A program made the translations under genes and the position numbers. From Naegleria gruberi (taxonomy: Eukaryota): a stretch of DNA of 64,000 nucleotides. Where the stretch lies: NCBI GenBank assembly GCA_000004985.1, contig GG738915.1; one strand, given 5' to 3'. A model generated the notes under the pieces. That model worked only from the letters and a program-made list of their open reading frames with translations, was not told where the DNA came from and ran no database searches. Positions within the stretch are counted from its first letter, which is position 1; each line of letters begins with the position of its first letter. Shown here in pieces: positions 1-64,000 of the stretch.

Positions 1-320
1 CAGAGAAGAAACCTAACCAAATTTTAGAATGTACAATACCAGTGACGTTTCAACGATCCATTTTAGAAAGATCAATATACACTCACGAAAAGATTAGATT
101 ACCTTGGAGAACTGGTCCATCTAGTTTTGATTCTAATACAACTTTTCAAATAGTTCGATTGGAAAATGTTAGTATTTAATTTATTTAATATTTATTATAT
201 ATTATTTTTTATTAATTATAGAACTGCCTATGTCTGTGTCAACAACAGGCGAAATATTCGAGTAATATTCCTGATAACTTTATTGATGTTGCCATTTTCA
301 TTCTTCATCACAAGAAAAAG

Positions 321-2622
321 ATGCACTTTTCAATTCCTCTACCAGCTGATGGGAAATCTTCAACGAGTCATCCAAGAGTATTCTTTGGTTCGTGCAGAGA
401 TACTGTCATTGTGTACATTCCTGGGTGGTATTTGCAAATTGTGGACTGTTCCAAAGATCATGAACCTTGGCCTCTGATGAATTTCATAGGTTCAGATACT
501 GTACCCTTCCTGGACAATGAATCAACAAGTGTCATTGATAGAAAATCTGAACAGGATGTTGTTTCACTCTTTTCTGGATCTAGCTCTGGTGGATATATTC
601 TCGATTTGAATAGAGGACTACTTTTCAAGTATGATTTCAATTTTGATAACATGTTAAATTGGCTGGTTAACTTGAAAAAAGAACAGAGTTCAATGTACAA
701 TCCTACCAATATGTATTCAGCTCCGAACATTAGGAAAACCACTATTCAATTTTTACATTTGGCCATCACTCATTTCAAGAATAATATATTTACAGAGAGA
801 ACAATACGAGCCTTTTGTGAACCTTTTCCTGTTAATGGTTGTGACAGTCGTTGTAAACATACTACACTGGTCGACGACGAAGTACTCTTTATGGAATATT
901 TAATTGGAGCAGGATATATGGAGTTGGCTTCAAATATTTCAGCTTCCACCTCATACACTGCCTCCATACTAACCAATTCATCTTCATCCAGTATTGCTGA
1001 TAAGGAATTTTTGAGATATATCCCAATTTCACTATTGGAATGTGGAGAAAATAGCCAATATCTTGATGATTACTCATACGATCAGTCATTTGTAACCACT
1101 AAAATTGGAAATACTATGGGAAACAATATTTTCACAAAAACAGTATGTAGCACTTCAAATATTTGAATTTAAATATTATTTAATATTATTTTGAAATATA
1201 CAGTTCGATTCCATTGTAAGAACCATTCCATATCCAAGAGAAAATACCGAATGCTCACTCGATTTAATCAAACAAGTCAAGTCACAACTAGCCAGTTCAC
1301 CAAAGTTTATTCCACTCGCTGTTTATTTGGCCCACCACAAGAATCACATTCTCACTCCACCAAGTCCCTCCGTAGAAAGACAAAGTAACAATATAAATGG
1401 AAAATATTTTGAGGAGAAGAATACCTACTTTCAAAAGAAGTGGTTCAACAGTATATTTAGCTCTCCAAAAAGTTCAGAAAAAGAGGATGACTCTTACTAT
1501 GAAGACACACCAGAAGACTCGGAATTAGATGCCGAAAAACTTAGAGTAAGACAAACGAAAAAGATTGATTTCTACTCTGAAAAATCCAAAACAGATTTTA
1601 TAGATGTTTTAAGTAACTTTCTACTTGTAAATAGTCAACTAATACCAATTGATTTGCAAGAATATACATCAGCAGGACCAACCAAAGCTACCAGAATGAA
1701 AACCATTTTAGATTACACTAGTTCCCTATTCCAACTTTCACAATATTTATTTACTACCCTCACTCAAATCCTCCATACCTTCCATCAAAAACAACGACAT
1801 TTCAATCAGGGAAAATGTACAGAAGTGTATCCAATGTGGTATTTCCATCTCTTGCAAAAATTACACGTTAGTTTGGAGGAAACAAACTTTCCTTCTCCAT
1901 CTGGATTTTTAGAACATTTTGCCACAGTTGGTGTCCATGTTCTTCCTCTCAATAATCTCATTCAATACATCAATAGGGAGATGTTCATTGTGACTGATAA
2001 TGTTATTCATGAAGTTATGAAAAAGTCACAACAACAAACAAGTGAAAAGGAAAAGAAAGCTTGGTGTTCACTAATGAGATCACTCATTCAAAAGCTCAAA
2101 GACAGAGAAAATAGAGACGTATTCCACTATGAAAGAATGCTCTCCTGCATGTTAAATCAACCAAGCTCTGAAAATACCGTACAAAATATTCTAATTAATT
2201 ATTATCACAGTTTATTAGTTGAACAAATTGACACTGTCAAGATACCCAATCCCAAGAATAGTAATGTCACTCCACTTGATTGTATTCAATTCTTAGAAGA
2301 ATTTAAATTACAGAGAGAAGAAAATCCATCAGAATCTCTATTCACATCCTTCCTTCCACTCTCCTATTATTTACTCTCCATAAAATCCCTCAATGGAACT
2401 CTCCTACCAAAACCAACTCTCCTCCGCATGTCACACATGAATAGTTTTGATTCCAGTGATAGTGATGATAACACAACCAATGAAATTTCATCTCCAAGAA
2501 TGAATACCAATTTTTACTCTCTTGTACAGGGAATAGAGTATTGCTTTGAAGGAGATCAAGATGCCTACATTTACTTTTTGAAGAAAAAGACAGAAAAGGT
2601 ATTGAATACCACCTTTTTTTAG
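321..2622 (+). CDS. Hypothetical protein, two exons (321..1142, 1204..2622); the 5' end may lie upstream of 321
   Basis: ORF 321..1166 and ORF 1327..2622 join through a 61-nt intron (GTATGT at 1143 ... ATATACAG ending at 1203). Exon 2 enters the frame of the 1327 ORF at 1204 (FDSIVRTIPYPREN...AHHKNHILTPP). No recognisable domain; Ser-rich. Confidence 0.45.
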
Positions 2623-2783
2623 TAATTTATTTTGTAAAAATTATAAATATTCAATATTTGGCCTCTGCACTAAGGAAAGGTTTTCTTTACAAGTATTTAA
2701 TACTCCGCTTTCCTTGTGAAAATTTCCAATAGTTTAAATTTAGGATATTTGAATATACCTCCAATTTTCAATTTCATAAAAAC

Positions 2784-5069
2784 CTAATTAATGGTATTAC
2801 TTTGAATTGTGTAAGCAATTTTCCAATTTTTAAATTCTCTCGTTGAGGCAAGTCTTAGAAAAGTATCTGATAAATTAGCATAGATTGGGGGATGAATAAT
2901 CTCAACCAATTGTCGAACTTTGGTTTTCTTATTGGAATTATTCGAAATGTTGTCATTTAAGGATTTTTCACATTCGTTCAGTAATTCGTAGAAATTTCTC
3001 CTCACAGTTGATTGAATATTAACTTCGAAAATCGATTGACTTCTCATATATTTACATTCCAAATCTCTCAAATCGTCAATTTCTAAAGATTTATCAATTC
3101 CCTTTTTTGAAATTATTTTTTGTAAATCCATATTTAGCAAGTAGTTTTCAATAGACATTTCTTTAGAAGCATATTCTTTTAGAAGAATTTGAAATTCTGA
3201 ATTTTTCAAATAATTTTCCAATTGATCAAACTGACTAGAATTTGTTTGAATATTAGAATCATTTCCATATTTGGCATTTCTAATAAATTGAATAAACTCG
3301 GAAACTAAAACAGTTCCACCACAAATAAACATGAAACAGACAAACACCAAAAACCTAAAAAATCGACTCATTTCTATAAAAAATTCACTCGTTCCAGATC
3401 CATAAAATATAATTACTAAAATGGTATTCACAATTAAAAATACCAAAAGTAGCAAATCAATTCTAACAAGAAAAGGATCATCAAATAGGAGAAATCTTCT
3501 CAATCCCTTTTCCTTAATAATTTTCCTATTCACAATCATATCAAATACAATAGCTCCAAATCCCAACAAACAACCCAACACACAATACAAGACAATTGTT
3601 GCATTTCCCACAAGTAGATAGGTAAATTCAGCATCGTACAAATCAGTAAAGAAGAATGTCACTCCATGTATCGAAAATATCAAAGCAATCACAAGAGGAA
3701 TTGCCATTGTAAATAACAATCCATATTTCCATTCAGAGAATTTTCTCATTCTATGAATTACCTTATCACTATTCATTCCTTCAGCTTTTGTAATCAAAGT
3801 GTACAAATTTCTCAAATAGTAATAACGTACAACTGTCAAGCTATAGTTCATGACAATGAAACAGACCACAATCATTGAGAAATATCTCAGAAAATAGTAA
3901 CATGCATTATTCATAAAGGTGGAGAAACAAATTTCCAATGGAACGATGAATATTGGAAGGTAGGGAGTGAGTAATCTTCTGGTGAGTGATCGTTTTCTGA
4001 ATGCTTGACTGGCAAATAAGCAGAGAAAGTAACCTATTTCTATGATGGAACATGGAATGAGCCAATAATCTCCATTCGCGAAGGCAAAATCAACACATTG
4101 AGTCGTGACACATTTATGACATGTGGAAGGTAGAAAATTATTCAATAATTCCAGTAGAGTTTCGTTTGAGTTGTTACTATGTGTTGGTATTGAAATATTG
4201 TAAACTTTCAATGTATTCTTTACAATTTCGTCTAAAATCCAATATTGTGGTTTTTGTAAAGTAATTCCACTCACAAAATTAATGAAATTCAAATCAGAAT
4301 TTGACAAATTTCCAAACAGTTTCAATCTGGCCATCACGTTATTCATATCTTTATCTATATATGATGAACAATGTATTGTAAACTCATTGGAATTCGTGGA
4401 ATTGATAGTGGAATAATTATTGAGTGTGAAAAATCCATTCAATTGGTTCAAATTTTGCAAATCACTTAATTGGGTTAATTCTGATTGGGAAATGACGTTC
4501 AAAATTGATGGAACTAGAGGAAGAGGAATAAAATCAGATGGATTAATCAGAACGAAACTATCCGAATCTCTGTATAACCTCAAATAATCATAGAAATATT
4601 GTAATGTAGAAAATAAAACATCGTATTGCAAGAGAACGTTTTTAGGATTTCGACACGCATCTCCTGAAAATGTAAAATAATGAACTTTCAGATTTAAATT
4701 ATGAAACGAAACGAAACTCTGAAACTCTGAATAAAGTCTTTTTTCTACACCAATAGTAAGACGAGAGGATTCTTCCTTCAAAAATTCCACCATTGATTCG
4801 GTAGATTTCACCAGTGAATCGTCCAATTGATTAGTTTGGAATATTTTCCTCCAGACGAAAGCTGTCAAATAATCATTTACACTCACAATTGACTGCGACC
4901 GATCCACATAATAAATAGATTGTTGGGTTAGTGAAATATGTTTAGTAGTATCGAGAATAATTGTTTCCGATAACACGAATTTTGTTATTAAAATTAAAGT
5001 AAACGAAAGCAGAAGAAATAAATGATGAGAATTTCGTATACTTGATGTTGGTGAGTTCGTGACGTGCAT
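2784..5069 (-). CDS. Seven-transmembrane receptor with a C-terminal RGS domain (7TM-RGS, fungal GprK-like); N-terminal signal peptide and a large Cys-containing ectodomain
   Basis: 761-aa ORF. It begins with a hydrophobic signal-like N-terminus (HLFLLLSFTLILITKFVLS) and has about 7 hydrophobic helices in the middle. The C-terminal ~130 aa align to the RGS fold (SEFQILLKEYASKEMSIENYLLNMDLQKI ... YMRSQSIFEVNIQSTVRRNFYELLNE ... IHPPIYANLSDTFLRLASTREFKNW). Confidence 0.6.
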   Translation of the reverse strand: MHVTNSPTSSIRNSHHLFLLLSFTLILITKFVLSETIILDTTKHISLTQQSIYYVDRSQSIVSVNDYLTAFVWRKIFQTNQLDDSLVKSTESMVEFLKEESSRLTIGVEKRLYSEFQSFVSFHNLNLKVHYFTFSGDACRNPKNVLLQYDVLFSTLQYFYDYLRLYRDSDSFVLINPSDFIPLPLVPSILNVISQSELTQLSDLQNLNQLNGFFTLNNYSTINSTNSNEFTIHCSSYIDKDMNNVMARLKLFGNLSNSDLNFINFVSGITLQKPQYWILDEIVKNTLKVYNISIPTHSNNSNETLLELLNNFLPSTCHKCVTTQCVDFAFANGDYWLIPCSIIEIGYFLCLFASQAFRKRSLTRRLLTPYLPIFIVPLEICFSTFMNNACYYFLRYFSMIVVCFIVMNYSLTVVRYYYLRNLYTLITKAEGMNSDKVIHRMRKFSEWKYGLLFTMAIPLVIALIFSIHGVTFFFTDLYDAEFTYLLVGNATIVLYCVLGCLLGFGAIVFDMIVNRKIIKEKGLRRFLLFDDPFLVRIDLLLLVFLIVNTILVIIFYGSGTSEFFIEMSRFFRFLVFVCFMFICGGTVLVSEFIQFIRNAKYGNDSNIQTNSSQFDQLENYLKNSEFQILLKEYASKEMSIENYLLNMDLQKIISKKGIDKSLEIDDLRDLECKYMRSQSIFEVNIQSTVRRNFYELLNECEKSLNDNISNNSNKKTKVRQLVEIIHPPIYANLSDTFLRLASTREFKNWKIAYTIQSNTIN

Positions 5070-5482
5070 TTTTTTCTGTTGTGAAGTTTGTTATCCAAAT
5101 GTCAGAAATTTAGACAGTTAAGGGCCTTAAAGATTTCCAAATTTTGACAATTACCATTTTTGAAGTTTGTTTTGAAAAAAGAAAAAAACAACAGCAAGAA
5201 AATATATTGAATGCACCAATGTGTGAATATTGAAATAATTTATCATTGGAAAGATGTGAACGGTTTCGAATAAACTTTACAATAATTTTTTTCTATTTTT
5301 TCATTAATTTCTTCAGAAAAATTCAATAGTGTGGTGTTGAAATATTGCAATTGTAAAGAGACCAATGCTATTAATAATAATTTACTTGAATTGTTTAAAA
5401 TCTATTTGAAAATTGTTAAGATTTCGGTAAATGACCAAATATAGAAAATCCATAAAAGAAATTTTCCAAAAATTACAAAAAT
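5070..5482. promoter_or_regulatory. Putative bidirectional promoter region between the divergent 7TM-RGS and transketolase genes
   Basis: A 413-bp AT-rich spacer between two divergently transcribed ORFs, with an A-rich tract immediately upstream of ATG 5483. Called from position only; no specific motif was identified. Confidence 0.2.
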
Positions 5483-8400
5483 TTGAATAAAAAAAATATG
5501 AAAAAATCAAACCAATCCATAGAATTGAGTTTATTCCATCCAAACTCTCTTTCTCATGAGAATCGAGTCCAAATTTCTCATGCACTTCGAAATATTTCTC
5601 CAAATATAGTAATTGGACAAAATGAAGGTGAATTTGATTGTTACACAGATGAAATTCTTCTCTCATCTGAATTACCAGATGTGTTTAGTGTAGATTCCAT
5701 GTTTCTTCCTCATCTAATCGATAGAGGACTCATTCAGCCAATTCAAAAAGATTATTTGAATTCTCTTTGTAATCCTGACGAAATGTTTGAGTTTACAAAA
5801 CAATCCTGTCAATTTAATGGCGACTGGTATGGAATACCAATGTTTGTCCATGGATACATTGTCATGCAACGTGAATTTGATAAGGAAATCAAGTCACTTC
5901 AAGCACTTGCTGAAAAACATGGTTATGACTCAATTGTTTTTCCAGATATGGCAGCTTCTAGCTCCATGTTAATAGTCAGATCGTTTGCTTTGGATCAACA
6001 GGGTGCTACTAATTCCAATAGAATTCAAATCACTAGAGAAAACTTTCCACTTTCAAAGATGGACGAAATTTCACCTTCCTATTTGAAGAATTTCAGAACT
6101 GTGCAAAATGCGACCAAGATTGTGAGTGCACAAGAGTTGGTGGATACATGTAGGTTGGGAGAATGCATTCCACATGCTGCCTACGTTGGAAGATTGGAAA
6201 ATGTTTGTGGACTCAAGTCAAAATTCGAGCAGGGAAATTGGACTTTGACAGTTCTTCCTTTTTTGGAAGGTAAGGCAATGACTACGACTGTTAGTGTGTT
6301 GGTATTCAATGCTAATTTGAAAGGAGAGAGATTGAAACAAGCAATGGAATATCTGAAAGGTTTTTTCACTTTGGAAAAAGTGGACGAAATGTTGGAACAT
6401 GGTTTAATGATACCTTGCGATAAATCCAGATTGAGAAGATGGTCTGAAAAGAGTACCATCTATAGAGATGTTCTCTACTCTCTAGAAAATGTAGAAAAAA
6501 AGATTATTAACATTTCATTACATCCAGATTTGGACAATCGAGAAATTGTCAAAATGTCAAATATTCTCAAACCTCATTTACAACACATTGCTGTAGGTAC
6601 ACTTCGTTGCTTAACTGCAGACATGGTAGAGAAAGCCAAAAGTGGACATCCTGGCATGCCAATCGGAATGTCAACCATCGCTTTCGTATTATGGAAATAT
6701 TTCTACAGAGCTTCAGGTAAAGATCCAACATGGATCAATCGAGATCGATTCATACTCAGTAATGGACATGGTTGTGCACTTCAATATGCATTACTTCATT
6801 TAACAGGATATGAATCCATGCCCATGGAACAGTTACAGAAATTAAGAACTTTGGATTCGAATACTCCTGGTCATCCCGAATGGTTCCATACAGATGGAGT
6901 GGATGCTACGACAGGTCCACTTGGACAGGGTATGTGCAATTCTATTGGAATGGCAGTCGCTGAATGTCACTTGTCCAAGAGATTTAACAGAAATGAGTTG
7001 AAATTATTTGATCATTACACGTATGTCTTTTGTGGAGATGGTGATTTGATGGAAGGCATGTCCACAGAGGGTATGTCATTTGCAGGACATCAACAACTCA
7101 ACAAAGTCATTGTTTTTTATGATGACAATAGAATTACCATAGATGGAAGTACGGATCTAACATTCACTCAGGACACAGCCATGGTTGCAAGAGGATTGGG
7201 TTGGCATGTCATTGAAGTTCATGATGCCGACTCTAACTTGCTAAGAATCAAGGAAGCAATCGAAACAGCTCGTCTTGTAACCAACAAACCATCCATGATT
7301 ATATGCAAGACAACCATTGGTTATGGAACTAAACAGGAAGGAACTGCCAAAGCTCATGGAACAGCATTGGGTGAGGATTCTGTTAGAATGTTGAAGAAAT
7401 TCTGTGGATTTAATCCAGACGATCATTTTATTATTCCTTCCATTGTGAGGGAAGAATTTGAAAAGATTTCTGATAGAAATGCCAAATATTTGCAAGAATG
7501 GAATGATATGACACAAAAATATGCAAATTCACACAAATCTGAATGGGAAATGTTGATGAGAATGAGAAGGGGTGAAATAGAGGACTCTCTCGAGAAGTTT
7601 CTTCCAAAATTTGAAGATGAAAAGTCAATGGCCACTAGAATGTGTTCACACGAAGTGTTAAATGGAATATTCAAGATTATTCCAGCAATGGTTGGAGGAT
7701 CAGCTGATTTAACACCATCCAATTTGACAGATATTGAAGGACAGAAGGATTTTCAACCTCATTCCAGAGAGGGAAGATATTTCAGGTTTGGAGTTAGAGA
7801 ACATGGAATGTGCTCCATTTCGAATGGAATTCTCTATCATGGACTGTTGAGAACCTATGTAGGGACTTTCCTTAATTTTGCTTCGTATGGATTGGGAGCT
7901 ATTCGTTTGAGTGCACTAGCTCAATTGCCAAATATTTTTGTGTTGACACATGACAGTATTGGCTTGGGAGAAGATGGACCAACTCATCAACCTATTGAAG
8001 TATTAACAGCTCTGAGAGCTATTCCTAACATGAATGTGATTAGACCAGCAGATGGTAGAGAAACAAGTGGTGCCTATCTATCAGCCATCAAAACTCTCAA
8101 AACTCCAACATGTCTAGCTCTGTCAAGACAAAACGTTCCACCAATCAAGAATTCCAGTATCGAAAAGACACTCAAAGGAGCCTATATCTTGGAGCAAGAT
8201 GAAAACCCTGATGTTATTTTAGTGGCCACAGGCTCAGAAGTTCAACTCATTGTTGAAGCCAAGAAACAATTGAACGAAAGACAAATTAATGTAAGAACTA
8301 TCAGTATGCCAAGTTGGGAACTCTTTGATGCACAGCCACTGGAATATAGACAGGAAATATTCACAGCTGGCATTCCATGTCTGTCAGTTGAAGCTGCTTC

Positions 8401-8602
8401 TATCATTGGATGGAGTAAATACAGTCATCACCAAATTGGAATGCTTAATTTTGGAGCTAGTGGAAAGTATACAGATGTCTATGAAAAGAATCAGATTACA
8501 ACAAGAAATGTTGTTGAATCTTCTATCAAGTTAATCGATAGATATAAGAAATCAGCTCCAAGTTTAATTCTTGCTCCATTGAAGGAAGAAAAAGCGTTAT
8601 AA
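5483..8602 (+). CDS. Transketolase with an in-frame N-terminal ~365-aa MalE-like (bacterial solute-binding protein family 1-like) domain
   Basis: The C-terminal ~670 aa is unmistakably transketolase ([41 protein letters not shown], pyrimidine- and C-terminal domain motifs). The N-terminal part shares several colinear blocks with E. coli MalE ([22 protein letters not shown] vs [75 protein letters not shown] vs [53 protein letters not shown]). An internal Met ([11 protein letters not shown], around 6578) lies exactly where canonical transketolases start. Confidence 0.8.
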   Translation: [1039 protein letters not shown]

Positions 8603-8972
8603 GAATTCAACAAATAAATTGTGTGAGAATCACTGGTAATTAATATCTAATTTTTTTGAATTGTTGGTGAATGAACTCGTATCTCTATCGTTTATTTAAT
8701 GGACATGGTTTTACCTCTTCTGACACAATTCTTAATGAACTCCATTGTAATAAAAATCTATTCAATACAACCAAGCCAGTATTGATTCAGGTACTGTATC
8801 ACAACCGATAATTGGCAGTAATATCGTCTGAAATGGATTCACATTTTACAAAAATAAAACGCTCCAAATTAAATCCTCACAGACATAGTAAAATGAACCA
8901 TTCAACCTTAATCATCCTGTGAGACACAATACACTGTAAATTTTTAAACTGTAATTTGCAATCTTAATTAAG

Positions 8973-10400
8973 CTATCTCCTAGTTGAGGCTCTCGATGAT
9001 GACAAGCTCCTCGATGAAATTGGTGCTTGCACACCAAAATGGTCTGCATGAATCCCAGCTTGTGACTTTCGCAATAAAAAGGGATTTTCCATCATTAGAT
9101 TTTCCTTCTCCACTCTTACACTAGCTAAGGAAGCTGCCTTATAAGCATTGGGATAAAATGAATTCTTATTAAATGTGGATGAAGTGGATCCTCTAGGTGT
9201 TGATCCAGTGTGTCGATCGATTCTTTCTTCACCCTCCTTAAATTCATTGTACAATCTTGCCTTTTCAACTAATTTGTCCTCCTTAACAAACAAGGATTCA
9301 ATCACTTGATTTAGGAAGAGGGGACTAACATTGTCTTTAACACTCTTATGTGAAGGGTCAATATCGTCTGGTAGGAAGAGAGGTACAGATTTGATGGCTT
9401 CAAGTTGAGATTTAAGTGACGGGTTGAGAGCAAAGGATTTCTTTCTTGGTAATCTTCCTGGAGCCATTCGTGGTGTTGGCAATGAAGTTGTTGAAGTGTT
9501 TGGCTTCCATCCAGTCGATCCTGTAGAAGATGATGGTGTGGCTATGGCTGTTGATGTAGTTGAAGATGATGAAGGTGGTCGAATTTGTTTGAATGAAACA
9601 GTTGGAGTGCTTGGCCTTCTGCTGTTCTTTGGATCTGCAGATTGCACTCTCCTTGAAATACCTCGAGCACTATTGATTCGAGGAGACTCTGGAGGAGGTT
9701 GATGTTTCAAATAATCGATGGATTGAGTGGACATGTTGTTATTCTTCTTCTGAAGAACAACACTTCCACTCACACTGTTTCTCCTCTTTTTAGGATCCAC
9801 ATCCTGGGATGAAGATGTTGAAAATAATTGAACATGTTCTTTTGGTTTGATGTCGAGTGGCTTTCTAGCACTCTTCTTTGGTGTGAATCTTCTTCCACCA
9901 ATAGATGATGTTGCACTCTGTGCTCTACTTGGAGTGGTTGAGGCCATTAGAAATTCATCACTAAACGATGAGTCGCCATCTTCACTGGTGGGTGAAGTGA
10001 GAGGAACAATGGGAGTGGTAGGAATGGAGACACATCGTTTCGTATTGCTGTGAAAGGTTCCTGAATTGTTGTTGAATTCAATTGGACTCGGTACTGGTTC
10101 AAAGACAAAACTATTATTCACAGAGCTAATAGTTGTAGTATTATTATTCGTAACAATGTATGAAGAATTATGAGAATAAACAGGTGAAGTTCTTCGAGGA
10201 GTTAATTGAGTGAAGAATTGACCTTCCTCTGGTAACTGACCTGTAAATATTCTCGGTGATATTCCAGCAGTTTCGAATGATGCATTCAAATTAACAATTG
10301 CTAAAGTCCTAGATCCTCTCGAGCTATTCAAATCATATTCGAAAATATCTGCAGTATTGTTGTTTCCCTTTTTTAATCCTTTCAATGATAGACTCTTCAT
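8973..10400 (-). CDS. Hypothetical Ser/Thr/Pro-rich basic protein (low complexity)
   Basis: 475-aa ORF rich in S/T/P/R/K; no recognisable domain. A long ORF in an otherwise stop-rich AT context supports that it is coding. Confidence 0.4.
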   Translation of the reverse strand: MKSLSLKGLKKGNNNTADIFEYDLNSSRGSRTLAIVNLNASFETAGISPRIFTGQLPEEGQFFTQLTPRRTSPVYSHNSSYIVTNNNTTTISSVNNSFVFEPVPSPIEFNNNSGTFHSNTKRCVSIPTTPIVPLTSPTSEDGDSSFSDEFLMASTTPSRAQSATSSIGGRRFTPKKSARKPLDIKPKEHVQLFSTSSSQDVDPKKRRNSVSGSVVLQKKNNNMSTQSIDYLKHQPPPESPRINSARGISRRVQSADPKNSRRPSTPTVSFKQIRPPSSSSTTSTAIATPSSSTGSTGWKPNTSTTSLPTPRMAPGRLPRKKSFALNPSLKSQLEAIKSVPLFLPDDIDPSHKSVKDNVSPLFLNQVIESLFVKEDKLVEKARLYNEFKEGEERIDRHTGSTPRGSTSSTFNKNSFYPNAYKAASLASVRVEKENLMMENPFLLRKSQAGIHADHFGVQAPISSRSLSSSRASTRR

Positions 10401-12744
10401 AATTCTATCAAGAATATTACAGTAAATAGTTGTTCAACTCAAGATGACAGAGAGAGAATATATTGATGGTCGCTTGATTGATTTCGAAAATTGATGATCC
10501 CAACCTAAACTCATATAAGGATGAATTCAATGAGGGCAATCCGATTAAAAAACCTATGCTTACTCTTTCAAGAAGTGATTCCCAAAATCAATATAATGCT
10601 TGTCCTTTGTCCTTGATGGAAATCTATGAACGGCTTTTAAAAAACTGAAAATGATGATCCTATTGATGCCGATATCCTGTCTTTTTTCGATATAATTTAT
10701 CCTCTTCTCCTTTGAGGGAGTGATGATGCAAACAATTGTTGAATGAAAATTTACAATTCTTCTACTACGGTTTTTAAATTGTTTTTCAATTTCCTCAATT
10801 CTTCTTCTTCTTTGCACAGATTATTATTCAGCAAATCAATTTTTAAATTAAAATCCGTATTGCTCTCTCAATATATATATTAAAATTAATTATCAGTTAT
10901 CGGAGCAATGAGGAAACACGATGATGAGGAAAAGTCCTGCAAACTCTCAAACTCTAATCGGATGATGATGAAATTTTTTAGAATGATGAAAAAAACTAAG
11001 GCAAGAACTCTCTTGCCGATATGAAGAGGTTGTGATGTTTATTATCTCTCGAGAGTTTTCATAGAGAATGTACAATCATTGATTTGAATCAGAGCAAGTC
11101 AAATTATTTGATGTTTTATATTCAACGGTGTTTGACAGGTGGCTAGCAAGAGAGATTTAAGGAGAAACCTTTGAAAACTGAATAATGGAGCAAAAGGAGG
11201 AAGAGCGGAATATAGAAATCTTGTCTATTAAGGCACAATTTGTGCTCCTTATCCAAATCAAAAAGGTCAAATAAATTAATTTTACTGTACTTCCAAAAGG
11301 GAGTCAGTATTCTCCCAACCACAAAAAGGTTCCATAGAATGGCATTGAAGCTTTTTCTATCAATACTATATTTCTTAGCAGTAGGAACAGGAGTAAAAGA
11401 TCTTAGCATGCATCCAACGATGCATCCTCCTCATCATACGAAATCTGCCTTGGCAACTAGCTTCCAAATAATATATCGCAGAAGGACCAATTCTATCGAA
11501 CTGACATCCACAATTGAAAATGACAAATATCCATTTGGAACAACATACTGTGGCGGTGTTAGCTTGTGATGCTGTAAAATAATCCACAATTATAAGCATC
11601 GAACAGGTTCATGATGGTGCATACTTGGTGTTGCTGCAGTCTTCTTTTATTTTGTGAATTGTGAGTTTTACATGCATTGTTGAATATTTGATATTAGATA
11701 TTTGAAAGATATAATTGACGTGATTTGATAAGAATAGTTATGCTCTGATATTGTGATATCATTGTTGATTGAATTTAATAACTAACACTTTTTCCTTGCC
11801 TTCATACATCAAACATTCCTTATTAGTAAATGGTGTTATTTGTCATCTTTGTGGTGCAATACAGGAATTTTCAAATTGTGTAACGAGATTTCGTGGCGCC
11901 ACAAAAACCCTCCACAAATCTCTTATTGGGCTTACCTTTCACAATAAAACAATTTAAAAAAAAAACACCAATAACACTAGAGCCAAATTATTTTCTCATC
12001 GTGGAGAGAGAAATTTCGAGAGGCCCATTATCAACACTATTACTCATCATCTTCCGTGCTTGTCTATCACCACGAGCTACCAACTATTGTTGAATATATA
12101 GAGAATATATATCAACAATTACATCTTTATTGTTGATCATCATCAACATTGTCATCAATTGTGTCGAGTGAACCAAATCACCTTCATATTTGAGATCACA
12201 CATTCTTTTGGCAAGATATTGATCTTTGTACTCTATTCATTGGTTCATCAAATCCATTTATAGATTTTTCATTTTCAAATCTCTATTGCTTTACCTATTC
12301 AATAGTGTATTTTGTAATCACTCTCATAATTTTGTCCCTTCACAACACCCACCACACTATTATTCTGCTGTGTATTGCACATTGTGTTTGCTTGACTGAA
12401 AAAAAATTGCAATACACCTTAATTTAACAAATACCCACACAAAGAAGAAGAACACCAAAGAGTACTCTCTTGTTGTGTGTGTATTGACAATCAATTGCTG
12501 AAGCTATCAGACCAACAATTACACTCTAACCCATTACACTCTTTTCCTATACTTTCGAGAGAAGTAATATTCCTGCTAACTATTTGGTTCATTCTCCCAC
12601 ACATACATACTCATCAATTACTCTCCACAAAGAACACCTTTCTACTTCCGGAAGTTTGTCTCTCTGCTATTACATTGAATATCACCACTACCACCACTAC
12701 CAAATTCACAACCCAATATTTCTCTCCATTCATACATACTCAAG

Positions 12745-14665
12745 ATGAATAATAATAATAGAAGGCCAACTACATTCAATCCTTGTGTTGCCAATACAAA
12801 TATCAGACGTGCCAATGATGAAAATACTCTCCTGCAACAACAACAATACAACTCGTACAATTCAAAGTATGAACCATTCCAATCGAGAGAAATCCTCAGA
12901 GATGTTACCAATTCAGCCTCTTCGAATCAGAGAAATGTCATGATGCAACAAGGTGTCTGTTCTCAACAACAGCAACCACTCAAACCAAACACTATTGGTC
13001 AAAACAATTACTATAATTCTCAAAACAATATACCTAAAAAACCATCGAGTGCTAATCTTCCACAACAAACTCAACCATACAAGAATGTTGTGCAACAAAC
13101 AAATAGCAATACTACAACAATATATAACTATGGACAACGACCATTGAATGCTCCAAACACTTATCAATACTCCCAACAACAACAGCAACCAATTACTCTC
13201 CAACAACACCATCCCCAATATAATAATTCCTCCTCAAATAGTCGAGGATTTTTACCACAACATTCTTCCNNNNNNNNNNNNNNNNNNNNNNNNNNNNNNN
13301 NNNNNNNNNNNNNNNNNNNGAGATGAGGATGAAGAAATGGCTTACTTTGAAGATGAAGAAGAATTGACAGAAAATAACACAATTCCAATCGTGCCTTCGA
13401 TTGGTGTTGGTTATTCAGTTACTTCAGCTGCTGTTGCTTCTGGTTACATGTCCGCAACATCTGTATTTGCTAATCCAAGCAGTACCAGCTCTGTTTCTCA
13501 AAGCTCTTCCTATTTTTCACAACAACAACAACATTCTTCCAGTAATAATAATTTTGTTGCAGAAGATCCAGCCAATACATCCTATGAAAGTGATGAAGAA
13601 CCACAAAAAGAACCAACCAATTTACTTCCATCCATGCAACCATTGTACTACTTTAGAGAACATCACACCGGCTCTGGTACAATTAATGCATCAACTTGCA
13701 ATATTTTAGTGCCTCCACCAACTAATCCTGAAGATGCTCGTTGTATGAGATCTGTCATCTTTGCTACTGATGTTGAAGCTGAAGTTTTGGAAAGCATGCG
13801 CTTAACTCAAATGAAAAACAAACCAAATCCAAGATATATGGAAACTGTACAAACTGATATTACCAGTAACATGAGATGTATCCTCGTTGATTGGATGAAT
13901 GAGGTTGCTTCCATGTACACTCTTTCACCAGAAACATTATATTTGGCTGTTAATATTCTGGATAGATCCCTCTCCAAGATGTCTGTCAGAAGAAACAAGT
14001 TGCAAGCATTTGGTGTCGCTTCTCTCTTCATCTCTTCAAAGTTTAACGAGATTACTCCTCCAGAGTTAAATGAATTCATCTATATTGCAGATGACACTTA
14101 TGGAAAGGAAGAAGTTCTCATTATTGAGAGAATAATTTTGAACAACCTCGAGTTTGAACTTGTTACTGTTCAACCTTATGATTTTATTGAAAAGTTTTTG
14201 CAAATTTGTGGTGTTGTCGACAATCCTATTGTCAAATACTTGACTTATTACATTTGTGAAATGCAATTACAGAATATTGAAGTTCTTAACTTTCCACCTT
14301 CTGTTATTGCAGCTTCTGCATTGATGATTTCCTTGTATTTGATTGACTTTAATTATTGGAACTCTGAGTTGGCTTGTTGTTTTGGTTTTTCCAATCAAGC
14401 TTGTCAAGGTAACTCATCACTCACTCCAGAAGACGAACAATTGGTTGGTATTGTCAATGAATGTCTTTCCTCCATGTTTAGATTCTATGTTGGTATGGCC
14501 ACAGGCAGGATTAATTTCTCTGCCGTGAGATCCAAGTACTGTCACATGGTTTTCCAAGGAGTTGGTGAATGCACAAGAAAGGTTGATAAGGAACCACCAT
14601 TCATTCCTTCAGTCAGCAAGGGTAGCAATCCAAGTACCTCAACCACACCAAATTACCATCCTTAA
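12745..14665 (+). CDS. Mitotic (A/B-type) cyclin with an N-terminal destruction box; the model is interrupted by a 50-N assembly gap and the frame changes across it
   Basis: Two cyclin-box folds (MRCILVDWMNEV...FGVASLFISSKFNEITPPELNEFIYIADDTY...EFELVTVQPYDFIEKFL...YLTYYICEMQL). D-box REILRDVTN at 12886..12912 (RxxLxxVxN). The N/Q-rich N-terminal exon (frame 1, 12745..13269) and the post-gap part (frame 2, 13320..14665) are connected only through the N run. Confidence 0.75.
13270..13319. other. Assembly gap (50 N) inside the cyclin coding region
   Basis: Run of n characters; the reading frame of the surrounding ORFs shifts across it. Confidence 0.95.
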
Positions 14666-14810
14666 TAAACAATTCAAAAAGAAACAATTCTATGGAAATG
14701 CAATCAGTCCGTCTTGTAAAATAGTCCGCCAAATGCAAGTCGCTCAATTCTTTCAAAAACATTTCAACAACTGGATCCACAAAAGAACTATTCAAATATA
14801 TGAAAAAAAA

Positions 14811-16625
14811 ATGTTTAGAAATCAAAGATCAAACTTCAAGCGCCTGATGCACCAACCATCATCAATTTACTTGTACTTCATTCTATTACTATGCAGTTGT
14901 GTTGCTTGTATTTGTGCATCTTCTGAAATCTCGGAAGATGATCATCAAACACCTCTCACTCTTCTCATTTCCATAGTTTCACCTCCCCTGATTGGACCCT
15001 TTGGTAATATCATTCGATCACATGCTATTGCAGTGGAGGCAAGGAGAAGAGGCATTCGAGTGGCTTGGATGATGGGCAGGAATTATCAAAAGGCAGTTCA
15101 CAAGGTTCTGGAAACAATGGCCACAAAAAAGACACTTTCAGATAACGAAAGACAATTTCATGATCATTCTCGAGATTTGTTCTATTATTTGGAGACTATT
15201 CCAGTGCTTGGATCGATTTTGCCTGAATGGTTGAGTCATCAATTGACTTTGAATGGAACGAGAAAGATGGACACTGAAATTCCAAGTTTCATTCCACAAT
15301 TGATGGGTGAAAGAACATTTGGCAATTTCTATTTAGTTTTAATGATGGCAGGTTTTGCAAATGGTTCCATTTTAAGAAAATTACTCAAGGAACAATTGGA
15401 AATTATTCAATTGACTAAACCTTTTGCAATTGTTAAGGAACTTGAAGTTTCAAGCTCAGTTTCAAGTTATTTAACTGGAATTCCAATTGTAGAGACAATT
15501 TCCACCCCAATTCTCAATGGAAGACATGCAAATTATTTTTCCTCTTTTGTAAATGGTGCAACATTTGGAGTGTTGAATGAATTTTTGGAGGGAAATGAGA
15601 AATTGTTTCCAACAGTAGCAAGCTATGATGATTTGGCATTCAGAGCTAGGAATTTAAAGGTTGCTTATACTATCCCTGAATTGGAAACTCCATTGGTGAA
15701 TGAGAGACCAAATGTTTCGTATATTGGAATGGCAAATGTTCCATTGTTTTTACAATCGTTTACAACAATTGAGGAGAAATTGGAGGCCATTGAGAGAAGA
15801 AAGCAGGAATTACTCAAATCTTATCCAAATCAAAGAGTTTTATTCTTTTATTTTGGAAAGGGATCCATTCCATTCGAAACTGTTGAAAAGGAAATTCCAC
15901 AATTTTGTAAACTTTTGAATGAAAATGTGAAATCTGTGGATAGTAAGGAATATCACTGCTATATAGTTGCAGATAAAGCTAAAGAACCATACACCATTGA
16001 AAAGTATTCACATTTCAAGTCATGGTTTGATGGTGATGACATGACATTAATTAGTGAGCTGACATTTAATCATGGTGGAGCTAATAGTGTCATGCAGAGT
16101 ATTTATTATGGAGTCCCACAAGTAGTGAGTGCAGGATACATGTTTGAAAGAGTATTCAATGGTTTATCAACAGAAATTGGGAAGTGTGGAATCTTGTTGA
16201 ATCCAGACGAATTTCGTCATGAGATAATCTTTGAGAAACTCTTCTCAGACGACTCTTTTACTTTCAAAAAGCTGAAAGAAGATTCTAAAATCATTCAGAG
16301 AAAACTAATGGAACGTGGAGGTGCCAATCAATTATTCTCAGATATTGAAATTTGGTTGAATAGAAGTTTGACACCTTCTGCCAAGTGGCAGGAAGAATCC
16401 AGACAACGTGATCAATTAATTTCGAAAGTTTTACTTCCAAACATCAATTATATCCTTGAAAGAGATGCTCATTTGGAAAAATCAATTGTTGGTAAATTGA
16501 GTTTGATTTACAGAGATGTTGGCTTGGTGATTCCTTCTATAATTTTCACATTAATTGTCTTTCCAATGATAGTTTCCATTCACATGATCAAAATTATTTC
16601 ATTCCTTTGCTGTTGCAAAAAGTAA
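14811..16625 (+). CDS. UDP-glycosyltransferase (GT1 family) with an N-terminal signal peptide and a C-terminal membrane anchor
   Basis: PSPG/UGT-like signature FNHGGANSVMQSIYYGVPQVVSAGYMFERVFNG near the C-terminus. Signal-like MFRNQRSNFKRLMHQPSSIYLYFILLLCSCVACICASS, and a C-terminal hydrophobic helix (VIPSIIFTLIVFPMIVSIHMI). Start chosen at ATG 14811; the ORF is open from 14562 but overlaps the cyclin 3' end. Confidence 0.55.
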   Translation: MFRNQRSNFKRLMHQPSSIYLYFILLLCSCVACICASSEISEDDHQTPLTLLISIVSPPLIGPFGNIIRSHAIAVEARRRGIRVAWMMGRNYQKAVHKVLETMATKKTLSDNERQFHDHSRDLFYYLETIPVLGSILPEWLSHQLTLNGTRKMDTEIPSFIPQLMGERTFGNFYLVLMMAGFANGSILRKLLKEQLEIIQLTKPFAIVKELEVSSSVSSYLTGIPIVETISTPILNGRHANYFSSFVNGATFGVLNEFLEGNEKLFPTVASYDDLAFRARNLKVAYTIPELETPLVNERPNVSYIGMANVPLFLQSFTTIEEKLEAIERRKQELLKSYPNQRVLFFYFGKGSIPFETVEKEIPQFCKLLNENVKSVDSKEYHCYIVADKAKEPYTIEKYSHFKSWFDGDDMTLISELTFNHGGANSVMQSIYYGVPQVVSAGYMFERVFNGLSTEIGKCGILLNPDEFRHEIIFEKLFSDDSFTFKKLKEDSKIIQRKLMERGGANQLFSDIEIWLNRSLTPSAKWQEESRQRDQLISKVLLPNINYILERDAHLEKSIVGKLSLIYRDVGLVIPSIIFTLIVFPMIVSIHMIKIISFLCCCKK

Positions 16626-16678
16626 TACATTTCACATTCATTGTAAACATTATTAAATATTTTTAAATATTATTAAAC

Positions 16679-18148
16679 TTGTGGCAAATTCACAATTTCA
16701 ATAAAAAAAATTATAAAAAAATGCCAGAACTCGTTAGAGCCCACTCCTATCATCATCCCTCTCCAATTTTTCCTTCCCAAGATGAAAATTCATCACTCTA
16801 CATGTCGTTGGAATTATTTGAATATCATTTGGACTTGAGAAGTGCCTTCGGAACAAGTCATTCTTCAACCACAAGAAGAAAGAATGCTCTCATTAGAATT
16901 TCCATTCATTCTCGTGATGAAAAAATTATATTTGATGGATTTGGTGAATGTGGTTTGCCTCCTAAAAAGGCAAATTGTTATTTGGCTGATTTTAATGATA
17001 TCCAATTTTATTTTGAGCAATTTTGTGAGAATTTAAAGGTGGAATTGCAAAAAAACGAATTTAATTGGAAGGAAATGATCGGAAATGCTTTTAAAAATGT
17101 TGACGAAAAATATTTCACACTCGTAAGAAAATTGGCTGATGAAAATGCAAGTTTGAATGGAAAATTGCAAAGTATTCCATTGATATTGTTAAATGGATTG
17201 GATCAGTATGAATATCTTGATCAGATTGGAGAGAAACATCCAGAATTTGAACATTGTGCTCAGTGTGGAATTGAAATGGCTATTTTCGACTTGTGGGGAA
17301 AGATTCTCGATAAGCCATTGTATAATTTAATTGGGATTGAACCTCCTGTTCAGAAATTTGCATTCTACACAGCTGCTCTCAATGAAGATATTGGAGAAAT
17401 TGTAAAAACAGCTCGATTTGGATTGGAAAAGACCAGACATTTGAAAATGAAACTTGATTCTGACATTGAAAAGGGAATTTTAATATTGAAAAACTTGATT
17501 GAGACCTACGAGAAGGATTATATTCATGAAAATTCCAAACCTCATTGGTCAATCGATGCCAATTCAGCTTGGACTCCAGAAACTTCACTCGAATTTCTCC
17601 AACAATTGAAAGAAAAACTTCCAAACTTTCTTCCATACTTTTACATGTTGGAACAACCATTCCCAATCCTAGTCGAAAGCTCAGAATCATCCAAATGGGA
17701 ACAAGTCAAACAAGCTTACGAAAATGAGGGAATTTTAATTTTTGCCGATGAAAGTGTCAATACTTTTGAAAACATTGCCAACATTCAATCTTTCATTCAT
17801 GGAATTAATATTAAATTGGAGAAATCTGGAGGAATTAGAGGAGCTCTGACAGTTTCAGAGCTAGCCAAGAAACATTACAATTTAAAGTTGTGGTTTGGTT
17901 GCATGGTTTCAAGTCGATTGAGTTGTACTTGTTCTTCACATTTAATGAGTTTGGCAGAAATTGGAGGAGATTTGGATGGTTCATTGCTTGTTGCTGAGCA
18001 TTCTCAAGGATTTGAAGGAGGTTTTGATTGGAGAAACGACCAAGTTTCGAATAGTGAAAGTAGAATCGGAAGGAATCATGGAGAAATTGTCTTGTTGGAA
18101 AAACCAGGTATTGGAGTGGATATCAAGAAGGATACTATCAGAAAGTAA
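16679..18148 (+). CDS. Enolase-superfamily enzyme (mandelate racemase/muconate lactonizing enzyme family; dipeptide epimerase-like)
   Basis: MR/MLE-type N-terminal capping domain (RSAFGTSHSSTTRRKNALIRI...DGFGECGLPP) and C-terminal barrel motifs (IFADESV...INIKLEKSGGIRGALTVSELAKKHYNLKLWFGCMVSSRLS). The true start may be Met 16721 or 16802. Confidence 0.6.
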   Translation: MWQIHNFNKKNYKKMPELVRAHSYHHPSPIFPSQDENSSLYMSLELFEYHLDLRSAFGTSHSSTTRRKNALIRISIHSRDEKIIFDGFGECGLPPKKANCYLADFNDIQFYFEQFCENLKVELQKNEFNWKEMIGNAFKNVDEKYFTLVRKLADENASLNGKLQSIPLILLNGLDQYEYLDQIGEKHPEFEHCAQCGIEMAIFDLWGKILDKPLYNLIGIEPPVQKFAFYTAALNEDIGEIVKTARFGLEKTRHLKMKLDSDIEKGILILKNLIETYEKDYIHENSKPHWSIDANSAWTPETSLEFLQQLKEKLPNFLPYFYMLEQPFPILVESSESSKWEQVKQAYENEGILIFADESVNTFENIANIQSFIHGINIKLEKSGGIRGALTVSELAKKHYNLKLWFGCMVSSRLSCTCSSHLMSLAEIGGDLDGSLLVAEHSQGFEGGFDWRNDQVSNSESRIGRNHGEIVLLEKPGIGVDIKKDTIRK

Positions 18149-18804
18149 TCTTTGCTTTTGTTTAATATTTTTTAAAAGCAAAATAAACATTGTTCACACT
18201 ACAGTTTCCATTACAATTCATTCGAAACTACAGAAACTTTTTATACAATCAACACAGCAGGTTAAAATCATGGAAGGAACCCGTAGTGGAAAATTCTGCA
18301 AGAGGCAACCATTTAATTGAAATAAAGTCATCGAATGTCCAAAGACGGAAATGGGACTGTCAATTGTCATCTTTGCTTAGTGAACTATTTGATAGAAAGT
18401 GAATGACTTTTCCAGACATTTAACACCCTGAAACATGACATTATTTAATGTTTGGCTAATTTTCACATTTGGTCAAACATTAAATCAAGAAACATCCAAT
18501 TTTAAACTCGTCAAAATTTTATTGTTGCTAAAATGAGAACAAGAGCTAATTTGTGAAAAACATATCGAAATGGATTTTGATAAATTGACTTGGATTGAAA
18601 TCTCATCCTTCCATAGAATGAGAAAGTAATAATTCGAAAGGTTTCTCATTCGAAATAGCTCTCTTGAGAGGTTCTCGGCTCTTGTGTGAGATTTTGTTAG
18701 TGTTACATTGGTAAAATATAGATAGGAGTGAAAATAAGTGGTAGTTTCTATGCCTCCAAGGAAAAGAAAGCCACTTTTAGTTTGGGAAATGATTCGTCCA
18801 GTTT

Positions 18805-20481
18805 CTAATTGGTCCATTGTAGCAAATCTTGAATGGAAAGTTCAATTAATTGCTCTGGTTGAGAAATGAATGGTGCAATTGCTGGATAGTACTTGGTAAT
18901 GGTTCTAAAATGTTCTCTATTTCTATTATGATTTTTCAAGCTTAATTGTTCGAAACTTTGCATGGAAACTAAACATCTCTTCATGCAATTGTTGAATTCT
19001 TCAATTTCAATGACCAATGAAGATTGTCCTTGTGTTTCATGATCTTCAACATTGTTTCTCTCAATTCTGGACATTTCTTCAAAGTAAATCTTGAGGAATT
19101 TTCTGATAATCGAAACTGATTTGAAATTCGAATGTGGAGCAAGCATTTGGAAAGCCAATACGAAACAGGATAGAGCAACAAGTGAAGGTCTAAACCACAA
19201 CATGTCATAATTGTGTAATTGAATTTCACATAGATAATTAGAAACCTTTTCCATAAAGTTTACAAAATTATCAGCTTCAACCAAAGATGGAAAAGCTTGT
19301 GTGAAATTTTGATCATTCTTCATGGCATGAATGAACAAGGCAACGTAATCAATCAATAGAATGGATCTCAACTCAAAATCCAAGGTATTCAACACCCAAC
19401 TTTCCATTCTCAGCACTTGTTTCTTCAAATCTTCAATAGACGAATCAGACGAAACTGGTGGTAAAATATCACTCAAGTTGACCGATCTACCATAATACTT
19501 GGTTGATATAAAAAAGCATGCACATCCCAATGCCTGCAAATTATCAACATCTATCAAATAATACTGTTCAATATTAAATCTGTCAAGTGAACGATCAAAA
19601 ATCATTGTTGCATGATAGAGAATTTCCTTTGGAATGTCAAGTTCTGTTTGGAGAATATTAAACCAATCGATAACTGTTCTTCTATATTGTGGTTTGACAT
19701 GTGGATGAGTGGAAAGATAATTAGCTTTTGCACAGTTGATAGTTTCACGTGAAATGTTATCTGAAAGTAATTGAAAACTATCTGAAACTTCAACAGCTTC
19801 TTCTTCGTCAGCTTCTTCTTCGTCATCTTCTTGCATGGAATCAACATCTTGATTAGCACATTCTTCTTGATTACTATTCGAATCATGGTCTTGACTCAAA
19901 ATAATTTCTTCAACACTATCTTCCATAGTTTCGTATTGTTGACTTTCTTTTTCTGGATGAATGGAAAATGAGGTAGCGCTCCAACTGCAGGTAATTTCAT
20001 CTTGGGCAAGTGTCGAAATTGGTTCGGCAGTTTCGGTTTCGTTTAAGGAAGGAGATATATACGAATGACCATTGACAAGCTCTTGCTTTACTTCTCGAGA
20101 TTGAAAAGGTGTTGGTTGGATTGTGTTGAGGGCGGTGGTGGAAACGTCTTCTTCACATTCCCAAGTAATTTCTTCTTGTTTTTCATTCACTTTATGGGCG
20201 AGAGCATGTATACGAATTGAATCGAAAGTGGACGAAACTCGAGTCTTCTTTGTAATCTTGCTCTGAAGAGTTTCTACTGAATCAGATTGTGATGAATAGC
20301 TTGTTGTTAGAGAATTTGTCTTTCTCTTTAAATTATTCGAAACTTTTTGGCGCCAACCTTTCATCACGACTTTCTTACCACCAGAACACATTCTCATAAA
20401 TGTACAAGGTGAAAGTCCACCTAATTGTTGTTGATTTCTTCTCGAATTCATTGTATTTAAAATAAAATTACAATTTTCCAT
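18805..20481 (-). CDS. Cyclin-like protein (cyclin N- and C-terminal folds) with an acidic insert; third cyclin paralog in the window
   Basis: RRTVIDWFNILQTELDIPKEILYHATMIFDRSLDRF...LGCACFFISTKYYG...LDFELRSILLIDYVALFI...NYLCEIQLHNYDML match the cyclin fold. Acidic stretch DSMQEDDEEEADEEEAVEV. No clear D-box found. Confidence 0.6.
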   Translation of the reverse strand: MENCNFILNTMNSRRNQQQLGGLSPCTFMRMCSGGKKVVMKGWRQKVSNNLKRKTNSLTTSYSSQSDSVETLQSKITKKTRVSSTFDSIRIHALAHKVNEKQEEITWECEEDVSTTALNTIQPTPFQSREVKQELVNGHSYISPSLNETETAEPISTLAQDEITCSWSATSFSIHPEKESQQYETMEDSVEEIILSQDHDSNSNQEECANQDVDSMQEDDEEEADEEEAVEVSDSFQLLSDNISRETINCAKANYLSTHPHVKPQYRRTVIDWFNILQTELDIPKEILYHATMIFDRSLDRFNIEQYYLIDVDNLQALGCACFFISTKYYGRSVNLSDILPPVSSDSSIEDLKKQVLRMESWVLNTLDFELRSILLIDYVALFIHAMKNDQNFTQAFPSLVEADNFVNFMEKVSNYLCEIQLHNYDMLWFRPSLVALSCFVLAFQMLAPHSNFKSVSIIRKFLKIYFEEMSRIERNNVEDHETQGQSSLVIEIEEFNNCMKRCLVSMQSFEQLSLKNHNRNREHFRTITKYYPAIAPFISQPEQLIELSIQDLLQWTN

Positions 20482-21699
20482 GTATGGTATATAATAGTTG
20501 AATATTTAAAACAAAACTACTTGATAAAATTAACAACAAGTATGAACCTACTCAAAATTCAATATATCAATATTTGAAAAATTAATGTTCTCTCGGGATC
20601 AACAACACTGATGCCAAATGCCAGCTGTCAAAGTAGTTTTTTTTTCTTCGTCATCTTGATTACTAGCACTCTGCACTCGCCAACTTCAATATTTTGGCCC
20701 TTCGTCTAAAAGCCTATTGGTTTGTTATTGCGTTGACACTTGAAAATTTCACACTCTAGTGGGTTGTCAATAACCCTAATTCGGAAGGCAACTTTTTGGG
20801 AAGATTTGAAATTCCACATCTTAAGGCTATTGCGAATATTAACAATGGACATGGAATTAAACTCCAATACATTATTATTATTGAATGATTACAATTTGTA
20901 ACACATCCTTTGAAAACTTTCCAATAGTTTGAAAATATTGGAAAGTTTTCGAATTGACTTTTCGATGTGTTGATATCAAATAAAGAATGTACATTGAAAC
21001 AAATGAAAAAAAGAGGATGGATGGTCAATGAATGTGTAATCCTTTCTACTGAGATTGAAAACGTGCTCTTCATGGTCGATTTTCGAATAACCTTGATTGT
21101 AATGTTATCCTAAATGGCAAATGGATGAACCATCACATCAAAGATCTGAAGATTTTAAAGCAAGTTGGTGTCTTCGTCAAAATGGGTATTTTACTATTAT
21201 CTTTTTAAAGAATCAACATGTCATGTTTGAAAATGTTGTCATGTGACATTTTGGTGAAGAAAACAATTATTGTACAGTAAATTCTCAAACACCGTTCACA
21301 GTAGGAAAACCACGTCATCTTCTTTAATACTGTAAATTATTATCTTTTCACACTTTACAATAATGCTGCACCAGCCCTACAATCCTTTCGTATAATATTT
21401 GACACACAATCAACAGACCCTATCCAAATCAACTCAGAGCACAAGCCAACTTGGATTTACACTCATTTTATTAGGATCATGCACCGTACTACTTTCGAAT
21501 AGTTTTCTCCTATCAATGAACTTGTTGAGCACATGACTATTACGGATAATTTACTAGTTTCTGTAGAGCACTTATTGTAAAACAGTCATTTTACTGTAGT
21601 GTGGTAATGGTTAGAAAATGACCAAGAAAAGATAATTGGTAGAGTTGAGCACGTTTCGGTGGTGAAATTTTGCATTTTACCTTTTTGGGATGGTGTTCA

Positions 21700-21845
21700 C
21701 TTCCGAGGTGAAAATTTTTGATGTTCGTAGATTTTCAAATACAAATGTGCTCGTCTCGTGGTGTAATGGTAGCATAGTGGACTTTGAATCCATTGACGGA
21801 GGTTCGATTCCTCCCGAGACGGTAAACGTGGCGAGCCATAAGAAT
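21700..21845 (+). repeat. Left arm of an inverted segmental duplication carrying tRNA-Gln plus ~50 nt 5' and ~22 nt 3' flank
   Basis: The flanks tgatgttcgtagattttcaaatacaaatgtgctcg and ggtaaacgtggcgagccataa recur reverse-complemented at 23878..24030. Confidence 0.7.
21752..21822 (+). tRNA. tRNA-Gln (anticodon TTG)
   Basis: Cloverleaf readable by eye: acceptor CGTCTCG/CGAGACG, D-arm GGTGTAATGGTAGCA, anticodon loop CTTTGAA, T-arm GGAGGTTCGATTCCTCC, discriminator G. No encoded CCA. Confidence 0.85.
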
Positions 21846-21928
21846 TTTGCATCGATACTTTTATTTGCTGCTATCAAGGTTTTATGATTACAATTTATTA
21901 TTTGCTCGATTTCCTGTTGCTTATTTAC

Positions 21929-22786
21929 TTATAAACACAATTGATTAGAAAGATGTCTCTTCAATTCACTATTATATCCAAATTGTGTCTTTCTTCTAAT
22001 ACCATACTCTTCAATTCGTTTCTTGAAAGATTCCAATAGACTTGGTACATATTTCTTACCCAACCATTCCTTCATATTGGAACAAACACCTGCCTTAACA
22101 TGAATTCCACTCTGTTGTTGACATAGTGAACTGCCAGCAAGAGATGGATATTCCATATTGACAAAATAAGTTGCCTGAATGTTTCCATTCTTTAAATCTT
22201 TGAGTATCCATTGACCACCATGTTTCTTGAAGGAGGATTCACAATTGATGAGACAGTTGGATGAGGATGAGTTGAATTGGATGTGTTCTGGACTAATGAC
22301 TTTGACTTGGAGTGTATATTCAACGGTGGAAAACATGAATGAACTCTTAAAAGTTACTGTATAGTCTTGTTTCGTCTCCTTTCTATGGACATTGGCTACA
22401 AAGTAACCATCCAAGAATTCAGGATATCTTTCAAAATCTGTGATAATGTCCAAACAATCTTTTAATGTCACATTTTCAAAAATGATGGATTGAGAAGTGG
22501 CATTGACAAGATCACATTCAATGAAATGACGCCATTCTTCACTGAATGAAGGAGCTGTACTGCATGAAGGCACAACAGCTTGAGGTTTCTCTGTTGTTGT
22601 CACTGGAATCAATTTACTGTCAATTGTCGATTCAACAATATCAATGAGTTGAGCTTGATTGCTGGCAGTTGACTGAAACAATGCTGGTGAAGAAGTAGTT
22701 TTACAACGATGAAAATGTTGCATTGCCTTTGGAGAATCAGCTTCAAACAAGTGGGGATGATGTGAGTGATTGATCAATGAAGACAT
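21929..22786 (-). CDS. Hypothetical protein with an SRPBCC (START/Bet v1/COQ10-like) lipid-binding-type domain, tentative
   Basis: 285-aa ORF. The central region (VTLKDCLDIITDFERYPEFLDGYF...YTVTFKSSFMFSTVEYTLQVKV...HGGQWILKDLKNGNIQATYFVNMEYPS) has the beta-grip pattern of polyketide-cyclase/COQ10-type domains. Identified from memory only. Confidence 0.4.
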   Translation of the reverse strand: MSSLINHSHHPHLFEADSPKAMQHFHRCKTTSSPALFQSTASNQAQLIDIVESTIDSKLIPVTTTEKPQAVVPSCSTAPSFSEEWRHFIECDLVNATSQSIIFENVTLKDCLDIITDFERYPEFLDGYFVANVHRKETKQDYTVTFKSSFMFSTVEYTLQVKVISPEHIQFNSSSSNCLINCESSFKKHGGQWILKDLKNGNIQATYFVNMEYPSLAGSSLCQQQSGIHVKAGVCSNMKEWLGKKYVPSLLESFKKRIEEYGIRRKTQFGYNSELKRHLSNQLCL

Positions 22787-23704
22787 TTTGTTTCGTTTAG
22801 TTTCTTGTATTGACGATAATGTGGATGCTCAATTTATAGTAATTGGAAAGCTCACTGTGATGTTGTAGTGCAATCCAAATAAGAGTTTTTTAATATGAGT
22901 TGTGTGTTTACAATGTAGATGATATGAAATCCAATCTTCTACTTTTCCAAATATATTAAATTATCTAATTTTATATAAAAGTATAACTGGATTATATTTT
23001 CTCTCACTTTTATAAACAATGTAACAGTTCTCTATCTAATTGAATCTATTAATTACTCTAGTCCAATTGAACAGAAAGTTTTCGTTTTGTTGATTTTTTC
23101 TGAAAAAGTTGCACAAGATCTAGAAGCACTGCAAACAAAGCAATGAAATTGTTGTATTAACTGTTTGGAAGAAGTATGAGTGCTGTGGTGATGGCGTTGA
23201 TGATCTTTTTTGATGAAATTCCAAAAGAGGACAAGATAAAAAGTTTGGTTGGATATCAAGTTGGAGCAATTTGCAATTTTGTTCTTCAGGAAGGTGTGAG
23301 AATAAGGAACATTTATGGTTTTCAGAGAATGGTAAGGTTTGGAGAATTGTGTAAATTTGCAAGAGTTTGAAAAAACTGTAAATTGGAGAAATTGTAGTGG
23401 AGGAGTTTTTGTAAAAGAAGAGAATATCGATATTGGTAACTAGTACAACTATTAGAAGAACAATACTTAGATTGGAGAGATGACAATGAATGCGATCAAT
23501 TTCATGATCATCTCAGTTTTGGTAGGTCCTATTGATTAAATGAGACGATAGGTTTGATAATGGTAAGTAAATTAAAGTGGAATACGCACTAATGTGTTGC
23601 AAAAAATCGACATTGGTTGACAAATTGACGGTTATAATAAGCGAGGGTGAAAAGGTATCTTTGTTTGTGATGATTGTTCGTGGGTGTAAAAATTCCTGCT
23701 TACT

Positions 23705-23775
23705 TGCGTCGACCGGGAATTGAACCCGGGTCACGGCGATGGCAACGCCGTATTCTACCACTAAACCATCGACGC
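23705..23775 (-). tRNA. tRNA-Gly (anticodon GCC)
   Basis: The reverse complement reads GCGTCGATGGTTTAGTGGTAGAATACGGCGTTGCCATCGCCGTGACCCGGGTTCAATTCCCGGTCGACGCA: acceptor GCGTCGA/TCGACGC, anticodon stem CGGCG/CGCCG with loop TTGCCAT, T-loop GGTTCAATTCC. Confidence 0.85.
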
Positions 23776-23877
23776 TTCTCATGTCCTTCTATAATAATAC
23801 ATAACTGAATATAAATGGTATTTGAGCTAGGTCAAATTTAATTTCTTGAAGAAATCCACAAACAAAAAATTTAAAAA

Positions 23878-24030
23878 TTGTTATGGCTCGCCACGTTTAC
23901 CGTCTCGGGAGGAATCGAACCTCCGTCAATGGATTCAAAGTCCACTATGCTACCATTACACCACGAGACGAGCACATTAACTGTTCAAAATCTTCGAATA
24001 TCATTGATTTTCAATGATAATCTTAGAAAA
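23878..24030 (-). repeat. Right arm of the inverted tRNA-Gln duplication
   Basis: ttatggctcgccacgtttacc ... cacgagacgagcacattaactgttcaaaatcttcgaatatca is the reverse complement of the 21700..21845 region with a few substitutions. Confidence 0.7.
23900..23970 (-). tRNA. tRNA-Gln (anticodon TTG), inverted duplicate of the copy at 21752..21822
   Basis: Exact reverse complement of the + strand tRNA-Gln, including shared flanks (ggtaaacgtggcgagccataa and the upstream aatgtgctcg). Confidence 0.85.
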
Positions 24031-25594
24031 CCTCCAATGTGCAAAATTTCTTATTAACCACATTTCCAATCAAACTCAAATTATACAACCAATATCGTTT
24101 TGTCCAAATATGCCCCTTCTCTTTTTTTTTACATCTTTCTAAGAAAGCTGCCTTAATAACCTAGAACTGCTTATTTGACCTCCAAATTTGAGCCACTGTA
24201 CATCTTTTACTGTATCGTAAGATAGTTTCCTTATTCGATAAGCTTCACAGGCCGAAATCAATAGACAATAAGCGTTCTTTCTTATTAAAAACAATACAAT
24301 TACTTTTTTTCAAACTGTAGATGAAGGCATTACAACAATTTATGGAGAATTTTGAATGAATTTATTCACAGCTGTAGTAGAATCTATCAGTAGGCATGTG
24401 GTTGTATTCGCATCCAATTTGGGACTCTTGCAGTTTTCAATATTGAACAAGATCCAATTTAAATTATTAAATGGTCGTGAGTCATCATACAAAGCACTCA
24501 TCCATGCAGTGTGAACATGAATTTTCACATCTTCAATATATTTGTTTCCAATATAAATATTTAATAGGAGATAGAATGTAGAGCGAATTAAACCAGTTGA
24601 GGCAGTGAATTGCATATGATAAATATCTGAATAATGATCCAATATTGGATTGATTAAATACTTTCTGAGGTTTGTTTATTTCCTCATTCGAATAAGTGAC
24701 TTGATTCGACGATAATGATCTGAATCATCGATTCTTTACAAAATATTAAATAATCCAAAACTAATAAATGAGTATTTAATCGCTACTACACTATTTCTCG
24801 AAACATTGATAGAGTTCCTTATAGGCCTTGTTGAAATATTTAGGCTTTCATATCCACAATATTGGTAATCGAATAACCTTCTCAAAATATTGAACAAACT
24901 TCATGGACACAATAAAAGTCATAATGACCTGTCAAGAAACTGCCAACTACAACATGTCAACCCAGCTTTCAAATTATGATAATGGTCGCCTCGTGTTCGC
25001 GCCATTAATTTTAATCATTTTCTGATAACATGCTCCAATTATTACAATACGGAAATTCCTCAATCATCATCATTCAGATTCAAATGACAAGAAGCGCACC
25101 AGCCATTTTCTTCCTCTCATCCATCATGCTCTTAAATTGGATGTTATTCTCTTTCCGTTTAATCGACAAACAAAAGAGAGAAAATCGCAAGAAGCGTTTT
25201 GTTTGTGCTAAGCAACGCGTTGTTGTGTAGGTGTGCACAAAGGTGGTAAGGCAAAAAACCTTTAAATTGGACGCTTCCCATTGCACCTGAGTCAATAGTC
25301 CACACAAAAAGAAAATTCCAATTCAATCACAAGCAAAAAGTGTAAAAAGAAAGAAGCACAGTCACCCTCTCTGATTCTATTCTTTTCCACACAACAAACA
25401 CCAATATATAATTTATATAGCCGAGCGAGTAATTCACAAATTTATTGATGATTGCATAATACATATTACCATTTCAACATCAATATTGAATTTCTACATA
25501 CATTTAGTCGAGTCCTATTATCTATTAACCTTTCGGAATCTTTGATCTCCAATTACTTACCTATTATTACTATTATTACTATCTTTGAGACAAT

Positions 25595-27265
25595 ATGTTC
25601 AACAATAATTCGAGTGTTTCCACAATGATGACCACAACCACAAGTAGTACTACCTCTACTACTACTACAAGAAAGCCTCCTGTTGGTAAACCAATTCTCT
25701 CCAATACTTCCCTTGCCTATACAAATGTTGAAGAATCTATTGATACGAGGACACCACCTTCTCTTGTATGTAACTCACCTTCTTCAGTGTTTCATCATCA
25801 TGGAGGAGCAAAGAGACAACCACACAGAGAAGCCTTGGCCAATATTACCAATTCTCATGAGGTTCAACATACCTCCTCTACAAATGATTTGAATAAGAGA
25901 GTAGCACAAGCCAATAATTATTCAAATCTGAAAGTGAATACTCATTCTAGTTCTACTTTCACTACATTATCCACTGCTAGTACTAATACTCAATGTTCTA
26001 AGAGTTTTTTGAATCCATACTCCTCTGCCAATGGTAAGACAAACGCAGCAGCAGTAGCAGTATCAGTACACTCAATGATTCATTCGAATAGTGCTAGCAA
26101 TAACACTCAACAATTTAACACTTCGAGCCAACACCATACCCAACAATATACAGAGGATCAACAAACATTCGAGCAACAAGTTGAATCCTCATCATCACCA
26201 CTCAGTTCTGAACAAGATCCAAATGCCTTTAATGAGTTCTCAATGGAGGCCTCTGATGAAAACTACTCTTCTGACGAAGAGATGGATGAATCAGAAGATG
26301 ATGGTGAACAACAAGCACCACCAATCGATCCAGATATCTTCAACTCTGTCGATAAGAACAGGCTTCAAGCTATTATGGATTTGAATATCAGAAATCCAGC
26401 TAACCTCCTTCCAAAAAGTTCTTTGAGAACTTTAACACAAACTCATCTTCCAATCGATGTGGAAGATGATATTCTTTCCTATTTATTCAACAATCAAAGT
26501 TACAAGCAAGTTTCTCCTCACGTTTGGCGAACAACTCAAAAGAATGTCAATGCCAAGATGCGTACCATGCTCGTCGAATGGATTGCAGGTGTTGCTGTAA
26601 GTTTCAAACTCTTACCTGAAACACTCTACCTTTCCATTGACATTTTAGATAGATTCTTGTGTAAAGTTTGTGTTAGCAACGTTAAACTTTTACAAGGATA
26701 TGGTTTGGCTTGTCTTTTCATTGCTGCCAAGTATTGTGAAACTGCTCCACCTCCACTCAGACAATTCTTATTTGCTGCTGATAATACTTATACAAGAGGA
26801 TTGATTTTGAGTTTGGAGAGTGAGATTTGCAATGCTTTAGACTTTGAGTTGTGTTCCATTCAATCCTTTGACTTTGTTGAAAAGTTTTTGGAACTCATTG
26901 GACATGTTAACAATGCCAGAATCAAATGTTTGGCCTATTATATCTGCGAATTGCAACTCCAAAACTTTGATGCCCTACAATACAACAAGAGTGGTATTGC
27001 CCTCTCTTCAGTAATTATTGCCTTGTATGTGACTGGTACTGCCTGTACATTGGAGGGCCTCGTTGCATGCTTGGGTGGTAATACTGATCTTGCCAATATC
27101 ACTTATATCAATAATTGTGTCATGGCTGTATACTGTTATTACGTTCAAATGTCAATGGGTGAAATCCAACACAATTTCATTAAGGACAAGTATGCCAGAC
27201 AATCATTTGGTGGTGTGTCCACCATTGGCTTTACCAGTCGAATTTCTCCAAGTATCAGCTTTTAA
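25595..27265 (+). CDS. Mitotic (A/B-type) cyclin with an N-terminal destruction box; paralog of the cyclin at 12745..14665
   Basis: Cyclin boxes MRTMLVEWIAGVAVSFKLLPETLYLSIDILDRFL...YGLACLFIAAKYCETAPPPLRQFLFAADNTY...DFELCSIQSFDFVEKFL...CLAYYICELQLQNFD, colinear with the first cyclin over ~250 aa. D-box REALANITN at 25826..25852. Ser/Thr-rich N-terminus. Confidence 0.7.
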   Translation: MFNNNSSVSTMMTTTTSSTTSTTTTRKPPVGKPILSNTSLAYTNVEESIDTRTPPSLVCNSPSSVFHHHGGAKRQPHREALANITNSHEVQHTSSTNDLNKRVAQANNYSNLKVNTHSSSTFTTLSTASTNTQCSKSFLNPYSSANGKTNAAAVAVSVHSMIHSNSASNNTQQFNTSSQHHTQQYTEDQQTFEQQVESSSSPLSSEQDPNAFNEFSMEASDENYSSDEEMDESEDDGEQQAPPIDPDIFNSVDKNRLQAIMDLNIRNPANLLPKSSLRTLTQTHLPIDVEDDILSYLFNNQSYKQVSPHVWRTTQKNVNAKMRTMLVEWIAGVAVSFKLLPETLYLSIDILDRFLCKVCVSNVKLLQGYGLACLFIAAKYCETAPPPLRQFLFAADNTYTRGLILSLESEICNALDFELCSIQSFDFVEKFLELIGHVNNARIKCLAYYICELQLQNFDALQYNKSGIALSSVIIALYVTGTACTLEGLVACLGGNTDLANITYINNCVMAVYCYYVQMSMGEIQHNFIKDKYARQSFGGVSTIGFTSRISPSISF

Positions 27266-27935
27266 AATAAAGAGCACTCACTGCAACAAAACAATTTTGA
27301 AAAACAAGTCAATTCTTTTATTCAAGTTGTATAATTGAAAATCTTTTCTGGACCTTCAACCACACAGTCGGTGGCAATCTCCAGTTATCTTAATACTGTT
27401 CACCAATTTGATTTCGATTAAAATGTCTCTCGAATAAAGGTGCAGAAATTGACTGAACAATTGAAGAGCCCGATAAGATTCCTTGTAATTAACAGAGATC
27501 ACCTGATCAATTCCCTCTAAGATTCTCAATACTTCTACCGTACGACCTTATAATGAGCTTAATGGGAGAAACAAGCCGACCGCCCGAGTTCGATTCAAAG
27601 ATTCATTTTATAATATAAATCAAACAGGATTGGTCGACCAAGTGAAATGTACTGCTCAATATAATTGAATCATATTAAGCCTCTAACCTCGAAGGCGAGA
27701 CATAGAGAGAGATAAGCTCGTCTAAGGGTTTTAAAATTTCCTTCAATGCAAACATTCATCAAGATACCGTCAGCCAAAATTCAAAACAAGTCATTGGGCA
27801 ATAAAATATCCGAAGATGAATCATCAACTTAGATTCTGGTTGCGTTTGGTAAAAAAGAACACACCATCCTAATAAGGCCGTTATACAACCCTCCTCATAT
27901 TAAAAGAAGGGATCCACATTTACCAACTGCCAAAC

Positions 27936-29885
27936 TTGCATAGTCGAGTTTTTGCTCAGTTAAAAAAAATGGGCAATTCTCGTAGTATTCTACCGCCCAC
28001 TTCCTCAAACAATTTACTTCCCAATATTAAGATTGGCAATAGCAATGCAGATTCATCCATTTCGAACTCAACAATAACCCATGATGAGGATAAGACGGAG
28101 GCTGGGTATCGACAGTCTATTTCCTCACTTCCCTTCTCATCAAAAAGGCCTTCAATACGGCCCACCCATTTGAAATCACCAAAGGGTTCAATTAGCTTTA
28201 CTCAAGGATTAACAAATAATACTCACAATAATACCAATCATCATCATAATTCAAAAAACATGCTTCCTCCCTTAGTAACAAACAAACCAAATAGCCTTTC
28301 CACTCCTCCTTCCCTTGATACTTTGTCAATAGACCAATCATCTTCCAACAACATATTGGGAATTAGACAAGTAATTAGCAATGATTCCTTTCAAACCATT
28401 TCCTCATCAACTTATTCATCCTCTCTCAGTAACAAAACACTCGAAAATAGCTCTATGAATAACACCTTACGAGTCAATGAAACATCATCGACACTTAATA
28501 CAAGAGCAACCTCTCCTATTCAGTTTGGTAGAAGAACATCTTCTACCCAGGCCTTAAACTCTCTCGCTAAATCACGAGGCAAAGGCTCTGCTGTATCACC
28601 TAAGAATATCAATACTCAACAACTTTCCTCATTGAGTAATAATAATAACACCACTAGTATCAAGAATAGAAGTAATGATTCTCCTGAAATTCCTTCATCC
28701 CCAACCAACAATAACAAAACCTCTTCCTTAACAGCTGGTGCTGCATCTTCCTGCCCTTCAAACTCACCAAACGCCAACAATAACAATATTATAGCCTCGA
28801 TTTCGAACTCTGAAAATTACGGGCCAAATTCATCTGCCCTATTCCTGGAACCTCTTCCAAATTTGAACAAATCAAATACCGATGCTTATGAATCAGAAGA
28901 TGAACCATCAACATTCATCATGCCAAATAAGCTAATTTCCACAGATAGTTTTAGTCTTATCAGTTCCCATAAACGAGTAGGAGCCAAGTTAATGTTTGAC
29001 AGAGATGCTGTGAATAATAGTAATGTAAGCAAGCTGGATGATTGTGATACAGGAAGTGAAATATCAAGGCAGGAGGATGAACAACCTCTCATTCTCACTT
29101 CGACCTTAGATGTAGATATGATGATGAACCAAAAGAAGTTGGCTTCCATTTCAACACCTCCTAGGGCTCAAACTTTGACGGCAACAATGGAATCACCAGA
29201 CATTTTCTTTGATACACCACCTCAGAGGGAGACTTCAATGAAGAATATTGCTAGTGCACCAAATTTGCTCTATGACTCTCTTTCTCGTAAAATGGATGAA
29301 AAGGAGAGATCACTGATTGATAGTCTGACCTTAGACAAATCTTCTACTATCAGTCCAAGTTCTAGTATTGATGTAAAGAAAACAAACAAAATGCGACGAA
29401 GTGTTGGTGATAGTGATGATATACTGGATGATATTTTGAGCGAAAAGCCAACATTAAAATCATTGAAAAAGTTAAAGAGTGAAAATTCGGTGAGAAGGAG
29501 AGCAACTAGTCTCAATAATTCAAAAGCAGGAAAAAAAAGCGCCGAGAAGAATTCAACCTACCTTAGAGAAAATGATGGAATTAGTACTAATATTATGGAT
29601 ATTCTGAAGGGATGCGAGGATTTGTTGGGAGATTTAGAACTTGAGCCAAAGTGTCCTTGTACTATTGAGATTACACAACCAGATGCAAATCCAGAGACGT
29701 CTCACTTGCTTCCTCTTCAAAATTCCAGACGATTCAATTTACTAACAGTTCCAGACCTCAAACAAGTGATGAGAGAAAGTAGGTCAGAACAAAAACAACA
29801 CGAAAGAAAACAAAAGAATGTGAAAAAGGAAGTAGCCAATATCATCAAAGATATCAGGTCTTCGTTTTCAGAATTTGATTTTTAA
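27936..29885 (+). CDS. Hypothetical Ser/Asn/Thr-rich low-complexity protein
   Basis: 649-aa uninterrupted ORF; no recognisable domain; many S/T/N runs. Confidence 0.4.
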   Translation: MHSRVFAQLKKMGNSRSILPPTSSNNLLPNIKIGNSNADSSISNSTITHDEDKTEAGYRQSISSLPFSSKRPSIRPTHLKSPKGSISFTQGLTNNTHNNTNHHHNSKNMLPPLVTNKPNSLSTPPSLDTLSIDQSSSNNILGIRQVISNDSFQTISSSTYSSSLSNKTLENSSMNNTLRVNETSSTLNTRATSPIQFGRRTSSTQALNSLAKSRGKGSAVSPKNINTQQLSSLSNNNNTTSIKNRSNDSPEIPSSPTNNNKTSSLTAGAASSCPSNSPNANNNNIIASISNSENYGPNSSALFLEPLPNLNKSNTDAYESEDEPSTFIMPNKLISTDSFSLISSHKRVGAKLMFDRDAVNNSNVSKLDDCDTGSEISRQEDEQPLILTSTLDVDMMMNQKKLASISTPPRAQTLTATMESPDIFFDTPPQRETSMKNIASAPNLLYDSLSRKMDEKERSLIDSLTLDKSSTISPSSSIDVKKTNKMRRSVGDSDDILDDILSEKPTLKSLKKLKSENSVRRRATSLNNSKAGKKSAEKNSTYLRENDGISTNIMDILKGCEDLLGDLELEPKCPCTIEITQPDANPETSHLLPLQNSRRFNLLTVPDLKQVMRESRSEQKQHERKQKNVKKEVANIIKDIRSSFSEFDF

Positions 29886-30041
29886 AATGTTTTATTAAAA
29901 TTAATTTATTATTGATTGCTAGATTTGTAATATGTACACAAAGAAATATTTCCATTGTTAACTAAGCTTGTTAATTAAGGGGAAAATGGGAATATCGAAA
30001 TAAAAATGCCACTCTATTCAATTTTACCAGAAAATAATTTA

Positions 30042-31301
30042 TTAGAAAAAGCAGAGCTCAGATTCGTCAGCAGAGAATGCATTTTGGTTGAACAAGTCAA
30101 TTTCAAAGTCATGAGGTGGATTGTTACAGTCAGTAGATTTGGAAGGAGCAAAATTGCCACAACAGTCAGAAAGTTTAAAATCTTCTTCTGACAAAAATTC
30201 TTCATTACCAAAAAGGGTATCGAATTGATCATTATTATTGGTATTATGATGGGCACAATTTGGACAGTTGTCATCTGTGAGCCAATACATGCAATCACAA
30301 GCCTCCTCCACGAATGGATCACTGAATACAGATGAGGCAGGTTCTGTTTGATTTGCAATATCTTGTGGAATGTCTAAGAGTGAAACGACAGTCTTATTGT
30401 ATGCTTCTAATTGCTCTTCAGGAGAAAGGGCCTTGAATATATGGAGGAGATTTTGCAATTCCTTTTCATAGGTTTGGAGTAAATCTTCTTGATCATTGGA
30501 AGTATTGTCGAGTTTAACTTTCTTTAAACTCATAATTGGTTGTTCACATTCTTGATTGGATGTGGACAAGAGGTGTTGTTTCATTTCCATATATTGTCGT
30601 TTTTTTCTGACTTCTTCGTCTCTTTGTTCTGTAGTCCTTCTTCCATATATCTGAAAAGCAGCACTTACCATACACAAGAGAGGAGTCTTACCTGAATATC
30701 CTTCTAGACTGTATAAACTGACTTTGAAATTAACAAATTCCTTTTGATGATGGTAGGCAACTTCACTGAATTGAAACTTGGAAGTACAACTCAATGTTCT
30801 ACTCTTACCTGTACAGATTTCAGAATCGGAAAGATCTTTTTCATCTTTACGATTCAATCTCTTCTTTGCTATTATTGGCTTTCTCTTCTTCTCTTCAAGG
30901 GATAGGTGAGTTACTCCTTTAAGGAGTTCCTTTTTCTTACCTGATTGTTCACCATTCTTAGATCCCAATAATGAGCTGCCTTGAGAATCAATAATATCAA
31001 TGTCTGCCAATAAGATTTGGCTTTCTGAAAAGGAGGAATTGCCACAAGTTTCTACGTCAATTTTGAACTTGTACTTCAAACTACTGTATAGTTTTTCAGG
31101 CACAAAGTCAATATCAGGGTCAGTTCGACTGGAAATAAGAAACGTTACCTTTGCAATGTTTAATAACATGTCATTCTTGATAGCTTGCTCATCCATATGG
31201 ATCATTTGCCACTCGCGATCCATAGACTCGTTAGCCAACATCATCGAAGAACATGTTACAGAGGAGCTTGTTGATGAACAAGAGGATAATGGGGATTCCA
31301 T
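30042..31301 (-). CDS. Hypothetical protein with a C-terminal Cys/His-rich region
   Basis: ORF open 30042..31580. Proposed start is Met 31301 (MESPLSSCSSTSSS..., A at -3), because the upstream in-frame part (31302..31580) is Phe-rich and junk-like. The C-terminus has CDCMYWLTDDNCPNCAHH, possibly a small zinc-binding module. Confidence 0.4.
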   Translation of the reverse strand: MESPLSSCSSTSSSVTCSSMMLANESMDREWQMIHMDEQAIKNDMLLNIAKVTFLISSRTDPDIDFVPEKLYSSLKYKFKIDVETCGNSSFSESQILLADIDIIDSQGSSLLGSKNGEQSGKKKELLKGVTHLSLEEKKRKPIIAKKRLNRKDEKDLSDSEICTGKSRTLSCTSKFQFSEVAYHHQKEFVNFKVSLYSLEGYSGKTPLLCMVSAAFQIYGRRTTEQRDEEVRKKRQYMEMKQHLLSTSNQECEQPIMSLKKVKLDNTSNDQEDLLQTYEKELQNLLHIFKALSPEEQLEAYNKTVVSLLDIPQDIANQTEPASSVFSDPFVEEACDCMYWLTDDNCPNCAHHNTNNNDQFDTLFGNEEFLSEEDFKLSDCCGNFAPSKSTDCNNPPHDFEIDLFNQNAFSADESELCFF

Positions 31302-31758
31302 TTTGTAAGCTTGACTGAATACGCAGATGTGGAAGTTTAACGGTTTGTATTCGTTAGGGTGCGAGAGGTTGTATCTAGGTCTCGCGTTATTTTTTTGATT
31401 TATTTTTAATCGCAAAGTGTTTTTGAATCTTGCTTTTAGCAAGCGAAAACAAGGTGAAGCAAAAAATTGGGTTTTGGTTGAATCTTTTTTTGGCGCCAAA
31501 AATAAAGTGTTACAATGAAAACATGGGAAATCTTGAGTATTGAAAAGGAAAATAGTCCTTTTTGTTGGAAAGGACAACAATATCTAATCTCAATAACTGC
31601 AAGAAACATTTTCTTATGATCTTATTTGGTCAATTTCTTTTTATTAATTGTAAAATCCATTGAAACTCTTCTTAGTTTGATTTGACGTGTTTATTGTAAA
31701 CCAAGTTCACAATCTCCATCACCAAATGACAATCTTTTAATAGACTTCATCAAAAAAA

Positions 31759-34700
31759 ATGCCAATCATTAAATTCTCCACAGGCTCTCTTCCAATCAAT
31801 TCCAATCTTCAAAGGGTGATTGAAAAGAGTCTCTCCGAAGTGAATGTTAATAATTTATTTAATTATGGAACTCCAAAAGGAGAAGAATTTATTAGACATT
31901 CCATTGCAAATTTGTACAATAATTCAAGGAGTGAAAGTGATGATCAAAAAATTGTGATGAAGAGCGATGATGTTTTCATCACTACATCGGCTCAACAGGG
32001 ATTAAATATTTCATTTGCTACCTTGTTCGGAAGTGAAGTTGAGAGTGGAAAGACAATTGTCTTGTTGCAACAACCTTGCTTTTTTGGAGTGGTGAGATTA
32101 ATTAAAAAGTATTGTTTGGGAAAGAGTTGGATTGATGTCATTACATTTGAGAATATTGATGAATTGTTGGAAAAGTTTAAAAATTTTCAAAGTGCTGCTT
32201 CTGTAAATAGAATTGTAATTTATCTTTGCTCTAATTATCAACCAAATTCGGGAAATATTTTGAGTGAAGGGGAAAAATCTGACCTTTGTAATCTTGTTTC
32301 GAAGAATATAATTGAAACGACCATCATTGAAGATAATCCATATGATTTTCTGTATGGCACCGAGAAGAGGCCTAGTACTCTTTTTGAAATACTTCCAGAG
32401 AAAACAACTTTAATTGGCGGATTTTCCAAGATTCTTGCTCCAGGAATTCGTGTTGGTTATCTGATTACAAGAAATCAATCATTCAGTGGAAGATTGTACA
32501 GAGAGAAGATTGATCAGGACTTGTTTACTTCTACACTGAGTCAGCAAGTTTGTGCCAATGCTTTGCAAGATGTATCGTACCTGTCAGAGTGGAGAGCGTT
32601 CGTTCAAAAGAGGGTTCAATGTACTGTTAAATTATTAGAAGAAATATTTGGTGAGGAAAAGAGGAGTGGAAAGATTGAATGGACTAATATTGAAAGTGGA
32701 ATTTTTGTCTATTTGAGGTTTTTCAATTCCAATCACGAAGGAGTTGCAAGTATCCAAAAATTACTTGAAATCTCCAAGAATGATTTTGAGCTAGAGTTAG
32801 AACCAAGTGGATACTGCTACTTGGATGGATGCTCGAGATTGGAGACTCGCATTAATATTATGCTTTGCGAGAGTGAAGATATTTTAAGAGAGGGCCTGGA
32901 AAGATTAAAGATTGCCTATCACAAGTGGACCATCTCTCCAAATGAAACAACCAGCATTCGTTCTATAAGCACTGAAGAAGAAAAACCTAATAAGCAAATA
33001 CTCAAGGTTGTTATCACCTCTGGAGGAACTGCTGTTCCAATCGATTCAGTCAGATATATCACTAACAGCTCTACAGGCACAACAGGAGCTTTAATTGCCG
33101 AGGAATTTGTAAAGAGGGGCCATTTAGTTTATTACATTCACAGCAAGAATGGAAAAGTTCCTTCGAAGAAATATCCAAACTTGATTTTACTTCCTTACTT
33201 TACCTTTGATGAGTATCTTGAAGTTCTAAAACAAACCACCATTGAATGTAATCCTGACGTCGTCATTTTGAGTGCAGCTGTTAGTGATTATGGTGTACAA
33301 CAAGCTCATGAGGGAAAGATTAGCTCTGATCTCGACACTCAAACCCTTACACTTGTCAAGTTGCCAAAGATTATTTCCTTGGTGAAACACTGGAATCCTA
33401 AAGTATTTCTTGTCGGATTCAAATTGCTTGCTGGAGCCACTACTGAAACACTTATTGATACAGCTTACAAATCTGGTATTAGAAATCATTGTAACCTCAC
33501 TGTTGCTAACACAACCACAAAGGATGACATGTCTAATTTCGGAAAGAGAATTATTACCATCATTACACCAGAGAAGAGCGTCATTTCCACATCAGTGAGA
33601 GATCTACCAAATGCATTGACTACTCATGTCGAAAAGAGAGTCTCCCACAAACACTACAAAACAATTGTTATTCCCTCTGATCACAAGGATTACATTAATT
33701 ATGAAAAAGTTATGGGCGAATCCATTCAGACCATGTTCTCCAACATCCAAAAAGGATATACTTTGGGATTATTTGATAGCTATTTTAAGGATGAAACAAT
33801 TTCAGATATGAATTCACATTTTGGATTTGTAGCAATGCGTGCCCCAGAACCATATAGTGGCTTCTTGATTACTTCCAGAGGAAGTGATAAAAGTCAACCA
33901 AGTATTAAGGATATTACCTACATTTCCAAAGTTGATTTCCAAGCAAGAACTTTGCATGTTCATTCAACTCATAGACAAAAGGCCTCTCTCAATGCTAATG
34001 TTGCTGGATGGTTATTTGAGAATAGACCGTTGGTTAATTTGATTTTACATGCTCACATCTTCCCAAGTTGTGATAACAAGACTGATTTTGACTATTCACC
34101 AGGTACTCAAGAGGATGTCGATGCTGTAGCTAGAAAAATGTCAAACAATGAAAAGATTGTGGAAATACCAGATCATGGTGTCATTTCAGTCTCTAACAGT
34201 TCAAGAATTGAAGAGGCTATTGATGCACTCGGAGAAGGACACGCCTATTTCAAGTTTGCTCACCTCTACGATATGATCTATGCAAGATTCCAAAAGTCTA
34301 CAGATTTAATCGATATCTTGGATAGAGAATTTGAAAATAAGGAAAAGGTCAAGGTCTTGGATTTGGCTTGTGGAACTGGTGAAGTTTCACGACTCATGTA
34401 CGAGAGAGGACTCAAGAATATTACATTCGCCGATCAGAGTGACAAAATGTTGAACTATGCCCACAAAAAATTCATTGATAATTTTGGAGAGGAGATTTCT
34501 AATGGAATTTCAAAACATGTTACTTCCATGCAAGATTTGAAAGTCAATAATGAAAAATTCGACCTGATTGTCATAAGACAGGCCATAAATTATGCAATGA
34601 ATTTGGAAGGATTGGAAATGATTGTTAAGAATTGCTATGAGCATTTAAATGATGGTGGAAAATTAATTTTCAACACTACAAACTTTAAATTGGATCAGGA

Positions 34701-35115
34701 AGGTAAATTTGCCAAGTTGAGGGAATTGAATTATGTTGCCACAGATGGACATGTTGGTATTGCTTCCACTTCAAGAAATGAGCAAGTTCCCTTCGATGTC
34801 TACATTAGGGAAGGTAACTTGTTGTATAGAGTGGATTCTGATAAGGGTGAGAGAAAGGAAATTCGAATGTTGGTTCACGCTCAACATTGCGTTGTCGAGA
34901 GAGTCATTGCAGAAAGTGGTGATAACTTTATATTTGATAGACATGTTCTCTTTGATCTCAACAAATTTGGCATGTTCACTCAACAGGAAATCACCACTGA
35001 ATTACTCAATGCTCAATTCAAACATGTGAAATGTCTTGGAAAGGGTCTAATTGAAATCAATGAGGAAAATTCTAACACCTCACCTTCCCTCTACTTTGTT
35101 GCCACTAAAAATTAA
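31759..35115 (+). CDS. Four-domain fusion protein: class I/II PLP aminotransferase + phosphopantothenoylcysteine synthetase (CoaB/PPCS)-like + uncharacterised ~200-aa region + class I SAM-dependent methyltransferase
   Basis: Single 1118-aa ORF with no stops. (1) Aminotransferase: the motif GFSKILAPGIRVGYLI fits the PLP-lysine motif S-x-S-K-x(3-5)-G-x-R-x-G. (2) CoaB-like: KVVITSGGTAVPIDSVRYITNSSTGTTGALIAEEF ... SAAVSDY ... LVGFKLLAGAT ... TVANTT, colinear with the E. coli Dfp C-terminal half ([25 protein letters not shown] ... CAAVADY ... VVGFAAET ... ICANDVS). (3) An unknown region with an HAH pair (LILHAHIFPSCDN). (4) Methyltransferase motif I VLDLACGTGEV, motif II FDLIVIRQ, and post-II LNDGGKLIF. 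Confidence 0.7.
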   Translation: MPIIKFSTGSLPINSNLQRVIEKSLSEVNVNNLFNYGTPKGEEFIRHSIANLYNNSRSESDDQKIVMKSDDVFITTSAQQGLNISFATLFGSEVESGKTIVLLQQPCFFGVVRLIKKYCLGKSWIDVITFENIDELLEKFKNFQSAASVNRIVIYLCSNYQPNSGNILSEGEKSDLCNLVSKNIIETTIIEDNPYDFLYGTEKRPSTLFEILPEKTTLIGGFSKILAPGIRVGYLITRNQSFSGRLYREKIDQDLFTSTLSQQVCANALQDVSYLSEWRAFVQKRVQCTVKLLEEIFGEEKRSGKIEWTNIESGIFVYLRFFNSNHEGVASIQKLLEISKNDFELELEPSGYCYLDGCSRLETRINIMLCESEDILREGLERLKIAYHKWTISPNETTSIRSISTEEEKPNKQILKVVITSGGTAVPIDSVRYITNSSTGTTGALIAEEFVKRGHLVYYIHSKNGKVPSKKYPNLILLPYFTFDEYLEVLKQTTIECNPDVVILSAAVSDYGVQQAHEGKISSDLDTQTLTLVKLPKIISLVKHWNPKVFLVGFKLLAGATTETLIDTAYKSGIRNHCNLTVANTTTKDDMSNFGKRIITIITPEKSVISTSVRDLPNALTTHVEKRVSHKHYKTIVIPSDHKDYINYEKVMGESIQTMFSNIQKGYTLGLFDSYFKDETISDMNSHFGFVAMRAPEPYSGFLITSRGSDKSQPSIKDITYISKVDFQARTLHVHSTHRQKASLNANVAGWLFENRPLVNLILHAHIFPSCDNKTDFDYSPGTQEDVDAVARKMSNNEKIVEIPDHGVISVSNSSRIEEAIDALGEGHAYFKFAHLYDMIYARFQKSTDLIDILDREFENKEKVKVLDLACGTGEVSRLMYERGLKNITFADQSDKMLNYAHKKFIDNFGEEISNGISKHVTSMQDLKVNNEKFDLIVIRQAINYAMNLEGLEMIVKNCYEHLNDGGKLIFNTTNFKLDQEGKFAKLRELNYVATDGHVGIASTSRNEQVPFDVYIREGNLLYRVDSDKGERKEIRMLVHAQHCVVERVIAESGDNFIFDRHVLFDLNKFGMFTQQEITTELLNAQFKHVKCLGKGLIEINEENSNTSPSLYFVATKN

Positions 35116-35268
35116 GTAAACAAACTCTTCAAATTATTATTAAGGTTAATCTTTCCCGCCATTTCCTTGTTATCGTTTCTCAAATTTCTCAAATCAAAAA
35201 AAAAGAAAATTCTTCCATCGAAGCAATAAAACGTGAATTCACAATCGGTTTGTTAAGGTCAGAGCGAT

Positions 35269-36560
35269 ATGAGTGGAAAATCAATTTATTCGGGAGAAAT
35301 TGAGGATGGCTGTTTTCATGGCAAAGGAACCATGATCTATGCCAATCAAGAGAAATATGAAGTGAGTATATTGTTGTTCTACTCATTCATCATAACTATT
35401 ATAACTATTGATTATTAATATAATTTATCTTAATGCTTGTATTGCTTAGGGAGATTGGGTGAAAGGAAAAAAGCATGGTGTAGGAGCCTTTACCTATTCC
35501 GATGGTTCTTATTATGAAGGTAAGGAAATTTCTTCACCATCATCAATGCTTATTATTACATCAAATTATTATATTAAATAGGCGAATGGATAAATGATCA
35601 AATTAATGGAAAAGGAACATTCCTCTACGCCAATGGAAATCGATATGTTGGAGAGTGGGCCGATTCAGTAATTAGTGGACGAGGCGTTCTGTACTATTCC
35701 GATGGTGATCGATATGATGGAGAATTTAAGGAAGGAAGAATGAATGGTGAGGGAATTTATTGTTATGCTGAGGGAGATCGATATGAAGGATCGTTTGTGG
35801 ATGATCAAAGACATGGAAAGGGAATAATGAGTTATGCTGGAGAGAATGGATCAATCTTTGAACGATATGAAGGTAGAGTAGATGAATTCAATTCATGAAA
35901 CTAACCATGTTGATTTTCTAATAAGGCGATTGGGCATTTGGTAAAATGGAAGGCATTGGAAAGTACCTATATAGTGATGGAAGTATTTACGAGGGAGAGT
36001 GGAAAGATGGCAAAATGAATGGACAGGGTCTATATAAATTTCAAAATGGTAATAGATATGAAGGCGAGTTTGTTAATGATCAAAAGCATGGTAAGGGTAT
36101 TCTGAGGTATGCCAATGGAGAGGTCTATGAAGGAAGCTGGAAAACTGATAAGCCACATGGAATGGGTACACTGACCTACTCTCACGGTGACAAGTATGTT
36201 GGAGAATTTGTCAATGCCAAGAAACATGGAAAGGGATCACTGGTCTATAGAAATGGTGACATTTATGATGGAGAGTGGAAGAATGATCATGCCAATGGTT
36301 ATGGGGTTTTGGAGTATGCCAATGGATCGAGCTACGAGGGAAACTTTGTGGATGATAAGAAACATGGTCAGGCAATTGTTAGAAGTTCAGATGGAAGTAT
36401 TTTTGAGGGAACGTACGAGAATGGAAGAAAGGAAGGAGAAGGTGTTTTAACATTGCAAGATGGATCTGTATATAAGGGTGTTTGGAAAGATGGTCTAATT
36501 GTTGGTATGGGTTATTTTATACCTTCAGCTCAATCAATTTGGAGTAGTCCAGATGTGTAG
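35269..36560 (+). CDS. MORN-repeat protein, 4 exons (35269..35361, 35450..35519, 35582..35872, 35926..36560), about 363 aa with ~14 MORN repeats
   Basis: Tandem YxGxWxxGxxHGxG repeats throughout (YEGEWKDGKMNGQGLYKF, YEGEFVNDQKHGKGILRY, ...). Three introns with GTGAGT/GTAAGG/GTAGAG donors and TAG/AAG acceptors, each placed right after a ...YEG codon. Joining the exons restores a continuous MORN array (MSGKSIYSGEIEDGCFHGKGTMIYANQEKYE|GDWVKGKKHGVGAFTYSDGSYYEG|EWINDQINGKGTF...). Confidence 0.7.
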
Positions 36561-36566
36561 TTTGTG

Positions 36567-37083
36567 GAATTTCCGGGGGGAGATCTAGTGCTGACAAACC
36601 ACTGGAGGTCTGCCTGGCGGGAACACCATTTTTAGTCTCTACAGTGACGCTTTTGTAATTAAAAAAAATAATTTAAAAAATTGGATTGTTGTTGACTACT
36701 CCGCTCACAAACATAATTTCATTTAATTTGTTGATAGTTTTCTTGATACATCACATGAACAATATGTTTAACCACATTTTTACTTTTAAACAATTCTTTT
36801 CAGCTTCGGAAACTTATTTTAATTTCGTTGATAAGAATGACATTATAGTAAGAGAAAGTTTGTTTATTGGTTTAGTGCAGACAATTAGTATATCAGTATT
36901 TGATTCTACCAATTCCATCACATATGTGGGTTGACCATGTAATTAGGTTGTGACATTTTTTTTTAATAAATCTAATAATAATAGGGTTCATATTTAGGTG
37001 GTTAGAAAACTGTAGAGAACTAATATGTTAATAAGGAATAGAGTGGACCATAGACTGGAGATCTCCCCCCCCGGGAATTTCGA
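36567..37083. mobile_element. MITE-like non-autonomous element (~517 bp) bounded by GC-rich imperfect terminal inverted repeats
   Basis: Left end GGAATTTCCGGGGGGAGATCT (36567..36587); right end AGATCTCCCCCCCCGGGAATTTCG (37059..37083). They are reverse complements apart from G/C homopolymer length, and flank an AT-rich interior with no credible ORF, immediately 3' of the MORN gene. Confidence 0.4.
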
Positions 37084-37443
37084 ATATTTTCTAACGAAAG
37101 ATAAAAGAATTGATGTTCACAATATGAGAAATGTTCTATTTTGAGAGATATAATCGCTGTTAGATCCTCAATACCACAAGAGTCAATTGTTTCTGGAGTT
37201 TTTTACTTCTTCAAGTCAGCAATCATCAAGAAAACAACAACACCTCATCGTAATATAATGCCATCTACAGCGAGAGATCCATCTCCCATTATGACACTTA
37301 ATGAACTCTCTGCCGTTGATGATAAAATGTACAACCCTCAACAAGACTACTCAATCTGTCATTTTCCCTCACTTTAAAAAAAAACTACGAAAACAACAAA
37401 ACCATTCAATAATTGGCCACTTAACCAAGAATTCTTTTTCAAA

Positions 37444-38946
37444 ATGGTCCTCAAGAATTTAATACCCTTCTTTAAGAGTGATAATAGCAACAATGATTCA
37501 CCTCCTCCCAACTCACCTACAACAACTATTCCACCAACAACTCAAATCTATCAGCCACCACCAACTCCAGAAAATAGACAACGAGATAATGATCAAATTG
37601 CAGCACTTGCATTGAGTCCAAGAAATCAACAAACTCAAAGACACTTTCGTTCTCCATCAATTTCCATTCCAACCACAAACAGCAACAATCAACAGCAACA
37701 ACCAACAAGTCCAACCAACACTTCTCCAACTACTAACAATACACGAAACAGAGCAATTAGTTCTCCTTTTTCATTCACCAGAAAGAGAGGAACCAGCAAT
37801 GTTTCGAATGGAAGTAATAACGGCAGTACAAGTCCTAGAGGCATTAATGGTGGTGCTTCATCTCCTCGTAATAGCCCTCAACAACCATCATCTCCAAGAA
37901 ACTTGGTGAGAGAACCAACAAGAGAAGAAAGAAGAAAGCAATTATTTAAAGAATTTGAAATGAAGAAAGTTGTCATTTATTCGAATTGTAAACGTTTGAG
38001 AGCTTTACTTGATGTTTTGATTGAAAGAGCTAAACCACATCAAGTTCAGAATGTTTCCTATGTTTTGGCACAAATGTCAGTTGTCGAAACGACTGGTTTA
38101 CCTCCAACCACTGAAAATGATCTTAAAGTTGTAAAGAGCGAATTGAATTCGATTAATCTGGAAATTTTCAGATTATCCTTGTTGATTTCTGAAAGCTACA
38201 AACAAGAAGTTTTACATCTGACAGGTGCCTCAACAATACATGACACGCGTTCACCAACAAGCATTGAAGATGAACAATTATTTGGAAATGTCAGCTGTGA
38301 ATCTGTCATTTTGAAAATAATTGGTAGAGAATTATCAGATCTTGAAAGAGATTTAGAAAGAATGCATCGTAGATGTAGAGGAAATAAGAAGAAACCTATT
38401 GAACAACCTATCCAACCTAAACGAAACAATTCCTTATTTGGAAGAAGAAGAGGAGCTTCTGCAATTGAAAGGCCAAGTAGTATGGTTCTTGGAAATCAAG
38501 ATTCAAAGAGAAGAAACTCTATGGAGTTTTATAGATCTTCAATAATTGATGAACTTGGTCAATCAGTGATGGAAAAAGTTATTGAGCGAGTTCAAAACAG
38601 TCAATTTAGAACTGTCACTAAAGAATTGCATATTGAACAGGGAATTTTAATGTTAATAGAGAAAAGATATGAAGAATTTGTGGATAAAATCAATAGATGT
38701 GACATTGACATTTATAATCCTGTCAGAATGTCAGATTTGAAATCTGAAACATTCTGGACAGATTTCCTCACGAAAAAGATGGCATTCACAGAGAATGAAT
38801 ATCAAAGTGCTCTTCAAAGTTTCTTAATTTCCAAGGAAACTGAAAATAAGAATCAAGAAGGTTCCTCGTCAATGGAAAATCAACTTTCGAATAGTAACTT
38901 TCAGATAGAGAATCGTTCTGAAGAAATTGACTTGTCTGTACAATAA
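37444..38946 (+). CDS. Hypothetical protein with a Ser/Asn/Pro/Gln-rich N-terminus and a conserved C-terminal region; member of a tandem paralog pair
   Basis: 500-aa ORF. The C-terminal half shares colinear blocks with the next gene (FEMKKVVIYSNCKRLRALLDVLIERAK vs FEIRKVLLIGACRMFKDFLLNYKKGK; ILKIIGRELSDLERDLERMH vs IINEIVDNLTKIERDAECLH). Confidence 0.45.
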   Translation: MVLKNLIPFFKSDNSNNDSPPPNSPTTTIPPTTQIYQPPPTPENRQRDNDQIAALALSPRNQQTQRHFRSPSISIPTTNSNNQQQQPTSPTNTSPTTNNTRNRAISSPFSFTRKRGTSNVSNGSNNGSTSPRGINGGASSPRNSPQQPSSPRNLVREPTREERRKQLFKEFEMKKVVIYSNCKRLRALLDVLIERAKPHQVQNVSYVLAQMSVVETTGLPPTTENDLKVVKSELNSINLEIFRLSLLISESYKQEVLHLTGASTIHDTRSPTSIEDEQLFGNVSCESVILKIIGRELSDLERDLERMHRRCRGNKKKPIEQPIQPKRNNSLFGRRRGASAIERPSSMVLGNQDSKRRNSMEFYRSSIIDELGQSVMEKVIERVQNSQFRTVTKELHIEQGILMLIEKRYEEFVDKINRCDIDIYNPVRMSDLKSETFWTDFLTKKMAFTENEYQSALQSFLISKETENKNQEGSSSMENQLSNSNFQIENRSEEIDLSVQ

Positions 38947-39638
38947 AAAATGTAAATTTTCTCTCTGTTTGAAATCAAAACTATTCGAAAAGCTAATATT
39001 TGAATATTTCAGTGCAATCTTTCGAATAGTATTGATCTGTCAATTTCTTACTCGAATATAACTGAAGTTGATTAATAGTAATTTAGTATTGAATCTAAAC
39101 TTATTATCTCTCAAATAACGGTGACATTAAACGCACATCATTATGATTAGTGACATACACCTTTAAAATTTACAAAAAATCACTTCACCCTAATCTCTCA
39201 CAATAAAAAAAATCCAAAAGCAAAACTCTGAAACGATCCTTAAATCAATGATGACACAAGTCAGCATCAATACAAGTCACTTGTCTCTCCCAAAAATTGA
39301 AACCTCCTTAATAAAATGAAATTCAAAATCTCCCGCCCTTTTCCCAAAGTATTCAACCTCACCTAACAATTGATATCTAAGGAATCTCTCTACTGAAAAA
39401 ATTAAAAAAAAAGGTCAACCGCGAAACCTGAAACTCTAGCCGTTCGTTGACGTTAGCTGCATCAAAAAAGAAGAGGCGACACCAAGAAGATTCATAACAT
39501 CGGATGATTGAATTGATTCAAAAACAGACAACCTTCAACAATTCATCCTTATCCGCTTGATCTTCCCAATTATCATCATTTGTAAATAATTTAATAAGAA
39601 AAAAGAATAAGAACAATACATTTAACTTCATCATCCAA

Positions 39639-40661
39639 TTGAAGAAGAACATCAACAACAAGTATTCAATAACGAGTATTATGATCATAATAAGTGGAAC
39701 GCGGGCAGATGATTTCGATCTGATACCCATGAGTCTCTCAGATAGTGGAGACACAACATCAATGAGGAGTTATGTTATTCAGAATCGAGCACTTCGTTCC
39801 AATTCTTTACAACCTTCATCACCCTCATCGTTTAGTCCTCAGTTTCCAAATAATCAAAGCAACTATTCAACTAATAGTACCACTTCGACAATGAGTGGTT
39901 CCAACTCAAATACATCTAAGAGAAATTCCTCACTTTCGCATCTGTGTTATTCGCAAGAGTTTGTGGAGAATCATTTGAAGAGTACAGCAGAGATGGCAAG
40001 TCAGTTTGAAATACGAAAAGTGCTCTTGATAGGTGCTTGTAGAATGTTTAAAGATTTTCTATTGAATTATAAGAAGGGCAAGTCAGATGATGTCACTGGT
40101 TTTATTCGAGTCAAGATTGAGTTTATTAGAACTGAATGTAAAAAGCTGTCCTTATTGGCAGAGACAATATATATAACTACTCCTTCTCATCACAGAAAAA
40201 TGGAGTGCTGTTGTAATGTCATTTCACAAATGGATATTATTAATGAGATTGTTGATAATCTCACTAAGATTGAACGAGATGCAGAGTGTCTTCACTCAAC
40301 CCTGAAACAGGGTGTTTCAAAGTCATTTCGGTCTAATTCTTTGGTATCGTTTTCGTATGATTTCCAAAGAGCTTCCACAGCACTGGAAGCTGTAGATGAA
40401 TTACCCTTAGAAAAAGGAATCACCCTGCTTCTCCTTAGAAGAAATCTCGAGAGGAGAACTAATCGAATGCTCACCAATACTCTCCTAGACCCAATCTCAA
40501 CCAAAGAAGACGAGCAAGCCGACAAGTTGTACCTGCAGGAAGAAATAGGACTCCTTCCCAAAGAATTTCAAACCACTCTTAATCGTTTCTACATGGCTCA
40601 ACGAGGTGGCTCTTTCTGTTCACTCACTGACTTGATTCCAGACGATTCCTTTGAAGATTAA
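39639..40661 (+). CDS. Hypothetical protein, tandem paralog of 37444..38946
   Basis: 340-aa ORF; Ser-rich N-terminus; conserved blocks shared with the upstream gene. The true start may be Met at MSLSDSGD (about 39729). Confidence 0.45.
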   Translation: MKKNINNKYSITSIMIIISGTRADDFDLIPMSLSDSGDTTSMRSYVIQNRALRSNSLQPSSPSSFSPQFPNNQSNYSTNSTTSTMSGSNSNTSKRNSSLSHLCYSQEFVENHLKSTAEMASQFEIRKVLLIGACRMFKDFLLNYKKGKSDDVTGFIRVKIEFIRTECKKLSLLAETIYITTPSHHRKMECCCNVISQMDIINEIVDNLTKIERDAECLHSTLKQGVSKSFRSNSLVSFSYDFQRASTALEAVDELPLEKGITLLLLRRNLERRTNRMLTNTLLDPISTKEDEQADKLYLQEEIGLLPKEFQTTLNRFYMAQRGGSFCSLTDLIPDDSFED

Positions 40662-41391
40662 ATAAATTGCATTGCTCTTCAACTCTAATTAGAATCAAAA
40701 TTGTTAAATATCTAATCAACCCTGCATCATTTGAGGAGCAGCCCCCAAATATTACATGACCATTAGATTATAGTCCAATGAGCTTTGAGCCTTTCGCTCC
40801 ATAATATTGTTTTTACATATTTTTCTAAGGTTCCATTTCCAATTAGAAATCATATAGATACCATTTGGTAGCTTTGTTCTCCAAGCTAGAAATATTATTC
40901 AATTCCATGTGATAAAAAACATCGACAAGCAATACTGTTGGGCAGCAAAAAGAAGAAGAAACGAAGATTTTCTGTGAGAGCAAGTGTGTGCTTTGTGTGA
41001 CCATAATCTTCTCAACAATCTGAGAGAGAATTTTGGGAGTTCTCTTTGAATCATTCCTTTCCCAATTTAAACAAAAACAAAACCAAGAGTCGTGGACAAT
41101 CTTTTCAACAACAACAATACACAACTCCATCACCACAACAACAACAACCTGAGAAAGATTATTTCGGAATTAATTCGACCACAAACAAATAACAACAATT
41201 ACTCTAAGAAGTATAGTTTTATAACACATATACATCATCATTATCAATTTTTTGTACAGAACACAAAACTACATCATCATCACCAACATCATGATATTAT
41301 AAATAATAATAATAATTAAATCATCCGCATCAACCACTACCCAATATTATATACATCATCACATCATCACCAAGTAAATAAACACAACAAC

Positions 41392-44300
41392 ATGAATCAA
41401 CATTCACGTTCAACAAGATCATCATCCACTCCAACCCATAGCAATACCACCACAAGACAACCACAACAACAACAGCAACAACAATCAATTTTGCCACAAT
41501 ATAAAGATGTAATAGACAAGGTCAATGAGCCACTCTCACTCATCTACTTTGAATCGTCATCAGACGCAAAGGCTGCTAAAAGAACATTAAATTGGGGACT
41601 TTACTTTTACGAGCATGGTGAATATATTAAATCGAGAGAGGCTCTAATTAAATGTGGAGAAGTTATTTCGAAAATCAATTCTAAACTTTCTACCATTAAT
41701 AATAATAATGGCTCGACAATTTCATTATCATCAACAACATCTCAGGGAAATACAGAATTAGTACAAGGTAAGAGGAATTTTCAATGATTGCAAGTGTCAA
41801 TCAATTATAATGACAATTTAATTTACTTTAATAGTTGGAAAGGATTTACTTTATCGAATTATTCTACTTGTGGAATGTTTGGATAAGATTATGAAAGCAA
41901 AACATCAACAATCCATTGTAAAGAACCAAGCAACCAATTCACCACCTAAAACAACATCAAAACCAAATTCAACACCAACAAACAGTTCTTCTTCTAGTAG
42001 TAGCAGCACTCAGGGAACACTTTCTAGAATATCGAGTGGCATATTTTCAACAATCACGAGTAACTTTACATCTATCAAGAGTAATCTTCAGAAGGAGGGT
42101 TCCTCTTTGAATAATACTAATGGTAATAATGGTAGTAACTCGAAACTGATTCAATTATTCAACAATGTTGGAAATGTACTGAAAAAACCAAAGGAAGAGG
42201 TTGCAATACCCAATCTAGCAGACTCTTATGTACAGGATCAATATGTGTTTGTGGAATTTATAGATGAGAAGAAACCTAATGAGCAACAACAACATGTACA
42301 CAGCAATTTAACTAATTCTCCGAACGATGGAAACATCCCTCCTCTACAACAGGTCAGCTCCTCTAGGGATTCTCTCTCTAAATTACAAAAACGTTTGCAA
42401 ACTGTAATGAAAGGCTCCTCAACAACAACGAATACATCTTTACAACATCAACAACCACAACAGCAACAACAGGTAAATTTGACAGGTAGTGGTTCCTCCT
42501 TGTCAGCTTCCTCTCTTCCAGGTCCAATCAGATTATCCCTTGATGCCTTGCAAACATCAGCGTCTGCAACATCACCAAATGGAGAAGTGAAAAGAGGTCC
42601 ACAAACATCCAGACTCAAATCTTTTATTCAATACATGGAAGAGAGGAGTGGAACATGGAGTCCTGAAACAATTTCTGAGGAAGAGGTTAGGGAGATGGTG
42701 AGAGTACTCAATGAAAATTTAAAGATTTTGAGTACCTCATCAAATTACAAAACAATGGGAATTCTGGCACAAATGTACGATCAAATACGTCCCTATAAGA
42801 AGCAAGTTCTGAAAGAGCTCTCCAGTCAATCAACCAAAGACAAGAGCAAGAAGATTTTAATGTTAAAGAAAATTATTAGTATTGCATTTTCAACCAAAAT
42901 GGTAAATCACTATATTTCAAAAGAGGAAAATTATACAACACTTCAGGAAAATTTCCTTCAATATTTCGAGTTGGATCTCTTTACATTGCATTTGCTGAAT
43001 ATTTATGCAGCAGCTGAAAACTTTGATCACACAAACTTTTGCCTTTCACATCTAGTTGCTAACATTGAGCTATTTTCACAAGCAATTAATGATGTTAATC
43101 AATACCAAGTTGAGAAGAGACAAATTTACAAACAAGTGGATGAATTAATTTTTGGCCACCTCAGAAATAGAATAATCGAGTTGAAGTGGTGTTTTGGAGT
43201 TGACACGTTTGCATACGTGACTAATGATTTCGACAGTGACGCTCTCGAGTCACTAGAATTACTACTCAAGTGTCTTGATGGTTGGCTTAAAATCAAAACA
43301 CAAATGGGTGACTATAGTGTAAATAATAGACCAACAATAGCAGCCATTTTAACAGAATGTTTGGCTCATTTTGTAAGAAAATTGTACATTCTCAACAGAG
43401 AAATGATATCAAATAATTTGAAACAATCTCCTCATTTGAGAGGTTTCTTTTTGGAAGCATCTTTTGACATGAATCTCTCAACATTTGTTGTAGATGAGAC
43501 GAAACAATTGTGTTCTAGGTTTGCTTCCTACTTTGACAAGTATTTTGAAAATACTGCTCAATTTAAAGATATTGTAGCAGTCGAGTTTTCTAAACATTTA
43601 TCAGTGGAAGTTAAGGCATTCTGTCAGGAAGCTCTCAAATATCAACAGGCATGTATGGAACAAGCAAAGAAAAATAAGTTTTTGAGAGTTTACTTTAACG
43701 ACTTGAATTTGGGTGTTCTGAATAAGTTGGTGTCCCACTTTGTGACCAAGTACAGAATTCTTCAAGAACTGTCGCCATGTGTAAAAGATTTTGAAATTGA
43801 ATCTTTCTATGAAATTGTGAGTATGTGCATTACAGTTGCTACTCCAAACAGACTGAAAGATTTTTACTCAAAGGTCATGAGTATGGACACACTAGATAAA
43901 CCAATCGACAAGACAGTCCTTTATACATTCTCCTGTATAGATATGGCTAATGCAAGTCTCAAACCAATTCACATGATTTACAATTTGGACACTCTTATTA
44001 GAAATGGAAATGACAAGTATTTGAGTTTTTTAACTCTGCATTTTGAAGCTATTAGACCAACCATTTCCGAATATTTACAATTAATGCTCAATAGATGTAA
44101 ATATGAATTATCCAAAGTGCAGGGAAATGTCCATGACAGAATACGTTTAGCATGTATTGCCTTCAACAATGTCAATGGACTTTTCATGTATGCCAAAGAT
44201 ATCCTGCAACAATTTAACAGTTCAGTATGTGATCAACTGTTGGAAGACTATGACAGAAAGGTTAATCCAGAGGAAGAATCTGATCAGTTCAACATTAATA

Positions 44301-45226
44301 TACTCCAAGAAAAGTTGATTCAAGTTTATGATTTTCCAAGCGTAAAATCCATCACAAATGAGATAAGAATGGTCACTACAGATATGGCCTTCTTTATTGC
44401 TGACTGGTTGTATAATATGAATGAACAGAGATTTGAGGCAATTTTTAACATTGCATCCAATGGTTCACCTCAAGAAAAATTGTTCATTTTCCTGTCCTCT
44501 TTGGATAGGTTTTTTATGCATTTGTCAGACAATCTCTACTTGGAATTGTTACACGAGGTTCTACGACACTTATATGTAATCTATGTACAAAAATTAGTAA
44601 GAAACAAACTCTTAGGATACAAGCAAAAGAGTCCACTGAACGCCTCTGAATTACTTTCTCCTATTACTGGTATGGATGGTGCAACACCATTCTCTCCAAA
44701 TACATCACCAGTTCCATCACATTTTCCTACCTTTGAATCATCCCAGAAAGTAACTGTTCAATTATGTTTGGATGGACTCAAGGATTTATTCAATGCTTCA
44801 GGAGAAGGTTTGGATTCAAAATTCCTCGATCAACAATCACGAGAATTGGACATTTTAATATTGATCTATAATGACGAAACAGATATTTTGATTAATTTAT
44901 ATGAGAATCTTATTGGAGAAAGAGTTGATGATAAGTATTTAACAAGTCTCTATCAACGATTGGCACCTCAATCACCAAATTTGAACATGCCATCGTCTGT
45001 CTCAATGCCATCATTGGATGATAGTGATTCTATTTCCATAGCAAGTAGCAGCAGCTCTACAGATTCATTCATCCTGCTTTCACTCCAAGAGGCCATCAGT
45101 AGTAAGAGAAAGAATTCTGATTTCCTTTCTCCAGAACTTATTCTCCTCCTACTCAATCAGAGGAAGAAAGATAGAACAGCTAGATCATATGCAAGAAGGA
45201 GACTGAAAGAATTGAAAGAAAAATAA
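41392..45226 (+). CDS. Large hypothetical protein (~1250 aa), two exons (41392..41779, 41838..45226)
   Basis: ORF 41392..41787 ends at a GTAAGA donor (41780); the acceptor TTTAATAG ends at 41837. Splicing joins ...NTELVQ to VGKDLLYRIILLVECLDKIMKAKHQ..., the frame of the 1118-aa ORF. Q/N/S-rich N-terminal region, then a long alpha-helical-looking body without recognisable motifs. Confidence 0.5.
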
Positions 45227-45281
45227 ACCATTTCCAAGTCTTCCCAGAACTTTCTGATAATTCAATACTTGGAATGTTGGA

Positions 45282-47529
45282 TTATTTGGTGTTTGGAGTA
45301 TCAACAAAATCCCAACGTGAGCAGTCAACAACCAATGACTGTGCCAATAATAATCTCATTTTACAAATCCTATCGTCTGGATCAATGCTAGCAACTTGTT
45401 CTAGTAGTTGCTCTGCAGAAATAGGATCAAACCTATCTCGGCAAAATAAGTGGGAAATAGCTTTCTCAAACATTTCTTTAGTTGACCGTTTCTTACAATT
45501 TTCAAAAGGTATAATTTCCATAATTTCTACGTAATTTCTCTTACCCACTACACAGATTTTCCCAATCGATCGACAACTCCCTCCCTCTCCCAGAAAAATC
45601 GGTGAACAAGAATCAGTTACACTTTTCGATACTAGAATCTTGGCATCGTAATATTTCGTCAGAGATTCTAATCGAGCAGATAAATTGACTGCATCCCCAA
45701 CTATGGTTGGATCCATTCTCTTTGACTCTCCAATCAAGCCAACTGCACATCGTCCTCTGACAATTCCACATCCTATTGAAATAGGACCAACGATTGGTGA
45801 CACACTCTCATTAAAAACCAGAACACAATTTTGAATTTCAATCGATGCTTTCAGTGCATGGCCTGGCTCTGTAAATAGGGCAATAAATCCATCACCTTAA
45901 TAAAGTTCGTTCATAAATTTCTAAATTCTCGAATGAACATACCCATATATTTATCAATATATCCACAATTTCTCCTCACAATCGGACCAACCAAAGCCAA
46001 ATATCGATTCAATAATTTGAACATTTGATCAGTTGGTAGCCTCTCACTCATTGAAGTATAATTTCGAATATCAACAAACATAATATCCAACTCCTTCTCA
46101 AAGAAATCACCATGATGCAAATCTGTCACCTTCTGCTTATTGATAATGGACATGAATTCTCGTGGCACGAATTTGTAAACCATATCCTCTTGGAGACGCA
46201 ACATTTTCTTCCAAGGTCCTAGAATAGTTTTCGAAAATAGCAACGCCACCAATGCTGCCACAAGAACCACAATTACTATAACAATGGTAAATGCAATTAA
46301 TGAATCGGTAGCATTCAAACCAATTTGATTCGAATAGTCTAATAAGACCAATCTCATTCGATCTTCCACAATCCCTAAAAGAATTCATGCACAGAGTCAT
46401 GTTAAAAAACCATTCTTCAAGTGTATACTTTGTTAAATTTTGATAATTATCCAAGACATAATCTTCCATACTCTGACAGATATTTTGCTGAGTATCATTG
46501 AGAATATTTGTAAGGAATTCTGTGTAAATTTCATTGGATGCCTGAAGAGAGAATAAGTGTCGAACCAAGATTCCCTATAATACATTTAAAGATTTTGGTA
46601 AAAGTTGTTTTTCTTACACCACAATATTCAAAATTACTTACTTTAATGACTGCTTCTTTGAATGAATCAATCGAAGCTTGAGACAAACTTCCATTCATAA
46701 ATCCAAATGTTCCATAAATTCTTCTAATTCCTCGATATTCCCTAGCTGCGGAAAGTAAGTTGAATGAATTGTGAATTATTGCAAAAGTTGGATCCAAACT
46801 TTGACTTGTTACAACTCTAATCATATCATTGATCAAAGAATCCCAATCGTTGATGTATTGGATTGTTGGTAAAAAGGTTTCGTTCGTAACATTCTCCACT
46901 TTCATTCTCCACTCTCCAACACCTTTCGAATAACCAATGACCTTTCCCAAATAATCCTCAAACAAATACCACGTCCTTTTCCACTGTTCATTAATCAAAA
47001 TATCGTTTGGGCTTACCGAAAGTGCGAAGAACCTTTCGATAGCATTGTCAGTTCGATTTCTTGCTTCAGCTAATTCAATTGTATACTGCCTCTTATGAGA
47101 ACCTAGATAAAGAGATGTGATTCCTCTTTCATTTTGCAAACAATCACCAAGTTCTGAGAGATGCATTGTCACTCTTGATAGTTTTTTAATCTCATTCGCA
47201 TGGTTCAAGTTGACCGCAGCAGAATTAATCAGTAAGGCACCAAATACTGCCATAGGAATCAAGCAAAATGCAATAATGAGGGCCAATTTAATGATGAGAG
47301 GTATTTTCTCCAAGATTCTTATTGGAAAGAAACTATTAAACAAGGATTTGTTCATTATGGATTGAGAAGTTATTTTGGATTTGTGTCCTTTCTCAGTGAT
47401 TGGAACTGTGGTTGATGGTTCCTCGAAGGTATCTGGTACAGTACCAGATATACGTTTTGCATGCAATGTTCTTTCTGCATTGTGTTCTACTTGTTGTTGT
47501 TGGGGCGTTTCAATATTCGAAACCTCCAT
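45282..47529 (-). CDS. Membrane-bound class III nucleotidyl (adenylyl/guanylyl) cyclase with an extracellular NIT-like sensor domain; at least 4 exons
   Basis: Exon 1 (47529..46642) encodes a cytoplasmic N-terminus, TM1 (LIIKLALIIAFCLIPMAVFGALLI) and a sensor domain with LSELGDCLQNERGITSLYLGS, reminiscent of the NIT domain ELQ-ERG-S-x-x-YL-S signature. A 67-nt intron lies at 46575..46641 (GTAAGT...TATAG). Exon 2 continues the sensor (GILVRHLFSLQASNEIYTEFLTNILNDTQQ...). TM2 (LIAFTIVIVIVVLVAALVALLF) is followed by the cyclase core FEKELDIMFVDIRNYTSM...YIDKYMG | 47-nt intron (45896..45942) | DGFIALFTEPGHALKASIEIQNC...GPISIGCGIVRGRCAVGLIGESKRMDPTIVGDAVNLSARLES. The exon junction near 46370 is unresolved. 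Confidence 0.65.
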
Positions 47530-48440
47530 GTTTTTTTTTGTTGGAAGAGTAGTACAAGGTTGAACGAATCAAGAAGGTTTCCTCGTTTGTGTGAGTATTT
47601 TCCATGTTGTGCTTACAACATCCATGACTGTGAAGTTCCAAAATCGATGTCTGAATCTTGCAAAATGGGAAGAGATTACAACATTAATTTGTGTAGGTTT
47701 GATGAAAAGGAAAAAAACGCTCAATCTAAATGTTAATTTTCACACAAAAAGGGACAAGATGTTACCCAATATTTATCCCAGGGTTTCAAGTTAAATTCAA
47801 TTTATCTGAGAAATGTCAAATAATTCATATGTTTATATTCTCAACAAGGAGAAATGTAATCATCGATAATAGGTTCAATGCATCGAATAAATCACCACCA
47901 TGAATACATTTTAAAAGTTTTCATCAATCAGACACGCAAATCGAGAATAAATTTTGCAAGAGTGTTTTGTATTTTTGTAATGGCAAGCACCTTTTCAAGA
48001 ATATTACCCAATTGATGATCATAGTAATCAATGGTATCTTAATTGATGTGAGCAAACATTAGAGAATGAGTAATTTACCAACATAAAATCAATGCTATTT
48101 GTTCATTGTTTTCAACGTGTTGACTTATCTGACATGTCAAGCTGCTTAATCATCTTTGTATTGAATTTAAATTGATATGCTCATTGGATATAACCTCAAG
48201 AGGACCCGCCTTCTTCCGTTTGCTGGATTCTCCCTTCCATTCAATATTGGCTATTATTTCCATTCGGATTGTACTAAATCTGCCCTTAATATATTTACCC
48301 AAATTTCTTATTTTCAATGCTAATCCTAGCCCGAGGAAGAGGTCAATCTTTTTGTCAGCTGGAACCTCAATCAATAATAGGAGAGGTAGAATATTCATAT
48401 CCTCACAAAGAGGAGAAGGGCAATCTATAATTGTGCTCTC

Positions 48441-49790
48441 ATGAAAAAGAAAATGAATCCATTTGCCTTGCTTGATTTCCATTTGCCTCATAGATTTTCC
48501 TTACATGGTACGGAATCAAAGTATTTTGATCAGGTGCATGTTACCAAGGCCAATGATGAACATACTACTCTACAGGCAGTTGTTGGTGGTGATTCACCAA
48601 CTTGTTTAAAAGAAGAACAATCTTTATGTAATACTAATAATAATAATGGCGGAAATTGCTCCCCTTGTAATACTATGACCAATATTAGAAATAATACATT
48701 AAATAATCAAAGTGATGGATGTTGTCTCACTGAAGAAGACTCTGAAATATTGAATTGTTACTACAGTTCATCCATGTTTCTTCATGTGATCGCAAGGCAA
48801 GAGCTTGAACGTTTCTTACAAGATTCATCATCCAATTCCTCAAAGGCCAACACTCTGGAAATGATAGAAATGATGACCTTGTATTATTCCATCAAGGCAA
48901 CTTGTGAACTCCAGATGGGACGAATGGACAAATATGAAATCTCGGGAATGAAGGCAATGGAGAATCTTGTCAAACTTTCAAGTACAAACTTGGCGATTGC
49001 TGGAAGCTACCTTAATATGTGCTTGCTTGAATTGTGGAATGATAGATTTGATATTGCAAAATTGTATTTTGCAAAGGTTATGACCTTCAAACCATACTTT
49101 GAGAATGCATCGGAAGGACAGTATGAGTACAAATTATTGAAAGATGACCTCAATATCTCAGTCAAGTTATTGGAGTATACTCTATTCAATGCTGATGTTA
49201 ACAATCTTCATCATTTATTGTTTGAAAGGTTTCTTGTAAATTTACCAACTCTCTTTTCGTATTATAGAACTGGGCAAGCGCTCATTAATGAATGGAACCA
49301 CATTCTAAAGAATCCTCACCTTATCAATTCATCAAATTGTATGCAAGTTCATATGCTGATATTGACACTCTTGAGGGATTGTAAAAAGTATGAAGAAGAT
49401 ACAAAGGGACGATCAGAAAATCTCACTTTACTGTACGACTTTTTGGAAAGTGGGATAACATTGGCTCTGTTATCCAAATGCTCTGAAAAAACGCCCATGA
49501 TTGAGTATACCATTGAATCAAGTGCAAAGAGAATTGTCAAGTCAATTAAGAATCCAAATTTTGAATCTGCTCCATTTGAAGTGATCATTTATCTTTCATT
49601 TGCTGCAGAGCATCACTTGAAAAGGATTCTACAAGGTGTTTTATCAAGAGACTCGATGAATTATGTTGAAATGCTTCGAGATACACTCAATGCATACAAA
49701 TCTCTTCAATCCAGATTTAAAATAGCCAATTTTTACTATTATGGGGGAGTATTCCAACAAGTGGATTTATACTTCTGTAATAAAGCGTAA
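48441..49790 (+). CDS. Paralog of the Zn2Cys6 regulator family, with a degenerate or absent zinc cluster
   Basis: 449-aa ORF colinear with 50007..51719 (MNPFALLDFHL vs MNPFLVLDFHL; LYYSIKATCELQMGRMDKYEISGMKAMENL vs LYYSIKATCECQMGQIDKAELSAKQAKEYL; KNPHLINSSNCMQVHMLILTLLRDCKKYEED vs KNPHLIDSTNCVQVNTLLQNLLRECKRYEQN). Cys spacing in the N-terminal region does not fit CX2CX6C. The start is probably Met 48453. Confidence 0.5.
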   Translation: MKKKMNPFALLDFHLPHRFSLHGTESKYFDQVHVTKANDEHTTLQAVVGGDSPTCLKEEQSLCNTNNNNGGNCSPCNTMTNIRNNTLNNQSDGCCLTEEDSEILNCYYSSSMFLHVIARQELERFLQDSSSNSSKANTLEMIEMMTLYYSIKATCELQMGRMDKYEISGMKAMENLVKLSSTNLAIAGSYLNMCLLELWNDRFDIAKLYFAKVMTFKPYFENASEGQYEYKLLKDDLNISVKLLEYTLFNADVNNLHHLLFERFLVNLPTLFSYYRTGQALINEWNHILKNPHLINSSNCMQVHMLILTLLRDCKKYEEDTKGRSENLTLLYDFLESGITLALLSKCSEKTPMIEYTIESSAKRIVKSIKNPNFESAPFEVIIYLSFAAEHHLKRILQGVLSRDSMNYVEMLRDTLNAYKSLQSRFKIANFYYYGGVFQQVDLYFCNKA

Positions 49791-50006
49791 ATTATCCAAT
49801 TGACTACAGTTCCTTAATCTCTATAATAAAAATATAACCATACAACCAATTGAGTTAAGTGTTTTGTTTTGGGGCGAAGGACTTTCCTCCAATTAAAATT
49901 TCATCCTGAAACCTGTACAACCGATCCCTTATCACCATTGATCAATGATTATTTCCAAGATTGAAACTCTTTCATCTGCCTTAATCAAAAGTGTGGAGGC
50001 TTTTAA

Positions 50007-51719
50007 ATGGTTTGTTTACCTTCCTTATTAAATCAACCATTTGAAAAAAAATCAATGAATCCCTTCCTAGTGCTCGATTTCCACTTATCGGATGAGAATT
50101 TGTTCTTCAATCCTAACAATTTTCAGCCGGTAACCTTTGCAAATAACTGTACTTTTATTCCACAATTACAACCTCTTCAGACTCAGCCTCAATATATTAC
50201 TTCAACAACAGCATCAATAACTAATCACAATACTTCTATTAATCAACATCCTAATAATATCCAACAACAACAACTCCATCACAACAAGAATGGTTTCAAC
50301 CAACAACAAATACCTTCCTCATTCCAGAACGACTCTGTCAGTAGTTCCACTTCCTGCGATCCGGCCACTACACATGGAGGAAGCCGAAGCAACCACAACT
50401 CTGTTACAACAAATCAAACTGCTCTTGAGAATGTAGCAGAAAATGGCACATCTCAACCTTCAGAAGAGAACGCTAACTGTGATAATGCAGATGGAACCAT
50501 TGCTCCAATATCTTGTGATGCATGTCGTTCTAACCATCGTCGATGTGATCGTATCAGACCTTCATGTCAAGCTTGTAAAATAAGAGGAATCCCATGTAAC
50601 TATAGTATGAACTTTAAGAGAAGAGCCAAGTTTATTAACAATAACAGATTGAAGGATGAAGATGTTGCAATTTTGGATGTTTATTACACAGAGTCTGGAT
50701 ATCACATGGTTTCAAGGACAGAGTTGGAACAATTCTTGTTAGAATCTTATAAGTGTAACGGCTCTTACACAACACAAGATATGAAAGAGATGATAGCCCT
50801 GTATTATTCAATTAAAGCAACCTGTGAGTGTCAAATGGGTCAAATTGACAAGGCAGAGTTATCCGCAAAGCAGGCAAAGGAGTATCTTTCCAAAGTATTT
50901 GATTGCTATACCAGTATGAAGGTTGCTGGAACCTATCTCAACATGTGCTTTTATGAACTGTGGTTTGAGAGGTTACACACAGCCAAGTTTTACTTTCAAA
51001 CTCTACTCTTCTTTAAAGAAGCTCTTGAGAACTCAAAGGAAGAAACAAAGAATTCCATTAGAGAGCATCTAATAATTACAATCACCTACTTGGAGGAGAC
51101 CATATTTAACATTCAGGATAAGAAGAACCTTCATGAGAGAACCTTCGACAGGTTTTTGCTGACACTCCCAACACTCTTCTCCTATTTGAAAACTTCAGAT
51201 TGTATGTTTGGTAGTGACTGGGATTATTATTTGAAGAATCCACACCTAATTGACTCTACGAATTGTGTACAGGTTAATACACTCCTTCAAAATCTATTGA
51301 GAGAATGTAAGAGGTATGAACAGAATAATTTTGGAGGAAATCCAGTTCTGGATTTGTACTATGATGTCATGGAGAGTGGTTGTACATTGGCACTGTTGTC
51401 AAAAACTAAGGAAATGAATTCAATGATGGATTATGTCTTGGAGAGAAGTGCTACTACTATTGTAAATTCGATTAATAACCCTAAATTTGAATCAATGCCT
51501 TTTGAGATTCTTCTCCACATTTCATTTGCTGCAGAGTATCATTTGAAAAAGGTGAGAGAGGGCATATTTATGGGTAGTATGAATAATTGTGATTATATTG
51601 AAATGTTGAGAACTGAATTAAGAGCCTACCAAACCCTACAATCAAGATACAAGATTGCCAAGACTTACTTTTATGGTGGAATATTCAAGAAATTGGATGA
51701 CTATTTCAATAATCAATAA
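50007..51719 (+). CDS. Zn(II)2Cys6 (Gal4-type) binuclear-cluster transcription factor
   Basis: CDACRSNHRRCDRIRPSCQACKIRGIPCNY matches C-x2-C-x6-C-x6-C-x2-C-x6-C followed by basic residues. The long C-terminal region is shared with the upstream paralog. The start is probably Met 50055 (MNPFLVLDFHL). Confidence 0.65.
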   Translation: MVCLPSLLNQPFEKKSMNPFLVLDFHLSDENLFFNPNNFQPVTFANNCTFIPQLQPLQTQPQYITSTTASITNHNTSINQHPNNIQQQQLHHNKNGFNQQQIPSSFQNDSVSSSTSCDPATTHGGSRSNHNSVTTNQTALENVAENGTSQPSEENANCDNADGTIAPISCDACRSNHRRCDRIRPSCQACKIRGIPCNYSMNFKRRAKFINNNRLKDEDVAILDVYYTESGYHMVSRTELEQFLLESYKCNGSYTTQDMKEMIALYYSIKATCECQMGQIDKAELSAKQAKEYLSKVFDCYTSMKVAGTYLNMCFYELWFERLHTAKFYFQTLLFFKEALENSKEETKNSIREHLIITITYLEETIFNIQDKKNLHERTFDRFLLTLPTLFSYLKTSDCMFGSDWDYYLKNPHLIDSTNCVQVNTLLQNLLRECKRYEQNNFGGNPVLDLYYDVMESGCTLALLSKTKEMNSMMDYVLERSATTIVNSINNPKFESMPFEILLHISFAAEYHLKKVREGIFMGSMNNCDYIEMLRTELRAYQTLQSRYKIAKTYFYGGIFKKLDDYFNNQ

Positions 51720-51913
51720 ATAATCCTTACTATTATACTATTGTATCATGAGGATAAAGCACAAGTGTTCGAATATACAATCCAATTCAAGTTAGGCCGT
51801 ACGATTTGGTTTCCCTTCCTGTTCCGCCCAAAATCAGATGTGCACAATTATAAATTCCATTCCCTTATTACTCCTTCCAGCTCATCAAAAGGAATAAAAT
51901 CATCTTAAAGAAA

Positions 51914-54122
51914 ATGCACAAGGAAGAGGCAGTGTTTGATATTTGTGAAGATAATGTGAGCACACCAACCAGTCCTAAAGCTATTCAGCTTATTGAAACG
52001 TCACCCTCATCAACAGAAGAAGTAAAACAATCCATACCAGTAAAAACAGCCGCGCAATCAAATGAACCAGAGGAAGTTTTAAAAGATCCAAATGGACCTA
52101 CTTTACACTTTTATGATCATTTTCTGATCTTTAAGTGTTTTGGATTTTGGACATGGATATTCATTATTTTGGGAATCTTGGGCTCTATGGGTAATGGTGT
52201 TGTGGCGTTAATATTTCAATTCATATTCGGTGATTTGATCAATATTTTCCAACCTGTGAATGGAGTTATGCCATCAGCTACAATAATGAGAAATGCCATC
52301 TCAGATGTTTGTCTCAAATTTACAGGAGTTGCTATTGGAAGTATGGCTTCCAGTTTCGTATCTCAATTTTTCAATGGGTGGGCCAGTGAAAGAATTGGAA
52401 TCTCTCTCAGACAGGCTTATTTCAATGAATTAACAAGACAAGAGGTTGCATTCTTTGATATTAAGAAAACAGGTGCCCTGACAATTGCACTCAGTGAAGA
52501 TGTTGGAAAGATCCAAGAAGCTTGGACCAGAAAAATTTCTGGTGTCATGCAACACACTAGTACCATTCTCATTGGGTTGATTCTGGCCTTTGTCAGTAGT
52601 TGGCAAATGACTCTCGTTACCATTTCAACCACTCCACTCATGATTTTGATTGGTGTGGTTATGGGAAAATTGACAGAAAAGATTAGTTTTAAATCAGGTG
52701 AAACTATCGCAAAGAGTGCCTCAAAGGCAACCGAAGTTGTCTCCTCATTCAAAACAGGTAAGTTGAAATTCCAATATTTGTTCTAAAAAATTCAACCTAG
52801 TTAAAAGTATGGGGTGCGAAGAAAAGGAACAAGCTCAATTCGCTAACATTTTGAAAAAGCTTCATTTGTATGGCATATTAAAAGCTGGCGCACAAGGTGC
52901 TAGTTTGGGGTCTGAAAGCTTCATCATTTGGGGTACCTGTTCATTGGCCTTTTGGTATGCGTAAGTAGCAGTGTAATTTTAAACCTCAATTTAACAATCA
53001 ACAGAGGTAACCTGGTTGTAGATGGAACTATTGTCATTGGAGATTTGGTAAAAGTTTTTGGTTTGTTAATTTTCAGGTAAGTTAAATTTCCAATATTTGT
53101 ACCTTAGACCTATTCTATAAGTACAGTGTATTTTCAATGGCATTTGTTTTTGAAATGTTACCTGACATTTTCAAGGCCTTGAGCTGTCACAGAGCTCTAC
53201 TTATGGTTATGAAAAGAAAACCAGCCATTCCATTTAAGGGTGGAAAGAGTTTGAGCGATAATGTAGGATTGGTTGAATTTAAAAATGTCAAATTTTCATA
53301 TCCATCTCGTCCAAATGTTACTATTCTTCAAGATTTTACACTTAATGTAAAGACAGGTCAATCAATTGCTATGGTTGGTCCGTCAGGATCAGGAAAATCG
53401 ACCATTGTTGGCTTGTTAGAAAGATTCTATGATCCAGAAGAAGGAGTTGTTTCAATTGACGGTGTAGATATTAAGGAAATTGATCCAAAGTGGTTGCACA
53501 AAAATGGTAAGTATCTTAAAAAATTATTCCTTATCAAGTATTTAAAACTATAGTTGGTATTGTTACACAAGAACCAGTATTGTTCGCTTGTACCATTAAG
53601 GAAAATATTGCTTATGCAGTTGGTTTGGAAAATGTAACTGATAAAGATATTGAACAAGCTGCCAAAGCTGCCAATTGTCATAATTTCATTTTGGATCTTC
53701 CTAATGGATACAATACATTACTCGGTGAAAAAGGTGTTTCTCTTTCAGGTGGCCAAAAGCAACGTGTTGCCATTGCAAGAGCTCTCTTACAAAATCCTAA
53801 AATTTTGCTTTTGGACGAAGCAACTTCAGCTCTCGACACTGAATCTGAAGCTCTTGTTCAAGCTGCTTTGGAAATGTTAATGAAAGGAAGAACCTCCATC
53901 TCCATAGCTCACAGACTTTCAACAGTTCAAAATTGTGATGTCATTTACGTTCTCGTTAAAGGAGACATCAAAGAATCAGGCACTCACAAGGAATTGATTG
54001 GCATTGAGAATGGTATTTACAGAAAATTAGCAGAAAAACAAATGGGAATTGATCAATCTTACGAATCATCCAATGAAAATGTTGGTGATACTTCTTCTCC
54101 AAGTGATTTAAATCAACAATAA
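51914..54122 (+). CDS. ABC transporter, ABCB-type half transporter (TMD-NBD), 5 exons (51914..52757, 52801..52960, 53005..53076, 53127..53506, 53554..54122)
   Basis: N-terminal TM helices, then an NBD with Walker [11 protein letters not shown]-loop VTQEPVLF, signature [15 protein letters not shown], Walker [14 protein letters not shown]-loop IAHRL. Introns of 43, 44, 50 and 47 nt, all GTAAGT donors. The spliced product is continuous (...FKTG|[34 protein letters not shown]...AFWYA|[24 protein letters not shown]|[11 protein letters not shown]...WLHKN|[11 protein letters not shown]...). Confidence 0.75.
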
Positions 54123-54652
54123 ATTATTTCATCTTCTCCTATCATTAATTAATTAAATATTCAATAATGTCCTAATTATTTTCCAATATTTATGATTTTC
54201 CATCATGACTATTCGAACAAAAATCAGTTCCACACCCGAACAGCCACAATCATTACAGTACCATCTCATCATCATGGCTTGAAATCTTCATCACAATCAA
54301 TTGAGCCTGTCCAATAATTTGTAATACTACCTGTGGTGCTTGCTTTTTCTTGATCACAGTTTTAAAAGATTTTAGCGGGAAGAAATCTCAAGCCCTCAAC
54401 TCGCAAAAGGCAACTTGTTTTTTTTTTCAAGTTTAAAAAAAAAGCAGAGAAAAGGCGCAAAGTTTTTTTAGTATCGAATTTATTATTAGTCGCCCACGTA
54501 GTAATTATCATCAAATATATATTGATAGTATTAAACAACAACAACAGTAACAAGAGTAATAGTAACAAGAAAGTGTATTGTTGCGAACATTTAATTGTAT
54601 TTTAGAAAAGAGGAATTAAAAATCGGAATATTTGTAAATAAGAATTATAAAA

Positions 54653-56215
54653 TTGAAAATGGTTAATGTTCATACCTCACCCATTCCAACTGGTAATAAG
54701 AATATTCAACAACAAGAGCAAAAACTTTCTGCTTCAATGGAAAATAGGCAACAACAATATATTACGACCTTTAAACATGACAAGGAAATAATTCAAAAAC
54801 ATCAAGAAGCCTATTACGACTATGAAGACAACGGAGAGGAAGAAGAAGATGAATATTATACTGCTCCAGCTTCTGTTTCATCAAATCAAAGTCAGGCAGC
54901 AGCTAATGATACCAACAATATTTACTCACCTTCAACAGTCTTGGCCTCTATTGTACAACAAAAACCAGATGATTGTTCTCCAAACAACACCTTTTTCTAT
55001 GGACAACAACCAGTCAATCAACAACATGACGATTTAATGAATACTTCTGCTGTCAATAATAGTAGTATGAGAGATGAGGAAGAATTTTACGTTGACACTT
55101 TGGAAAATCATCCTTTGGCCAGTGACTCACCCCAAGTTGAACATTATATTGAAGGTGTTCAATTTTTATTGCCTGTGAGATACGAACCTATTGAATGTGT
55201 CGGTAAAGGTGCATATGGTATTGTTATTAGTGCTGTTGATAAGTTGATGAATAGAAAAGTGGCTATTAAGAAGATTGAAGCTGTTTTCAAGAAGGAAAAG
55301 TTCTTCCAAAAGAGAATTATGAGAGAAATTAAAATTTTAATTCACTGCAAAGGACACCCAAATATAGTAGAAATTTTAGACTTGGTTCCTCCAGAATCTT
55401 TTGATGAATTTGAAGATATTTACATTGTAACTGAATATATGGATTGTAACTTGCAAGAATTATTGAAATCTGGTCAAAAATTCAGTGAACAGAATATTCA
55501 ATACTTTTTATATCAAATGTTGAAGGCTTTAGATGTCTTGCACAATTGTGACATTGTGCATCGTGACATTAAGAGCAGTAATATTCTCGTAAATAATGAT
55601 TATGAAGTTAAATTCTGTGATTTTGGACTTTCTAGAGCCATGATGAATGAAAAAATGTCAACAGACAATGTGGCAACAAGATGGTATAGATCTCCAGAAC
55701 TCTTGTTAAAGTATCACAAGGCAGGTAAACCAATTGATGTTTGGAGTTTGGGATGTGTATTTGCTGAGCTTTTGTCCACTCCAAAACAACATGTTTTATT
55801 CCCAGGTGAAAGTCACCTCAACCAAATTGATAAGATTTTGGATATTTTGGGAACACCTCTCCCTGAAGATGTTTTTGGTTGTTTCAAGGCTCAAGTATAC
55901 ATGAGTAATCAACCATACAGAAAGAGAAAGGACTTTAAGAAGTTATTCCCTGATGCAAACCCAGAAGCTTTAGATCTTTTAGAAAAGATGCTTGAATTCT
56001 CTCCAGAAAAGAGAATTACAGTATCTGATTCTTTGAGACAGCCATATCTCGACAGTATGGCCAATCACATGGATGAAGATGAGGATGCAAACAATGGATT
56101 TGTAACTAGAGACTTTGAATACCGATTTGATGAAAGTTGGGAAGTTCCTGAAATTAAGAGAATGATGTATGAAGAAATTGTTAATTTTCACAACACCTTT
56201 TCGAAAAGATTTTGA
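54653..56215 (+). CDS. CMGC-group MAPK-like protein kinase lacking the canonical T-x-Y activation motif
   Basis: Kinase subdomains GKGAYGIV...VAIKKI, HRDIKSSNILV, DFGLSR, and the MAPK-type P+1/APE region VATRWYRSPELLL. The activation loop reads MSTDNVATRWY (T-D-N in place of T-E-Y). An ~170-aa Q/N-rich N-terminal extension. Confidence 0.7.
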   Translation: MKMVNVHTSPIPTGNKNIQQQEQKLSASMENRQQQYITTFKHDKEIIQKHQEAYYDYEDNGEEEEDEYYTAPASVSSNQSQAAANDTNNIYSPSTVLASIVQQKPDDCSPNNTFFYGQQPVNQQHDDLMNTSAVNNSSMRDEEEFYVDTLENHPLASDSPQVEHYIEGVQFLLPVRYEPIECVGKGAYGIVISAVDKLMNRKVAIKKIEAVFKKEKFFQKRIMREIKILIHCKGHPNIVEILDLVPPESFDEFEDIYIVTEYMDCNLQELLKSGQKFSEQNIQYFLYQMLKALDVLHNCDIVHRDIKSSNILVNNDYEVKFCDFGLSRAMMNEKMSTDNVATRWYRSPELLLKYHKAGKPIDVWSLGCVFAELLSTPKQHVLFPGESHLNQIDKILDILGTPLPEDVFGCFKAQVYMSNQPYRKRKDFKKLFPDANPEALDLLEKMLEFSPEKRITVSDSLRQPYLDSMANHMDEDEDANNGFVTRDFEYRFDESWEVPEIKRMMYEEIVNFHNTFSKRF

Positions 56216-56257
56216 GGTTCACATGTGAATATTTATAAACAACATGGAAATGTATTT

Positions 56258-57874
56258 TTATTCCTCTGTATCGTCATTCAAATAATCGAGATATCTTCTT
56301 GCTGGTTCATGATCTGGTTTAGTTTTCAAAACTCTTTCGAATTGTTTCTTGGCATCCTCAACCTTATCCAAATCGTATAAACACATTGCAACTTCCATCA
56401 TTCCATCTACATCAGTTTCGTCCAATTCACAAACCTTCTCAGCATCAGACAATGCCTTTTCAGGTTTCTTCAAAAATCTTCTGTAAACATTAGCTCTATT
56501 AAAATAGGCATCAACAAATTTGCCATCTTTCTTAATTGCTGAAGTGAAATCATCAATAGCTTCTTGATATTTTTCATCCTTAACAAGTTGAACACCACGT
56601 TCAAAGTAAATGGCACCAATTGATTGATCATTTGGTATGTCGTCCTTATTCACCTTTCCAGCCTCAATCAGTTCAATACTCTTTGTATAGAGAGGAATCA
56701 ATCGTTGTGGATCTTTTTCATCCAACTTGATCAAAACTCTGACAAGCTCACTATATGCCTTGAAGAATTCTGGATTGACTTTGGTTGTCTGATTGAAATC
56801 AATCACTGACTTGGCCAATTCTCCAACAAACTTGTAGCACATGCCTCTATTAAAGAGGGCAGTAAAATCCTTTGGGTCATGTTCAATAACTTTTGTAAAA
56901 CTCTCAATTGCTTGTTCGTATTCTTTCAAGTGATAGAGAACTGCTGCTCTGTGTTGATGGGCATGCAAGTGATTTGGATTATATCTCAATACAAAGTCAT
57001 AGTCAGCAATGCACTTCATGGATGATTCCTTCTTCTCACTCAACAATCCACGATAGTAATAAGTATCAAGTGAACCTGAATGAGCTTTCCATTGCTTTTC
57101 CTTATCCGAAACCTTCCCAAAATGAGAAATTGCCTCTGAATAGGCCTCAAAAGCTTCATCCTCCTTGTCCAACTTCTCCAATCCAATTCCCAAATTATGG
57201 TTGGCTATAAACAATTCCATGTTATTATTTCCCTCCTCTGGACACAACTTGATGAATTTTCTGAAATTCTTTGTGGACTTTTCATAATTCTTCTGATCGT
57301 TAAATATCAAACCACGAGTCATGTAATAGTTGTGAATTGGATGTTTTTGATTTGATTCAGTAACAAGTTTGTTATATTCCTTTCCCAATTTAATTGCCTT
57401 ATCCAAAGATTTGAGTGAATTTTCATGATTTTTCAAGCTTCTCTCACTCACTCCTTTCAAGTACCACGATTTGACTTGGGTGAGGAGGACTGGAAGCTTA
57501 TCAGAGAGATCTTCTAATTGGGAAATGTATTTTTCAGTGAGTGAATCAACTTGTTCGAAATCTTGAATAGCCTCTTGATGTTTTCTTTCATTGACAATTA
57601 GTGATCACAACAACAATAACAATAGCAATACCTACGACAAGTTGGAATAGGCTAATCCACGTGAAAGGTGTGCTTTAACTCCAATAACCATTATATAGTA
57701 CCACTCTTTAATGTGAGAGAGACAAGTGGTAAATGAAGCAATAGCTTGCTCATAATTTCCAGAGGAAAAATTCTTGGCTCCTTCGTTGTAAGTATCGTAT
57801 GCTAAATCTTCTACTTGAATGAAAAGGAGTATATTAGAATCGGATTGAAATTATCAATTACCTTCATCAGACAT
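56258..57874 (-). CDS. TPR-repeat protein, multi-exon; the last exon is the 400-aa ORF 56258..57460, with upstream exons reaching ATG 57874
   Basis: The ORF shows at least 8 TPR-like 34-residue repeats (e.g. AYSELVRVLIKLDEKDPQRLIPLYTKSIELIEAG; AYFNRANVYRRFLKKPEKALSDAEKVCELDE). The minus-strand sequence 57461..57874 continues TPR-like coding (MSDE|intron|VEDLAYDTYNEGAKNFSSGNYEQAIASFTTCL ... NERKHQEAIQDFEQVDSLTEKYISQLEDLSDKLPVLLTQVKSWYLKG) through a 47-nt intron at 57815..57861 and at least one further intron near 57600-57660 whose boundaries I could not fix. Confidence 0.5.
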
Positions 57875-57969
57875 TTTTTATTGTTATTTGATTGTCAATC
57901 ACTTTTCAATATTGATTTATGTTTATGAAGGTGAAGTTAGTGTTGGGAACTATTGAGGAAATGAAAAGA

Positions 57970-60159
57970 TTACTCTTTCATTGAAATGAAAGATATTCCT
58001 CCACAATTTTCAATCATGTTAATAATTTCCTTTGCTCTTTTCTGTTTGTCTTCCTTTTTGAATTCCCTTTCCAATCGAGAAATATTTCCATGTCCTGTGG
58101 TGACAATGAAGAGAGAATTGTTAGAAGCACTTTGGAAGAGCTCTTTGAAATGATTGTCGAGATTGCTTAGTATCGCTCTGATATTTTCATCGTGTTTTTT
58201 TCCTTCAGGATGATCCTTATCTTGAATTGGATCAAAATCATTCTTCTCGTAATAGGTTCCCAAATCTGAAAAGTGTGTAAACACCAAATCATATTCTGAA
58301 TTGGCAACAAACTTTTTAGACTTTTGGAAAACGTCCTCATCACTGTGGCAAGGTATAGCATCTGAGAGGGATCCTGAAACAATACCATTAAGGTTGTAAG
58401 GTCTATCAACCATGACCGACCTCTTTTCTCCATTACTCAAAAATTCAAAAACATTTTCCTGTTGTCCCTTAAAATCGGTTCCTCTCCTTTCTCTCTTATG
58501 TACATATTCGATACCCTCCTTGAGAACTACTTTTACCAAATCTAGAGCTGCTGTGGCATCTTCAGAGCTATCATGTCCAATCTTATCAATGCTATTGACT
58601 TGAATTTCTCGGGAGAGATATTTTCTTGTTAAATGCTTGAGGGATTGCTTATATTTTGTTCCAAGAGTTGAAGCATTAATGAAAATGACTGCTGTATCAA
58701 TAACTCGTTTGTGAGCGATTTTCAGGCAAATTAAATCATTTTCAAGAGAGTGCCCCACAAGAATAGTATCCTCAGATATGAATTCCTGAACCTCTTTGTG
58801 AACATCTTCAAGTCTAGTTTCCACATTTTCCAGCATTTCCTTGGTAATTCCACTGAACATAGTTCTATAGTCAATAATTTGTTCGTGAGGCTTTACCAAT
58901 TTATCGTATACTACAGTTCCTTGCTCATCCACAAATGTTACACGAGTGAGTTCATCTCCCTTCTTGGTCAGACACATTTCACAATCGAGAGCTAGAAGTG
59001 TATACTTTTTAGCAGGAGTCTTCCAATTGGAGGTGCAAACATAACCTGAACTTTCAAGCTCGGTAGGATCTTTAAATATTGGATAATTATTTTCTGATAA
59101 TTCCTCCTGGGAGAGTAATAAATCATTGAGGGTGGTTTCCTTACTCGAACCATTCTTTGGTTGATCATTTTCATTCTCGTTATTATCAACTTGTTCTTCC
59201 TTATCCTCCTGTACAATGTCATCTCTCAGAGTTACCTCTAATTTTTCGGTTATTTCTATTGTTTCCTCTTCAATGCGTATCTTAGTATTCTTTTTTGAAG
59301 AATTTTCCAAAACATTCAAAGTACCTGATACGGTAGCAAAACTGAATGGCTTGTTAGATGAGGTTTGATAAGAACTTGATGTCTTTTTGGTTGTTTTTTC
59401 CTTACAGAAAGAAATTCCTCTCTTAAACAACCTATGAAGGAAGGTCTTTTTCCAATAATTGGCTGTCCTGTGTTCTGTAATCATGAGCATGTTGGCCTGA
59501 TCCTTGGTCCATGGAGGATTGACCAAAAGAAATGGTGTCCTCTTTGAAGGTATTCCATCTGCTAAAATGTATCGTTCCATTGATTTTGCAAGATTTGGCA
59601 TTGATTTTTGATACTTTTCAAAAACTTCCTTACTCATTGAATCCAAATGAACAATTACAACCTTGTCAATTAATCCCATATTCATTATATGAATCCACCT
59701 TGGTGTAAATAATACAGCTTCATAAATTTCATTATCATTATTCTTTTTCTTTGCTGTTGTGCATGAGTGACCCATCAATGACCACAACATTAAAGCTTGT
59801 AAATCATTGAGAGTGAGGAATTTCTTTTTCAAATCCTTCAAATGGAAATTTAAAATAGCCTTTGTGTCACTTCCGAAAACTTTGGTTTGTTTTTCAATTC
59901 GAGAAACTTTCTTCTGAAAAGGAGTCAGTGGTGTAGTTGATTGAACTTTTTCATTGGTTTTTCTCTTTTTGCTTTCTTGAACAATTTCCAGTTGAGTATG
60001 TTCCTCCTCTTCCTTTGAACTATTATCAGAAATATTCTTTCTCTTTTTGTTCTCTTGCTGATTCTCCTTGCTGTTGTTGTTGTTTTGAGTTTCCGATGAT
60101 GAAGTGGAACCCTTCTTGACCAACTCTAGGAAATTTGAAACTCTATCACGTAGGGGCAT
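57970..60159 (-). CDS. REX1/RNH70-type 3'-5' RNA exonuclease (DEDDh family)
   Basis: The exonuclease core LALDCEMCLTKKGDELTRVTFVDEQGTVVYDKLVKP...IIDYRTMFSGIT...ILVGHSLENDLICLKIAHKRVIDTAVIF matches the Exo I/II/III motifs of Rex-family nucleases. Basic, K/E-rich N-terminus with NLS-like stretches. Confidence 0.6.
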   Translation of the reverse strand: MPLRDRVSNFLELVKKGSTSSSETQNNNNSKENQQENKKRKNISDNSSKEEEEHTQLEIVQESKKRKTNEKVQSTTPLTPFQKKVSRIEKQTKVFGSDTKAILNFHLKDLKKKFLTLNDLQALMLWSLMGHSCTTAKKKNNDNEIYEAVLFTPRWIHIMNMGLIDKVVIVHLDSMSKEVFEKYQKSMPNLAKSMERYILADGIPSKRTPFLLVNPPWTKDQANMLMITEHRTANYWKKTFLHRLFKRGISFCKEKTTKKTSSSYQTSSNKPFSFATVSGTLNVLENSSKKNTKIRIEEETIEITEKLEVTLRDDIVQEDKEEQVDNNENENDQPKNGSSKETTLNDLLLSQEELSENNYPIFKDPTELESSGYVCTSNWKTPAKKYTLLALDCEMCLTKKGDELTRVTFVDEQGTVVYDKLVKPHEQIIDYRTMFSGITKEMLENVETRLEDVHKEVQEFISEDTILVGHSLENDLICLKIAHKRVIDTAVIFINASTLGTKYKQSLKHLTRKYLSREIQVNSIDKIGHDSSEDATAALDLVKVVLKEGIEYVHKRERRGTDFKGQQENVFEFLSNGEKRSVMVDRPYNLNGIVSGSLSDAIPCHSDEDVFQKSKKFVANSEYDLVFTHFSDLGTYYEKNDFDPIQDKDHPEGKKHDENIRAILSNLDNHFKELFQSASNNSLFIVTTGHGNISRLEREFKKEDKQKRAKEIINMIENCGGISFISMKE

Positions 60160-60749
60160 TTTTTACTTTTCGCTCTTCTTGTTATTGTTTGAAGTAAGAA
60201 GCCTCTATTTTTATCAATCAGAAGAACGATTAAAAGAGTATTCCTTGGCTACATTCACTACCTCAACGTTAGCTTCATATCATCACAGATATGAAGAAGA
60301 ATTTCAAAGTTTGTATCATGCCCTAGAGACAAAACACAATAACAAAATACAATTTTAATTTTTAAAAAAATCTTATTCTGTCCACAGGTAACCTCTGCGC
60401 GAAGATTACCGCGAAGCCACTCCATCACAATCGTGATAATAATTAATTACTATTTAATAGCATCATCATATCATCAATATTATTGTGGTTGATTATCATC
60501 ATCATAATTTTACTCTTTTCCAACACATATTGATAAGAAATGTTTAAAAAACTCACAGAAGGAAGTACAGATGTTAGCAAGAGTGTAGCATCCTTTGTTC
60601 AAGATAAAAGTAAGTAGATGTATGGGTTCATATCGAGTGCTGACACAAATATATTACTCATTCCTTCAACCATCACATCAATTGTTTGCAACATTTTCCA
60701 TTCTGTCTCTGTGGTATGACTATTTTGGATCGACTGAAATCCACTGAAC

Positions 60750-61208
60750 TTGTGTCCGCTCCAATTCTTCTTCTTTCAACAACACTTGTTATTATTGCCC
60801 TTTCAAAAACAAATGTTTTCCACTGTTGCCTCTCAACAACCTCAAAAACATGCACCTGATCGACGATCGTCGTTATCTTCTGCTTCCTTACATTTTGGCC
60901 TTCGAAAATCAACAGGACAATTCTCTGAAAAGAACATTAGTGAATGGACAAAGGAAGATTTAGTTGAATGGGCTAAATCTTACAAGTATGAGGATGCTCC
61001 AGAAAAGTTTTTACAAAATGATTGGGATGGACAATGTTTAATCTATGTGACAATTCAAGATTTATTGGATATTGGTATTAAAAAAGGAGAAGCTAAATCT
61101 ATTGAAACAAGACTCAAACCACTTCTTCAAAAAGATAGAAATATCCACATCTCATCTACCGATATTTCTTTCACAAGAGACTTGTTGTTTGGACCAAACA
61201 TTCAATAA
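60750..61208 (+). CDS. SAM (sterile alpha motif) domain protein, probably a partial model; upstream exon(s) possible from ATG ~60541
   Basis: WTKEDLVEWAKSYKYEDAPEKFLQNDWDGQCLIYVTIQDLLDIGIKKGEAKSIETRL fits the SAM consensus (W-x-x-x-V-x-x-W-L ... G-x-x-L-L-x-L ... L-G-I). Confidence 0.3.
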   Translation: MCPLQFFFFQQHLLLLPFQKQMFSTVASQQPQKHAPDRRSSLSSASLHFGLRKSTGQFSEKNISEWTKEDLVEWAKSYKYEDAPEKFLQNDWDGQCLIYVTIQDLLDIGIKKGEAKSIETRLKPLLQKDRNIHISSTDISFTRDLLFGPNIQ

Positions 61209-61712
61209 CCACCTAGGTATATTCAACCATTGTGACAAATAACTGTTTCTTGCAGCAGATGAAATTCAACTAATCTACAATATTATTGGCCCATGTGTTC
61301 TTGTGCTGCTCAACATGACATGGGTCAGAAATCAAGATAAAGAGCATCCATGTTCTTTGTTAGTAGTGAGCCCTCATAATAATCCATGGAAGTGACTTTG
61401 TAATTGAATGAGCTGTACAGTGCCTTCAACCTAACTGGAGGAAGCCTTATTCAACAAATTCTTATTCCATTCAAACTAAATAAAACTATGCGATTACAAT
61501 GCTTTATTAAATATTTAAAAAGGTTCAAAGTTGACTTAAAATCCAATAACAGCAACATAACATGACATAATGGTCTTTCATCTCTCTATCTCTTTCGTTT
61601 TTTCGTAATCAGGTGAGAATGCACTGACGCGCTAAAGGTCAACACCAATCACGGATTTCTCTCTAAACCTTAGAAACAACCGTAGTTATGTATTAAACAA
61701 AACAAGAAAAAA

Positions 61713-62961
61713 ATGGCTGATGAAAACCACTTTTTCACTGACGCAAAGACCCACGATATTAAGAAGGACCTTGAATTCGGCAAGGTTTTGGGAAGGTAGG
61801 TTAATTGCTTTTGTATAGGAAGTCTGTAATAAGAACATCTTTTTTCAATACAACAAAACCCTTATCTTCTAATTGATACTACAACAATTCAAAATACAAT
61901 GATCATCAATAATAACAAAATGTTAGTGGTACCTTCTCCATCGTCAGAGAAGCCGCCCAAAAGAATGATGGTAGAAAAGTTGCCGTCAAGATTATCGATA
62001 AAACAAACTTGGAAGTAAATAAGGATTCATTAAAAACAGAAGTTTCAATTTTAAAGAGCGTAAACGATCAAAATATTGTAGAATTAATTGATGTTTATGA
62101 AAACGGTATGAAGGTTTACCTTGTCATGGAATTGTATGTTATAGTTTTGAACCATTTACCTTATCATTTATCTTTAATTTTATACCCAAACAATAATAGG
62201 CTAACAGGAGGTGAGCTTTTCGACAGAATTGTGAATAAGTACCCAGAAGGTTACTCTGAAGATGTTGCTGCTGAATTAATTAGAAAGATAGTTTCCTCAA
62301 TCAAATACTTGCACTCTTGTGGTGTTGTCCACAGAGATTTGAAACCAGAAAATTTAATTTACTCTTCTGATGGAAATGACAGTGATATCAAAATCACTGA
62401 CTTTGGTTTGGCAAAAATTGCCGATGGTGACTTTTTGTTAAAGACTGCTTGTGGTACACCAAACTATGTTGCCCCCGAAGTCCTTCAAAATACTGGTTAT
62501 GATGCCTCTGTAGATATGTGGTCTATTGGTGTTATTTTGTATATACTGTAAGTTTAGTGGGACTTTCAATGAATTCACCCTAATAATAATTCTATCAAAA
62601 TAGTTTGTGTGGTTTCCCACCATTTTACAGTGAAAATACTCCAGAACTGTTCGAACAAATTATTAATGGAGACTATGATTTCCCATCCCCTTACTGGGAC
62701 AAGGTCAGTGACAGTGCTAAGGATTTGATCCGACACTTGTTGGTCGTAAATCCAAAGAAGAGATTTACTCCAGATCAAACATTGAGCCATCCATGGATTA
62801 AGAAATTGTCTACTAATAAGAATCACAGACCAGAAATTATTGATGAATTGAGGAAGTTTAATGCTAGACGTAAATTTAAGATTACTGTAGAAGCTGTTTT
62901 GGCTGCTCAAAAACTCTTAGGAAAGTTAAAGAACAGAAAATCATCTATCAAGAAGCATTAA
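61713..62961 (+). CDS. Ca2+/calmodulin-dependent protein kinase I-like Ser/Thr kinase, 4 exons (61713..~61796, ~61931..62133, 62200..62547, ~62604..62961)
   Basis: Spliced product MADENHFFTDAKTHDIKKDLEFGKVLGSGTFSIVREAAQKNDGRKVAVKIIDKT...YLVMELLTGGELFDRI...HRDLKPENLIY...DFGLAK...GTPNYVAPEVL...[20 protein letters not shown]...HPWI, then a basic/amphipathic tail (CaM-binding-like). Introns have GTAGGT/GTATGT/GTAAGT donors and TTAG/AATAG/AAATAG acceptors. Confidence 0.7.
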
Positions 62962-63084
62962 TTCGTGATCCAATGTAAAATACTACCATTACCATTATTT
63001 CAATAAAAGTTCTAGGTAAAGTGTAATTATCATAGATTATTTCTTATTACAATTTGACTGTCATAATTAAGAGCAGTCAAAATT

Positions 63085-63966
63085 TCAATCATCCTGACCA
63101 AAGAATGTATCCATCAAATCATCCAATTCGTCTTTACACTCCTTAAGATCATCATCTATTGTTTCTAGAGATGATGTTAATTCTGAGAGATCATTTGTAG
63201 ATTCGTTTTCATTATCTTGATTGAGAAATTTCCTCAAATGTTTTGTAAATTCGAGGCGTACACTCCTTTTTAGAGAGTACAACTCTTCTTCATCAACAAG
63301 GTCGGCCACTTCATCTTCATCGAGCTCATATTTCTTTCTGTTGTGTTCTCTTTTTTGTTTGATTGATTCCTTTGTAGGATTTGCACCATGTGCATTAACA
63401 ATTAATCCATTCTTTATACTCAACCCACCATTGTCACCTGATTTACTGTTCACTTTTTCTGCCAATTTCTCAAAATCAGTTCTCACTCTATCGGTATCCA
63501 ATCTAATTCCATTGAATTGAGCAAGACTTTGCACACCCAACATTCTTTGAGTTTGAATGTACAGTTGAGCAAAGTTTTTACCAGGTAAAATTCCAGCTCT
63601 ACCAATTGTACTCCAACTTCCAACTCCAAATTTCATTATACCAAGACGAAGTATTCTATTTTCCTGTTCATTCCAACCAGGAGCTTGTGAAAAATTGAAT
63701 AAACTTTTACTTTGTACGACACCTTTTTTCCTTCCTTCTCCTCGGGATGATGTTGACTTCTTTTTAGATGTTGATGTCGTCGATGTTACAAGAGAATCAG
63801 ATGATGACGCTTTTGAAGTAGTGTGAATATTCTTGTCATGATCTGTTAGTGTTGATGAAGATTGTGTTTTTCGATTTGATTTTTCATCGTCTGTAGATTT
63901 TACTTGACGTTTTCTCTTCATTTTTTTAAAATTAGATTTGGCGCTCGAATTAACTACATTTTTCAT
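63085..63966 (-). CDS. SANT/Myb-like domain protein with a Ser-rich basic N-terminus and an acidic C-terminus
   Basis: 293-aa ORF. WNEQENRILRLGIMKFGVGSWSTIGRAGILPGKNFAQLYIQTQRML resembles a single SANT/Myb repeat (W...E...L..........W..I......GR...Q). Acidic tail DEDEVADLVDEEELY...DDDLKECKDELDDLMD. Confidence 0.4.
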   Translation of the reverse strand: MKNVVNSSAKSNFKKMKRKRQVKSTDDEKSNRKTQSSSTLTDHDKNIHTTSKASSSDSLVTSTTSTSKKKSTSSRGEGRKKGVVQSKSLFNFSQAPGWNEQENRILRLGIMKFGVGSWSTIGRAGILPGKNFAQLYIQTQRMLGVQSLAQFNGIRLDTDRVRTDFEKLAEKVNSKSGDNGGLSIKNGLIVNAHGANPTKESIKQKREHNRKKYELDEDEVADLVDEEELYSLKRSVRLEFTKHLRKFLNQDNENESTNDLSELTSSLETIDDDLKECKDELDDLMDTFFGQDD

Positions 63967-64000
63967 AAAAACAACAACAAGAAAAATGAGAGAAACAAAG

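Follow-up and report, generated by a model that had tools for sequence, protein, structure and literature searches.

What does a transketolase (TK; EC 2.2.1.1) gene of Naegleria gruberi NEG-M encode upstream of the canonical start of the enzyme, where its reading frame remains open over more than 1 kb? The locus lies on contig GG738915.1 (assembly GCA_000004985.1), in a stretch of 64,000 nucleotides that was analyzed as a whole and is hereafter called the window. A preliminary description, made from the letters of this window, had proposed a eukaryotic fusion, in which a MalE-like solute-binding domain of family 1 (SBP_bac_1), devoid of signal peptide, precedes a complete TK, and took it to imply either horizontal acquisition or a novel sugar-sensing/regulatory module. 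The source of the DNA confirms the eukaryotic host. Concerning the protein itself, we consider it quite probable that the locus encodes one cytosolic protein of 1034 aa made of a pseudo-thiaminase and a TK, that it results from one ancestral fusion followed by a duplication, and that the public gene model is truncated.

Open Reading Frame and Gene Limits

The ORF list indicates a frame without interruption at 5483..8602 on the plus strand (1039 codons counted from a TTG). Its earliest ATG is located at 5498 and the closest upstream in-frame stop at 5453. The full CDS of the fusion (5498..8602, +) comprises 1034 aa plus the stop and forms one ORF, neither an intron nor a stop parting the two modules as had been envisaged. 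An internal Met ('MSNILKPH...') is found at 6554. The upstream in-frame extension that had been noticed does exist but is slightly shorter than the ~365 codons initially announced, since 352 codons precede this Met when counted from the ATG and 357 when counted from the TTG.

An AT-rich intergenic or divergent-promoter region (5070..5497, no strand assigned), with a GC content of 23% and negative coding log-odds in all frames, separates a minus-strand gene (2784-5069) from the ATG at 5498. By comparison, the GC content of 5498-6553 is 36%, its codon-usage log-odds in frame 0 (0.32 bits/codon) are on a par with those of the TK part (0.30, as opposed to negative values for flanking intergenic DNA), the two other frames contain 22 and 29 stops, and not one of 20,000 shuffles is stop-free. 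A chance explanation of this open upstream frame is excluded. An Rfam search across the window found three tRNAs only and no TPP riboswitch. By direct reading, the fusion protein ends in ...EEKAL, which does not constitute a PTS1.

The public N. gruberi model (NAEGRDRAFT_60965; EFC37674.1, 682 aa) begins at the Met located at 6554, leaving the domain encoded by 5498..6553 without annotation. Exact look-up of the 1034-aa product and of three shorter Met starts retrieved no matching database record.

A Thiaminase I Fold Ahead of the Transketolase

Residues 1-352 (5498..6553, +) form a domain with the fold of thiaminase I (EC 2.5.1.2), predicted to be catalytically inactive (see below). This N-domain matches Pfam PF22156 (47 bits for a cut-off of 27, E 3.4e-12). 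A single-sequence search of the PDB with phmmer retrieved the thiaminases I 4hcw (E 6e-39 over residues 13-349), 4kys (3.9e-6) and 2thi (7e-5); with a profile of the N-domain family, these values reached 2e-151, 2e-53 and 6e-45, respectively. The AF2 model of the N-domain (pLDDT 81, pTM 0.83) has a two-lobed PBP type-II fold that superposes, according to Foldseek, on solved thiaminases I, the top matches being 4hcw (TM 0.84) and 4kys/3thi (TM 0.71-0.73). The best of these structures comes from N. gruberi itself: residues 16-345 of 4hcw are an exact substring of P0017, a 1025-aa fusion annotated 'transketolase' whose N-domain is the crystallized thiaminase I. This structure (PDB 4hcw/4hcy) is credited to Kreinbring et al. 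2014 (PNAS 111:137; cited via PMC9839694). Naegleria possesses two paralogous thiaminase-like::TK fusions, type A (P0017 in N. gruberi) and type B (the present locus), the type-B N-domain being paralogous to the thiaminase I of N. gruberi and not a MalE. The two N. gruberi proteins share species, two-module architecture and fold (TM 0.84); however, while their TK domains display 59% identity, their N-domains are only 27-30% identical, and type B evolves faster than type A in both domains.

The resemblance to MalE that had been described is partly founded. The type-II PBP fold is there, and BLASTP against E. coli MalE aligned residues 247-334 with MalE 241-326 (26% identity, pairwise E 0.002) and residues 94-133 with MalE 87-141 (E 0.22), i.e., two short blocks (an NG..Y.(I)P strand, and the hinge strand plus the following helix). 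These two weak blocks exist because thiaminase I and MalE have one PBP fold. Membership in the SBP_bac_1 family does not stand: Pfam returned no SBP_bac_1 or SBP_bac_8 match for the protein (SBP_bac_6 scored 12.6 bits, below its cut-off of 24.6), and MalE is absent from the phmmer search of the PDB at E <= 10. This assignment is ruled out by the absence of a Pfam match, the strong matches to thiaminase I and the duplication from a thiaminase I.

A MalE-like family-1 domain that senses sugars and regulates this enzyme of the pentose-phosphate pathway, as had been suggested, could invoke, besides the fold and the two blocks, MBP and other SBP structures found by Foldseek (TM 0.57-0.67, E ~1e-14, below the thiaminases), a weak match of the N-domain family profile to trehalose/maltose-binding proteins, and remote matches to sugar SBPs (P0005, E 2e-7; P0006, E 2e-4; Lin1841 and 1eu8). 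However, the strong matches are all thiaminases I, by at least 30 orders of magnitude in E-value, what resembles sugar binders is limited to the core of the generic fold, and the N-domain goes back to the duplication of a proven thiaminase I. Unlike MalE and other SBP_bac_1 members, it shows no family-level match, no signal peptide, no ABC-transporter context (the neighbors of the fusion gene are unrelated) and no indication of sugar binding. We thus give almost no credit to sugar sensing; the logical link is rather with thiamin, whose diphosphate is the TK cofactor. The lack of a signal peptide had been correctly recognized: by direct reading, the N-terminus ([17 protein letters not shown]...) is hydrophilic, without the hydrophobic core of such a peptide, which fits an intracellular role.

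Whole-domain homology and fold are also shared with bacterial thiaminases I (Paenibacillus thiaminolyticus 2thi/3thi/4thi; Clostridium botulinum BcmE 4kys; TIGR04541). The bacterial proteins are secreted as stand-alone enzymes whose activity involves Cys113 and Asp272, whereas the type-B N-domain is intracellular, fused to a TK, devoid of the equivalents of both residues and far under the cut-off of the equivalog NCBIfam TIGR04541 (thiamine pyridinylase BcmE; 29.3 bits for a cut-off of 175). Bacteria account for the rest of this family, so that the thiaminase module may plausibly have been acquired horizontally. It should be emphasized that word-index searches with the N-domain alone (type B or type A) miss relatives present in the collection, which were recovered by a full-length query and an exhaustive HMMER search; this blank is regarded as a miss of the index and not as an absence. 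Scanning metagenomes with the type-B N-domain profile yielded 261 pattern matches, none of them a relative.

Loss of Catalytic Residues in the N-Terminal Domain

Alignments with type-A and bacterial enzymes show that part of the active site is kept in type B: Tyr49 (5642..5644, +), equivalent, in the 2thi alignment, to B. thiaminolyticus Tyr50 of the FDCY motif and identical in 9/9 aligned sequences; Asp66 (5693..5695, +), equivalent to Asp64 of the PDVFxxD motif, in an invariant column; and Glu234 (6197..6199, +), equivalent to Glu241 of the GYSE motif (GRLE in type B, the adjacent Tyr239 equivalent being Arg). The catalytic nucleophile, which is Cys113 in P. thiaminolyticus (B. thiaminolyticus numbering), Cys143 in C. 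botulinum and Cys118 in N. gruberi type A, is replaced by His118 (5849..5851, +). In this column, the orthologs of N. gruberi type B both have Gln, the type-A sequences Cys (4/4) and P0018 Ala. The base named 'Asp272' for the N. gruberi enzyme corresponds to one of two candidate positions, and type B has neither Asp: Ser266 (6293..6295, +) occupies the position of B. thiaminolyticus Asp272 (type-A Asp262, motif YxD) and Gly276 (6323..6325, +) that of N. gruberi type-A Asp272 (motif LCDEK). The equivalents of Tyr18, Tyr222, Tyr239 and Tyr270 are lost as well, and the FPYLP motif carries a two-residue deletion relative to type A. By contrast, type B has gained specific invariant cysteines (residues 104, 218, 223 and 307). 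Its most conserved blocks are 41-80, which includes the Tyr50-Asp64 stretch, and 221-240, whereas conservation is looser than in type A over the Cys113 block (residues 101-140) and over the Asp block (261-280).

These replacements suggest that the type-B N-domain is a pseudo-thiaminase that has probably lost the base-exchange cleavage of thiamin. A bifunctional thiaminase/TK, with an N-domain that is active like that of type A, appears improbable. Its clear homology to 4hcw with one and the same fold and the three conserved residues would agree with activity, and one of the four invariant cysteines could supply a relocated nucleophile. However, the residue found at the nucleophile position varies within type B and therefore cannot be catalytic, the acidic residues of both candidate positions and four tyrosines have disappeared, conservation of the catalytic blocks is relaxed, and the TIGR04541 score reaches only 29 bits for the 175 required.

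Orthologs, Paralogs and Selection

Full-length type-B orthologs are encoded by N. fowleri (P0014, FDP41_009844, 1067 aa) and N. lovaniensis (P0015, C9374_010042, 1039 aa), both annotated 'hypothetical protein / transketolase'. They are uninterrupted single-exon ORFs with starts equivalent to that of N. gruberi type B, to which they are 59% identical over 99-100% of the length (45% for the N-domain). They share with it the loss of catalytic residues and the invariant Cys pattern but differ in having Gln where it has the nucleophile-position His, a ThDP motif that reads SDG and not GDG, no Met at the junction (Met353 in N. gruberi) and, in P0014, a poly-Thr/Gly insert. These orthologs and the paralogs P0017, P0004, P0010 and P0016 all carry PF22156 plus the TK domains. 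In an NJ tree of the TK domains, the fused TKs form one clade (bootstrap 100%), clades A and B are each supported at 100%, and N. gruberi type B groups with P0014 and P0015 at 100%. Synteny with the relatives is limited to the gene itself: the fusion is present in both species, but nothing else matches the window and the neighboring genes of P0014 and P0015 are non-syntenic with it, so that type-B orthology rests on the tree and the identities. Between the N. fowleri and N. lovaniensis type-B orthologs, dN/dS amounts to 0.11 in the N-domain and 0.07 in the TK, values that indicate purifying selection on the type-B N-domain. In one N. fowleri annotation, the type-A paralog appears as two separate models (393 and 599 aa).

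The architecture of the fusion is not new. In N. gruberi itself, the paralog is recorded as a 1025-aa protein; in N. fowleri and N. lovaniensis, annotation of the orthologs is full length and includes both Pfam domains. This fusion family is thus already in databases and visible in the annotations of sister species, type B being the one whose thiaminase half is conserved without catalytic residues. A full-text literature search, whose coverage did not extend to Kreinbring 2014, retrieved no paper describing a thiaminase-TK fusion or these locus tags.

That an assembly or sequencing artefact joined adjacent thiaminase-like and TK genes, a stop codon having been lost or a spacer collapsed, has a virtually negligible probability. 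The annotation of one type-A paralog as two models could be invoked in its favor; however, for both paralogs the architecture is unbroken in three Naegleria species, whose assemblies are independent, and it recurs in a contig of environmental origin and in an organism richer in GC, and the junction aligns residue for residue across the fusions without any spacer.

Junction and Transketolase Module

The TK module (682 aa; 6554..8599, +) matches exactly EFC37674.1/XP_002670418.1/D2VZK8. It scores 808.9 bits against TIGR00232, above the cut-off of 682.25, and matches PF00456, PF02779 and PF22613 (Transketolase_N, Transket_pyr and Transketolase_C_1). Its cofactor and catalytic motifs are complete (SGHPG, [58 protein letters not shown] and SRQ); we take the roles of the motif residues (ThDP/metal GDG...N; catalytic His, Arg, Ser, Glu and Asp) to be those of E. 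coli and yeast TK. Judging from these motifs, the module is complete and presumably an active ThDP-dependent enzyme.

In the full-length AF2 model (pTM 0.80, pLDDT 80-88 over the junction), a predicted helix (residues 347-360; 6536..6577, +) runs from the thiaminase-like domain into the TK and contains Met353, the start of the public model. Orthologs and paralogs carry I, V, C or T at this position, never Met. These data bear on the public annotation, according to which the TK would start at 6554, the 352 upstream codons being an untranslated leader or a decaying thiaminase remnant. The 682-aa public model, a Met at the canonical TK start and the lost catalytic residues of the N-domain are all compatible with this scenario, but it is highly improbable. 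The frame is never open in shuffles and has a codon usage as good as that of the TK part, the N-domain is 45% identical to its two orthologs, between which dN/dS is low, and the confident model places a helix across the junction. Furthermore, with an AT-rich spacer of 428 bp already lying upstream, a leader of 1.5 kb would be unusual, and the absence of the junction Met in orthologs and paralogs implies that their N-domain must be translated with the TK. The extension ahead of a complete TK, as first described, is thus borne out by the ORF, the shuffles, the codon usage and the full-length orthologs. The public model NAEGRDRAFT_60965 is misannotated: it is truncated at an incidental internal Met and lacks one third of the protein. 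A TK-only isoform starting at 6554 may also be produced.

Origin and Putative Role of the Fusion

According to the scenario that we propose, the fusion would have arisen once, in a heterolobosean ancestor, and the fused gene would have been duplicated ahead of the split of the Naegleria species. Copy A would have kept an active thiaminase I, the crystallized enzyme, while copy B would have lost catalysis, its N-domain persisting as a non-catalytic module. This putative module most likely binds thiamin, its pyrimidine moiety or a related ligand, or packs against the TK as a partner with a structural or regulatory function. More tentatively, it could be a sensor or chaperone built into the TK for thiamin, ThDP or the pyrimidine moiety, which loads or withholds the cofactor or acts as an allosteric gate, or could support new chemistry or a redox switch through cysteines 104, 218, 223 and 307. 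If either of these last proposals were true, this would be the first case in which the fold of a vitamin-degrading enzyme has come to serve as regulatory module for an enzyme dependent on that vitamin.

What physiological role thiaminase I plays continues to be viewed as a mystery (PMC5627462). Types A and B provide a natural active/inactive pair with which to ask why a thiamin-destroying fold is joined to a thiamin-diphosphate enzyme. To our knowledge, the sole structurally characterized eukaryotic thiaminase I is one half of a TK fusion. Besides correcting the public gene model, the full-length fusion concerns the pathogen N. fowleri: every Naegleria TK among the best 120 hits of the full-length query, including those of N. 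fowleri, carries a thiaminase-fold domain, and no unfused Naegleria TK was found among them, which makes the N-domain a lineage-specific TK feature. Being part of an essential enzyme of the pentose-phosphate pathway in this pathogen and missing from the human enzyme, this domain might be exploitable.

Gene model

The plus strand from 5483 to 8602 is a single open reading frame, listed as 1039 codons counted from a TTG. Its first ATG, at 5498, gives a protein of 1034 aa, the closest in-frame stop upstream being at 5453. The preliminary description was right that the frame extends upstream of an internal Met (6554), but its estimate of about 365 codons has to be lowered to 352 when counted from ATG 5498. 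It had also considered that a stop or an intron could separate the two parts; none is present in 5483-8602, and the gene at 5498-8602 (+) encodes one polypeptide, made of an N-terminal domain (N-domain; residues 1-352, 5498-6553) and a transketolase module (682 aa, 6554-8599). Shuffling of 5498-6553 yielded no stop-free sequence in 20,000 trials, the remaining two frames of this segment contain 22 and 29 stops, its codon-usage log-odds (0.32 bits/codon) is close to that of the transketolase part (0.30), flanking intergenic DNA being negative in every frame, and GC drops to 23% only upstream of 5498. Therefore, the open frame of 5498-6553 is not due to chance. The DNA is from N. gruberi NEG-M, as two adjacent ORFs and the 682-aa C-terminal part are identical to GenBank proteins. 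The public model of this gene (EFC37674.1 in GenBank, XP_002670418.1 in RefSeq and D2VZK8 in UniProt; 682 aa, 6554-8599) begins at the internal Met, and thus leaves the N-terminal third, a conserved 352-residue domain, unannotated.

Affinities of the N-terminal domain

The N-domain matches the Pfam family Thiaminase_I-like_N (PF22156; 3.4e-12, 47 bits for a cut-off of 27). Among PDB sequences, N. gruberi thiaminase I (4hcw/4hcy; E 6e-39 across residues 13-349) ranks first, ahead of its bacterial counterparts 4kys and 2thi/3thi/4thi. A profile of Naegleria N-domains matches bacterial thiaminases I end to end (2e-53 and 6e-45) and sugar-binding proteins (1eu8, MalE1) marginally. In superposition, the AlphaFold model of the domain (pLDDT 81, pTM 0.83) is closest to 4hcw (TM 0.84), bacterial thiaminases coming next (about 0.72), ahead of many structures that contain MBP (about 0.6).

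The domain had initially been described as MalE-like (SBP_bac_1). This holds for the fold, given the superposition on MBP structures, but not for the family, given the matches to PF22156 and 4hcw. The profile comparison with solute-binding protein families that had been suggested found nothing above threshold in Pfam, the sole signal being SBP_bac_6 (12.6 bits, under the cut-off of 24.6), and MalE is absent from the PDB sequence matches even at E <= 10. As thiaminase I matches dominate, membership of the MalE family was rejected. BLASTP against E. coli MalE does recover the two blocks initially noticed, with pairwise E-values of 0.002 and 0.22. Thiaminase I and MalE reportedly have a type-II periplasmic-binding-protein fold in common, a finding attributed to Campobasso et al. 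1998, and it is because of this single fold type that the MalE-like blocks were noticed. Given these comparisons and the loss of catalytic residues described below, the region should be labeled a "thiaminase-I-like (pseudo-enzyme) domain", neither thiaminase I nor SBP_bac_1.

Related fusions and their origin

An exhaustive HMMER search with the N-domain retrieved an N. fowleri protein of 1020 aa with the same architecture (P0004), and a full-length search added six fused proteins: P0014 (N. fowleri FDP41_009844, 1067 aa) and P0015 (N. lovaniensis C9374_010042, 1039 aa), both with 59% identity over 99-100% of the query, P0017 (N. gruberi, 1025 aa, 48% identity), P0010 (N. lovaniensis), P0016 (an environmental sequence) and P0018 (a Logan assembly, 1064 aa). 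No unfused Naegleria transketolase was found among the best 120 matches of the full-length search. A word-indexed protein search returned no match for either thiaminase-like N-domain despite the presence of at least seven relatives in the collection, so that a zero in this search does not mean absence for eukaryotic domains that are divergent and poor in low-complexity sequence. Residues 16-345 of 4hcw are an exact substring of P0017 (residues 15-344), annotated only as "transketolase". Thus, the eukaryotic thiaminase I that was crystallised makes up the N-terminal domain of a larger protein, in which it is fused to a transketolase.

In the orthologs P0014 and P0015, the gene is a single uninterrupted ORF with a start equivalent to ATG 5498. 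The junction residue, Met in the N. gruberi gene studied here, is Ile, Val, Cys or Thr in orthologs and paralogs; the N-domain therefore cannot be skipped in these proteins, and Met is only an incidental residue in N. gruberi. P0014 (L001 6001-9204) carries a low-complexity loop insert (TSTTTTTTTTGGGGSGEKGD...) around residues 175-200 of its N-domain, missing in N. lovaniensis and N. gruberi. In one N. fowleri annotation, the paralogous fusion is split into models of 393 and 599 aa (P0008/P0009; FDP41_007799 and FDP41_007798), which diverge from the 1020-aa CAG4713849.1 (P0004) between residues 369 and 422, probably because the assembly concerned contains a frameshift or a mis-called model.

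In a neighbour-joining tree built from the transketolase domains of the eight fused proteins and of seven outgroups, all eight fall into a single clade (bootstrap 100). This clade contains a clade A (P0017, P0004, P0010 and P0016; bootstrap 100), a clade B (the protein studied here, P0014 and P0015; bootstrap 100) and P0018, sister to both. The topology indicates that the fusion occurred once and that the fused gene was then duplicated before the divergence of Naegleria species. P0018 (L004 4382-7576, on a contig of Logan SRR25336392 that is, at 47.5% GC, GC-richer than Naegleria) is a third, deeper-branching thiaminase-like::transketolase fusion, with Ala at the nucleophile position and both Asp positions kept. 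Its called start is a non-ATG codon; the true one is probably ATG 4535 (MSCNRT...).

Public annotations already show this fusion architecture for N. fowleri, for N. lovaniensis and for the type-A (clade A) protein of N. gruberi. The literature searched, which did not include Kreinbring et al. 2014, contained no mention of the fusion. The closest known entity is the N. gruberi type-A protein, an active thiaminase I whose N-domain structure is solved; the gene studied here resembles it in architecture but, as far as its residues indicate, does not pass the catalytic tests that define thiaminase I. The contribution of this work is to correct the N. gruberi gene model and to recognise a paralog that is conserved and apparently catalytically dead.

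Active site and selection

Active-site positions were mapped by HMMER alignment to 2thi and with MAFFT, the chain index of 2thi being the numbering of the literature. Compared to the P. thiaminolyticus enzyme, the nucleophile Cys113 is lost (His118 in the window, Gln in both orthologs), as are Tyr239 of GYSE (Arg in type B, i.e. clade B), Tyr270 (Thr), Tyr222 (Leu), Tyr18 (removed by a two-residue deletion) and Asp272, equivalent to type-A Asp262 (Ser266 in the window). Type-A Asp272 (LCDEK) is also lost (Gly276). Both candidates for the "Asp272" of Kreinbring et al. 2014 are thus non-acidic in type B, and numbering does not affect the conclusion. Only Tyr50 (Tyr49 in the window), Asp64 (Asp66) and Glu241 (Glu234) are retained among the mapped positions. 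By this alignment, the catalytic residues are gone from the type-B N-domain, which is called a pseudo-thiaminase because its former nucleophile position varies between species (His in N. gruberi, Gln in the other two) and cannot hold a conserved nucleophile.

Residues 101-140 (former nucleophile) and 261-280 (Asp positions) are 0.30-0.40 invariant in the type-B trio versus 0.65-0.75 in the type-A trio. The best-conserved type-B blocks (0.65-0.70 invariant) are 41-80, with the Tyr50 and Asp64 equivalents, and 221-240. In type B, N. gruberi and N. fowleri are 45% identical over the N-domain and 68% over the transketolase; between N. fowleri and N. lovaniensis, dN/dS of type B is 0.11 (N-domain) and 0.07 (transketolase). 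The type-B N-domain is under purifying selection. It has probably ceased to cleave thiamin and would be kept for a non-catalytic role. Five cysteines (104, 218, 223, 237 and 307) are shared by all three type-B proteins; of these, type A has only 237. Among them is a CxxxxC pair (CRLGEC) directly before GRLE, and an IPCD motif replaces type-A LPAN. That one of these cysteines serves as a relocated nucleophile, or that they form a redox switch, is conceivable but less probable than a binding or structural role.

Transketolase module and putative role

The C-terminal part matches TIGR00232 with 808.9 bits (cut-off 682.25) and keeps all cofactor and catalytic motifs examined. By these motifs it is an intact transketolase, and the protein is presumably an active one. 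The ThDP motif starts with the canonical GDG in N. gruberi and with SDG in P0014 and P0015. The full-length model (pLDDT 81, pTM 0.80) places a confidently predicted helix (residues 347-360) across the junction, Met353 being mid-helix; it contains no flexible linker and predicts a defined packing of both modules.

The N-domain may bind thiamin, its pyrimidine moiety or ThDP, and this binding could serve cofactor capture, delivery or regulation. We tentatively prefer this role, while regarding it as somewhat doubtful, because the Tyr50/Asp64 stretch is retained and especially conserved and lines the cleft in the bacterial enzyme, where we take it to contact the pyrimidine ring. A purely structural role, consistent with the rigid junction of the model and with the occurrence of the domain in every Naegleria transketolase among the best 120 matches, is about equally likely.

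Additional features

The only gathering-level Rfam matches in the window are three tRNA genes, and no TPP riboswitch was detected there. These genes lie within 2.2 kb, at 21751-21823 (+), 23705-23775 (-) and 23899-23971 (-), with a tRNA-Gly(GCC) between two tRNA-Gln(UUG) of opposite orientation.

What the first reader, a model, noticed from the sequence alone, without database searches (positions are those of the whole stretch)
12745..27265. Three paralogous cyclin genes within 15 kb, two with canonical N-terminal destruction boxes
The cyclins at 12745..14665 (+) and 25595..27265 (+) are colinear over both cyclin folds. Each carries an RxxLxxhxN D-box (REILRDVTN; REALANITN) in an N/Q/S/T-rich N-terminus, which points to APC/C-regulated mitotic cyclins. 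A third, more divergent cyclin-fold protein lies between them on the opposite strand (18805..20481) with an acidic insert and no D-box. Clustering of three cyclin paralogs alongside other tandem paralog pairs in the same window suggests local segmental duplication driving cell-cycle gene family expansion. Fungal cyclin genes are normally dispersed.
Basis: partly seen in the sequence, partly recalled or inferred. Interest (0 to 1): 0.6.

Follow-up and report, generated by a model that had tools for sequence, protein, structure and literature searches.

The report
Conserved three-cyclin cluster in Naegleria
Three real cyclin genes sit within 15 kb, but the genome is the amoeba Naegleria gruberi, not a fungus; they are old local duplicates of one A-like cyclin, two are already annotated and published, and the cluster is also present in a sister species, so this is a tidy but modest finding.

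Summary
All three ORFs have Cyclin_N and Cyclin_C domains. The outer two carry strict RxxLxx[ILVM]xN D-boxes (REILRDVTN, REALANITN).

- The window is Naegleria gruberi (Heterolobosea), not a fungus.
- Cyclin 1 is broken by a 50-N assembly gap (13271..13320) that hides 413 nt. The true protein is 760 aa.
- Cyclins 1 and 3 are already published as NgruCycAa and NgruCycAb (Medina et al. 2016).

Duplication: cyclins 1 and 3 are each other's closest relatives (96% bootstrap; reciprocal best profile scores). The divergent middle cyclin joins them (84% bootstrap; shared derived motifs). Local duplication of one ancestral A-like cyclin is therefore supported, but it is ancient. Nucleotide similarity is limited to 112 nt inside the cyclin box, and no flanking genes are duplicated. 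All three have orthologues within about 24 kb in N. lovaniensis, with one block inverted. The cyclin 1 lineage is already distinct in Willaertia.

D-boxes: they are conserved in five of six orthologues and reduced to REILADITP in the sixth. Naegleria has Cdc20 and Cdh1, so APC/C-driven destruction is a sound inference.

Cyclin 2: it keeps the CDK-contact Lys/Glu pair and a confident double cyclin fold. It lacks any D-box or KEN box, has a degenerate MRAIL patch and evolves fast.

Interest is low to moderate.

The parts
12745..14665 (+). Cyclin 1 = NgruCycAa (NCBI 'cyclin-like protein'). An A-like cyclin with a D-box, both cyclin folds and an intact MRCIL patch. The true length is 760 aa.
   Evidence: Pfam hits. 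100% match to the N. gruberi protein P0044, and the full-length P0045. Named NgruCycAa in Medina 2016 source data. Best PDB sequence match is cyclin A2, 142 bits, against B1 at 116 bits.
12886..12912 (+). D-box of cyclin 1, REILRDVTN (residues 48-56).
   Evidence: Translation. Conserved as REILKDVTN in P0046 and in N. lovaniensis, and as REVLSEITN in Willaertia. Chance of occurrence about 1.4% in shuffles.
13271..13320 (.). 50-N assembly gap inside cyclin 1. It hides 413 nt (138 codons) and causes an apparent frameshift.
   Evidence: Sequence. L004 positions 1410..1822 span the gap. The NCBI 612-aa model splices round it, whereas the intact protein is 760 aa.
16679..18148 (+). Mandelate racemase/enolase-family gene. 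It is not a cyclin. It serves as a synteny anchor, lying tail-to-tail with cyclin 2 in both Naegleria species.
   Evidence: Pfam MR_MLE_C. The orthologue, 55% identical over 543 aa, lies next to the N. lovaniensis cyclin 2 orthologue in the same convergent arrangement.
18805..20481 (-). Cyclin 2, a fast-evolving lineage-specific cyclin with no D-box. It has a disordered acidic N-terminus and a double cyclin fold. The NCBI model starts at Met40.
   Evidence: Pfam. An exhaustive HMMER search finds only itself below 1e-30; the best other hit is N. lovaniensis C9374_004714, E 6.9e-19. The AlphaFold model has pLDDT mostly 85-95 over residues 230-510, and Foldseek matches cyclin A2 chains with target-normalised TM 0.6-0.73. 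No D-box or KEN box; the MRAIL equivalent is YRRTV.
25595..27265 (+). Cyclin 3 = NgruCycAb (NCBI 'cyclin A', UniProt D2VZL5). An A/B-like cyclin with a D-box.
   Evidence: 100% match to P0001. Named NgruCycAb. Pfam. PDB sequence matches: B1 104 bits, A2 94 bits.
25826..25852 (+). D-box of cyclin 3, REALANITN (residues 78-86).
   Evidence: Translation. REILGNITN in the positional orthologue P0002 and REILADITP in N. lovaniensis. Chance of occurrence about 0.9% in shuffles.

Best explanation
This is a stretch of the Naegleria gruberi genome carrying an old, locally duplicated family of three cyclin genes. All three descend from one ancestral A-like (A/B-type) cyclin within the heterolobosean lineage.

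Shown:
- The three genes form one clade apart from the species' B-type cyclins.
- They have stayed linked since before N. gruberi and N. lovaniensis diverged. One inversion or transposition has moved the block MR_MLE-cyclin 2-cyclin 3 relative to GSAP16-cyclin 1.
- No duplicated flanks remain.

Inferred:
- Cyclins 1 and 3 (NgruCycAa and NgruCycAb) bind a Cdk1/2-type kinase through the conserved Lys/Glu contacts. They recruit substrates through an MRAIL-type hydrophobic patch. They are destroyed in mitosis when APC/C with Cdc20 or Cdh1 recognises the conserved N-terminal D-box in a long disordered N/Q/S/T-rich tail.
- Cyclin 2 has kept the CDK-binding fold but lost the degron and the canonical substrate-docking patch, and it evolves rapidly. 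It is probably a sub- or neo-functionalised CDK partner whose level is not set by the APC/C.
For: Identity: 100% matches to N. gruberi proteins on one 260-kb scaffold.

Family: Cyclin_N and Cyclin_C in all three.

Prior classification: NgruCycAa and NgruCycAb in Medina et al. 2016.

Common ancestry:
- NJ tree of 37 cyclins, 250 columns, 200 bootstraps: cyclin 1 + cyclin 3 clade 96%; adding the cyclin 2 pair 84%. NgruCycB1, B2a and B2b group with B-type cyclins.
- Reciprocal profile scores: the cyclin 1 group against the cyclin 3 HMM scores 246-303 bits, against 227-238 for A-type and 181-214 for B-type. The cyclin 3 group against the cyclin 1 HMM scores 249-265 bits, against 151-186 for A-type and 132-180 for B-type.
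- Derived motifs are shared by all three groups and absent from reference cyclins: LQ[AG]xG in place of LQL[VLI]G, FEL[CVR][ST][VI], and [YF]Y[ILV][CG][ED]xQL.

Age and linkage:
- On N. lovaniensis contig PYSW02000021.1 the cyclin 3 orthologue, the cyclin 2 orthologue and MR_MLE lie just upstream of GSAP16 and the cyclin 1 orthologue. All are within about 24 kb.
- The Willaertia cyclin groups inside the cyclin 1 clade at 90%.
- Environmental P0002 is a positional orthologue of cyclin 3; its downstream neighbour is the orthologue of window ORF 30045..31583.
- DNA similarity between the cyclins is limited to 112 nt at 70% inside the cyclin box, and no flanking genes are paralogous.

Degron: D-box conservation and a chance rate of about 1%. 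Naegleria encodes one Cdc20 and one Cdh1 (PMC3195147).

CDK contacts: equivalents of cyclin A2 K266 and E295 are kept in all three, and these columns are invariant in A3 (K328, E360).

Cyclin 2 fold.
Against: - No experimental data exist here on CDK binding, periodic expression or degradation.
- Placement of cyclin 2 could owe something to long-branch attraction. N. gruberi cyclin 2 alone scores no better against the heterolobosean profile (70 bits) than against the A-type (74) or B-type (84) profiles. Only its N. lovaniensis orthologue clearly prefers the heterolobosean profile (116 against 78 and 66).
- The tree is distance-based, not maximum likelihood. Assignment to cyclin A rather than B is weakly supported for cyclin 3.
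- The N. lovaniensis cyclin 3 D-box has Pro in place of the final Asn.
- Willaertia shows no second cyclin within 10 kb of its cyclin 1 orthologue. The cluster may therefore be specific to Naegleria, or may have broken up in Willaertia.
Confidence: 0.8

Rival explanations
1. Chance or ancient co-location. The three cyclins belong to anciently distinct pan-eukaryotic subfamilies (for example A, B and an orphan) that merely happen to lie near each other, with no local duplication.
For: Cyclin 1 scores best against cyclin A2 and cyclin 3 marginally best against cyclin B1 in PDB sequence searches. N. gruberi cyclin 2 scores slightly better against a B-type profile than against the heterolobosean profile. 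No residual DNA similarity or duplicated flanks remain.
Against: Cyclins 1 and 3 are reciprocally closest by profile score and form a 96% bootstrap clade. The genuine N. gruberi B-type cyclins group elsewhere. Lineage-specific motifs are shared by all three groups. The N. lovaniensis cyclin 2 orthologue prefers the heterolobosean profile by about 40 bits.
Confidence: 0.1
2. Recent segmental duplication in N. gruberi. On this view it is part of ongoing tandem expansion in this window.
For: Another tandem paralogue pair lies in the window at 48.4-51.7 kb, at 48.6% amino-acid identity and with 62% DNA identity still detectable over 959 nt.
Against: The cyclins share only 26-37% amino-acid identity. 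DNA similarity is limited to 112 nt at 70% in the most conserved part of the box. Each has its own orthologue in N. lovaniensis, and cyclin 1 also in Willaertia. No flanking gene is duplicated.
Confidence: 0.02
3. Cyclin 2 is a decaying or non-functional duplicate. It would be a pseudogene in all but its open frame, rather than a working CDK partner.
For: Only 29-33% identity between the N. gruberi and N. lovaniensis copies, against 67% for cyclin 1 over the same columns. It has lost the D-box and has a degenerate MRAIL patch. No other homologue scores better than generic cyclins in an exhaustive search.
Against: Long intact ORFs (558 and 667 codons) are kept at the syntenic site in two species. 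The invariant cyclin-box residues, including the Lys/Glu CDK contacts, are retained. The double cyclin fold is predicted with confidence.
Confidence: 0.08

Closest known systems
Cyclin A (animal CCNA1/2, plant CYCA), as assigned by Medina et al. 2016 (NgruCycAa, NgruCycAb)
   Same: Two cyclin folds. An MRAIL-type patch (MRCIL in cyclin 1, MRTML in cyclin 3). Conserved Lys/Glu CDK contacts. An N-terminal D-box in a disordered tail. Cyclin 1 scores highest against cyclin A2 and against an A-type profile.
   Different: Much longer N/Q/S/T-rich N-termini (about 320-500 aa before the box). Lineage-specific substitutions in otherwise near-invariant motifs, such as LQAxG in place of LQLVG. No ABBA motif was found in cyclins 1 or 3. 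Cyclin 3 is not clearly A rather than B by score.
Adjacent B-type cyclin gene pairs in Saccharomyces cerevisiae (CLB2-CLB5 and CLB1-CLB6)
   Same: Paralogous D-box cyclins kept as neighbours after an old tandem duplication, with the copies diverging in function. The adjacency is from my own knowledge of the systematic names YPR119W/YPR120C and YGR108W/YGR109C. It was not checked with a tool here.
   Different: A different eukaryotic supergroup and an independent duplication. Here there are three genes, separated by unrelated genes and tRNA genes, and one copy has lost its degron.
N. gruberi B-type cyclins NgruCycB1, CycB2a and CycB2b (Medina 2016 source data)
   Same: Same genome and the same A/B superfamily. 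CycB1 has a D-box (RTCLGDISN) plus a KEN box.
   Different: They are encoded outside this window and group with B-type cyclins rather than with the cluster. They keep the canonical LQLLG and ELSL motifs.

Membership tests
Cyclin superfamily (Pfam Cyclin_N PF00134 + Cyclin_C PF02984) | Significant matches to both cyclin-fold domains | tested here: met
   All three exceed the gathering thresholds for both domains. The cyclin 2 model matches cyclin A2 structures.
Mitotic A/B-type cyclins | N-terminal destruction box (RxxLxxxxN) that is conserved in orthologues | tested here: met
   Met for cyclins 1 and 3. Strict motifs occur in N. gruberi, P0046, N. lovaniensis cyclin 1, Willaertia and P0002. 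N. lovaniensis cyclin 3 keeps RxxLxxI but has Pro in place of Asn.
Mitotic A/B-type cyclins | Destruction box or KEN box in cyclin 2 | tested here: not met
   No RxxL-type D-box or KEN box lies N-terminal to the cyclin box in N. gruberi or N. lovaniensis cyclin 2.
Mitotic A/B-type cyclins | Conserved CDK-contact Lys and Glu (cyclin A2 K266 and E295) in the first fold | tested here: met
   Present in all three and their orthologues in the alignment. K328 and E360 of cyclin 2 are invariant across 20 sequences.
Mitotic A/B-type cyclins | MRAIL hydrophobic patch for RxL substrate docking | tested here: inconclusive
   Cyclin 1 has MRCIL and cyclin 3 has MRTML, both conservative. Cyclin 2 has YRRTV and its N. 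lovaniensis orthologue NRLTL, both degenerate. Function cannot be judged from sequence.
Cyclin A subfamily specifically | Phylogenetic placement with cyclin A rather than B, B3, E or D | tested here: inconclusive
   Medina 2016 labels cyclins 1 and 3 as CycA. Cyclin 1 scores A above B. Cyclin 3 scores A about equal to B. My NJ tree puts the clade outside both core groups, and I did not examine support for those deeper nodes.
APC/C substrates | Cdc20- or Cdh1-dependent ubiquitylation and mitotic degradation | not testable with these tools
   Only the degron and the reported presence of one Cdc20 and one Cdh1 in Naegleria (PMC3195147) are available.
Tandem or local gene-duplication cluster | Clustered members are each other's closest paralogues | tested here: met
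   96% bootstrap for cyclins 1 + 3 and 84% when cyclin 2 is added. Reciprocal best profile scores for cyclins 1 and 3. Weaker for cyclin 2.
Segmental duplication | Duplicated flanking sequence or flanking genes | tested here: not met
   Self-BLASTN and all-against-all ORF BLASTP find no similarity outside the cyclin boxes.

The most novel reading that the evidence does not exclude
Linkage of the three paralogues across Naegleria species might be maintained by selection, as a co-regulated cyclin locus. On this reading cyclin 2 would be a rapidly evolving, APC/C-resistant CDK activator recruited to Naegleria-specific biology, such as the amoeba-to-flagellate switch with de novo basal-body assembly, or its unusual closed mitosis. 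The present evidence neither tests nor excludes this.
Probability: 0.1. Interest if true: 0.5.

Novelty: new member of a known kind. Interest (0 to 1): 0.25.

Why it matters
Naegleria is one of the few free-living discoban protists with a near-complete 'ancestral' cell-cycle toolkit, and N. fowleri is a lethal pathogen for which CDK pathways are being explored as drug targets (PMC13556005).

This work adds four modest points:
- Its A-like cyclins are a lineage-specific trio.
- Two of them have conserved APC/C degrons and one is a fast-evolving copy without a degron.
- The public cyclin 1 gene models are wrong. The N. gruberi model skips 138 codons at an assembly gap, and the N. lovaniensis model is truncated at both ends.
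- The locus gives an independent example of cyclin paralogues staying linked after duplication.

It does not change how cyclins are understood.

Tried and rejected
1. A window self-comparison at DNA level, looking for residual duplicated flanks, found only a 112-nt match in the cyclin box.
2. All-against-all BLASTP of stop-to-stop ORFs, looking for duplicated neighbours, found none near the cyclins.
3. E2F-site scans (TTTSSCGC, TTSSCGS), looking for shared cell-cycle promoter elements, gave nothing useful. The only strict site near a cyclin (20346..20353) lies inside the cyclin 2 coding sequence. None lies upstream of cyclin 1, and there is one weak site about 600 nt upstream of cyclin 3. These give no usable signal at the cyclin promoters.
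With the cyclin 1/3 alignment it returned no confirmed relatives.
5. An exact look-up of the cyclin 3 protein's contig found nothing on record.
6. An ABBA-like motif in cyclin 2 (FSIHPE, resembling human cyclin A2 FTIHVD) is absent from the N. lovaniensis orthologue, so I treat it as chance.
7. The 140-nt, 91% inverted repeat between cyclins 2 and 3 was considered as possible transposon ends. It is explained by two inverted tRNA-Gln(TTG) genes.
8. A literature search for a citable statement of CLB gene adjacency in yeast found none in the papers opened. That point rests on my own knowledge.

Full report
**What is in the sequence.** The window holds three long ORFs at the stated coordinates. 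Each matches both Pfam cyclin domains above threshold.
- Cyclin 1 (12745..14665, +): Cyclin_N 2.4e-40, Cyclin_C 1.2e-14.
- Cyclin 2 (18805..20481, -): Cyclin_N 8.2e-19, Cyclin_C 2.8e-07.
- Cyclin 3 (25595..27265, +): Cyclin_N 1.4e-31, Cyclin_C 3.5e-10.

Cyclins 1 and 3 are colinear across both folds, 37% identity over 290 aa, E 1e-60. Cyclin 2 is 26-27% identical to either. The two D-boxes are REILRDVTN at 12886..12912 and REALANITN at 25826..25852. A strict RxxLxx[ILVM]xN motif appears in only about 1% of shuffles of each N-terminal region. Those regions are 44-45% N/Q/S/T.

**The gap in cyclin 1.** Cyclin 1 is not a continuous ORF in the window. A run of 50 N at 13271..13320 shifts the frame. 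A 3.4-kb contig from another assembly is 97-99% identical on both sides. It shows that 413 nt are missing and encodes an uninterrupted 760-aa protein, P0045. The NCBI model of 612 aa simply splices around the gap.

**Source organism and prior knowledge.** All three proteins match Naegleria gruberi proteins at 100% identity on one 260,018-bp scaffold. Their NCBI names are 'cyclin-like protein', 'Cyclin_N domain-containing protein' and 'cyclin A', the last being UniProt D2VZL5. The fungal framing is therefore wrong. The source data of Medina et al. 2016 (eLife, PMC4862756) list five N. gruberi cyclins. NgruCycAa is cyclin 1, NgruCycAb is cyclin 3, and NgruCycB1, B2a and B2b lie outside this window. 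Cyclin 2 is not in that set. Two of the three genes were thus already classified as cyclin A paralogues.

**Are the three genes related by duplication?** I built a neighbour-joining tree of 37 cyclins. It used 250 trimmed columns, Kimura distances and 200 bootstraps. References came from the Medina data and from named database hits.
- Cyclin 1 and cyclin 3 orthologue groups form a clade at 96%.
- Adding the cyclin 2 pair gives a clade at 84%.
- The N. gruberi and N. lovaniensis cyclin 2 proteins pair at 98%.
- The three N. gruberi B cyclins sit with B-type cyclins.

Profile scoring agrees for cyclins 1 and 3. Each group scores best against the other's HMM: 246-303 bits and 249-265 bits. Scores against A-type profiles are 151-238 bits and against B-type profiles 132-214 bits.

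For cyclin 2 the signal is mixed. The N. lovaniensis orthologue clearly prefers the heterolobosean profile (116 bits, against 78 for A and 66 for B). The N. gruberi protein does not (70, 74 and 84 bits). By phmmer, the N. lovaniensis protein ranks N. gruberi cyclin 2, then cyclin 1, then cyclin 3, then the B cyclins.

All three groups share derived substitutions in motifs that are near-invariant in reference cyclins:
- LQ[AG]xG in place of LQL[VLI]G.
- FEL[CVR][ST][VI].
- [YF]Y[ILV][CG][ED]xQL.

The two cyclin 2 proteins also share an insertion at the same loop. I conclude that common descent from one heterolobosean A-like cyclin is well supported for cyclins 1 and 3. It is moderately supported for cyclin 2, where long-branch attraction remains a caveat.

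**How old is the duplication, and is it segmental?** It is not segmental. Self-BLASTN of the window finds only a 112-nt, 70% match between the cyclins, inside the cyclin box (14169..14280 against 26859..26970). All-against-all ORF BLASTP finds no paralogous neighbours.

It is old. An exhaustive HMMER search of 1.84 billion representatives with cyclin 2 finds only itself below 1e-30. The next hit (E 6.9e-19) is N. lovaniensis C9374_004714. That gene lies on the same contig, four genes from the cyclin 1 orthologue C9374_004718.

The N. lovaniensis locus reads in this order:
- cyclin 3 orthologue (-)
- a 1010-aa gene (-)
- cyclin 2 orthologue (+)
- MR_MLE (-)
- GSAP16 (+)
- orthologue of window ORF 8976..10433 (-)
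- cyclin 1 orthologue (+)

All three cyclins there lie within about 24 kb. Compared with N. gruberi, the GSAP16-cyclin 1 segment is colinear. The MR_MLE-cyclin 2-cyclin 3 block is inverted and sits on the other side. Cyclin 2 and MR_MLE are tail-to-tail in both species.

The Willaertia magna cyclin falls inside the cyclin 1 clade at 90%. It also shares GSAP16 linkage, and the orthologue of window ORF 41822..45223 lies just downstream of it. No other cyclin lies within 10 kb of it.

An environmental protein, P0002, groups with cyclin 3 at 100%. It is a positional orthologue, because its downstream neighbour is the orthologue of window ORF 30045..31583.

So the cyclin 1 / cyclin 3 split predates the Naegleria-Willaertia divergence. 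The three-gene linkage predates the N. gruberi / N. lovaniensis split.

**Rates of change.** Core-region identity between the N. gruberi and N. lovaniensis orthologues is 67% for cyclin 1, 49% for cyclin 3 and 29% for cyclin 2.

**Likely function.** The motifs are:
- REILKDVTN in P0046.
- REILKDVTN in N. lovaniensis cyclin 1. It is encoded upstream of the annotated start, in another frame; that gene model is truncated at both ends.
- REVLSEITN in Willaertia.
- REILGNITN in P0002.
- REILADITP in N. lovaniensis cyclin 3.

Eme et al. 2011 report one Cdc20 and one Cdh1 in Naegleria (PMC3195147). The Lys/Glu pair equivalent to cyclin A2 K266 and E295 is kept in all three proteins. The MRAIL patch is MRCIL in cyclin 1 and MRTML in cyclin 3. 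In cyclin 2 it is degenerate: YRRTV, and NRLTL in N. lovaniensis.

The AlphaFold model of cyclin 2 has a disordered N-terminus (residues 1-220). Its double cyclin fold is predicted with confidence, pLDDT mostly 85-95. The model matches cyclin A2 chains with target-normalised TM of 0.6-0.73.

The inference is as follows. Cyclins 1 and 3 are CDK-activating cyclins destroyed through the APC/C. Cyclin 2 is a CDK partner without a degron and with altered substrate docking. None of this is tested biochemically.

**Subfamily.** Cyclin 1 leans towards A: PDB cyclin A2 142 bits against B1 116 bits, and A-type HMM above B-type. Cyclin 3 is ambiguous: B1 104 bits against A2 94 bits. Membership of cyclin A in the strict sense is therefore inconclusive here, although Medina et al. 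assign it.

**Comparison and novelty.** Retained neighbouring cyclin paralogues are known in yeast: CLB2/CLB5 and CLB1/CLB6. That rests on my own knowledge, since no supporting statement was found in the papers opened.

The genes are annotated and two are published. What appears to be new is limited to three points:
- The third, divergent cyclin belongs to the same clade.
- The cluster is conserved in N. lovaniensis.
- The gene models are defective.

This is an ordinary, well-explained feature of low to moderate interest.

Noticed in passing
window 13271..13320: A 50-N scaffold gap inside the cyclin 1 coding sequence hides 413 nt. The NCBI N. gruberi model (612 aa) treats it as an intron, but an independent contig gives 760 aa.
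   Followed up: yes
window 21751..21823 (+), 23705..23775 (-), 23899..23971 (-): Three tRNA genes lie between cyclins 2 and 3: two inverted copies of tRNA-Gln(TTG) and one tRNA-Gly(GCC). The Gln pair explains a 140-nt, 91% inverted repeat (21709..21848 / 23874..24013) that brackets the polyketide-cyclase-like ORF at 21929..22786.
   Followed up: yes
L002 9778..12127 (N. lovaniensis PYSW02000021.1): The N. lovaniensis cyclin 1 gene model (C9374_004718, 596 aa) is truncated at both ends. The D-box exon or ORF (9778..10251) and the C-terminal part (11870..12127) are in other frames. This implies short introns or indel errors in the assembly.
   Followed up: partly
window 48390..49787 and 50007..51716: A tandem paralogue pair, 48.6% amino-acid identity with 62% DNA identity still detectable. 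The second copy matches the 'fungal' Zn(2)-Cys(6) binuclear cluster domain (E 2.1e-07), which is unusual outside fungi.
   Followed up: no
window 5483..8602 (+): A 1039-aa ORF fuses an N-terminal thiaminase-I-like domain to a complete transketolase. It is absent from the corresponding interval in N. lovaniensis.
   Followed up: no
window 31759..35115 (+): An 1118-aa ORF combines aminotransferase class I/II, DFP (DNA/pantothenate metabolism flavoprotein C-terminal domain) and SAM-methyltransferase domains in one reading frame.
   Followed up: no
window 18805..20481 (-), residues 172-177 of the ORF (133-138 of the NCBI model): Cyclin 2 contains FSIHPE, which resembles the ABBA motif of human cyclin A2 (FTIHVD). 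It is not conserved in the N. lovaniensis orthologue, so it is probably chance.
   Followed up: partly
L003 13337..16465 (Willaertia magna): The orthologue of window ORF 41822..45223 lies about 1.6 kb downstream of the Willaertia cyclin 1 orthologue, but 27 kb downstream of cyclin 1 in N. gruberi. The interval holding cyclins 2 and 3 is therefore either an insertion or expansion in Naegleria, or a loss in Willaertia.
   Followed up: partly
window 20346..20356: A palindromic E2F-like site, TTTGGCGCCAA, lies just after Met40 of cyclin 2, inside the coding sequence (codons W-R-Q-K). It is probably coincidental.
   Followed up: partly

What the first reader, a model, noticed from the sequence alone, without database searches (positions are those of the whole stretch)
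21690..24030. Inverted segmental duplication of tRNA-Gln(TTG), with flanks, bracketing tRNA-Gly(GCC) and a protein-coding gene
The two tRNA-Gln copies are identical. They share ~50 nt of 5' flank and ~22 nt of 3' flank in inverted orientation (…tgatgttcgtagattttcaaatacaaatgtgctcg[tRNA]ggtaaacgtggcgagccataa / its reverse complement), about 2.1 kb apart. Inverted tRNA gene pairs can act as recombination substrates, chromatin boundary elements or replication-fork barriers. The shared flanks indicate duplication of a unit larger than the tRNA, not independent genes. The arms enclose the SRPBCC-like gene and tRNA-Gly, so inversion of the enclosed segment by recombination between the arms is possible.
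Basis: seen in the sequence. Interest (0 to 1): 0.55.

Follow-up and report, generated by a model that had tools for sequence, protein, structure and literature searches.

The report
Inverted duplicate tRNA-Gln genes in Naegleria
Two identical glutamine tRNA genes in the amoeba Naegleria gruberi sit tail-to-tail 2 kb apart and share short stretches of flanking DNA, which is best read as an ordinary, old local duplication of one tRNA gene unit and not a special genetic device.

Summary
The window is Naegleria gruberi nuclear DNA. tRNA-Gln(UUG) at 21752-21822 (+) and 23900-23970 (-) are identical. They lie inside a 140-nt inverted repeat (21709-21848 / 23874-24013, 91.4% identity, blastn E 5e-54), the only long inverted repeat in the 64 kb.

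- **Shared 5' flank:** 43 nt at 74% identity, with the last 8 nt identical.
- **Shared 3' flank:** 25 of 26 nt identical, ending at the T-run that would terminate RNA polymerase III.
- **Extra upstream match:** an 11-mer about 80 nt upstream of both copies.
- **Enclosed features:** a weak SRPBCC-domain orphan gene and tRNA-Gly(GCC).

The shared unit is therefore one polymerase III transcription unit plus its proximal upstream region, about 180 nt. I read it as an old local inverted duplication. The 98-nt perfectly identical core would be kept by selection on the tRNA and probably by gene conversion.

It lacks transposon features. tRNA-Gly shares none of the flank apart from the terminator. The published N. 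gruberi survey reports 924 tDNAs and an excess of same-type pairs, so this is ordinary.

I could not test whether the flanks recur at other tRNA-Gln loci, because no tool reached the rest of the genome. Inversion, boundary and fork-barrier roles remain untested speculation. Interest is low.

The parts
21664..21674 (+). Upstream 11-mer GAAATTTTGCA, -88..-78 of the left tRNA-Gln. Probably the distal edge of the duplicated unit.
   Evidence: Occurs only twice in 64 kb, both times in line upstream of the two tRNA-Gln genes. Expected 0.24; 2 of 100 shuffles reach 2 matches.
21709..21751 (+). Left copy, shared 5' flank: proximal upstream region and leader. 43 nt, 74% identical to the right copy, last 8 nt identical.
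21752..21822 (+). tRNA-Gln(UUG), left copy. Canonical cloverleaf, C1-G72, G73 discriminator, no encoded CCA.
   Evidence: Rfam RF00005 68.8 bits with alignment. ARAGORN.
21823..21848 (+). Left copy, shared 3' trailer TAAACGTGGCGAGCCATAAG followed by AATTTT (T-run, inferred polymerase III terminator). Similarity to the right copy stops here.
   Evidence: 25 of 26 identical. The trailer 19-mer is found only at the two copies.
21929..22786 (-). Enclosed protein gene, 285 aa. N. gruberi 'predicted protein' with a weak SRPBCC / polyketide-cyclase domain. Convergent with the left tRNA-Gln; its stop codon lies 81 nt from the arm.
   Evidence: 100% identical to the N. gruberi protein P0001, with no other homolog at E<=0.001. 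PF03364 25.4 bits. No PDB sequence match.
23705..23775 (-). tRNA-Gly(GCC), 124 nt downstream of the right tRNA-Gln on the same strand. It has no counterpart next to the left copy.
   Evidence: No extra homology beyond the 140-nt block.
23874..23899 (-). Right copy, shared 3' trailer plus T-run (TAAACGTGGCGAGCCATAAC AATTTTT).
23900..23970 (-). tRNA-Gln(UUG), right copy, identical to the left copy.
23971..24013 (-). Right copy, shared 5' flank (43 nt, 74% identical to the left copy).
24040..24050 (-). Upstream 11-mer GAAATTTTGCA, -80..-70 of the right tRNA-Gln.

Best explanation
This is an old, local inverted duplication of one complete RNA polymerase III tRNA-Gln(UUG) transcription unit in the Naegleria gruberi nuclear genome. 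The unit is about 180 nt. It runs from roughly 80-90 nt upstream of the tRNA to the T-run terminator 26 nt downstream.

Both copies look like working genes. The tRNA body is held identical by purifying selection. The 8-nt leader and 19-nt trailer next to it are probably held identical by intrachromosomal gene conversion seeded in the identical tRNA, or by constraint on pre-tRNA processing. The more distal upstream flank has drifted to about 70% identity.

The pair is a by-product of the duplication and deletion turnover typical of eukaryotic tRNA genes. It is not a device. Shown here: the anatomy, the identity and its statistics, and the organism. Inferred: that the duplication was local, that gene conversion acts on the core, and that both copies are transcribed.
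For: **Organism.** Window ORFs are 100% identical to N. gruberi proteins on a 260,018-bp contig.

**Anatomy.** There are two identical canonical tRNA-Gln(UUG) genes. A single 140-nt homology block has E 5e-54, and nothing else is significant between the two sides. It is the only long inverted repeat in 64 kb. The block ends at the T-run on the 3' side and fades gradually on the 5' side. This matches a gene unit and not a mobile element.

**Graded identity.** There are 0 differences in 98 nt, then 11 in the next 35. Comparing the whole flanks (11 differences in the 43-nt 5' flank, 1 in the 26-nt 3' flank), Fisher's test gives p = 0.02. By my own arithmetic, at the distal flank's 31% divergence, 33 or more identical positions out of the 34 immediate flank positions has a probability of about 5e-5.

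**Proximity.** N. gruberi has 924 tDNAs in 41 Mb, about one per 44 kb. It has 12 same-type pairs within 1 kb against about 2 expected (8 parallel, 4 '+-', 0 '-+'). The authors attribute such pairs to local DNA duplication (PMC2888827 and its Additional file 2). For 20-50 Gln(UUG) copies, a number I assumed, I estimate 0.02-0.13 pairs within 2.2 kb by chance.

**Specificity.** tRNA-Gly, 124 nt away, shares none of the flank except the terminator.
Against: With only two copies and no access to the rest of the genome, I cannot show that the flank is private to this pair.

The perfectly identical block (-8 to +19, then the T-run) matches the expected extent of a polymerase III primary transcript. 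A family-wide conserved leader and trailer, or an RNA-mediated copying step, would predict the same thing.

Patchy upstream conservation (the 11-mer at about -80, then nothing, then -43..-1) looks more like footprints of selected elements than uniform neutral decay.

No orthologous locus in another Naegleria could be obtained to date the event. L037 covers only the right-hand neighbours.
Confidence: 0.7

Rival explanations
1. The flank is family-wide. The leader, trailer and upstream motifs belong to a tRNA-Gln(UUG) cassette present at many loci in N. gruberi. Either they are selected (upstream polymerase III promoter elements, a leader-trailer helix for processing, or a trailer-derived small RNA), or the family expanded by copying a master gene with its flanks. 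The two copies here would then not be direct duplicates of each other.
For: N. gruberi carries an unusually large tDNA complement, 924. The perfectly conserved stretch runs from -8 to the T-run, the expected extent of a primary transcript. The trailer is 47% G+C against 35% for the window. In the minimum-free-energy fold, the trailer GGCGAGCCAU pairs with the leader plus 5' acceptor strand AUGUGCUCGUC. Upstream conservation is patchy.
Against: The fold is not better than shuffled sequence (z -1.5 and -1.7). Two same-anticodon genes 2 kb apart are very unlikely without a local event. Similarity extends to -43 and probably about -80, beyond any transcript. tRNA-Gly shares no flank motif. No Naegleria-like tRNA-Gln or trailer was found in the metagenome, viral or prokaryote collections, so there is no positive evidence of conservation.
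Confidence: 0.2
2. The pair is a functional inverted pair. The convergent tRNA-Gln genes would act together in one of three ways: as a homologous-recombination switch inverting the 2-kb segment, as a TFIIIC-bound chromatin boundary pair insulating the enclosed gene, or as polar replication-fork barriers that let forks enter but not leave.
For: There is 98 nt of perfect inverted identity 2 kb apart. Canonical internal promoter B box GGTTCGATTCC is present in both copies. In the published counts, same-type '+-' pairs occur 4 times against 0 for '-+', with 0.5 expected for each. Boundary and fork-pausing roles of tRNA genes in yeasts are established knowledge, recalled from memory and not tested here.
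Against: None of these activities can be tested with sequence alone. Every tRNA gene has a B box. No recombinase domain turned up in the neighbouring ORFs that were scanned against Pfam. An inversion would leave all the called genes and tRNA genes intact and would change nothing obvious. No orthologous conservation of the arrangement could be shown. The enclosed gene is an orphan with no sign of special regulation.
Confidence: 0.06
3. The pair is a mobile element (foldback, terminal-inverted-repeat transposon or MITE-like) or an assembly artefact.
For: Inverted arms flank a 2-kb segment that carries one gene. An assembly gap exists elsewhere in the window at 13270-13319.
Against: The outer edges of the arms fade gradually while the inner edges are sharp, the opposite of terminal inverted repeats. 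No target-site duplication is present next to 21709 / 24013 (read). The enclosed ORF is SRPBCC-like and not a transposase. There are no further copies in 64 kb. The arms are 91% and not 100% identical, with unrelated sequence on both sides, which a collapse or mis-join would not produce.
Confidence: 0.03

Closest known systems
Homogeneous tDNA pairs or clusters produced by local DNA duplication in eukaryotic genomes (Bermudez-Santana et al. 2010, BMC Genomics 11:270, PMC2888827)
   Same: [quoted passage not shown] That survey counted 12 same-type pairs within 1 kb against about 2 expected, including 4 in '+-' orientation.
   Different: This pair is 2.1 kb apart, with a protein gene and tRNA-Gly between the copies. 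It falls outside the 1-kb adjacency rule of that survey. Here the flank homology was measured base by base, which the survey did not do.
Concerted evolution and gene conversion among dispersed or inverted tRNA gene copies (established knowledge from yeast and animal tRNA families; recalled, not tested here)
   Same: An identical core coexists with diverged distal flanks, and identity decays with distance from the core.
   Different: With only two copies, conversion cannot be told apart from selection on the leader and trailer. No conversion tract end points or polymorphism data are available.
tRNA genes as chromatin boundaries or inverted-repeat barrier elements (S. cerevisiae HMR tDNA; S. pombe centromeric tDNA and IRC elements) and as polar replication-fork pause sites (recalled from memory)
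   Same: There are polymerase III genes with intact B boxes arranged as an inverted pair around a segment.
   Different: No heterochromatin domain, TFIIIC occupancy or fork data exist here. The enclosed segment is an ordinary gene plus a tRNA. Nothing distinguishes this pair from any two tRNA genes.
tRNA-derived SINEs or retroposed tRNA copies
   Same: The perfectly identical stretch matches the expected primary transcript, from the leader to the T-run.
   Different: Similarity continues upstream of any plausible transcription start. There is no A-rich tail and no target-site duplication. The copies are full canonical tRNAs.

Membership tests
Local duplicated tRNA gene pair (homogeneous tDNA pair) | Two genes with the same anticodon and (near-)identical sequence | tested here: met
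   71 of 71 nt identical, both 68.8 bits to RF00005, anticodon UUG.
Local duplicated tRNA gene pair (homogeneous tDNA pair) | Homology extends beyond the mature tRNA into the flanks, above chance | tested here: met
   5' flank 32 of 43, 3' flank 25 of 26. The 140-nt block has E 5e-54. Shuffle and random-pair controls agree.
Local duplicated tRNA gene pair (homogeneous tDNA pair) | The flank homology is private to the pair and not shared by other family members elsewhere in the genome | not testable with these tools
   The N. gruberi genome outside the window could not be reached. Collection scans were empty or held no Naegleria-like tRNA-Gln. The only in-window control is tRNA-Gly, which does not share the flanks.
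Local duplicated tRNA gene pair (homogeneous tDNA pair) | The copies are closer together than random placement would give | tested here: inconclusive
   Published density is 924 tDNAs in 41 Mb. My estimate is 0.02-0.13 chance pairs within 2.2 kb for an assumed 20-50 Gln(UUG) copies. The true copy number is unknown.
Terminal-inverted-repeat transposon, foldback element or MITE | Sharp outer termini with target-site duplications | tested here: not met
   The outer (5'-flank) edges decay gradually and the inner edges are sharp at the T-run. No direct repeat abuts 21709 / 24013.
Terminal-inverted-repeat transposon, foldback element or MITE | A transposase gene, or multiple dispersed copies | tested here: not met
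   The enclosed ORF is SRPBCC-like. There are no other copies of either flank in 64 kb. A genome-wide count is not possible.
Retroposed tRNA or tRNA-derived SINE | Homology limited to the transcript, with an A-rich tail and target-site duplications | tested here: not met
   Homology continues to -43 and probably about -80. There is no A-tail and no duplication.
tDNA chromatin boundary or barrier pair | TFIIIC-binding B box | tested here: met
   GGTTCGATTCC is in the T-arm of both copies. This is trivially true of almost any tRNA gene.
tDNA chromatin boundary or barrier pair | Separates distinct chromatin domains; barrier activity depends on the tDNA | not testable with these tools
   This needs chromatin or genetic data for N. 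gruberi.
Site-specific invertible DNA switch | A dedicated recombinase gene nearby and a promoter or gene whose output changes with orientation | tested here: not met
   The neighbouring ORFs scanned against Pfam are three cyclins, an enolase-superfamily protein, a glycosyltransferase-like protein, a multi-domain enzyme and two ORFs with no family match. None is a recombinase. Inversion would leave all the called genes and tRNA genes intact.

The most novel reading that the evidence does not exclude
The 19-nt, relatively G+C-rich 3' trailer and the 8-nt leader could be selected parts of the tRNA-Gln(UUG) precursor in Naegleria. They might form a leader-trailer helix that controls processing, or yield a trailer-derived small RNA antisense to the 3' end of the convergent SRPBCC gene. 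Alternatively, the convergent pair could work as a unit, as a fork trap, boundary or inversion substrate. The evidence does not exclude any of these, because no other tRNA-Gln locus or related species could be examined.
Probability: 0.07. Interest if true: 0.45.

Novelty: new member of a known kind. Interest (0 to 1): 0.12.

Why it matters
It matters little. It is a clean example of how eukaryotic tRNA gene families turn over. A whole polymerase III unit is copied locally in inverted orientation. The tRNA and its nearest flanks stay identical while the more distal flank decays. The sharp end of homology at the T-run and the graded 5' identity could serve as a small teaching case for gene conversion versus selection. 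If a genome-wide check showed the leader and trailer to be family-wide, it would point to unrecognised pre-tRNA or upstream promoter elements in Heterolobosea, where polymerase III promoters appear to be little studied: my literature searches turned up nothing on them.

Tried and rejected
**1. A larger ancient palindrome (cyclin + tRNA-Gln on each side).** The two flanking cyclins (18805-20481 on the minus strand, 25595-27265 on the plus strand) are only 27% identical. The right one is closer (37%) to a third cyclin at 13148-14665. blastn finds no further homology between the two sides. Rejected.

**2. Reaching other N. gruberi tRNA-Gln loci.**
- The look-up of encoding contigs has no record for three exact N. 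gruberi proteins.
- Exact scans with the 55-nt tRNA body found nothing in viral or metagenome contigs.
- A degenerate tRNA-Gln pattern returned 36 metagenome loci. All were bacterial or unrelated eukaryotic tRNA-Gln, and none had the CGTCTCG acceptor stem or the trailer.
- T-arm plus acceptor and trailer scans of the viral and prokaryote collections were empty.

**3. Synteny in relatives.**
- The right-hand cyclin search found one metagenome ortholog, P0003. Its contig L037 is syntenic for window 25.6-31 kb. It has only 1.2 kb upstream of the cyclin and no tRNA.
- The left cyclin and the SRPBCC gene have no homolog other than themselves.

**4. Translated tRNA search.** I searched the antisense ORF that spans the tRNA and trailer against 1.84 billion representative proteins, hoping to catch spurious ORFs over related loci. 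It returned only repetitive proteins and generic antisense-tRNA ORFs, none with the trailer-encoded WLATFTV.

**5. Pre-tRNA fold.** A leader-trailer pairing exists in the minimum-free-energy structure, but the z-score is only -1.5 to -1.7. This is not evidence.

**6. Other RNA families in 21650-24100.** Rfam gave only sub-threshold chance hits.

**7. Bacterial-type promoter and terminator scan.** Uninformative for a eukaryote.

**8. Literature.** Nothing specific was found on Naegleria polymerase III promoters or tRNA flanks.
Full report
**Source of the window.** The window is nuclear DNA of the amoeboflagellate Naegleria gruberi. Three window ORFs are 100% identical to N. gruberi proteins recorded on one 260,018-bp contig: the 285-aa 'predicted protein', 'cyclin A' D2VZL5 and a Cyclin_N protein. 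G+C is about 35% throughout. The long ORFs I scanned encode eukaryotic-type proteins such as cyclins.

**The observation.** ARAGORN and Rfam find three tRNA genes and nothing else of that kind in 64 kb:
- tRNA-Gln(UUG) at 21752-21822 on the plus strand
- tRNA-Gly(GCC) at 23705-23775 on the minus strand
- tRNA-Gln(UUG) at 23900-23970 on the minus strand

The two Gln genes are identical over 71 nt. They fold into a canonical cloverleaf with C1-G72 and a G73 discriminator, and no CCA is encoded. They are convergent (tail to tail).

The repeat finder and blastn both report one inverted homology block, 21709-21848 / 23874-24013. It is 140 nt long with 91.4% identity, E 5e-54, and 2025 nt between the arms. 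It is the only long inverted repeat in the whole window.

**Anatomy of the shared block.**
- On the 5' side, 43 nt are shared at 74% (32 of 43). The 8 nt next to the tRNA (AATGTGCT) are identical.
- On the 3' side, 25 of 26 nt are identical: TAAACGTGGCGAGCCATAA, one G/C difference, then AATTTT.
- After that, similarity drops to background.
- The longest perfect run is 98 nt, 21744-21841.
- An 11-mer, GAAATTTTGCA, occurs only twice in the window. Both copies lie in line with the two genes, at -88..-78 and -80..-70. It is probably the distal remnant of the copied unit.

These matches are far above chance. The trailer and the 5'-flank pattern each occur only at the two copies, against 0.02-0.03 expected. 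Random 43-mers of the window average 11.7 matches, and 4 of 200,000 pairs reached 32.

The shared unit therefore runs from about 80-90 nt upstream to the first T-run downstream. That is one RNA polymerase III transcription unit with its proximal upstream region. The reading of the T-run as terminator is an inference from general knowledge of polymerase III.

**What lies between and around.**
- The arms enclose ORF 21929-22786 on the minus strand. It is an N. gruberi orphan with a weak SRPBCC / polyketide-cyclase domain (PF03364, 25.4 bits against a cut-off of 23.4). It has no homolog other than itself in the 5.8-billion protein collection and no PDB sequence match.
- About 920 nt of non-coding DNA follow, then tRNA-Gly, which sits 124 nt downstream of the right tRNA-Gln on the same strand.
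- tRNA-Gly has no counterpart beside the left copy.
- The flanking genes are cyclins on both sides. They are not each other's closest paralogs (27% identity, against 37% between the right cyclin and a third cyclin at 13148-14665). A larger ancient palindrome is therefore not supported.

**Is the flank similarity just generic tRNA signals?** Within the window the only control is tRNA-Gly. Its 5' flank matches the Gln flanks at 16-18 of 43 positions and its 3' flank at 6 of 26. The only common element is the terminator GAATTTT. The Gln flanks are therefore not a general tRNA promoter or terminator signature.

The sharper question is whether they are common to all tRNA-Gln(UUG) loci of the genome. 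I could not answer it. N. gruberi contigs are not retrievable by exact protein look-up. Scans of the viral, metagenome and prokaryote collections with the tRNA body, its 3' end or the trailer gave nothing Naegleria-like. A search with the translated antisense strand found only generic antisense-tRNA ORFs.

One metagenome contig (L037, 40.6% G+C) is syntenic with the three genes to the right of the pair. It stops 1.2 kb upstream of the cyclin and carries no tRNA.

**Interpretation.** Two same-anticodon genes 2.1 kb apart in a genome with one tDNA per roughly 44 kb are very unlikely to be neighbours by chance. I estimate 0.02-0.13 such pairs for an assumed 20-50 copies. The published survey of eukaryotic tDNAs counts 924 tDNAs in N. 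gruberi. It found 12 same-type pairs within 1 kb against about 2 expected, and it attributes such pairs to local DNA duplication (PMC2888827 and its Additional file 2). A local inverted duplication of one gene unit is therefore the simplest account.

The duplication is not recent. The -9..-43 segment has diverged by 31%, and the stretch between about -44 and -78 is no longer alignable.

Against that background, 98 nt of perfect identity is too much for uniform decay, given that 27 of those nt lie outside the tRNA. At 31% divergence, 33 or more identical positions out of the 34 immediate flank positions has a probability of about 5e-5 by my arithmetic. Fisher's test on the two whole flanks (11 differences in the 43-nt 5' flank, 1 in the 26-nt 3' flank) gives p = 0.02. 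There are two explanations:
- Gene conversion between the inverted copies, seeded in the identical tRNA and running into the nearest flank.
- Selection on the leader and trailer of the precursor.

The minimum-free-energy fold does pair the trailer (GGCGAGCCAU) with the leader and 5' acceptor strand (AUGUGCUCGUC). It is not better than shuffled controls (z -1.5 to -1.7). With two identical copies there is no covariation to test. I favour conversion as the more economical reading but cannot exclude selection.

**What it is not.**
- It is not a transposon or foldback element. The outer edges of the arms fade while the inner edges are sharp. There is no target-site duplication, no transposase and no further copy in the window.
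- It is not a retroposed copy, because homology extends upstream of any transcript and there is no A-rich tail.
- It is not an assembly artefact, because the arms differ at 12 positions and are embedded in unrelated sequence.
- A site-specific switch is not supported. No recombinase was found among the neighbours scanned against Pfam, and inversion would change none of the called genes or tRNA genes.

Homologous recombination across 98 identical inverted bases could flip the 2-kb segment at low frequency. That is physically plausible and untested, and it would disrupt none of the called genes or tRNA genes. Boundary and fork-barrier roles are known for tRNA genes in yeasts (recalled from memory). 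Nothing in the sequence singles out this pair. The B box is present, as in any tRNA gene.

The published counts show 4 '+-' against 0 '-+' same-type pairs in N. gruberi. That is a small asymmetry worth a look if someone runs the genome-wide analysis.

**Verdict.** The functional speculation is unsupported, and the key genome-wide control is still open. This is an ordinary member of a known kind, a locally duplicated tRNA gene pair, and interest is low.

Noticed in passing
window 13148-14665 (+), 18805-20481 (-), 25595-27265 (+): Three cyclin genes (Cyclin_N + Cyclin_C) lie within 14 kb. The first and third are the closest pair (37% identity), and the middle one is divergent (26-27%). This looks like an old local cyclin gene cluster around the tRNA pair.
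   Followed up: partly
window 31759-35115 (+): A 1118-aa ORF fuses an aminotransferase class I/II domain (residues 3-327), a DFP / phosphopantothenoylcysteine-synthetase-like domain (415-591) and a SAM-dependent methyltransferase domain (848-981). This is an unusual multi-domain enzyme fusion.
   Followed up: no
window 13270-13319: A run of 50 N (an assembly gap) lies inside the first cyclin ORF.
   Followed up: no
window 35782-36374: Coding repeats with a 138-nt period resemble MORN-type repeats (YEGEFVNDKKHGKG-like), in four diverged copies.
   Followed up: no
L037 1-5512 (JGI metagenome 3300002220, contig MLSBCLC_10240919): A 40.6% G+C metagenome contig is syntenic with window 25.6-31 kb: cyclin at 45% aa identity, a C-terminal match to ORF 27936-29885, and an ortholog of ORF 30042-31580 at 43%. 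It is an uncultured relative of N. gruberi. There is no tRNA within 1.2 kb upstream of its cyclin.
   Followed up: partly
window 21752-21822 and 23900-23970: The tRNA-Gln(UUG) has C1-G72 and a G73 discriminator. The eukaryote-looking tRNA-Gln genes (no encoded CCA, followed by a T-run) pulled from metagenomes start with G1-C72 and have A73 or U73. ARAGORN offers an alternative register with U(-1) pairing G73. I did not pursue possible relevance for RNase P or GlnRS recognition.
   Followed up: no
window 21929-22786 (-): The enclosed SRPBCC-like gene has no detectable homolog outside N. gruberi in the 5.8-billion protein collection. Its stop codon lies only 81 nt from the end of the convergent tRNA-Gln trailer, so its 3' UTR may overlap the tRNA unit in antisense.
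   Followed up: partly
window 23166-23366 (+): A 66-codon ATG ORF (MSAVVMALMIFFDEIPKEDK...) lies in the 920-nt spacer between the SRPBCC gene and tRNA-Gly. It is unclear whether it is a gene or a chance ORF.
   Followed up: no

What the first reader, a model, noticed from the sequence alone, without database searches (positions are those of the whole stretch)
31759..35115. Single 1118-aa ORF fusing an aminotransferase, a CoaB/PPCS-like domain, an unknown module and a SAM methyltransferase
The four catalytic-looking modules normally occur as separate proteins in distinct pathways: PLP-dependent class I transamination, the CMP/ATP-dependent ligase fold of phosphopantothenoylcysteine synthetase, and SAM-dependent methylation. 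Here they sit in one uninterrupted reading frame of 3.3 kb, with motif-level matches to each family (SKxxxPGxRxGY lysine motif; ITSGGTxxPIDxVRYIxNxSxG and SAAVSDY; VLDLACGTG). The third region (about residues 690-880, with LILHAHIFPSC) has no match I can name. Such an architecture suggests a dedicated small-molecule biosynthetic assembly line rather than CoA biosynthesis as such. For example, it could make an amino-acid-derived amide/ligation product that is then N- or O-methylated. I do not know of a described equivalent. That it is one ORF is directly visible in the sequence; the proposed function is inference.
Basis: partly seen in the sequence, partly recalled or inferred. Interest (0 to 1): 0.85.

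Follow-up and report, generated by a model that had tools for sequence, protein, structure and literature searches.

The report
Four-enzyme fusion tied to CoA synthesis
A real Naegleria gene fuses four enzymes that many tiny archaea and bacteria encode side by side next to coenzyme A synthesis genes, which points to an undescribed, widely shared pathway branch that amoebae probably acquired from bacteria.

The parts
31759..35115 (+). Complete ORF (1118 aa plus stop), equal to N. gruberi NAEGRDRAFT_81838 / XP_002670424.1
31759..32943 (+). Module 1: PLP-dependent aminotransferase, fold type I, class I/II (residues 1-395). Closest relatives are 2-aminoadipate/KAT II-type enzymes and the MocR-type AT domain. 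Putative PLP and carboxylate residues: N159, D192, Y195, K224, R231, R364.
   Evidence: Pfam PF00155; NCBIfam; PDB hits 1vp4, 3aov, 2egy and human KAT II; motif conservation; coordinates.
32944..32994 (+). Low-complexity linker (residues 396-412) with low model confidence
   Evidence: The full-length AF2 model has pLDDT below 50 for residues 394-413. This stretch is variable in alignment A1.
32995..33678 (+). Module 2: CoaB / phosphopantothenate-cysteine ligase-type domain (residues 413-640). Motifs: TSGGT (G422), VR..N (R432, N436), AAVSDY (D510), GKISS (K520).
   Evidence: Pfam DFP 1.7e-35. PDB 2gk4 at 1.5e-31, with alignments to human PPCS, yeast Cab2 and bacterial CoaB. The motif residues are invariant in 19 relatives.
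33679..34293 (+). His triad H764, H766, H806; N745 where the FucA metal-ligand/catalytic Glu aligns; invariant R694, R707, K711.
34294..35112 (+). Module 4: class I SAM-dependent methyltransferase with a C-terminal lid (residues 846-1118). Motif I VLDLACGTG (G872), D892, and the family motif RQAINY (R940).
   Evidence: Pfam Methyltransf_25/11/23. The family profile against PDB finds the uncharacterised 1wzn/1y8c/3d2l first, then ToxA, DesVI/TylM1, glycine-sarcosine N-MT and phosphoethanolamine N-MT.

Best explanation
This is a genuine Naegleria nuclear gene, probably acquired already fused from bacteria. It is the single-polypeptide version of a conserved but uncharacterised prokaryotic gene set. 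That set is built around the cysteine-ligation step of coenzyme A (4'-phosphopantetheine) synthesis. SHOWN: there are four folded domains with intact catalytic or ligand motifs. The same domains occur in DPANN archaea, CPR bacteria and other prokaryotes as operons and in many fusion permutations. Recurrent partners are CoaC-type flavoproteins, a CoA-type Nudix hydrolase, an Amidohydro_2 protein and, once, PPAT-DPCK. INFERRED: (1) The CoaB domain activates a carboxylate with CTP as an acyl-CMP and condenses it with cysteine. The substrate is most likely 4'-phosphopantothenate, which would make this the PPCS reaction. A separately encoded CoaC then decarboxylates the product. (2) The AT, aldolase-fold and MT domains form a separate catalytic unit acting on one small amino/2-oxo acid. 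The AT interconverts the amino acid and its 2-oxo acid. The aldolase-fold domain binds an anionic carbonyl substrate at a three-His metal site that lacks the usual Glu, and performs enolate-type chemistry (aldol, decarboxylation or epimerisation). The MT transfers a methyl group from SAM, most likely to an amine. (3) The product of this trio supplies, or is otherwise metabolically coupled to, the CoaB/CoaC steps. The identity of that metabolite is not resolved.
For: Real, selected gene. Domains. The CoaB residues that I recall as essential in E. coli (R206, N210, K289 and the AAAVADY motif) have invariant counterparts in 19 diverse relatives. They align with human, yeast and bacterial PPCS. 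Census: 722 cluster representatives at E<1e-30, showing four-domain, CoaB-Ald-MT, CoaB-Ald, Ald-MT and stand-alone AT forms, and 117 relatives at E<=1e-20, about 100 of them with CoaB-Ald-MT or four-domain architecture, some named as Woesearchaeota, Nanoarchaeia, Falkowbacteria or Microgenomates. Further fusions: CoaC-CoaB-Ald, CoaC-CoaB-Ald-MT, CoaB-Ald-Nudix, Nudix-CoaB-Ald-MT, Ald-MT-AT, AT-CoaB. Operons: Nudix>AT>CoaB-Ald-MT with overlapping genes in L003, L084 and L085. Amidohydro_2 + CoaC + CoaB-Ald-MT in a CPR bacterium (L094), a Nanoarchaeia MAG (L095), L088 and L091. L094 has a canonical CoaC with PAMNTKMW and ACGETG. All the flavoproteins match the CoaC half of CoaBC best, at E about 1e-40. 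The Nudix partners carry a NuCoA-like motif (the motif is recalled from PROSITE PS01293). In L104 a CoaD+CoaE fusion that passes both curated cutoffs lies about 0.9 kb from AT>CoaB-Ald-MT. Three unrelated AT families occupy the AT slot: MocR/AadAT-like, IlvE class IV and TyrB/AspC-like. So transamination itself is the conserved requirement. P0003 and P0015 have lost all CoaB motifs but keep the AT, Ald and MT motifs, and L100 has Ald-MT plus AT with no CoaB. So the trio is an independent unit. Its survival without CoaB catalysis fits a CoaB activity that another enzyme, such as a host PPCS, can supply. The NJ tree puts Naegleria beside the bacterial four-domain proteins.
Against: The CoaB domain scores below NCBIfam's equivalog cutoffs (148 against 265 bits; 137.5 against 217). 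Four of the five associated flavoproteins examined are non-canonical: PT(M/A)HxSLY replaces PxMNxxMW and there is no clamp Cys. They could act on a different Cys conjugate or stop at the enethiol. Many loci show no other CoA gene within 7-8 kb. I could not test whether Naegleria or the DPANN/CPR genomes encode a second, canonical CoaB. No known step of CoA synthesis uses SAM or a class II aldolase-fold enzyme, so the coupling is unexplained. One giant relative (P0145) puts an AMP-binding ligase upstream of an aldolase-fold domain and this MT family, which hints that a generic 'ligase + Ald + MT' logic may matter. Context evidence rests on about 15 non-redundant loci, mostly MAGs or metagenome contigs with uncertain taxonomy. 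The tree has no support values.
Confidence: 0.5

Rival explanations
1. Dedicated small-molecule pathway unrelated to CoA. The AT, aldolase-fold and MT domains build a modified amino acid or acid. The CoaB-like domain, a neofunctionalised paralogue, ligates it to cysteine or another amine through an acyl-CMP. A divergent CoaC-like flavoprotein decarboxylates the product, giving for example an N-acyl-cysteamine-type thiol or enethiol.
For: The CoaB domain is below the curated equivalog cutoffs. The non-canonical flavoproteins lack the Asn and clamp Cys of true PPC decarboxylases in L087, L088, L091 and L095. Long operons with extra genes (Amidohydro_2, ORFs with no Pfam match, an APH-family kinase) look like a biosynthetic cluster. 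P0145 has an AMP-binding ligase upstream of an aldolase-fold domain and this MT family.
Against: The system occurs in DPANN and CPR lineages. From general knowledge these have very small genomes, where a second CoaB/CoaC pair for a secondary metabolite is unlikely. L094 has a canonical CoaC. The Nudix partners are CoA-type and PPAT-DPCK lies next door in L104. All PPCS catalytic residues are invariant. Dead-CoaB relatives keep the other three domains, which is hard to reconcile with an obligatory ligation step.
Confidence: 0.28
2. In Naegleria the CoaB domain is mainly a structural scaffold or a redundant activity, with the housekeeping PPCS encoded elsewhere. On this reading the biologically relevant function is only the AT-aldolase-fold-MT unit, for example making an N-methylated or beta-methylated amino acid.
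For: P0003 and the eukaryotic transcript P0015 keep a CoaB-sized but motif-less domain between an intact AT and intact Ald-MT domains. Ald-MT proteins without a Pfam DFP domain still match the C-terminal part of the CoaB region of the profile. The CoaB-to-Ald junction is the constant feature of all fusions.
Against: All three Naegleria species, Mastigamoeba and the bacterial four-domain proteins keep every CoaB motif intact. The 25:12 synonymous to non-synonymous ratio between the two N. gruberi assemblies is for the whole ORF and does not single out this domain.
Confidence: 0.12
3. Methionine-salvage-like module. The aldolase-fold domain would be an MtnB-type methylthioribulose-1-phosphate dehydratase or aldolase, and the AT would be the final 4-methylthio-2-oxobutanoate transaminase.
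Confidence: 0.06
4. Artefact: a chimeric assembly, bacterial contamination or a mis-fused gene model.
For: The N. lovaniensis annotation splits the locus into two adjacent models (C9374_004708 and C9374_004707).
Against: A second independent assembly has the identical ORF length. N. fowleri has a single 1296-aa model. The same domain order occurs in bacteria and in Mastigamoeba. GC and GC3 match the flanking Naegleria genes, and the flanks are typical S/N-rich eukaryotic ORFs.
Confidence: 0.01

Closest known systems
Bifunctional CoaBC (Dfp) and monofunctional streptococcal-type CoaB (TIGR02114; PDB 2gk4), i.e. phosphopantothenate-cysteine ligase, EC 6.3.2.5
   Same: Same DFP fold family, with 2gk4 as the best solved match at 1.5e-31. 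Same signature motifs and catalytic residues. In relatives the domain sits next to, or is fused behind, a CoaC-type flavoprotein, as in Dfp.
   Different: Here the domain is fused to an aminotransferase upstream and to an aldolase-fold domain plus a methyltransferase downstream. It scores below the curated equivalog cutoffs. Many partner flavoproteins lack the PxMNxxMW Asn and the clamp Cys. No substrate has been tested.
Class II aldolase/adducin superfamily (PF00596): L-fuculose-1-phosphate aldolase, the decarboxylase HMPDdc (2z7b), the NovR/TqaM-type enzymes, pyruvic oxime dioxygenase
   Different: The metal-ligand/catalytic Glu of FucA is an invariant Asn (KASLNAN). The positions that bind phosphate in FucA (N29, T43 and S72, from my memory of the FucA structure) are Phe, Arg and Leu here. 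This resembles the members that act on carboxylic acids more than the sugar-phosphate aldolases. The domain always follows a CoaB domain or a remnant of one.
Aminotransferase + SAM methyltransferase pairs of specialised metabolism. From general knowledge these include TylB/TylM1 and DesV/DesVI (amino-sugar N,N-dimethylation), and GlmT+IlvE, MrsA/MrsB and MarG/MarI/MarH (beta-methyl amino acids).
   Same: A transaminase coupled with a class I methyltransferase acting on the same small molecule. The MT profile's nearest characterised structures include DesVI, TylM1, ToxA, glycine-sarcosine N-MT and phosphoethanolamine N-MT. In one operon an IlvE fills the AT slot. The third, metal-binding partner recalls the MarH role.
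   Different: No member of this family is characterised. The AT is an alpha-amino-acid type (class I or IV), not a sugar aminotransferase. C-, N-, O- and S-methylation cannot be told apart from sequence. The link to CoaB/CoaC has no precedent in those systems.
2-aminoadipate / kynurenine aminotransferase II subgroup and the AT-like domain of MocR/GabR/PdxR regulators
   Same: These are the best PDB and NCBIfam matches for module 1. The Schiff-base Lys and the PLP and carboxylate-binding residues are conserved.
   Different: There is no HTH domain, so it is not a regulator. All scores are far below the curated cutoffs. In other members of the system the slot is filled by IlvE-type or TyrB/AspC-type enzymes.

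Membership tests
Aminotransferase class I/II (PF00155, fold type I PLP enzymes) | Profile match above the curated threshold | tested here: met
   PF00155 at 45.5 bits against a cutoff of 19.7, residues 3-327.
Aminotransferase class I/II (PF00155, fold type I PLP enzymes) | Schiff-base Lys in the SxSK motif, plus the Asn, Asp, Tyr and Arg that hold PLP and the C-terminal Arg for the substrate carboxylate | tested here: met
   GGFSKILAPGIR (K224, R231), SNYQPNSG (N159), IIEDNPYD (D192, Y195) and TRIN (R364) are conserved in all AT-bearing relatives. The roles of these residues are assigned from general knowledge of the family.
Aminotransferase class I/II (PF00155, fold type I PLP enzymes) | Transaminase activity and substrate | not testable with these tools
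   No NCBIfam equivalog cutoff is reached. Decarboxylase or lyase chemistry within this fold cannot be excluded.
CoaB / PPCS (PF04127 DFP; EC 6.3.2.5) | Profile match above the Pfam threshold | tested here: met
   PF04127 at 123 bits against a cutoff of 22.
CoaB / PPCS (PF04127 DFP; EC 6.3.2.5) | Curated equivalog-level score (NCBIfam PRK06732, TIGR02114, TIGR00521) | tested here: not met
   147.9 against 265, 137.5 against 217.2 and 112 against 219.7 bits. The first two matches are split into two stretches.
CoaB / PPCS (PF04127 DFP; EC 6.3.2.5) | Catalytic residues for acyl-cytidylate formation (Lys of KIxS/KIKK) and for the cysteine step (Arg and Asn of VRxIxN; AAVxDY) | tested here: met
   R432, N436, D510 and K520. 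These are invariant in 19 relatives and align with human PPCS, yeast Cab2 and bacterial CoaB. The functional roles are recalled from E. coli CoaB mutagenesis literature and were not re-read here.
CoaB / PPCS (PF04127 DFP; EC 6.3.2.5) | Genomic association with other CoA-pathway genes | tested here: met
   This was tested in prokaryotic relatives only. CoaC is adjacent or fused in L087, L088, L091, L094, L095, P0025 and P0100. A CoaD+CoaE fusion is adjacent in L104. A NuCoA-type Nudix is adjacent or fused.
CoaB / PPCS (PF04127 DFP; EC 6.3.2.5) | Uses 4'-phosphopantothenate and cysteine; is the organism's only PPCS | not testable with these tools
   This needs an enzyme assay or complementation, and a whole-proteome search of Naegleria and of the DPANN/CPR genomes.
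Class II aldolase/adducin (PF00596) | Profile match above the curated threshold | tested here: inconclusive
   The Naegleria protein scores 14.7 bits as the whole protein and 20.8 bits as the isolated module, against a cutoff of 22.2. All 5 family members hit PF00596, best E-value 1.3e-12.
Class II aldolase/adducin (PF00596) | Fold | tested here: met
Class II aldolase/adducin (PF00596) | Three His metal ligands | tested here: met
   H764, H766 and H806 are invariant.
Class II aldolase/adducin (PF00596) | Metal-ligand / general-base Glu (Glu73 of FucA) and the FucA-type phosphate-binding residues | tested here: not met
   This position aligns to the invariant N745 in KASLNAN. The positions of FucA N29, T43 and S72 are F, R and L, by my own reading of the alignment against remembered FucA residues. 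So I do not file this domain as a FucA-type aldolase, only as a member of the fold superfamily.
Class I SAM-dependent methyltransferase (PF13649/PF08241) | Profile match above threshold, and motif I GxGxG with an acidic residue after beta-2 | tested here: met
   53.3 bits against 27. VLDLACGTG and FADQS (D892) are conserved.
Class I SAM-dependent methyltransferase (PF13649/PF08241) | Acceptor atom and substrate | not testable with these tools
   The nearest characterised structures are mostly amine N-methyltransferases. The three closest full-length matches are uncharacterised.
Methylthioribulose-1-phosphate dehydratase (MtnB) | Closest fold or sequence match, and a methionine-salvage gene context | tested here: not met
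Known anti-phage defence systems (PADLOC) | Match to a defence-system protein model beyond a generic domain | tested here: not met
   The only hit is a generic methyltransferase-core match to mad2.

The most novel reading that the evidence does not exclude
The AT, aldolase-fold and MT trio, together with its Amidohydro_2 and Nudix partners, is an undescribed enzymatic route that feeds or recycles a building block of 4'-phosphopantetheine/CoA. Candidates are a non-canonical supply of the pantoyl, beta-alanine or cysteine/cysteamine moiety, or repair of damaged CoA. On this reading it operates in DPANN archaea and CPR bacteria, and Naegleria and Mastigamoeba each captured it by lateral transfer. 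In Naegleria, including the pathogen N. fowleri, this bacterial-type protein would then be the cell's PPCS.
Probability: 0.2. Interest if true: 0.85.

Novelty: new variant of a known kind. Interest (0 to 1): 0.66.

Why it matters
CoA synthesis is essential in all cells, and its early steps are incompletely understood in many reduced-genome archaea and bacteria. I found no published function for this conserved set: CoaB, aldolase-fold domain, methyltransferase and transaminase, with CoaC, a CoA-type Nudix and Amidohydro_2 as partners. It spans DPANN, CPR and other prokaryotes and two unrelated amoebae. The many fusion permutations give an unusually strong Rosetta-stone signal that these activities work together, so there is a concrete, testable lead to a new pathway branch. 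A practical point follows. The orthologue in the brain-eating amoeba N. fowleri (53% identity) is bacterial in type. If it is that organism's phosphopantothenate-cysteine ligase, it would be a selective drug target. It is also a clean example of a whole prokaryotic operon's worth of enzymes arriving in eukaryotes as one gene.

Tried and rejected
1. Genome-collection scan with the three-domain alignment. The first attempt failed because no stretch was conserved enough. The second used patterns from the CoaB domain, so 79 of 80 loci were ordinary CoaB genes and only L003 was informative.

2. Eight literature searches found nothing on the fusion, the operon, or CoA synthesis genes in Naegleria. 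The archaeal CoA paper PMC6650551 only notes that a dephospho-CoA kinase family is absent from some DPANN.

3. Function of the Amidohydro_2 partner. There was no NCBIfam hit. One member had no PDB sequence hit. The other gave only a distant match to an uncharacterised hydrolase (3nur) and weak matches to LigW/gamma-resorcylate-type decarboxylases. No chemistry can be assigned.

4. The conserved, divergently transcribed protein of about 300 aa in L088, L091 and L095 shows only a weak AbrB/MazE-type N-terminus and no structural match.

5. A homology search with the aldolase-fold module alone returned only fragments of the same system and no named protein.

6. The defence-system idea, raised by toxin-antitoxin and SMC-like neighbours, was rejected.

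7. The methionine-salvage idea was considered and given low weight (see rivals).

8. I considered specific chemical schemes. They included valine to 2-oxoisovalerate to ketopantoate, homoserine-derived ketopantoate by double C-methylation, S-methylation of a Zn-bound thiol, and a CoA repair cycle using Nudix and an amidohydrolase. None accounts for all the components, so I do not commit to any of them.

9. The full-length AF2 model (pTM 0.41, six-sequence alignment) is too uncertain to say anything about domain packing or substrate channelling.

Full report
**1. The observation**

The window contains a + strand ORF at 31759..35115 (ATG start, 1118 aa) exactly as reported. The whole window has 30-39% GC. 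The flanking ORFs are long, serine/asparagine-rich and eukaryote-like, and one is a MORN-repeat protein.

An exact-sequence look-up shows the ORF is Naegleria gruberi NEG-M NAEGRDRAFT_81838 (XP_002670424.1 / EFC37680.1), deposited as a single-exon "hypothetical protein".

A second, independent assembly from a metagenome (ERZ929261) carries the same-length ORF. It has 37 nucleotide differences, no indels, and 25 synonymous against 12 non-synonymous codon changes. By my own rough site count this is a dN/dS of about 0.15. Its flanks are 98.5% identical upstream and identical downstream. The ORF's GC3 (0.33) matches its neighbours (0.24-0.34).

N. fowleri has a 1296-aa orthologue (53% identity, full coverage). 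N. lovaniensis has the locus split into two adjacent gene models.

The ORF is therefore real, under purifying selection and compositionally at home in the Naegleria genome. It is neither a chance ORF nor an assembly chimera.

**2. The four modules**

Pfam supports three domains above their curated cutoffs:
- Aminotran_1_2: residues 3-327, 45.5 bits.
- DFP (the CoaB domain): residues 415-591, 123 bits.
- Several class I methyltransferase models: about residues 850-980.

NCBIfam and PDB searches agree:
- The AT is closest to the 2-aminoadipate/kynurenine-AT II group and the AT-like domain of MocR regulators.
- The ligase is closest to streptococcal-type monofunctional CoaB (PDB 2gk4, 1e-29 to 1e-31).
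- The MT is closest to ToxA and related enzymes.

I tested that in three ways:
- In an alignment of this region from five relatives, all five members hit PF00596, best E-value 1.3e-12.
- A profile search of solved structures found the class II aldolase-fold decarboxylase 2z7b and fuculose-phosphate aldolase 2opi.

The three metal-binding histidines (H764, H766, H806) are invariant. The position that aligns with the metal-ligand/catalytic Glu of the aldolases is an invariant Asn (N745, motif KASLNAN). Module 3 is thus a divergent member of the fold superfamily, not a FucA-type aldolase.

A full-length model shows four folded units separated by a disordered linker at residues 394-413. It is too uncertain (pTM 0.41) to inform on domain packing.

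All four domains keep their diagnostic residues:
- AT: K224 plus the PLP and carboxylate-binding residues.
- CoaB: R432, N436, D510 and K520.
- MT: SAM motif I.

**3. The architecture is widespread**

A full-length search found relatives at 35-38% identity. One four-domain relative (P0004) sits on a plainly bacterial contig with TatA, an AI-2E transporter and YoeB/YefM. Another relative (P0006) is a CoaB-aldolase-MT protein with a separate AT gene 6 bp upstream.

An exhaustive profile census of 1.8 billion cluster representatives gave 722 hits at E<1e-30. It showed these forms:
- four-domain proteins of 1034-1195 aa;
- many CoaB-Ald-MT proteins of about 650 aa;
- CoaB-Ald proteins of about 420 aa;
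- Ald-MT proteins;
- high-scoring stand-alone ATs of about 350 aa.

A second search with a 19-sequence alignment returned 117 relatives at E<=1e-20. About 100 of them have the CoaB-Ald-MT or four-domain architecture. Named sources include Candidatus Woesearchaeota, Nanoarchaeia, Falkowbacteria and Microgenomates. It also returned two eukaryotic four-domain proteins from EukProt. One is m51a1_g513, an identifier style that the genome paper PMC8136499 uses for Mastigamoeba balamuthi.

Further permutations exist: CoaC-CoaB-Ald (P0100), CoaC-CoaB-Ald-MT (P0025), CoaB-Ald-Nudix (P0138, P0144, P0149), Nudix-CoaB-Ald-MT (P0200, P0030), Ald-MT-AT (P0040) and AT-CoaB (P0141). The constant feature is that the aldolase-fold domain directly follows a CoaB domain or a remnant of one.

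**4. Gene neighbourhoods**

I examined about 15 non-redundant loci.

| Locus | Arrangement |
|---|---|
| L003, L084, L085 | Nudix > AT > CoaB-Ald-MT, with overlapping genes |
| L094 (CPR bacterium) | CoaB-Ald-MT > small ORF > Amidohydro_2 > CoaC |
| L095 (Nanoarchaeia MAG) | Amidohydro_2 > CoaC-like > CoaB-Ald-MT |
| L088, L091 | The same partners. In L091 the CoaC-like and CoaB domains are fused, while AT, Ald and MT are separate genes. |
| L098 | APH-family kinase > CoaB-Ald > MT > AT > small ORF > Nudix. The AT here is a class IV enzyme that passes the IlvE cutoff. |
| L105 | Nudix-CoaB-Ald-MT followed by a TyrB/AspC-type AT (372.8 bits against a cutoff of 377) |
| L100 | Ald-MT > AT, with no CoaB |
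| L104 | AT > CoaB-Ald-MT. About 0.9 kb away is a fusion that passes the curated cutoffs for both pantetheine-phosphate adenylyltransferase and dephospho-CoA kinase. |
| L103 | The three-domain gene starts at the base after eutC, in an eutB-permease-eutC operon |

The Nudix partners carry a close match to the CoA-type Nudix motif as I recall it from PROSITE PS01293. In L091 it reads YLTKRPATFRTYPGRYVFPGG. They also give a faint CoA-pyrophosphatase hit.

All the flavoprotein partners match the CoaC half of CoaBC best, at E about 1e-40. They fall into two kinds:
- L094 has the canonical PAMNTKMW and ACGETG signatures.
- L087, L088, L091 and L095 have PT(M/A)HxSLY and no clamp cysteine.

**5. What this implies**

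Three unrelated transaminase families fill the same slot. Transamination is therefore a required activity rather than an accident of gene order.

The MT family profile finds three uncharacterised full-length matches first. It then finds mostly small-molecule amine N-methyltransferases: ToxA, DesVI/TylM1, glycine-sarcosine N-MT, phosphoethanolamine N-MT, GNMT and CalS10.

The CoaB domain aligns through all signature segments with human PPCS, yeast Cab2 and bacterial CoaB. Its key residues are invariant across 19 diverse relatives.

Two relatives have lost every CoaB motif: P0003 and the eukaryotic transcript P0015. Both keep the AT lysine, the His triad and SLNA motif, and the SAM motif. The AT-Ald-MT trio is therefore maintained without CoaB catalysis. 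This is what one expects if the CoaB activity can be supplied by another enzyme, such as a host PPCS. It is hard to square with a linear assembly line that needs the ligation.

An unsupported neighbour-joining tree places Naegleria (with P0003) next to the bacterial four-domain proteins P0013 and P0004. It places Mastigamoeba (with P0017) elsewhere. This suggests acquisition of an already-fused bacterial gene, possibly more than once.

**6. Best explanation and its limits**

I read the protein as a Rosetta-stone fusion of an uncharacterised pathway coupled to the CoaB/CoaC steps of 4'-phosphopantetheine synthesis.
- The CoaB domain most likely performs PPCS-type ligation.
- The AT, the three-His aldolase-fold domain and the MT most likely act in sequence on one small amino/2-oxo acid.

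The link to CoA rests on gene context: the canonical CoaC, the PPAT-DPCK neighbour, the CoA-type Nudix, and occurrence in DPANN and CPR lineages, which from general knowledge have very small genomes. It also rests on residue conservation.

Several points count against it:
- The ligase scores below the curated equivalog cutoffs.
- Four of the five flavoproteins examined are non-canonical.
- No known CoA step uses SAM or this fold.
- I could not check for a second CoaB in any genome.

I could not identify the trio's substrate. The schemes I considered (pantoate supply from valine, C2-amine or cysteamine chemistry, CoA repair) each leave components unexplained.

**7. Comparison with what is known, and novelty**

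Each domain belongs to a well-known superfamily. Within the open-access literature I could search, the combination, the operon and its partners have not been described. No PADLOC defence model matches beyond a generic MT core.

I rate it a new variant of known kinds. The enzymology is recognisable and the pathway is unknown. Interest is fairly high because of its breadth across all three domains of life, the strength of the fusion evidence, the link to an essential cofactor, and the presence of an orthologue in the pathogen N. fowleri.

Noticed in passing
L087:2517-3101, L088:7185-7748, L091:7375-7950, L095:7445-8014: A subfamily of CoaC-like flavoproteins keeps the active-site His (EHICL) and the AP(A/C)T(L/M)NT...ADN motif. 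It has PT(M/A)HxSLY in place of PxMNxxMW and lacks the clamp Cys (ACGxxG) of phosphopantothenoylcysteine decarboxylases. These enzymes might release an enethiol or use a different substrate.
   Followed up: partly
P0145 (3298 aa; from the census, no locus): A giant protein combines an AMP-binding ligase, a class II aldolase-fold domain (KPSVDSP subtype), a methyltransferase clearly of this family (YDLLYQRF, RQAISY, LYVVATK) and a 3-dehydroquinate-synthase-like domain. A different carboxylate-activating ligase lies upstream of the aldolase-fold domain and this MT family.
   Followed up: partly
L103:3221-7000: In one clade the CoaB-Ald-MT gene starts at the base after eutC, in an eutB / amino-acid-permease / eutC (ethanolamine ammonia-lyase) operon. 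Both Eut subunits pass the curated cutoffs. The connection is unexplained.
   Followed up: partly
L088:4722-5624(-), L091:4969-5895(-), L095:5407-6276(-): A conserved protein of about 290-308 aa is transcribed divergently from the Amidohydro_2-CoaC-CoaB-Ald-MT operon. It has only a weak AbrB/MazE-type N-terminal match and no structural homologue. It may be a dedicated regulator.
   Followed up: partly
L088:6566-7198, L088:8745-9299, L098:9932-10342, L094:10008-10220, L095:6377-6613: Small or medium ORFs inside these operons have no Pfam or NCBIfam match. They may be further components of the system.
   Followed up: no
N. lovaniensis proteins P0005 (C9374_004708, 626 aa) and P0022 (C9374_004707, 482 aa): The N. 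lovaniensis orthologue is annotated as two adjacent genes. One covers the AT plus part of CoaB, and the other covers part of the aldolase-fold domain plus the MT. About 100 residues are missing between them. This is probably a gene-model error, but it could be a real interruption.
   Followed up: no
L003:4586-7003: The gene downstream of the Nudix-AT-CoaB-Ald-MT operon is an SMC/Rad50-like ATPase that matches the Lamassu defence protein LmuB (PADLOC 3.5e-29). It appears unrelated to the system.
   Followed up: partly
L001:2661-3235 and L001:6899-7333: The bacterial four-domain gene is flanked by a YoeB/YefM toxin-antitoxin pair and, convergently, by a truncated dimethylargininase/arginine dihydrolase-like gene.
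   Followed up: no
window 35946-36560 (+): A 204-aa ORF made almost entirely of MORN-type repeats (YxGxWxxGxxxGxG) lies directly downstream of the finding.
   Followed up: no
window 27936-29885 (+) and 37444-38946 (+): Long ORFs rich in Ser/Asn/Thr low-complexity sequence flank the locus. They are typical of Naegleria nuclear genes and support a eukaryotic chromosomal context.
   Followed up: no
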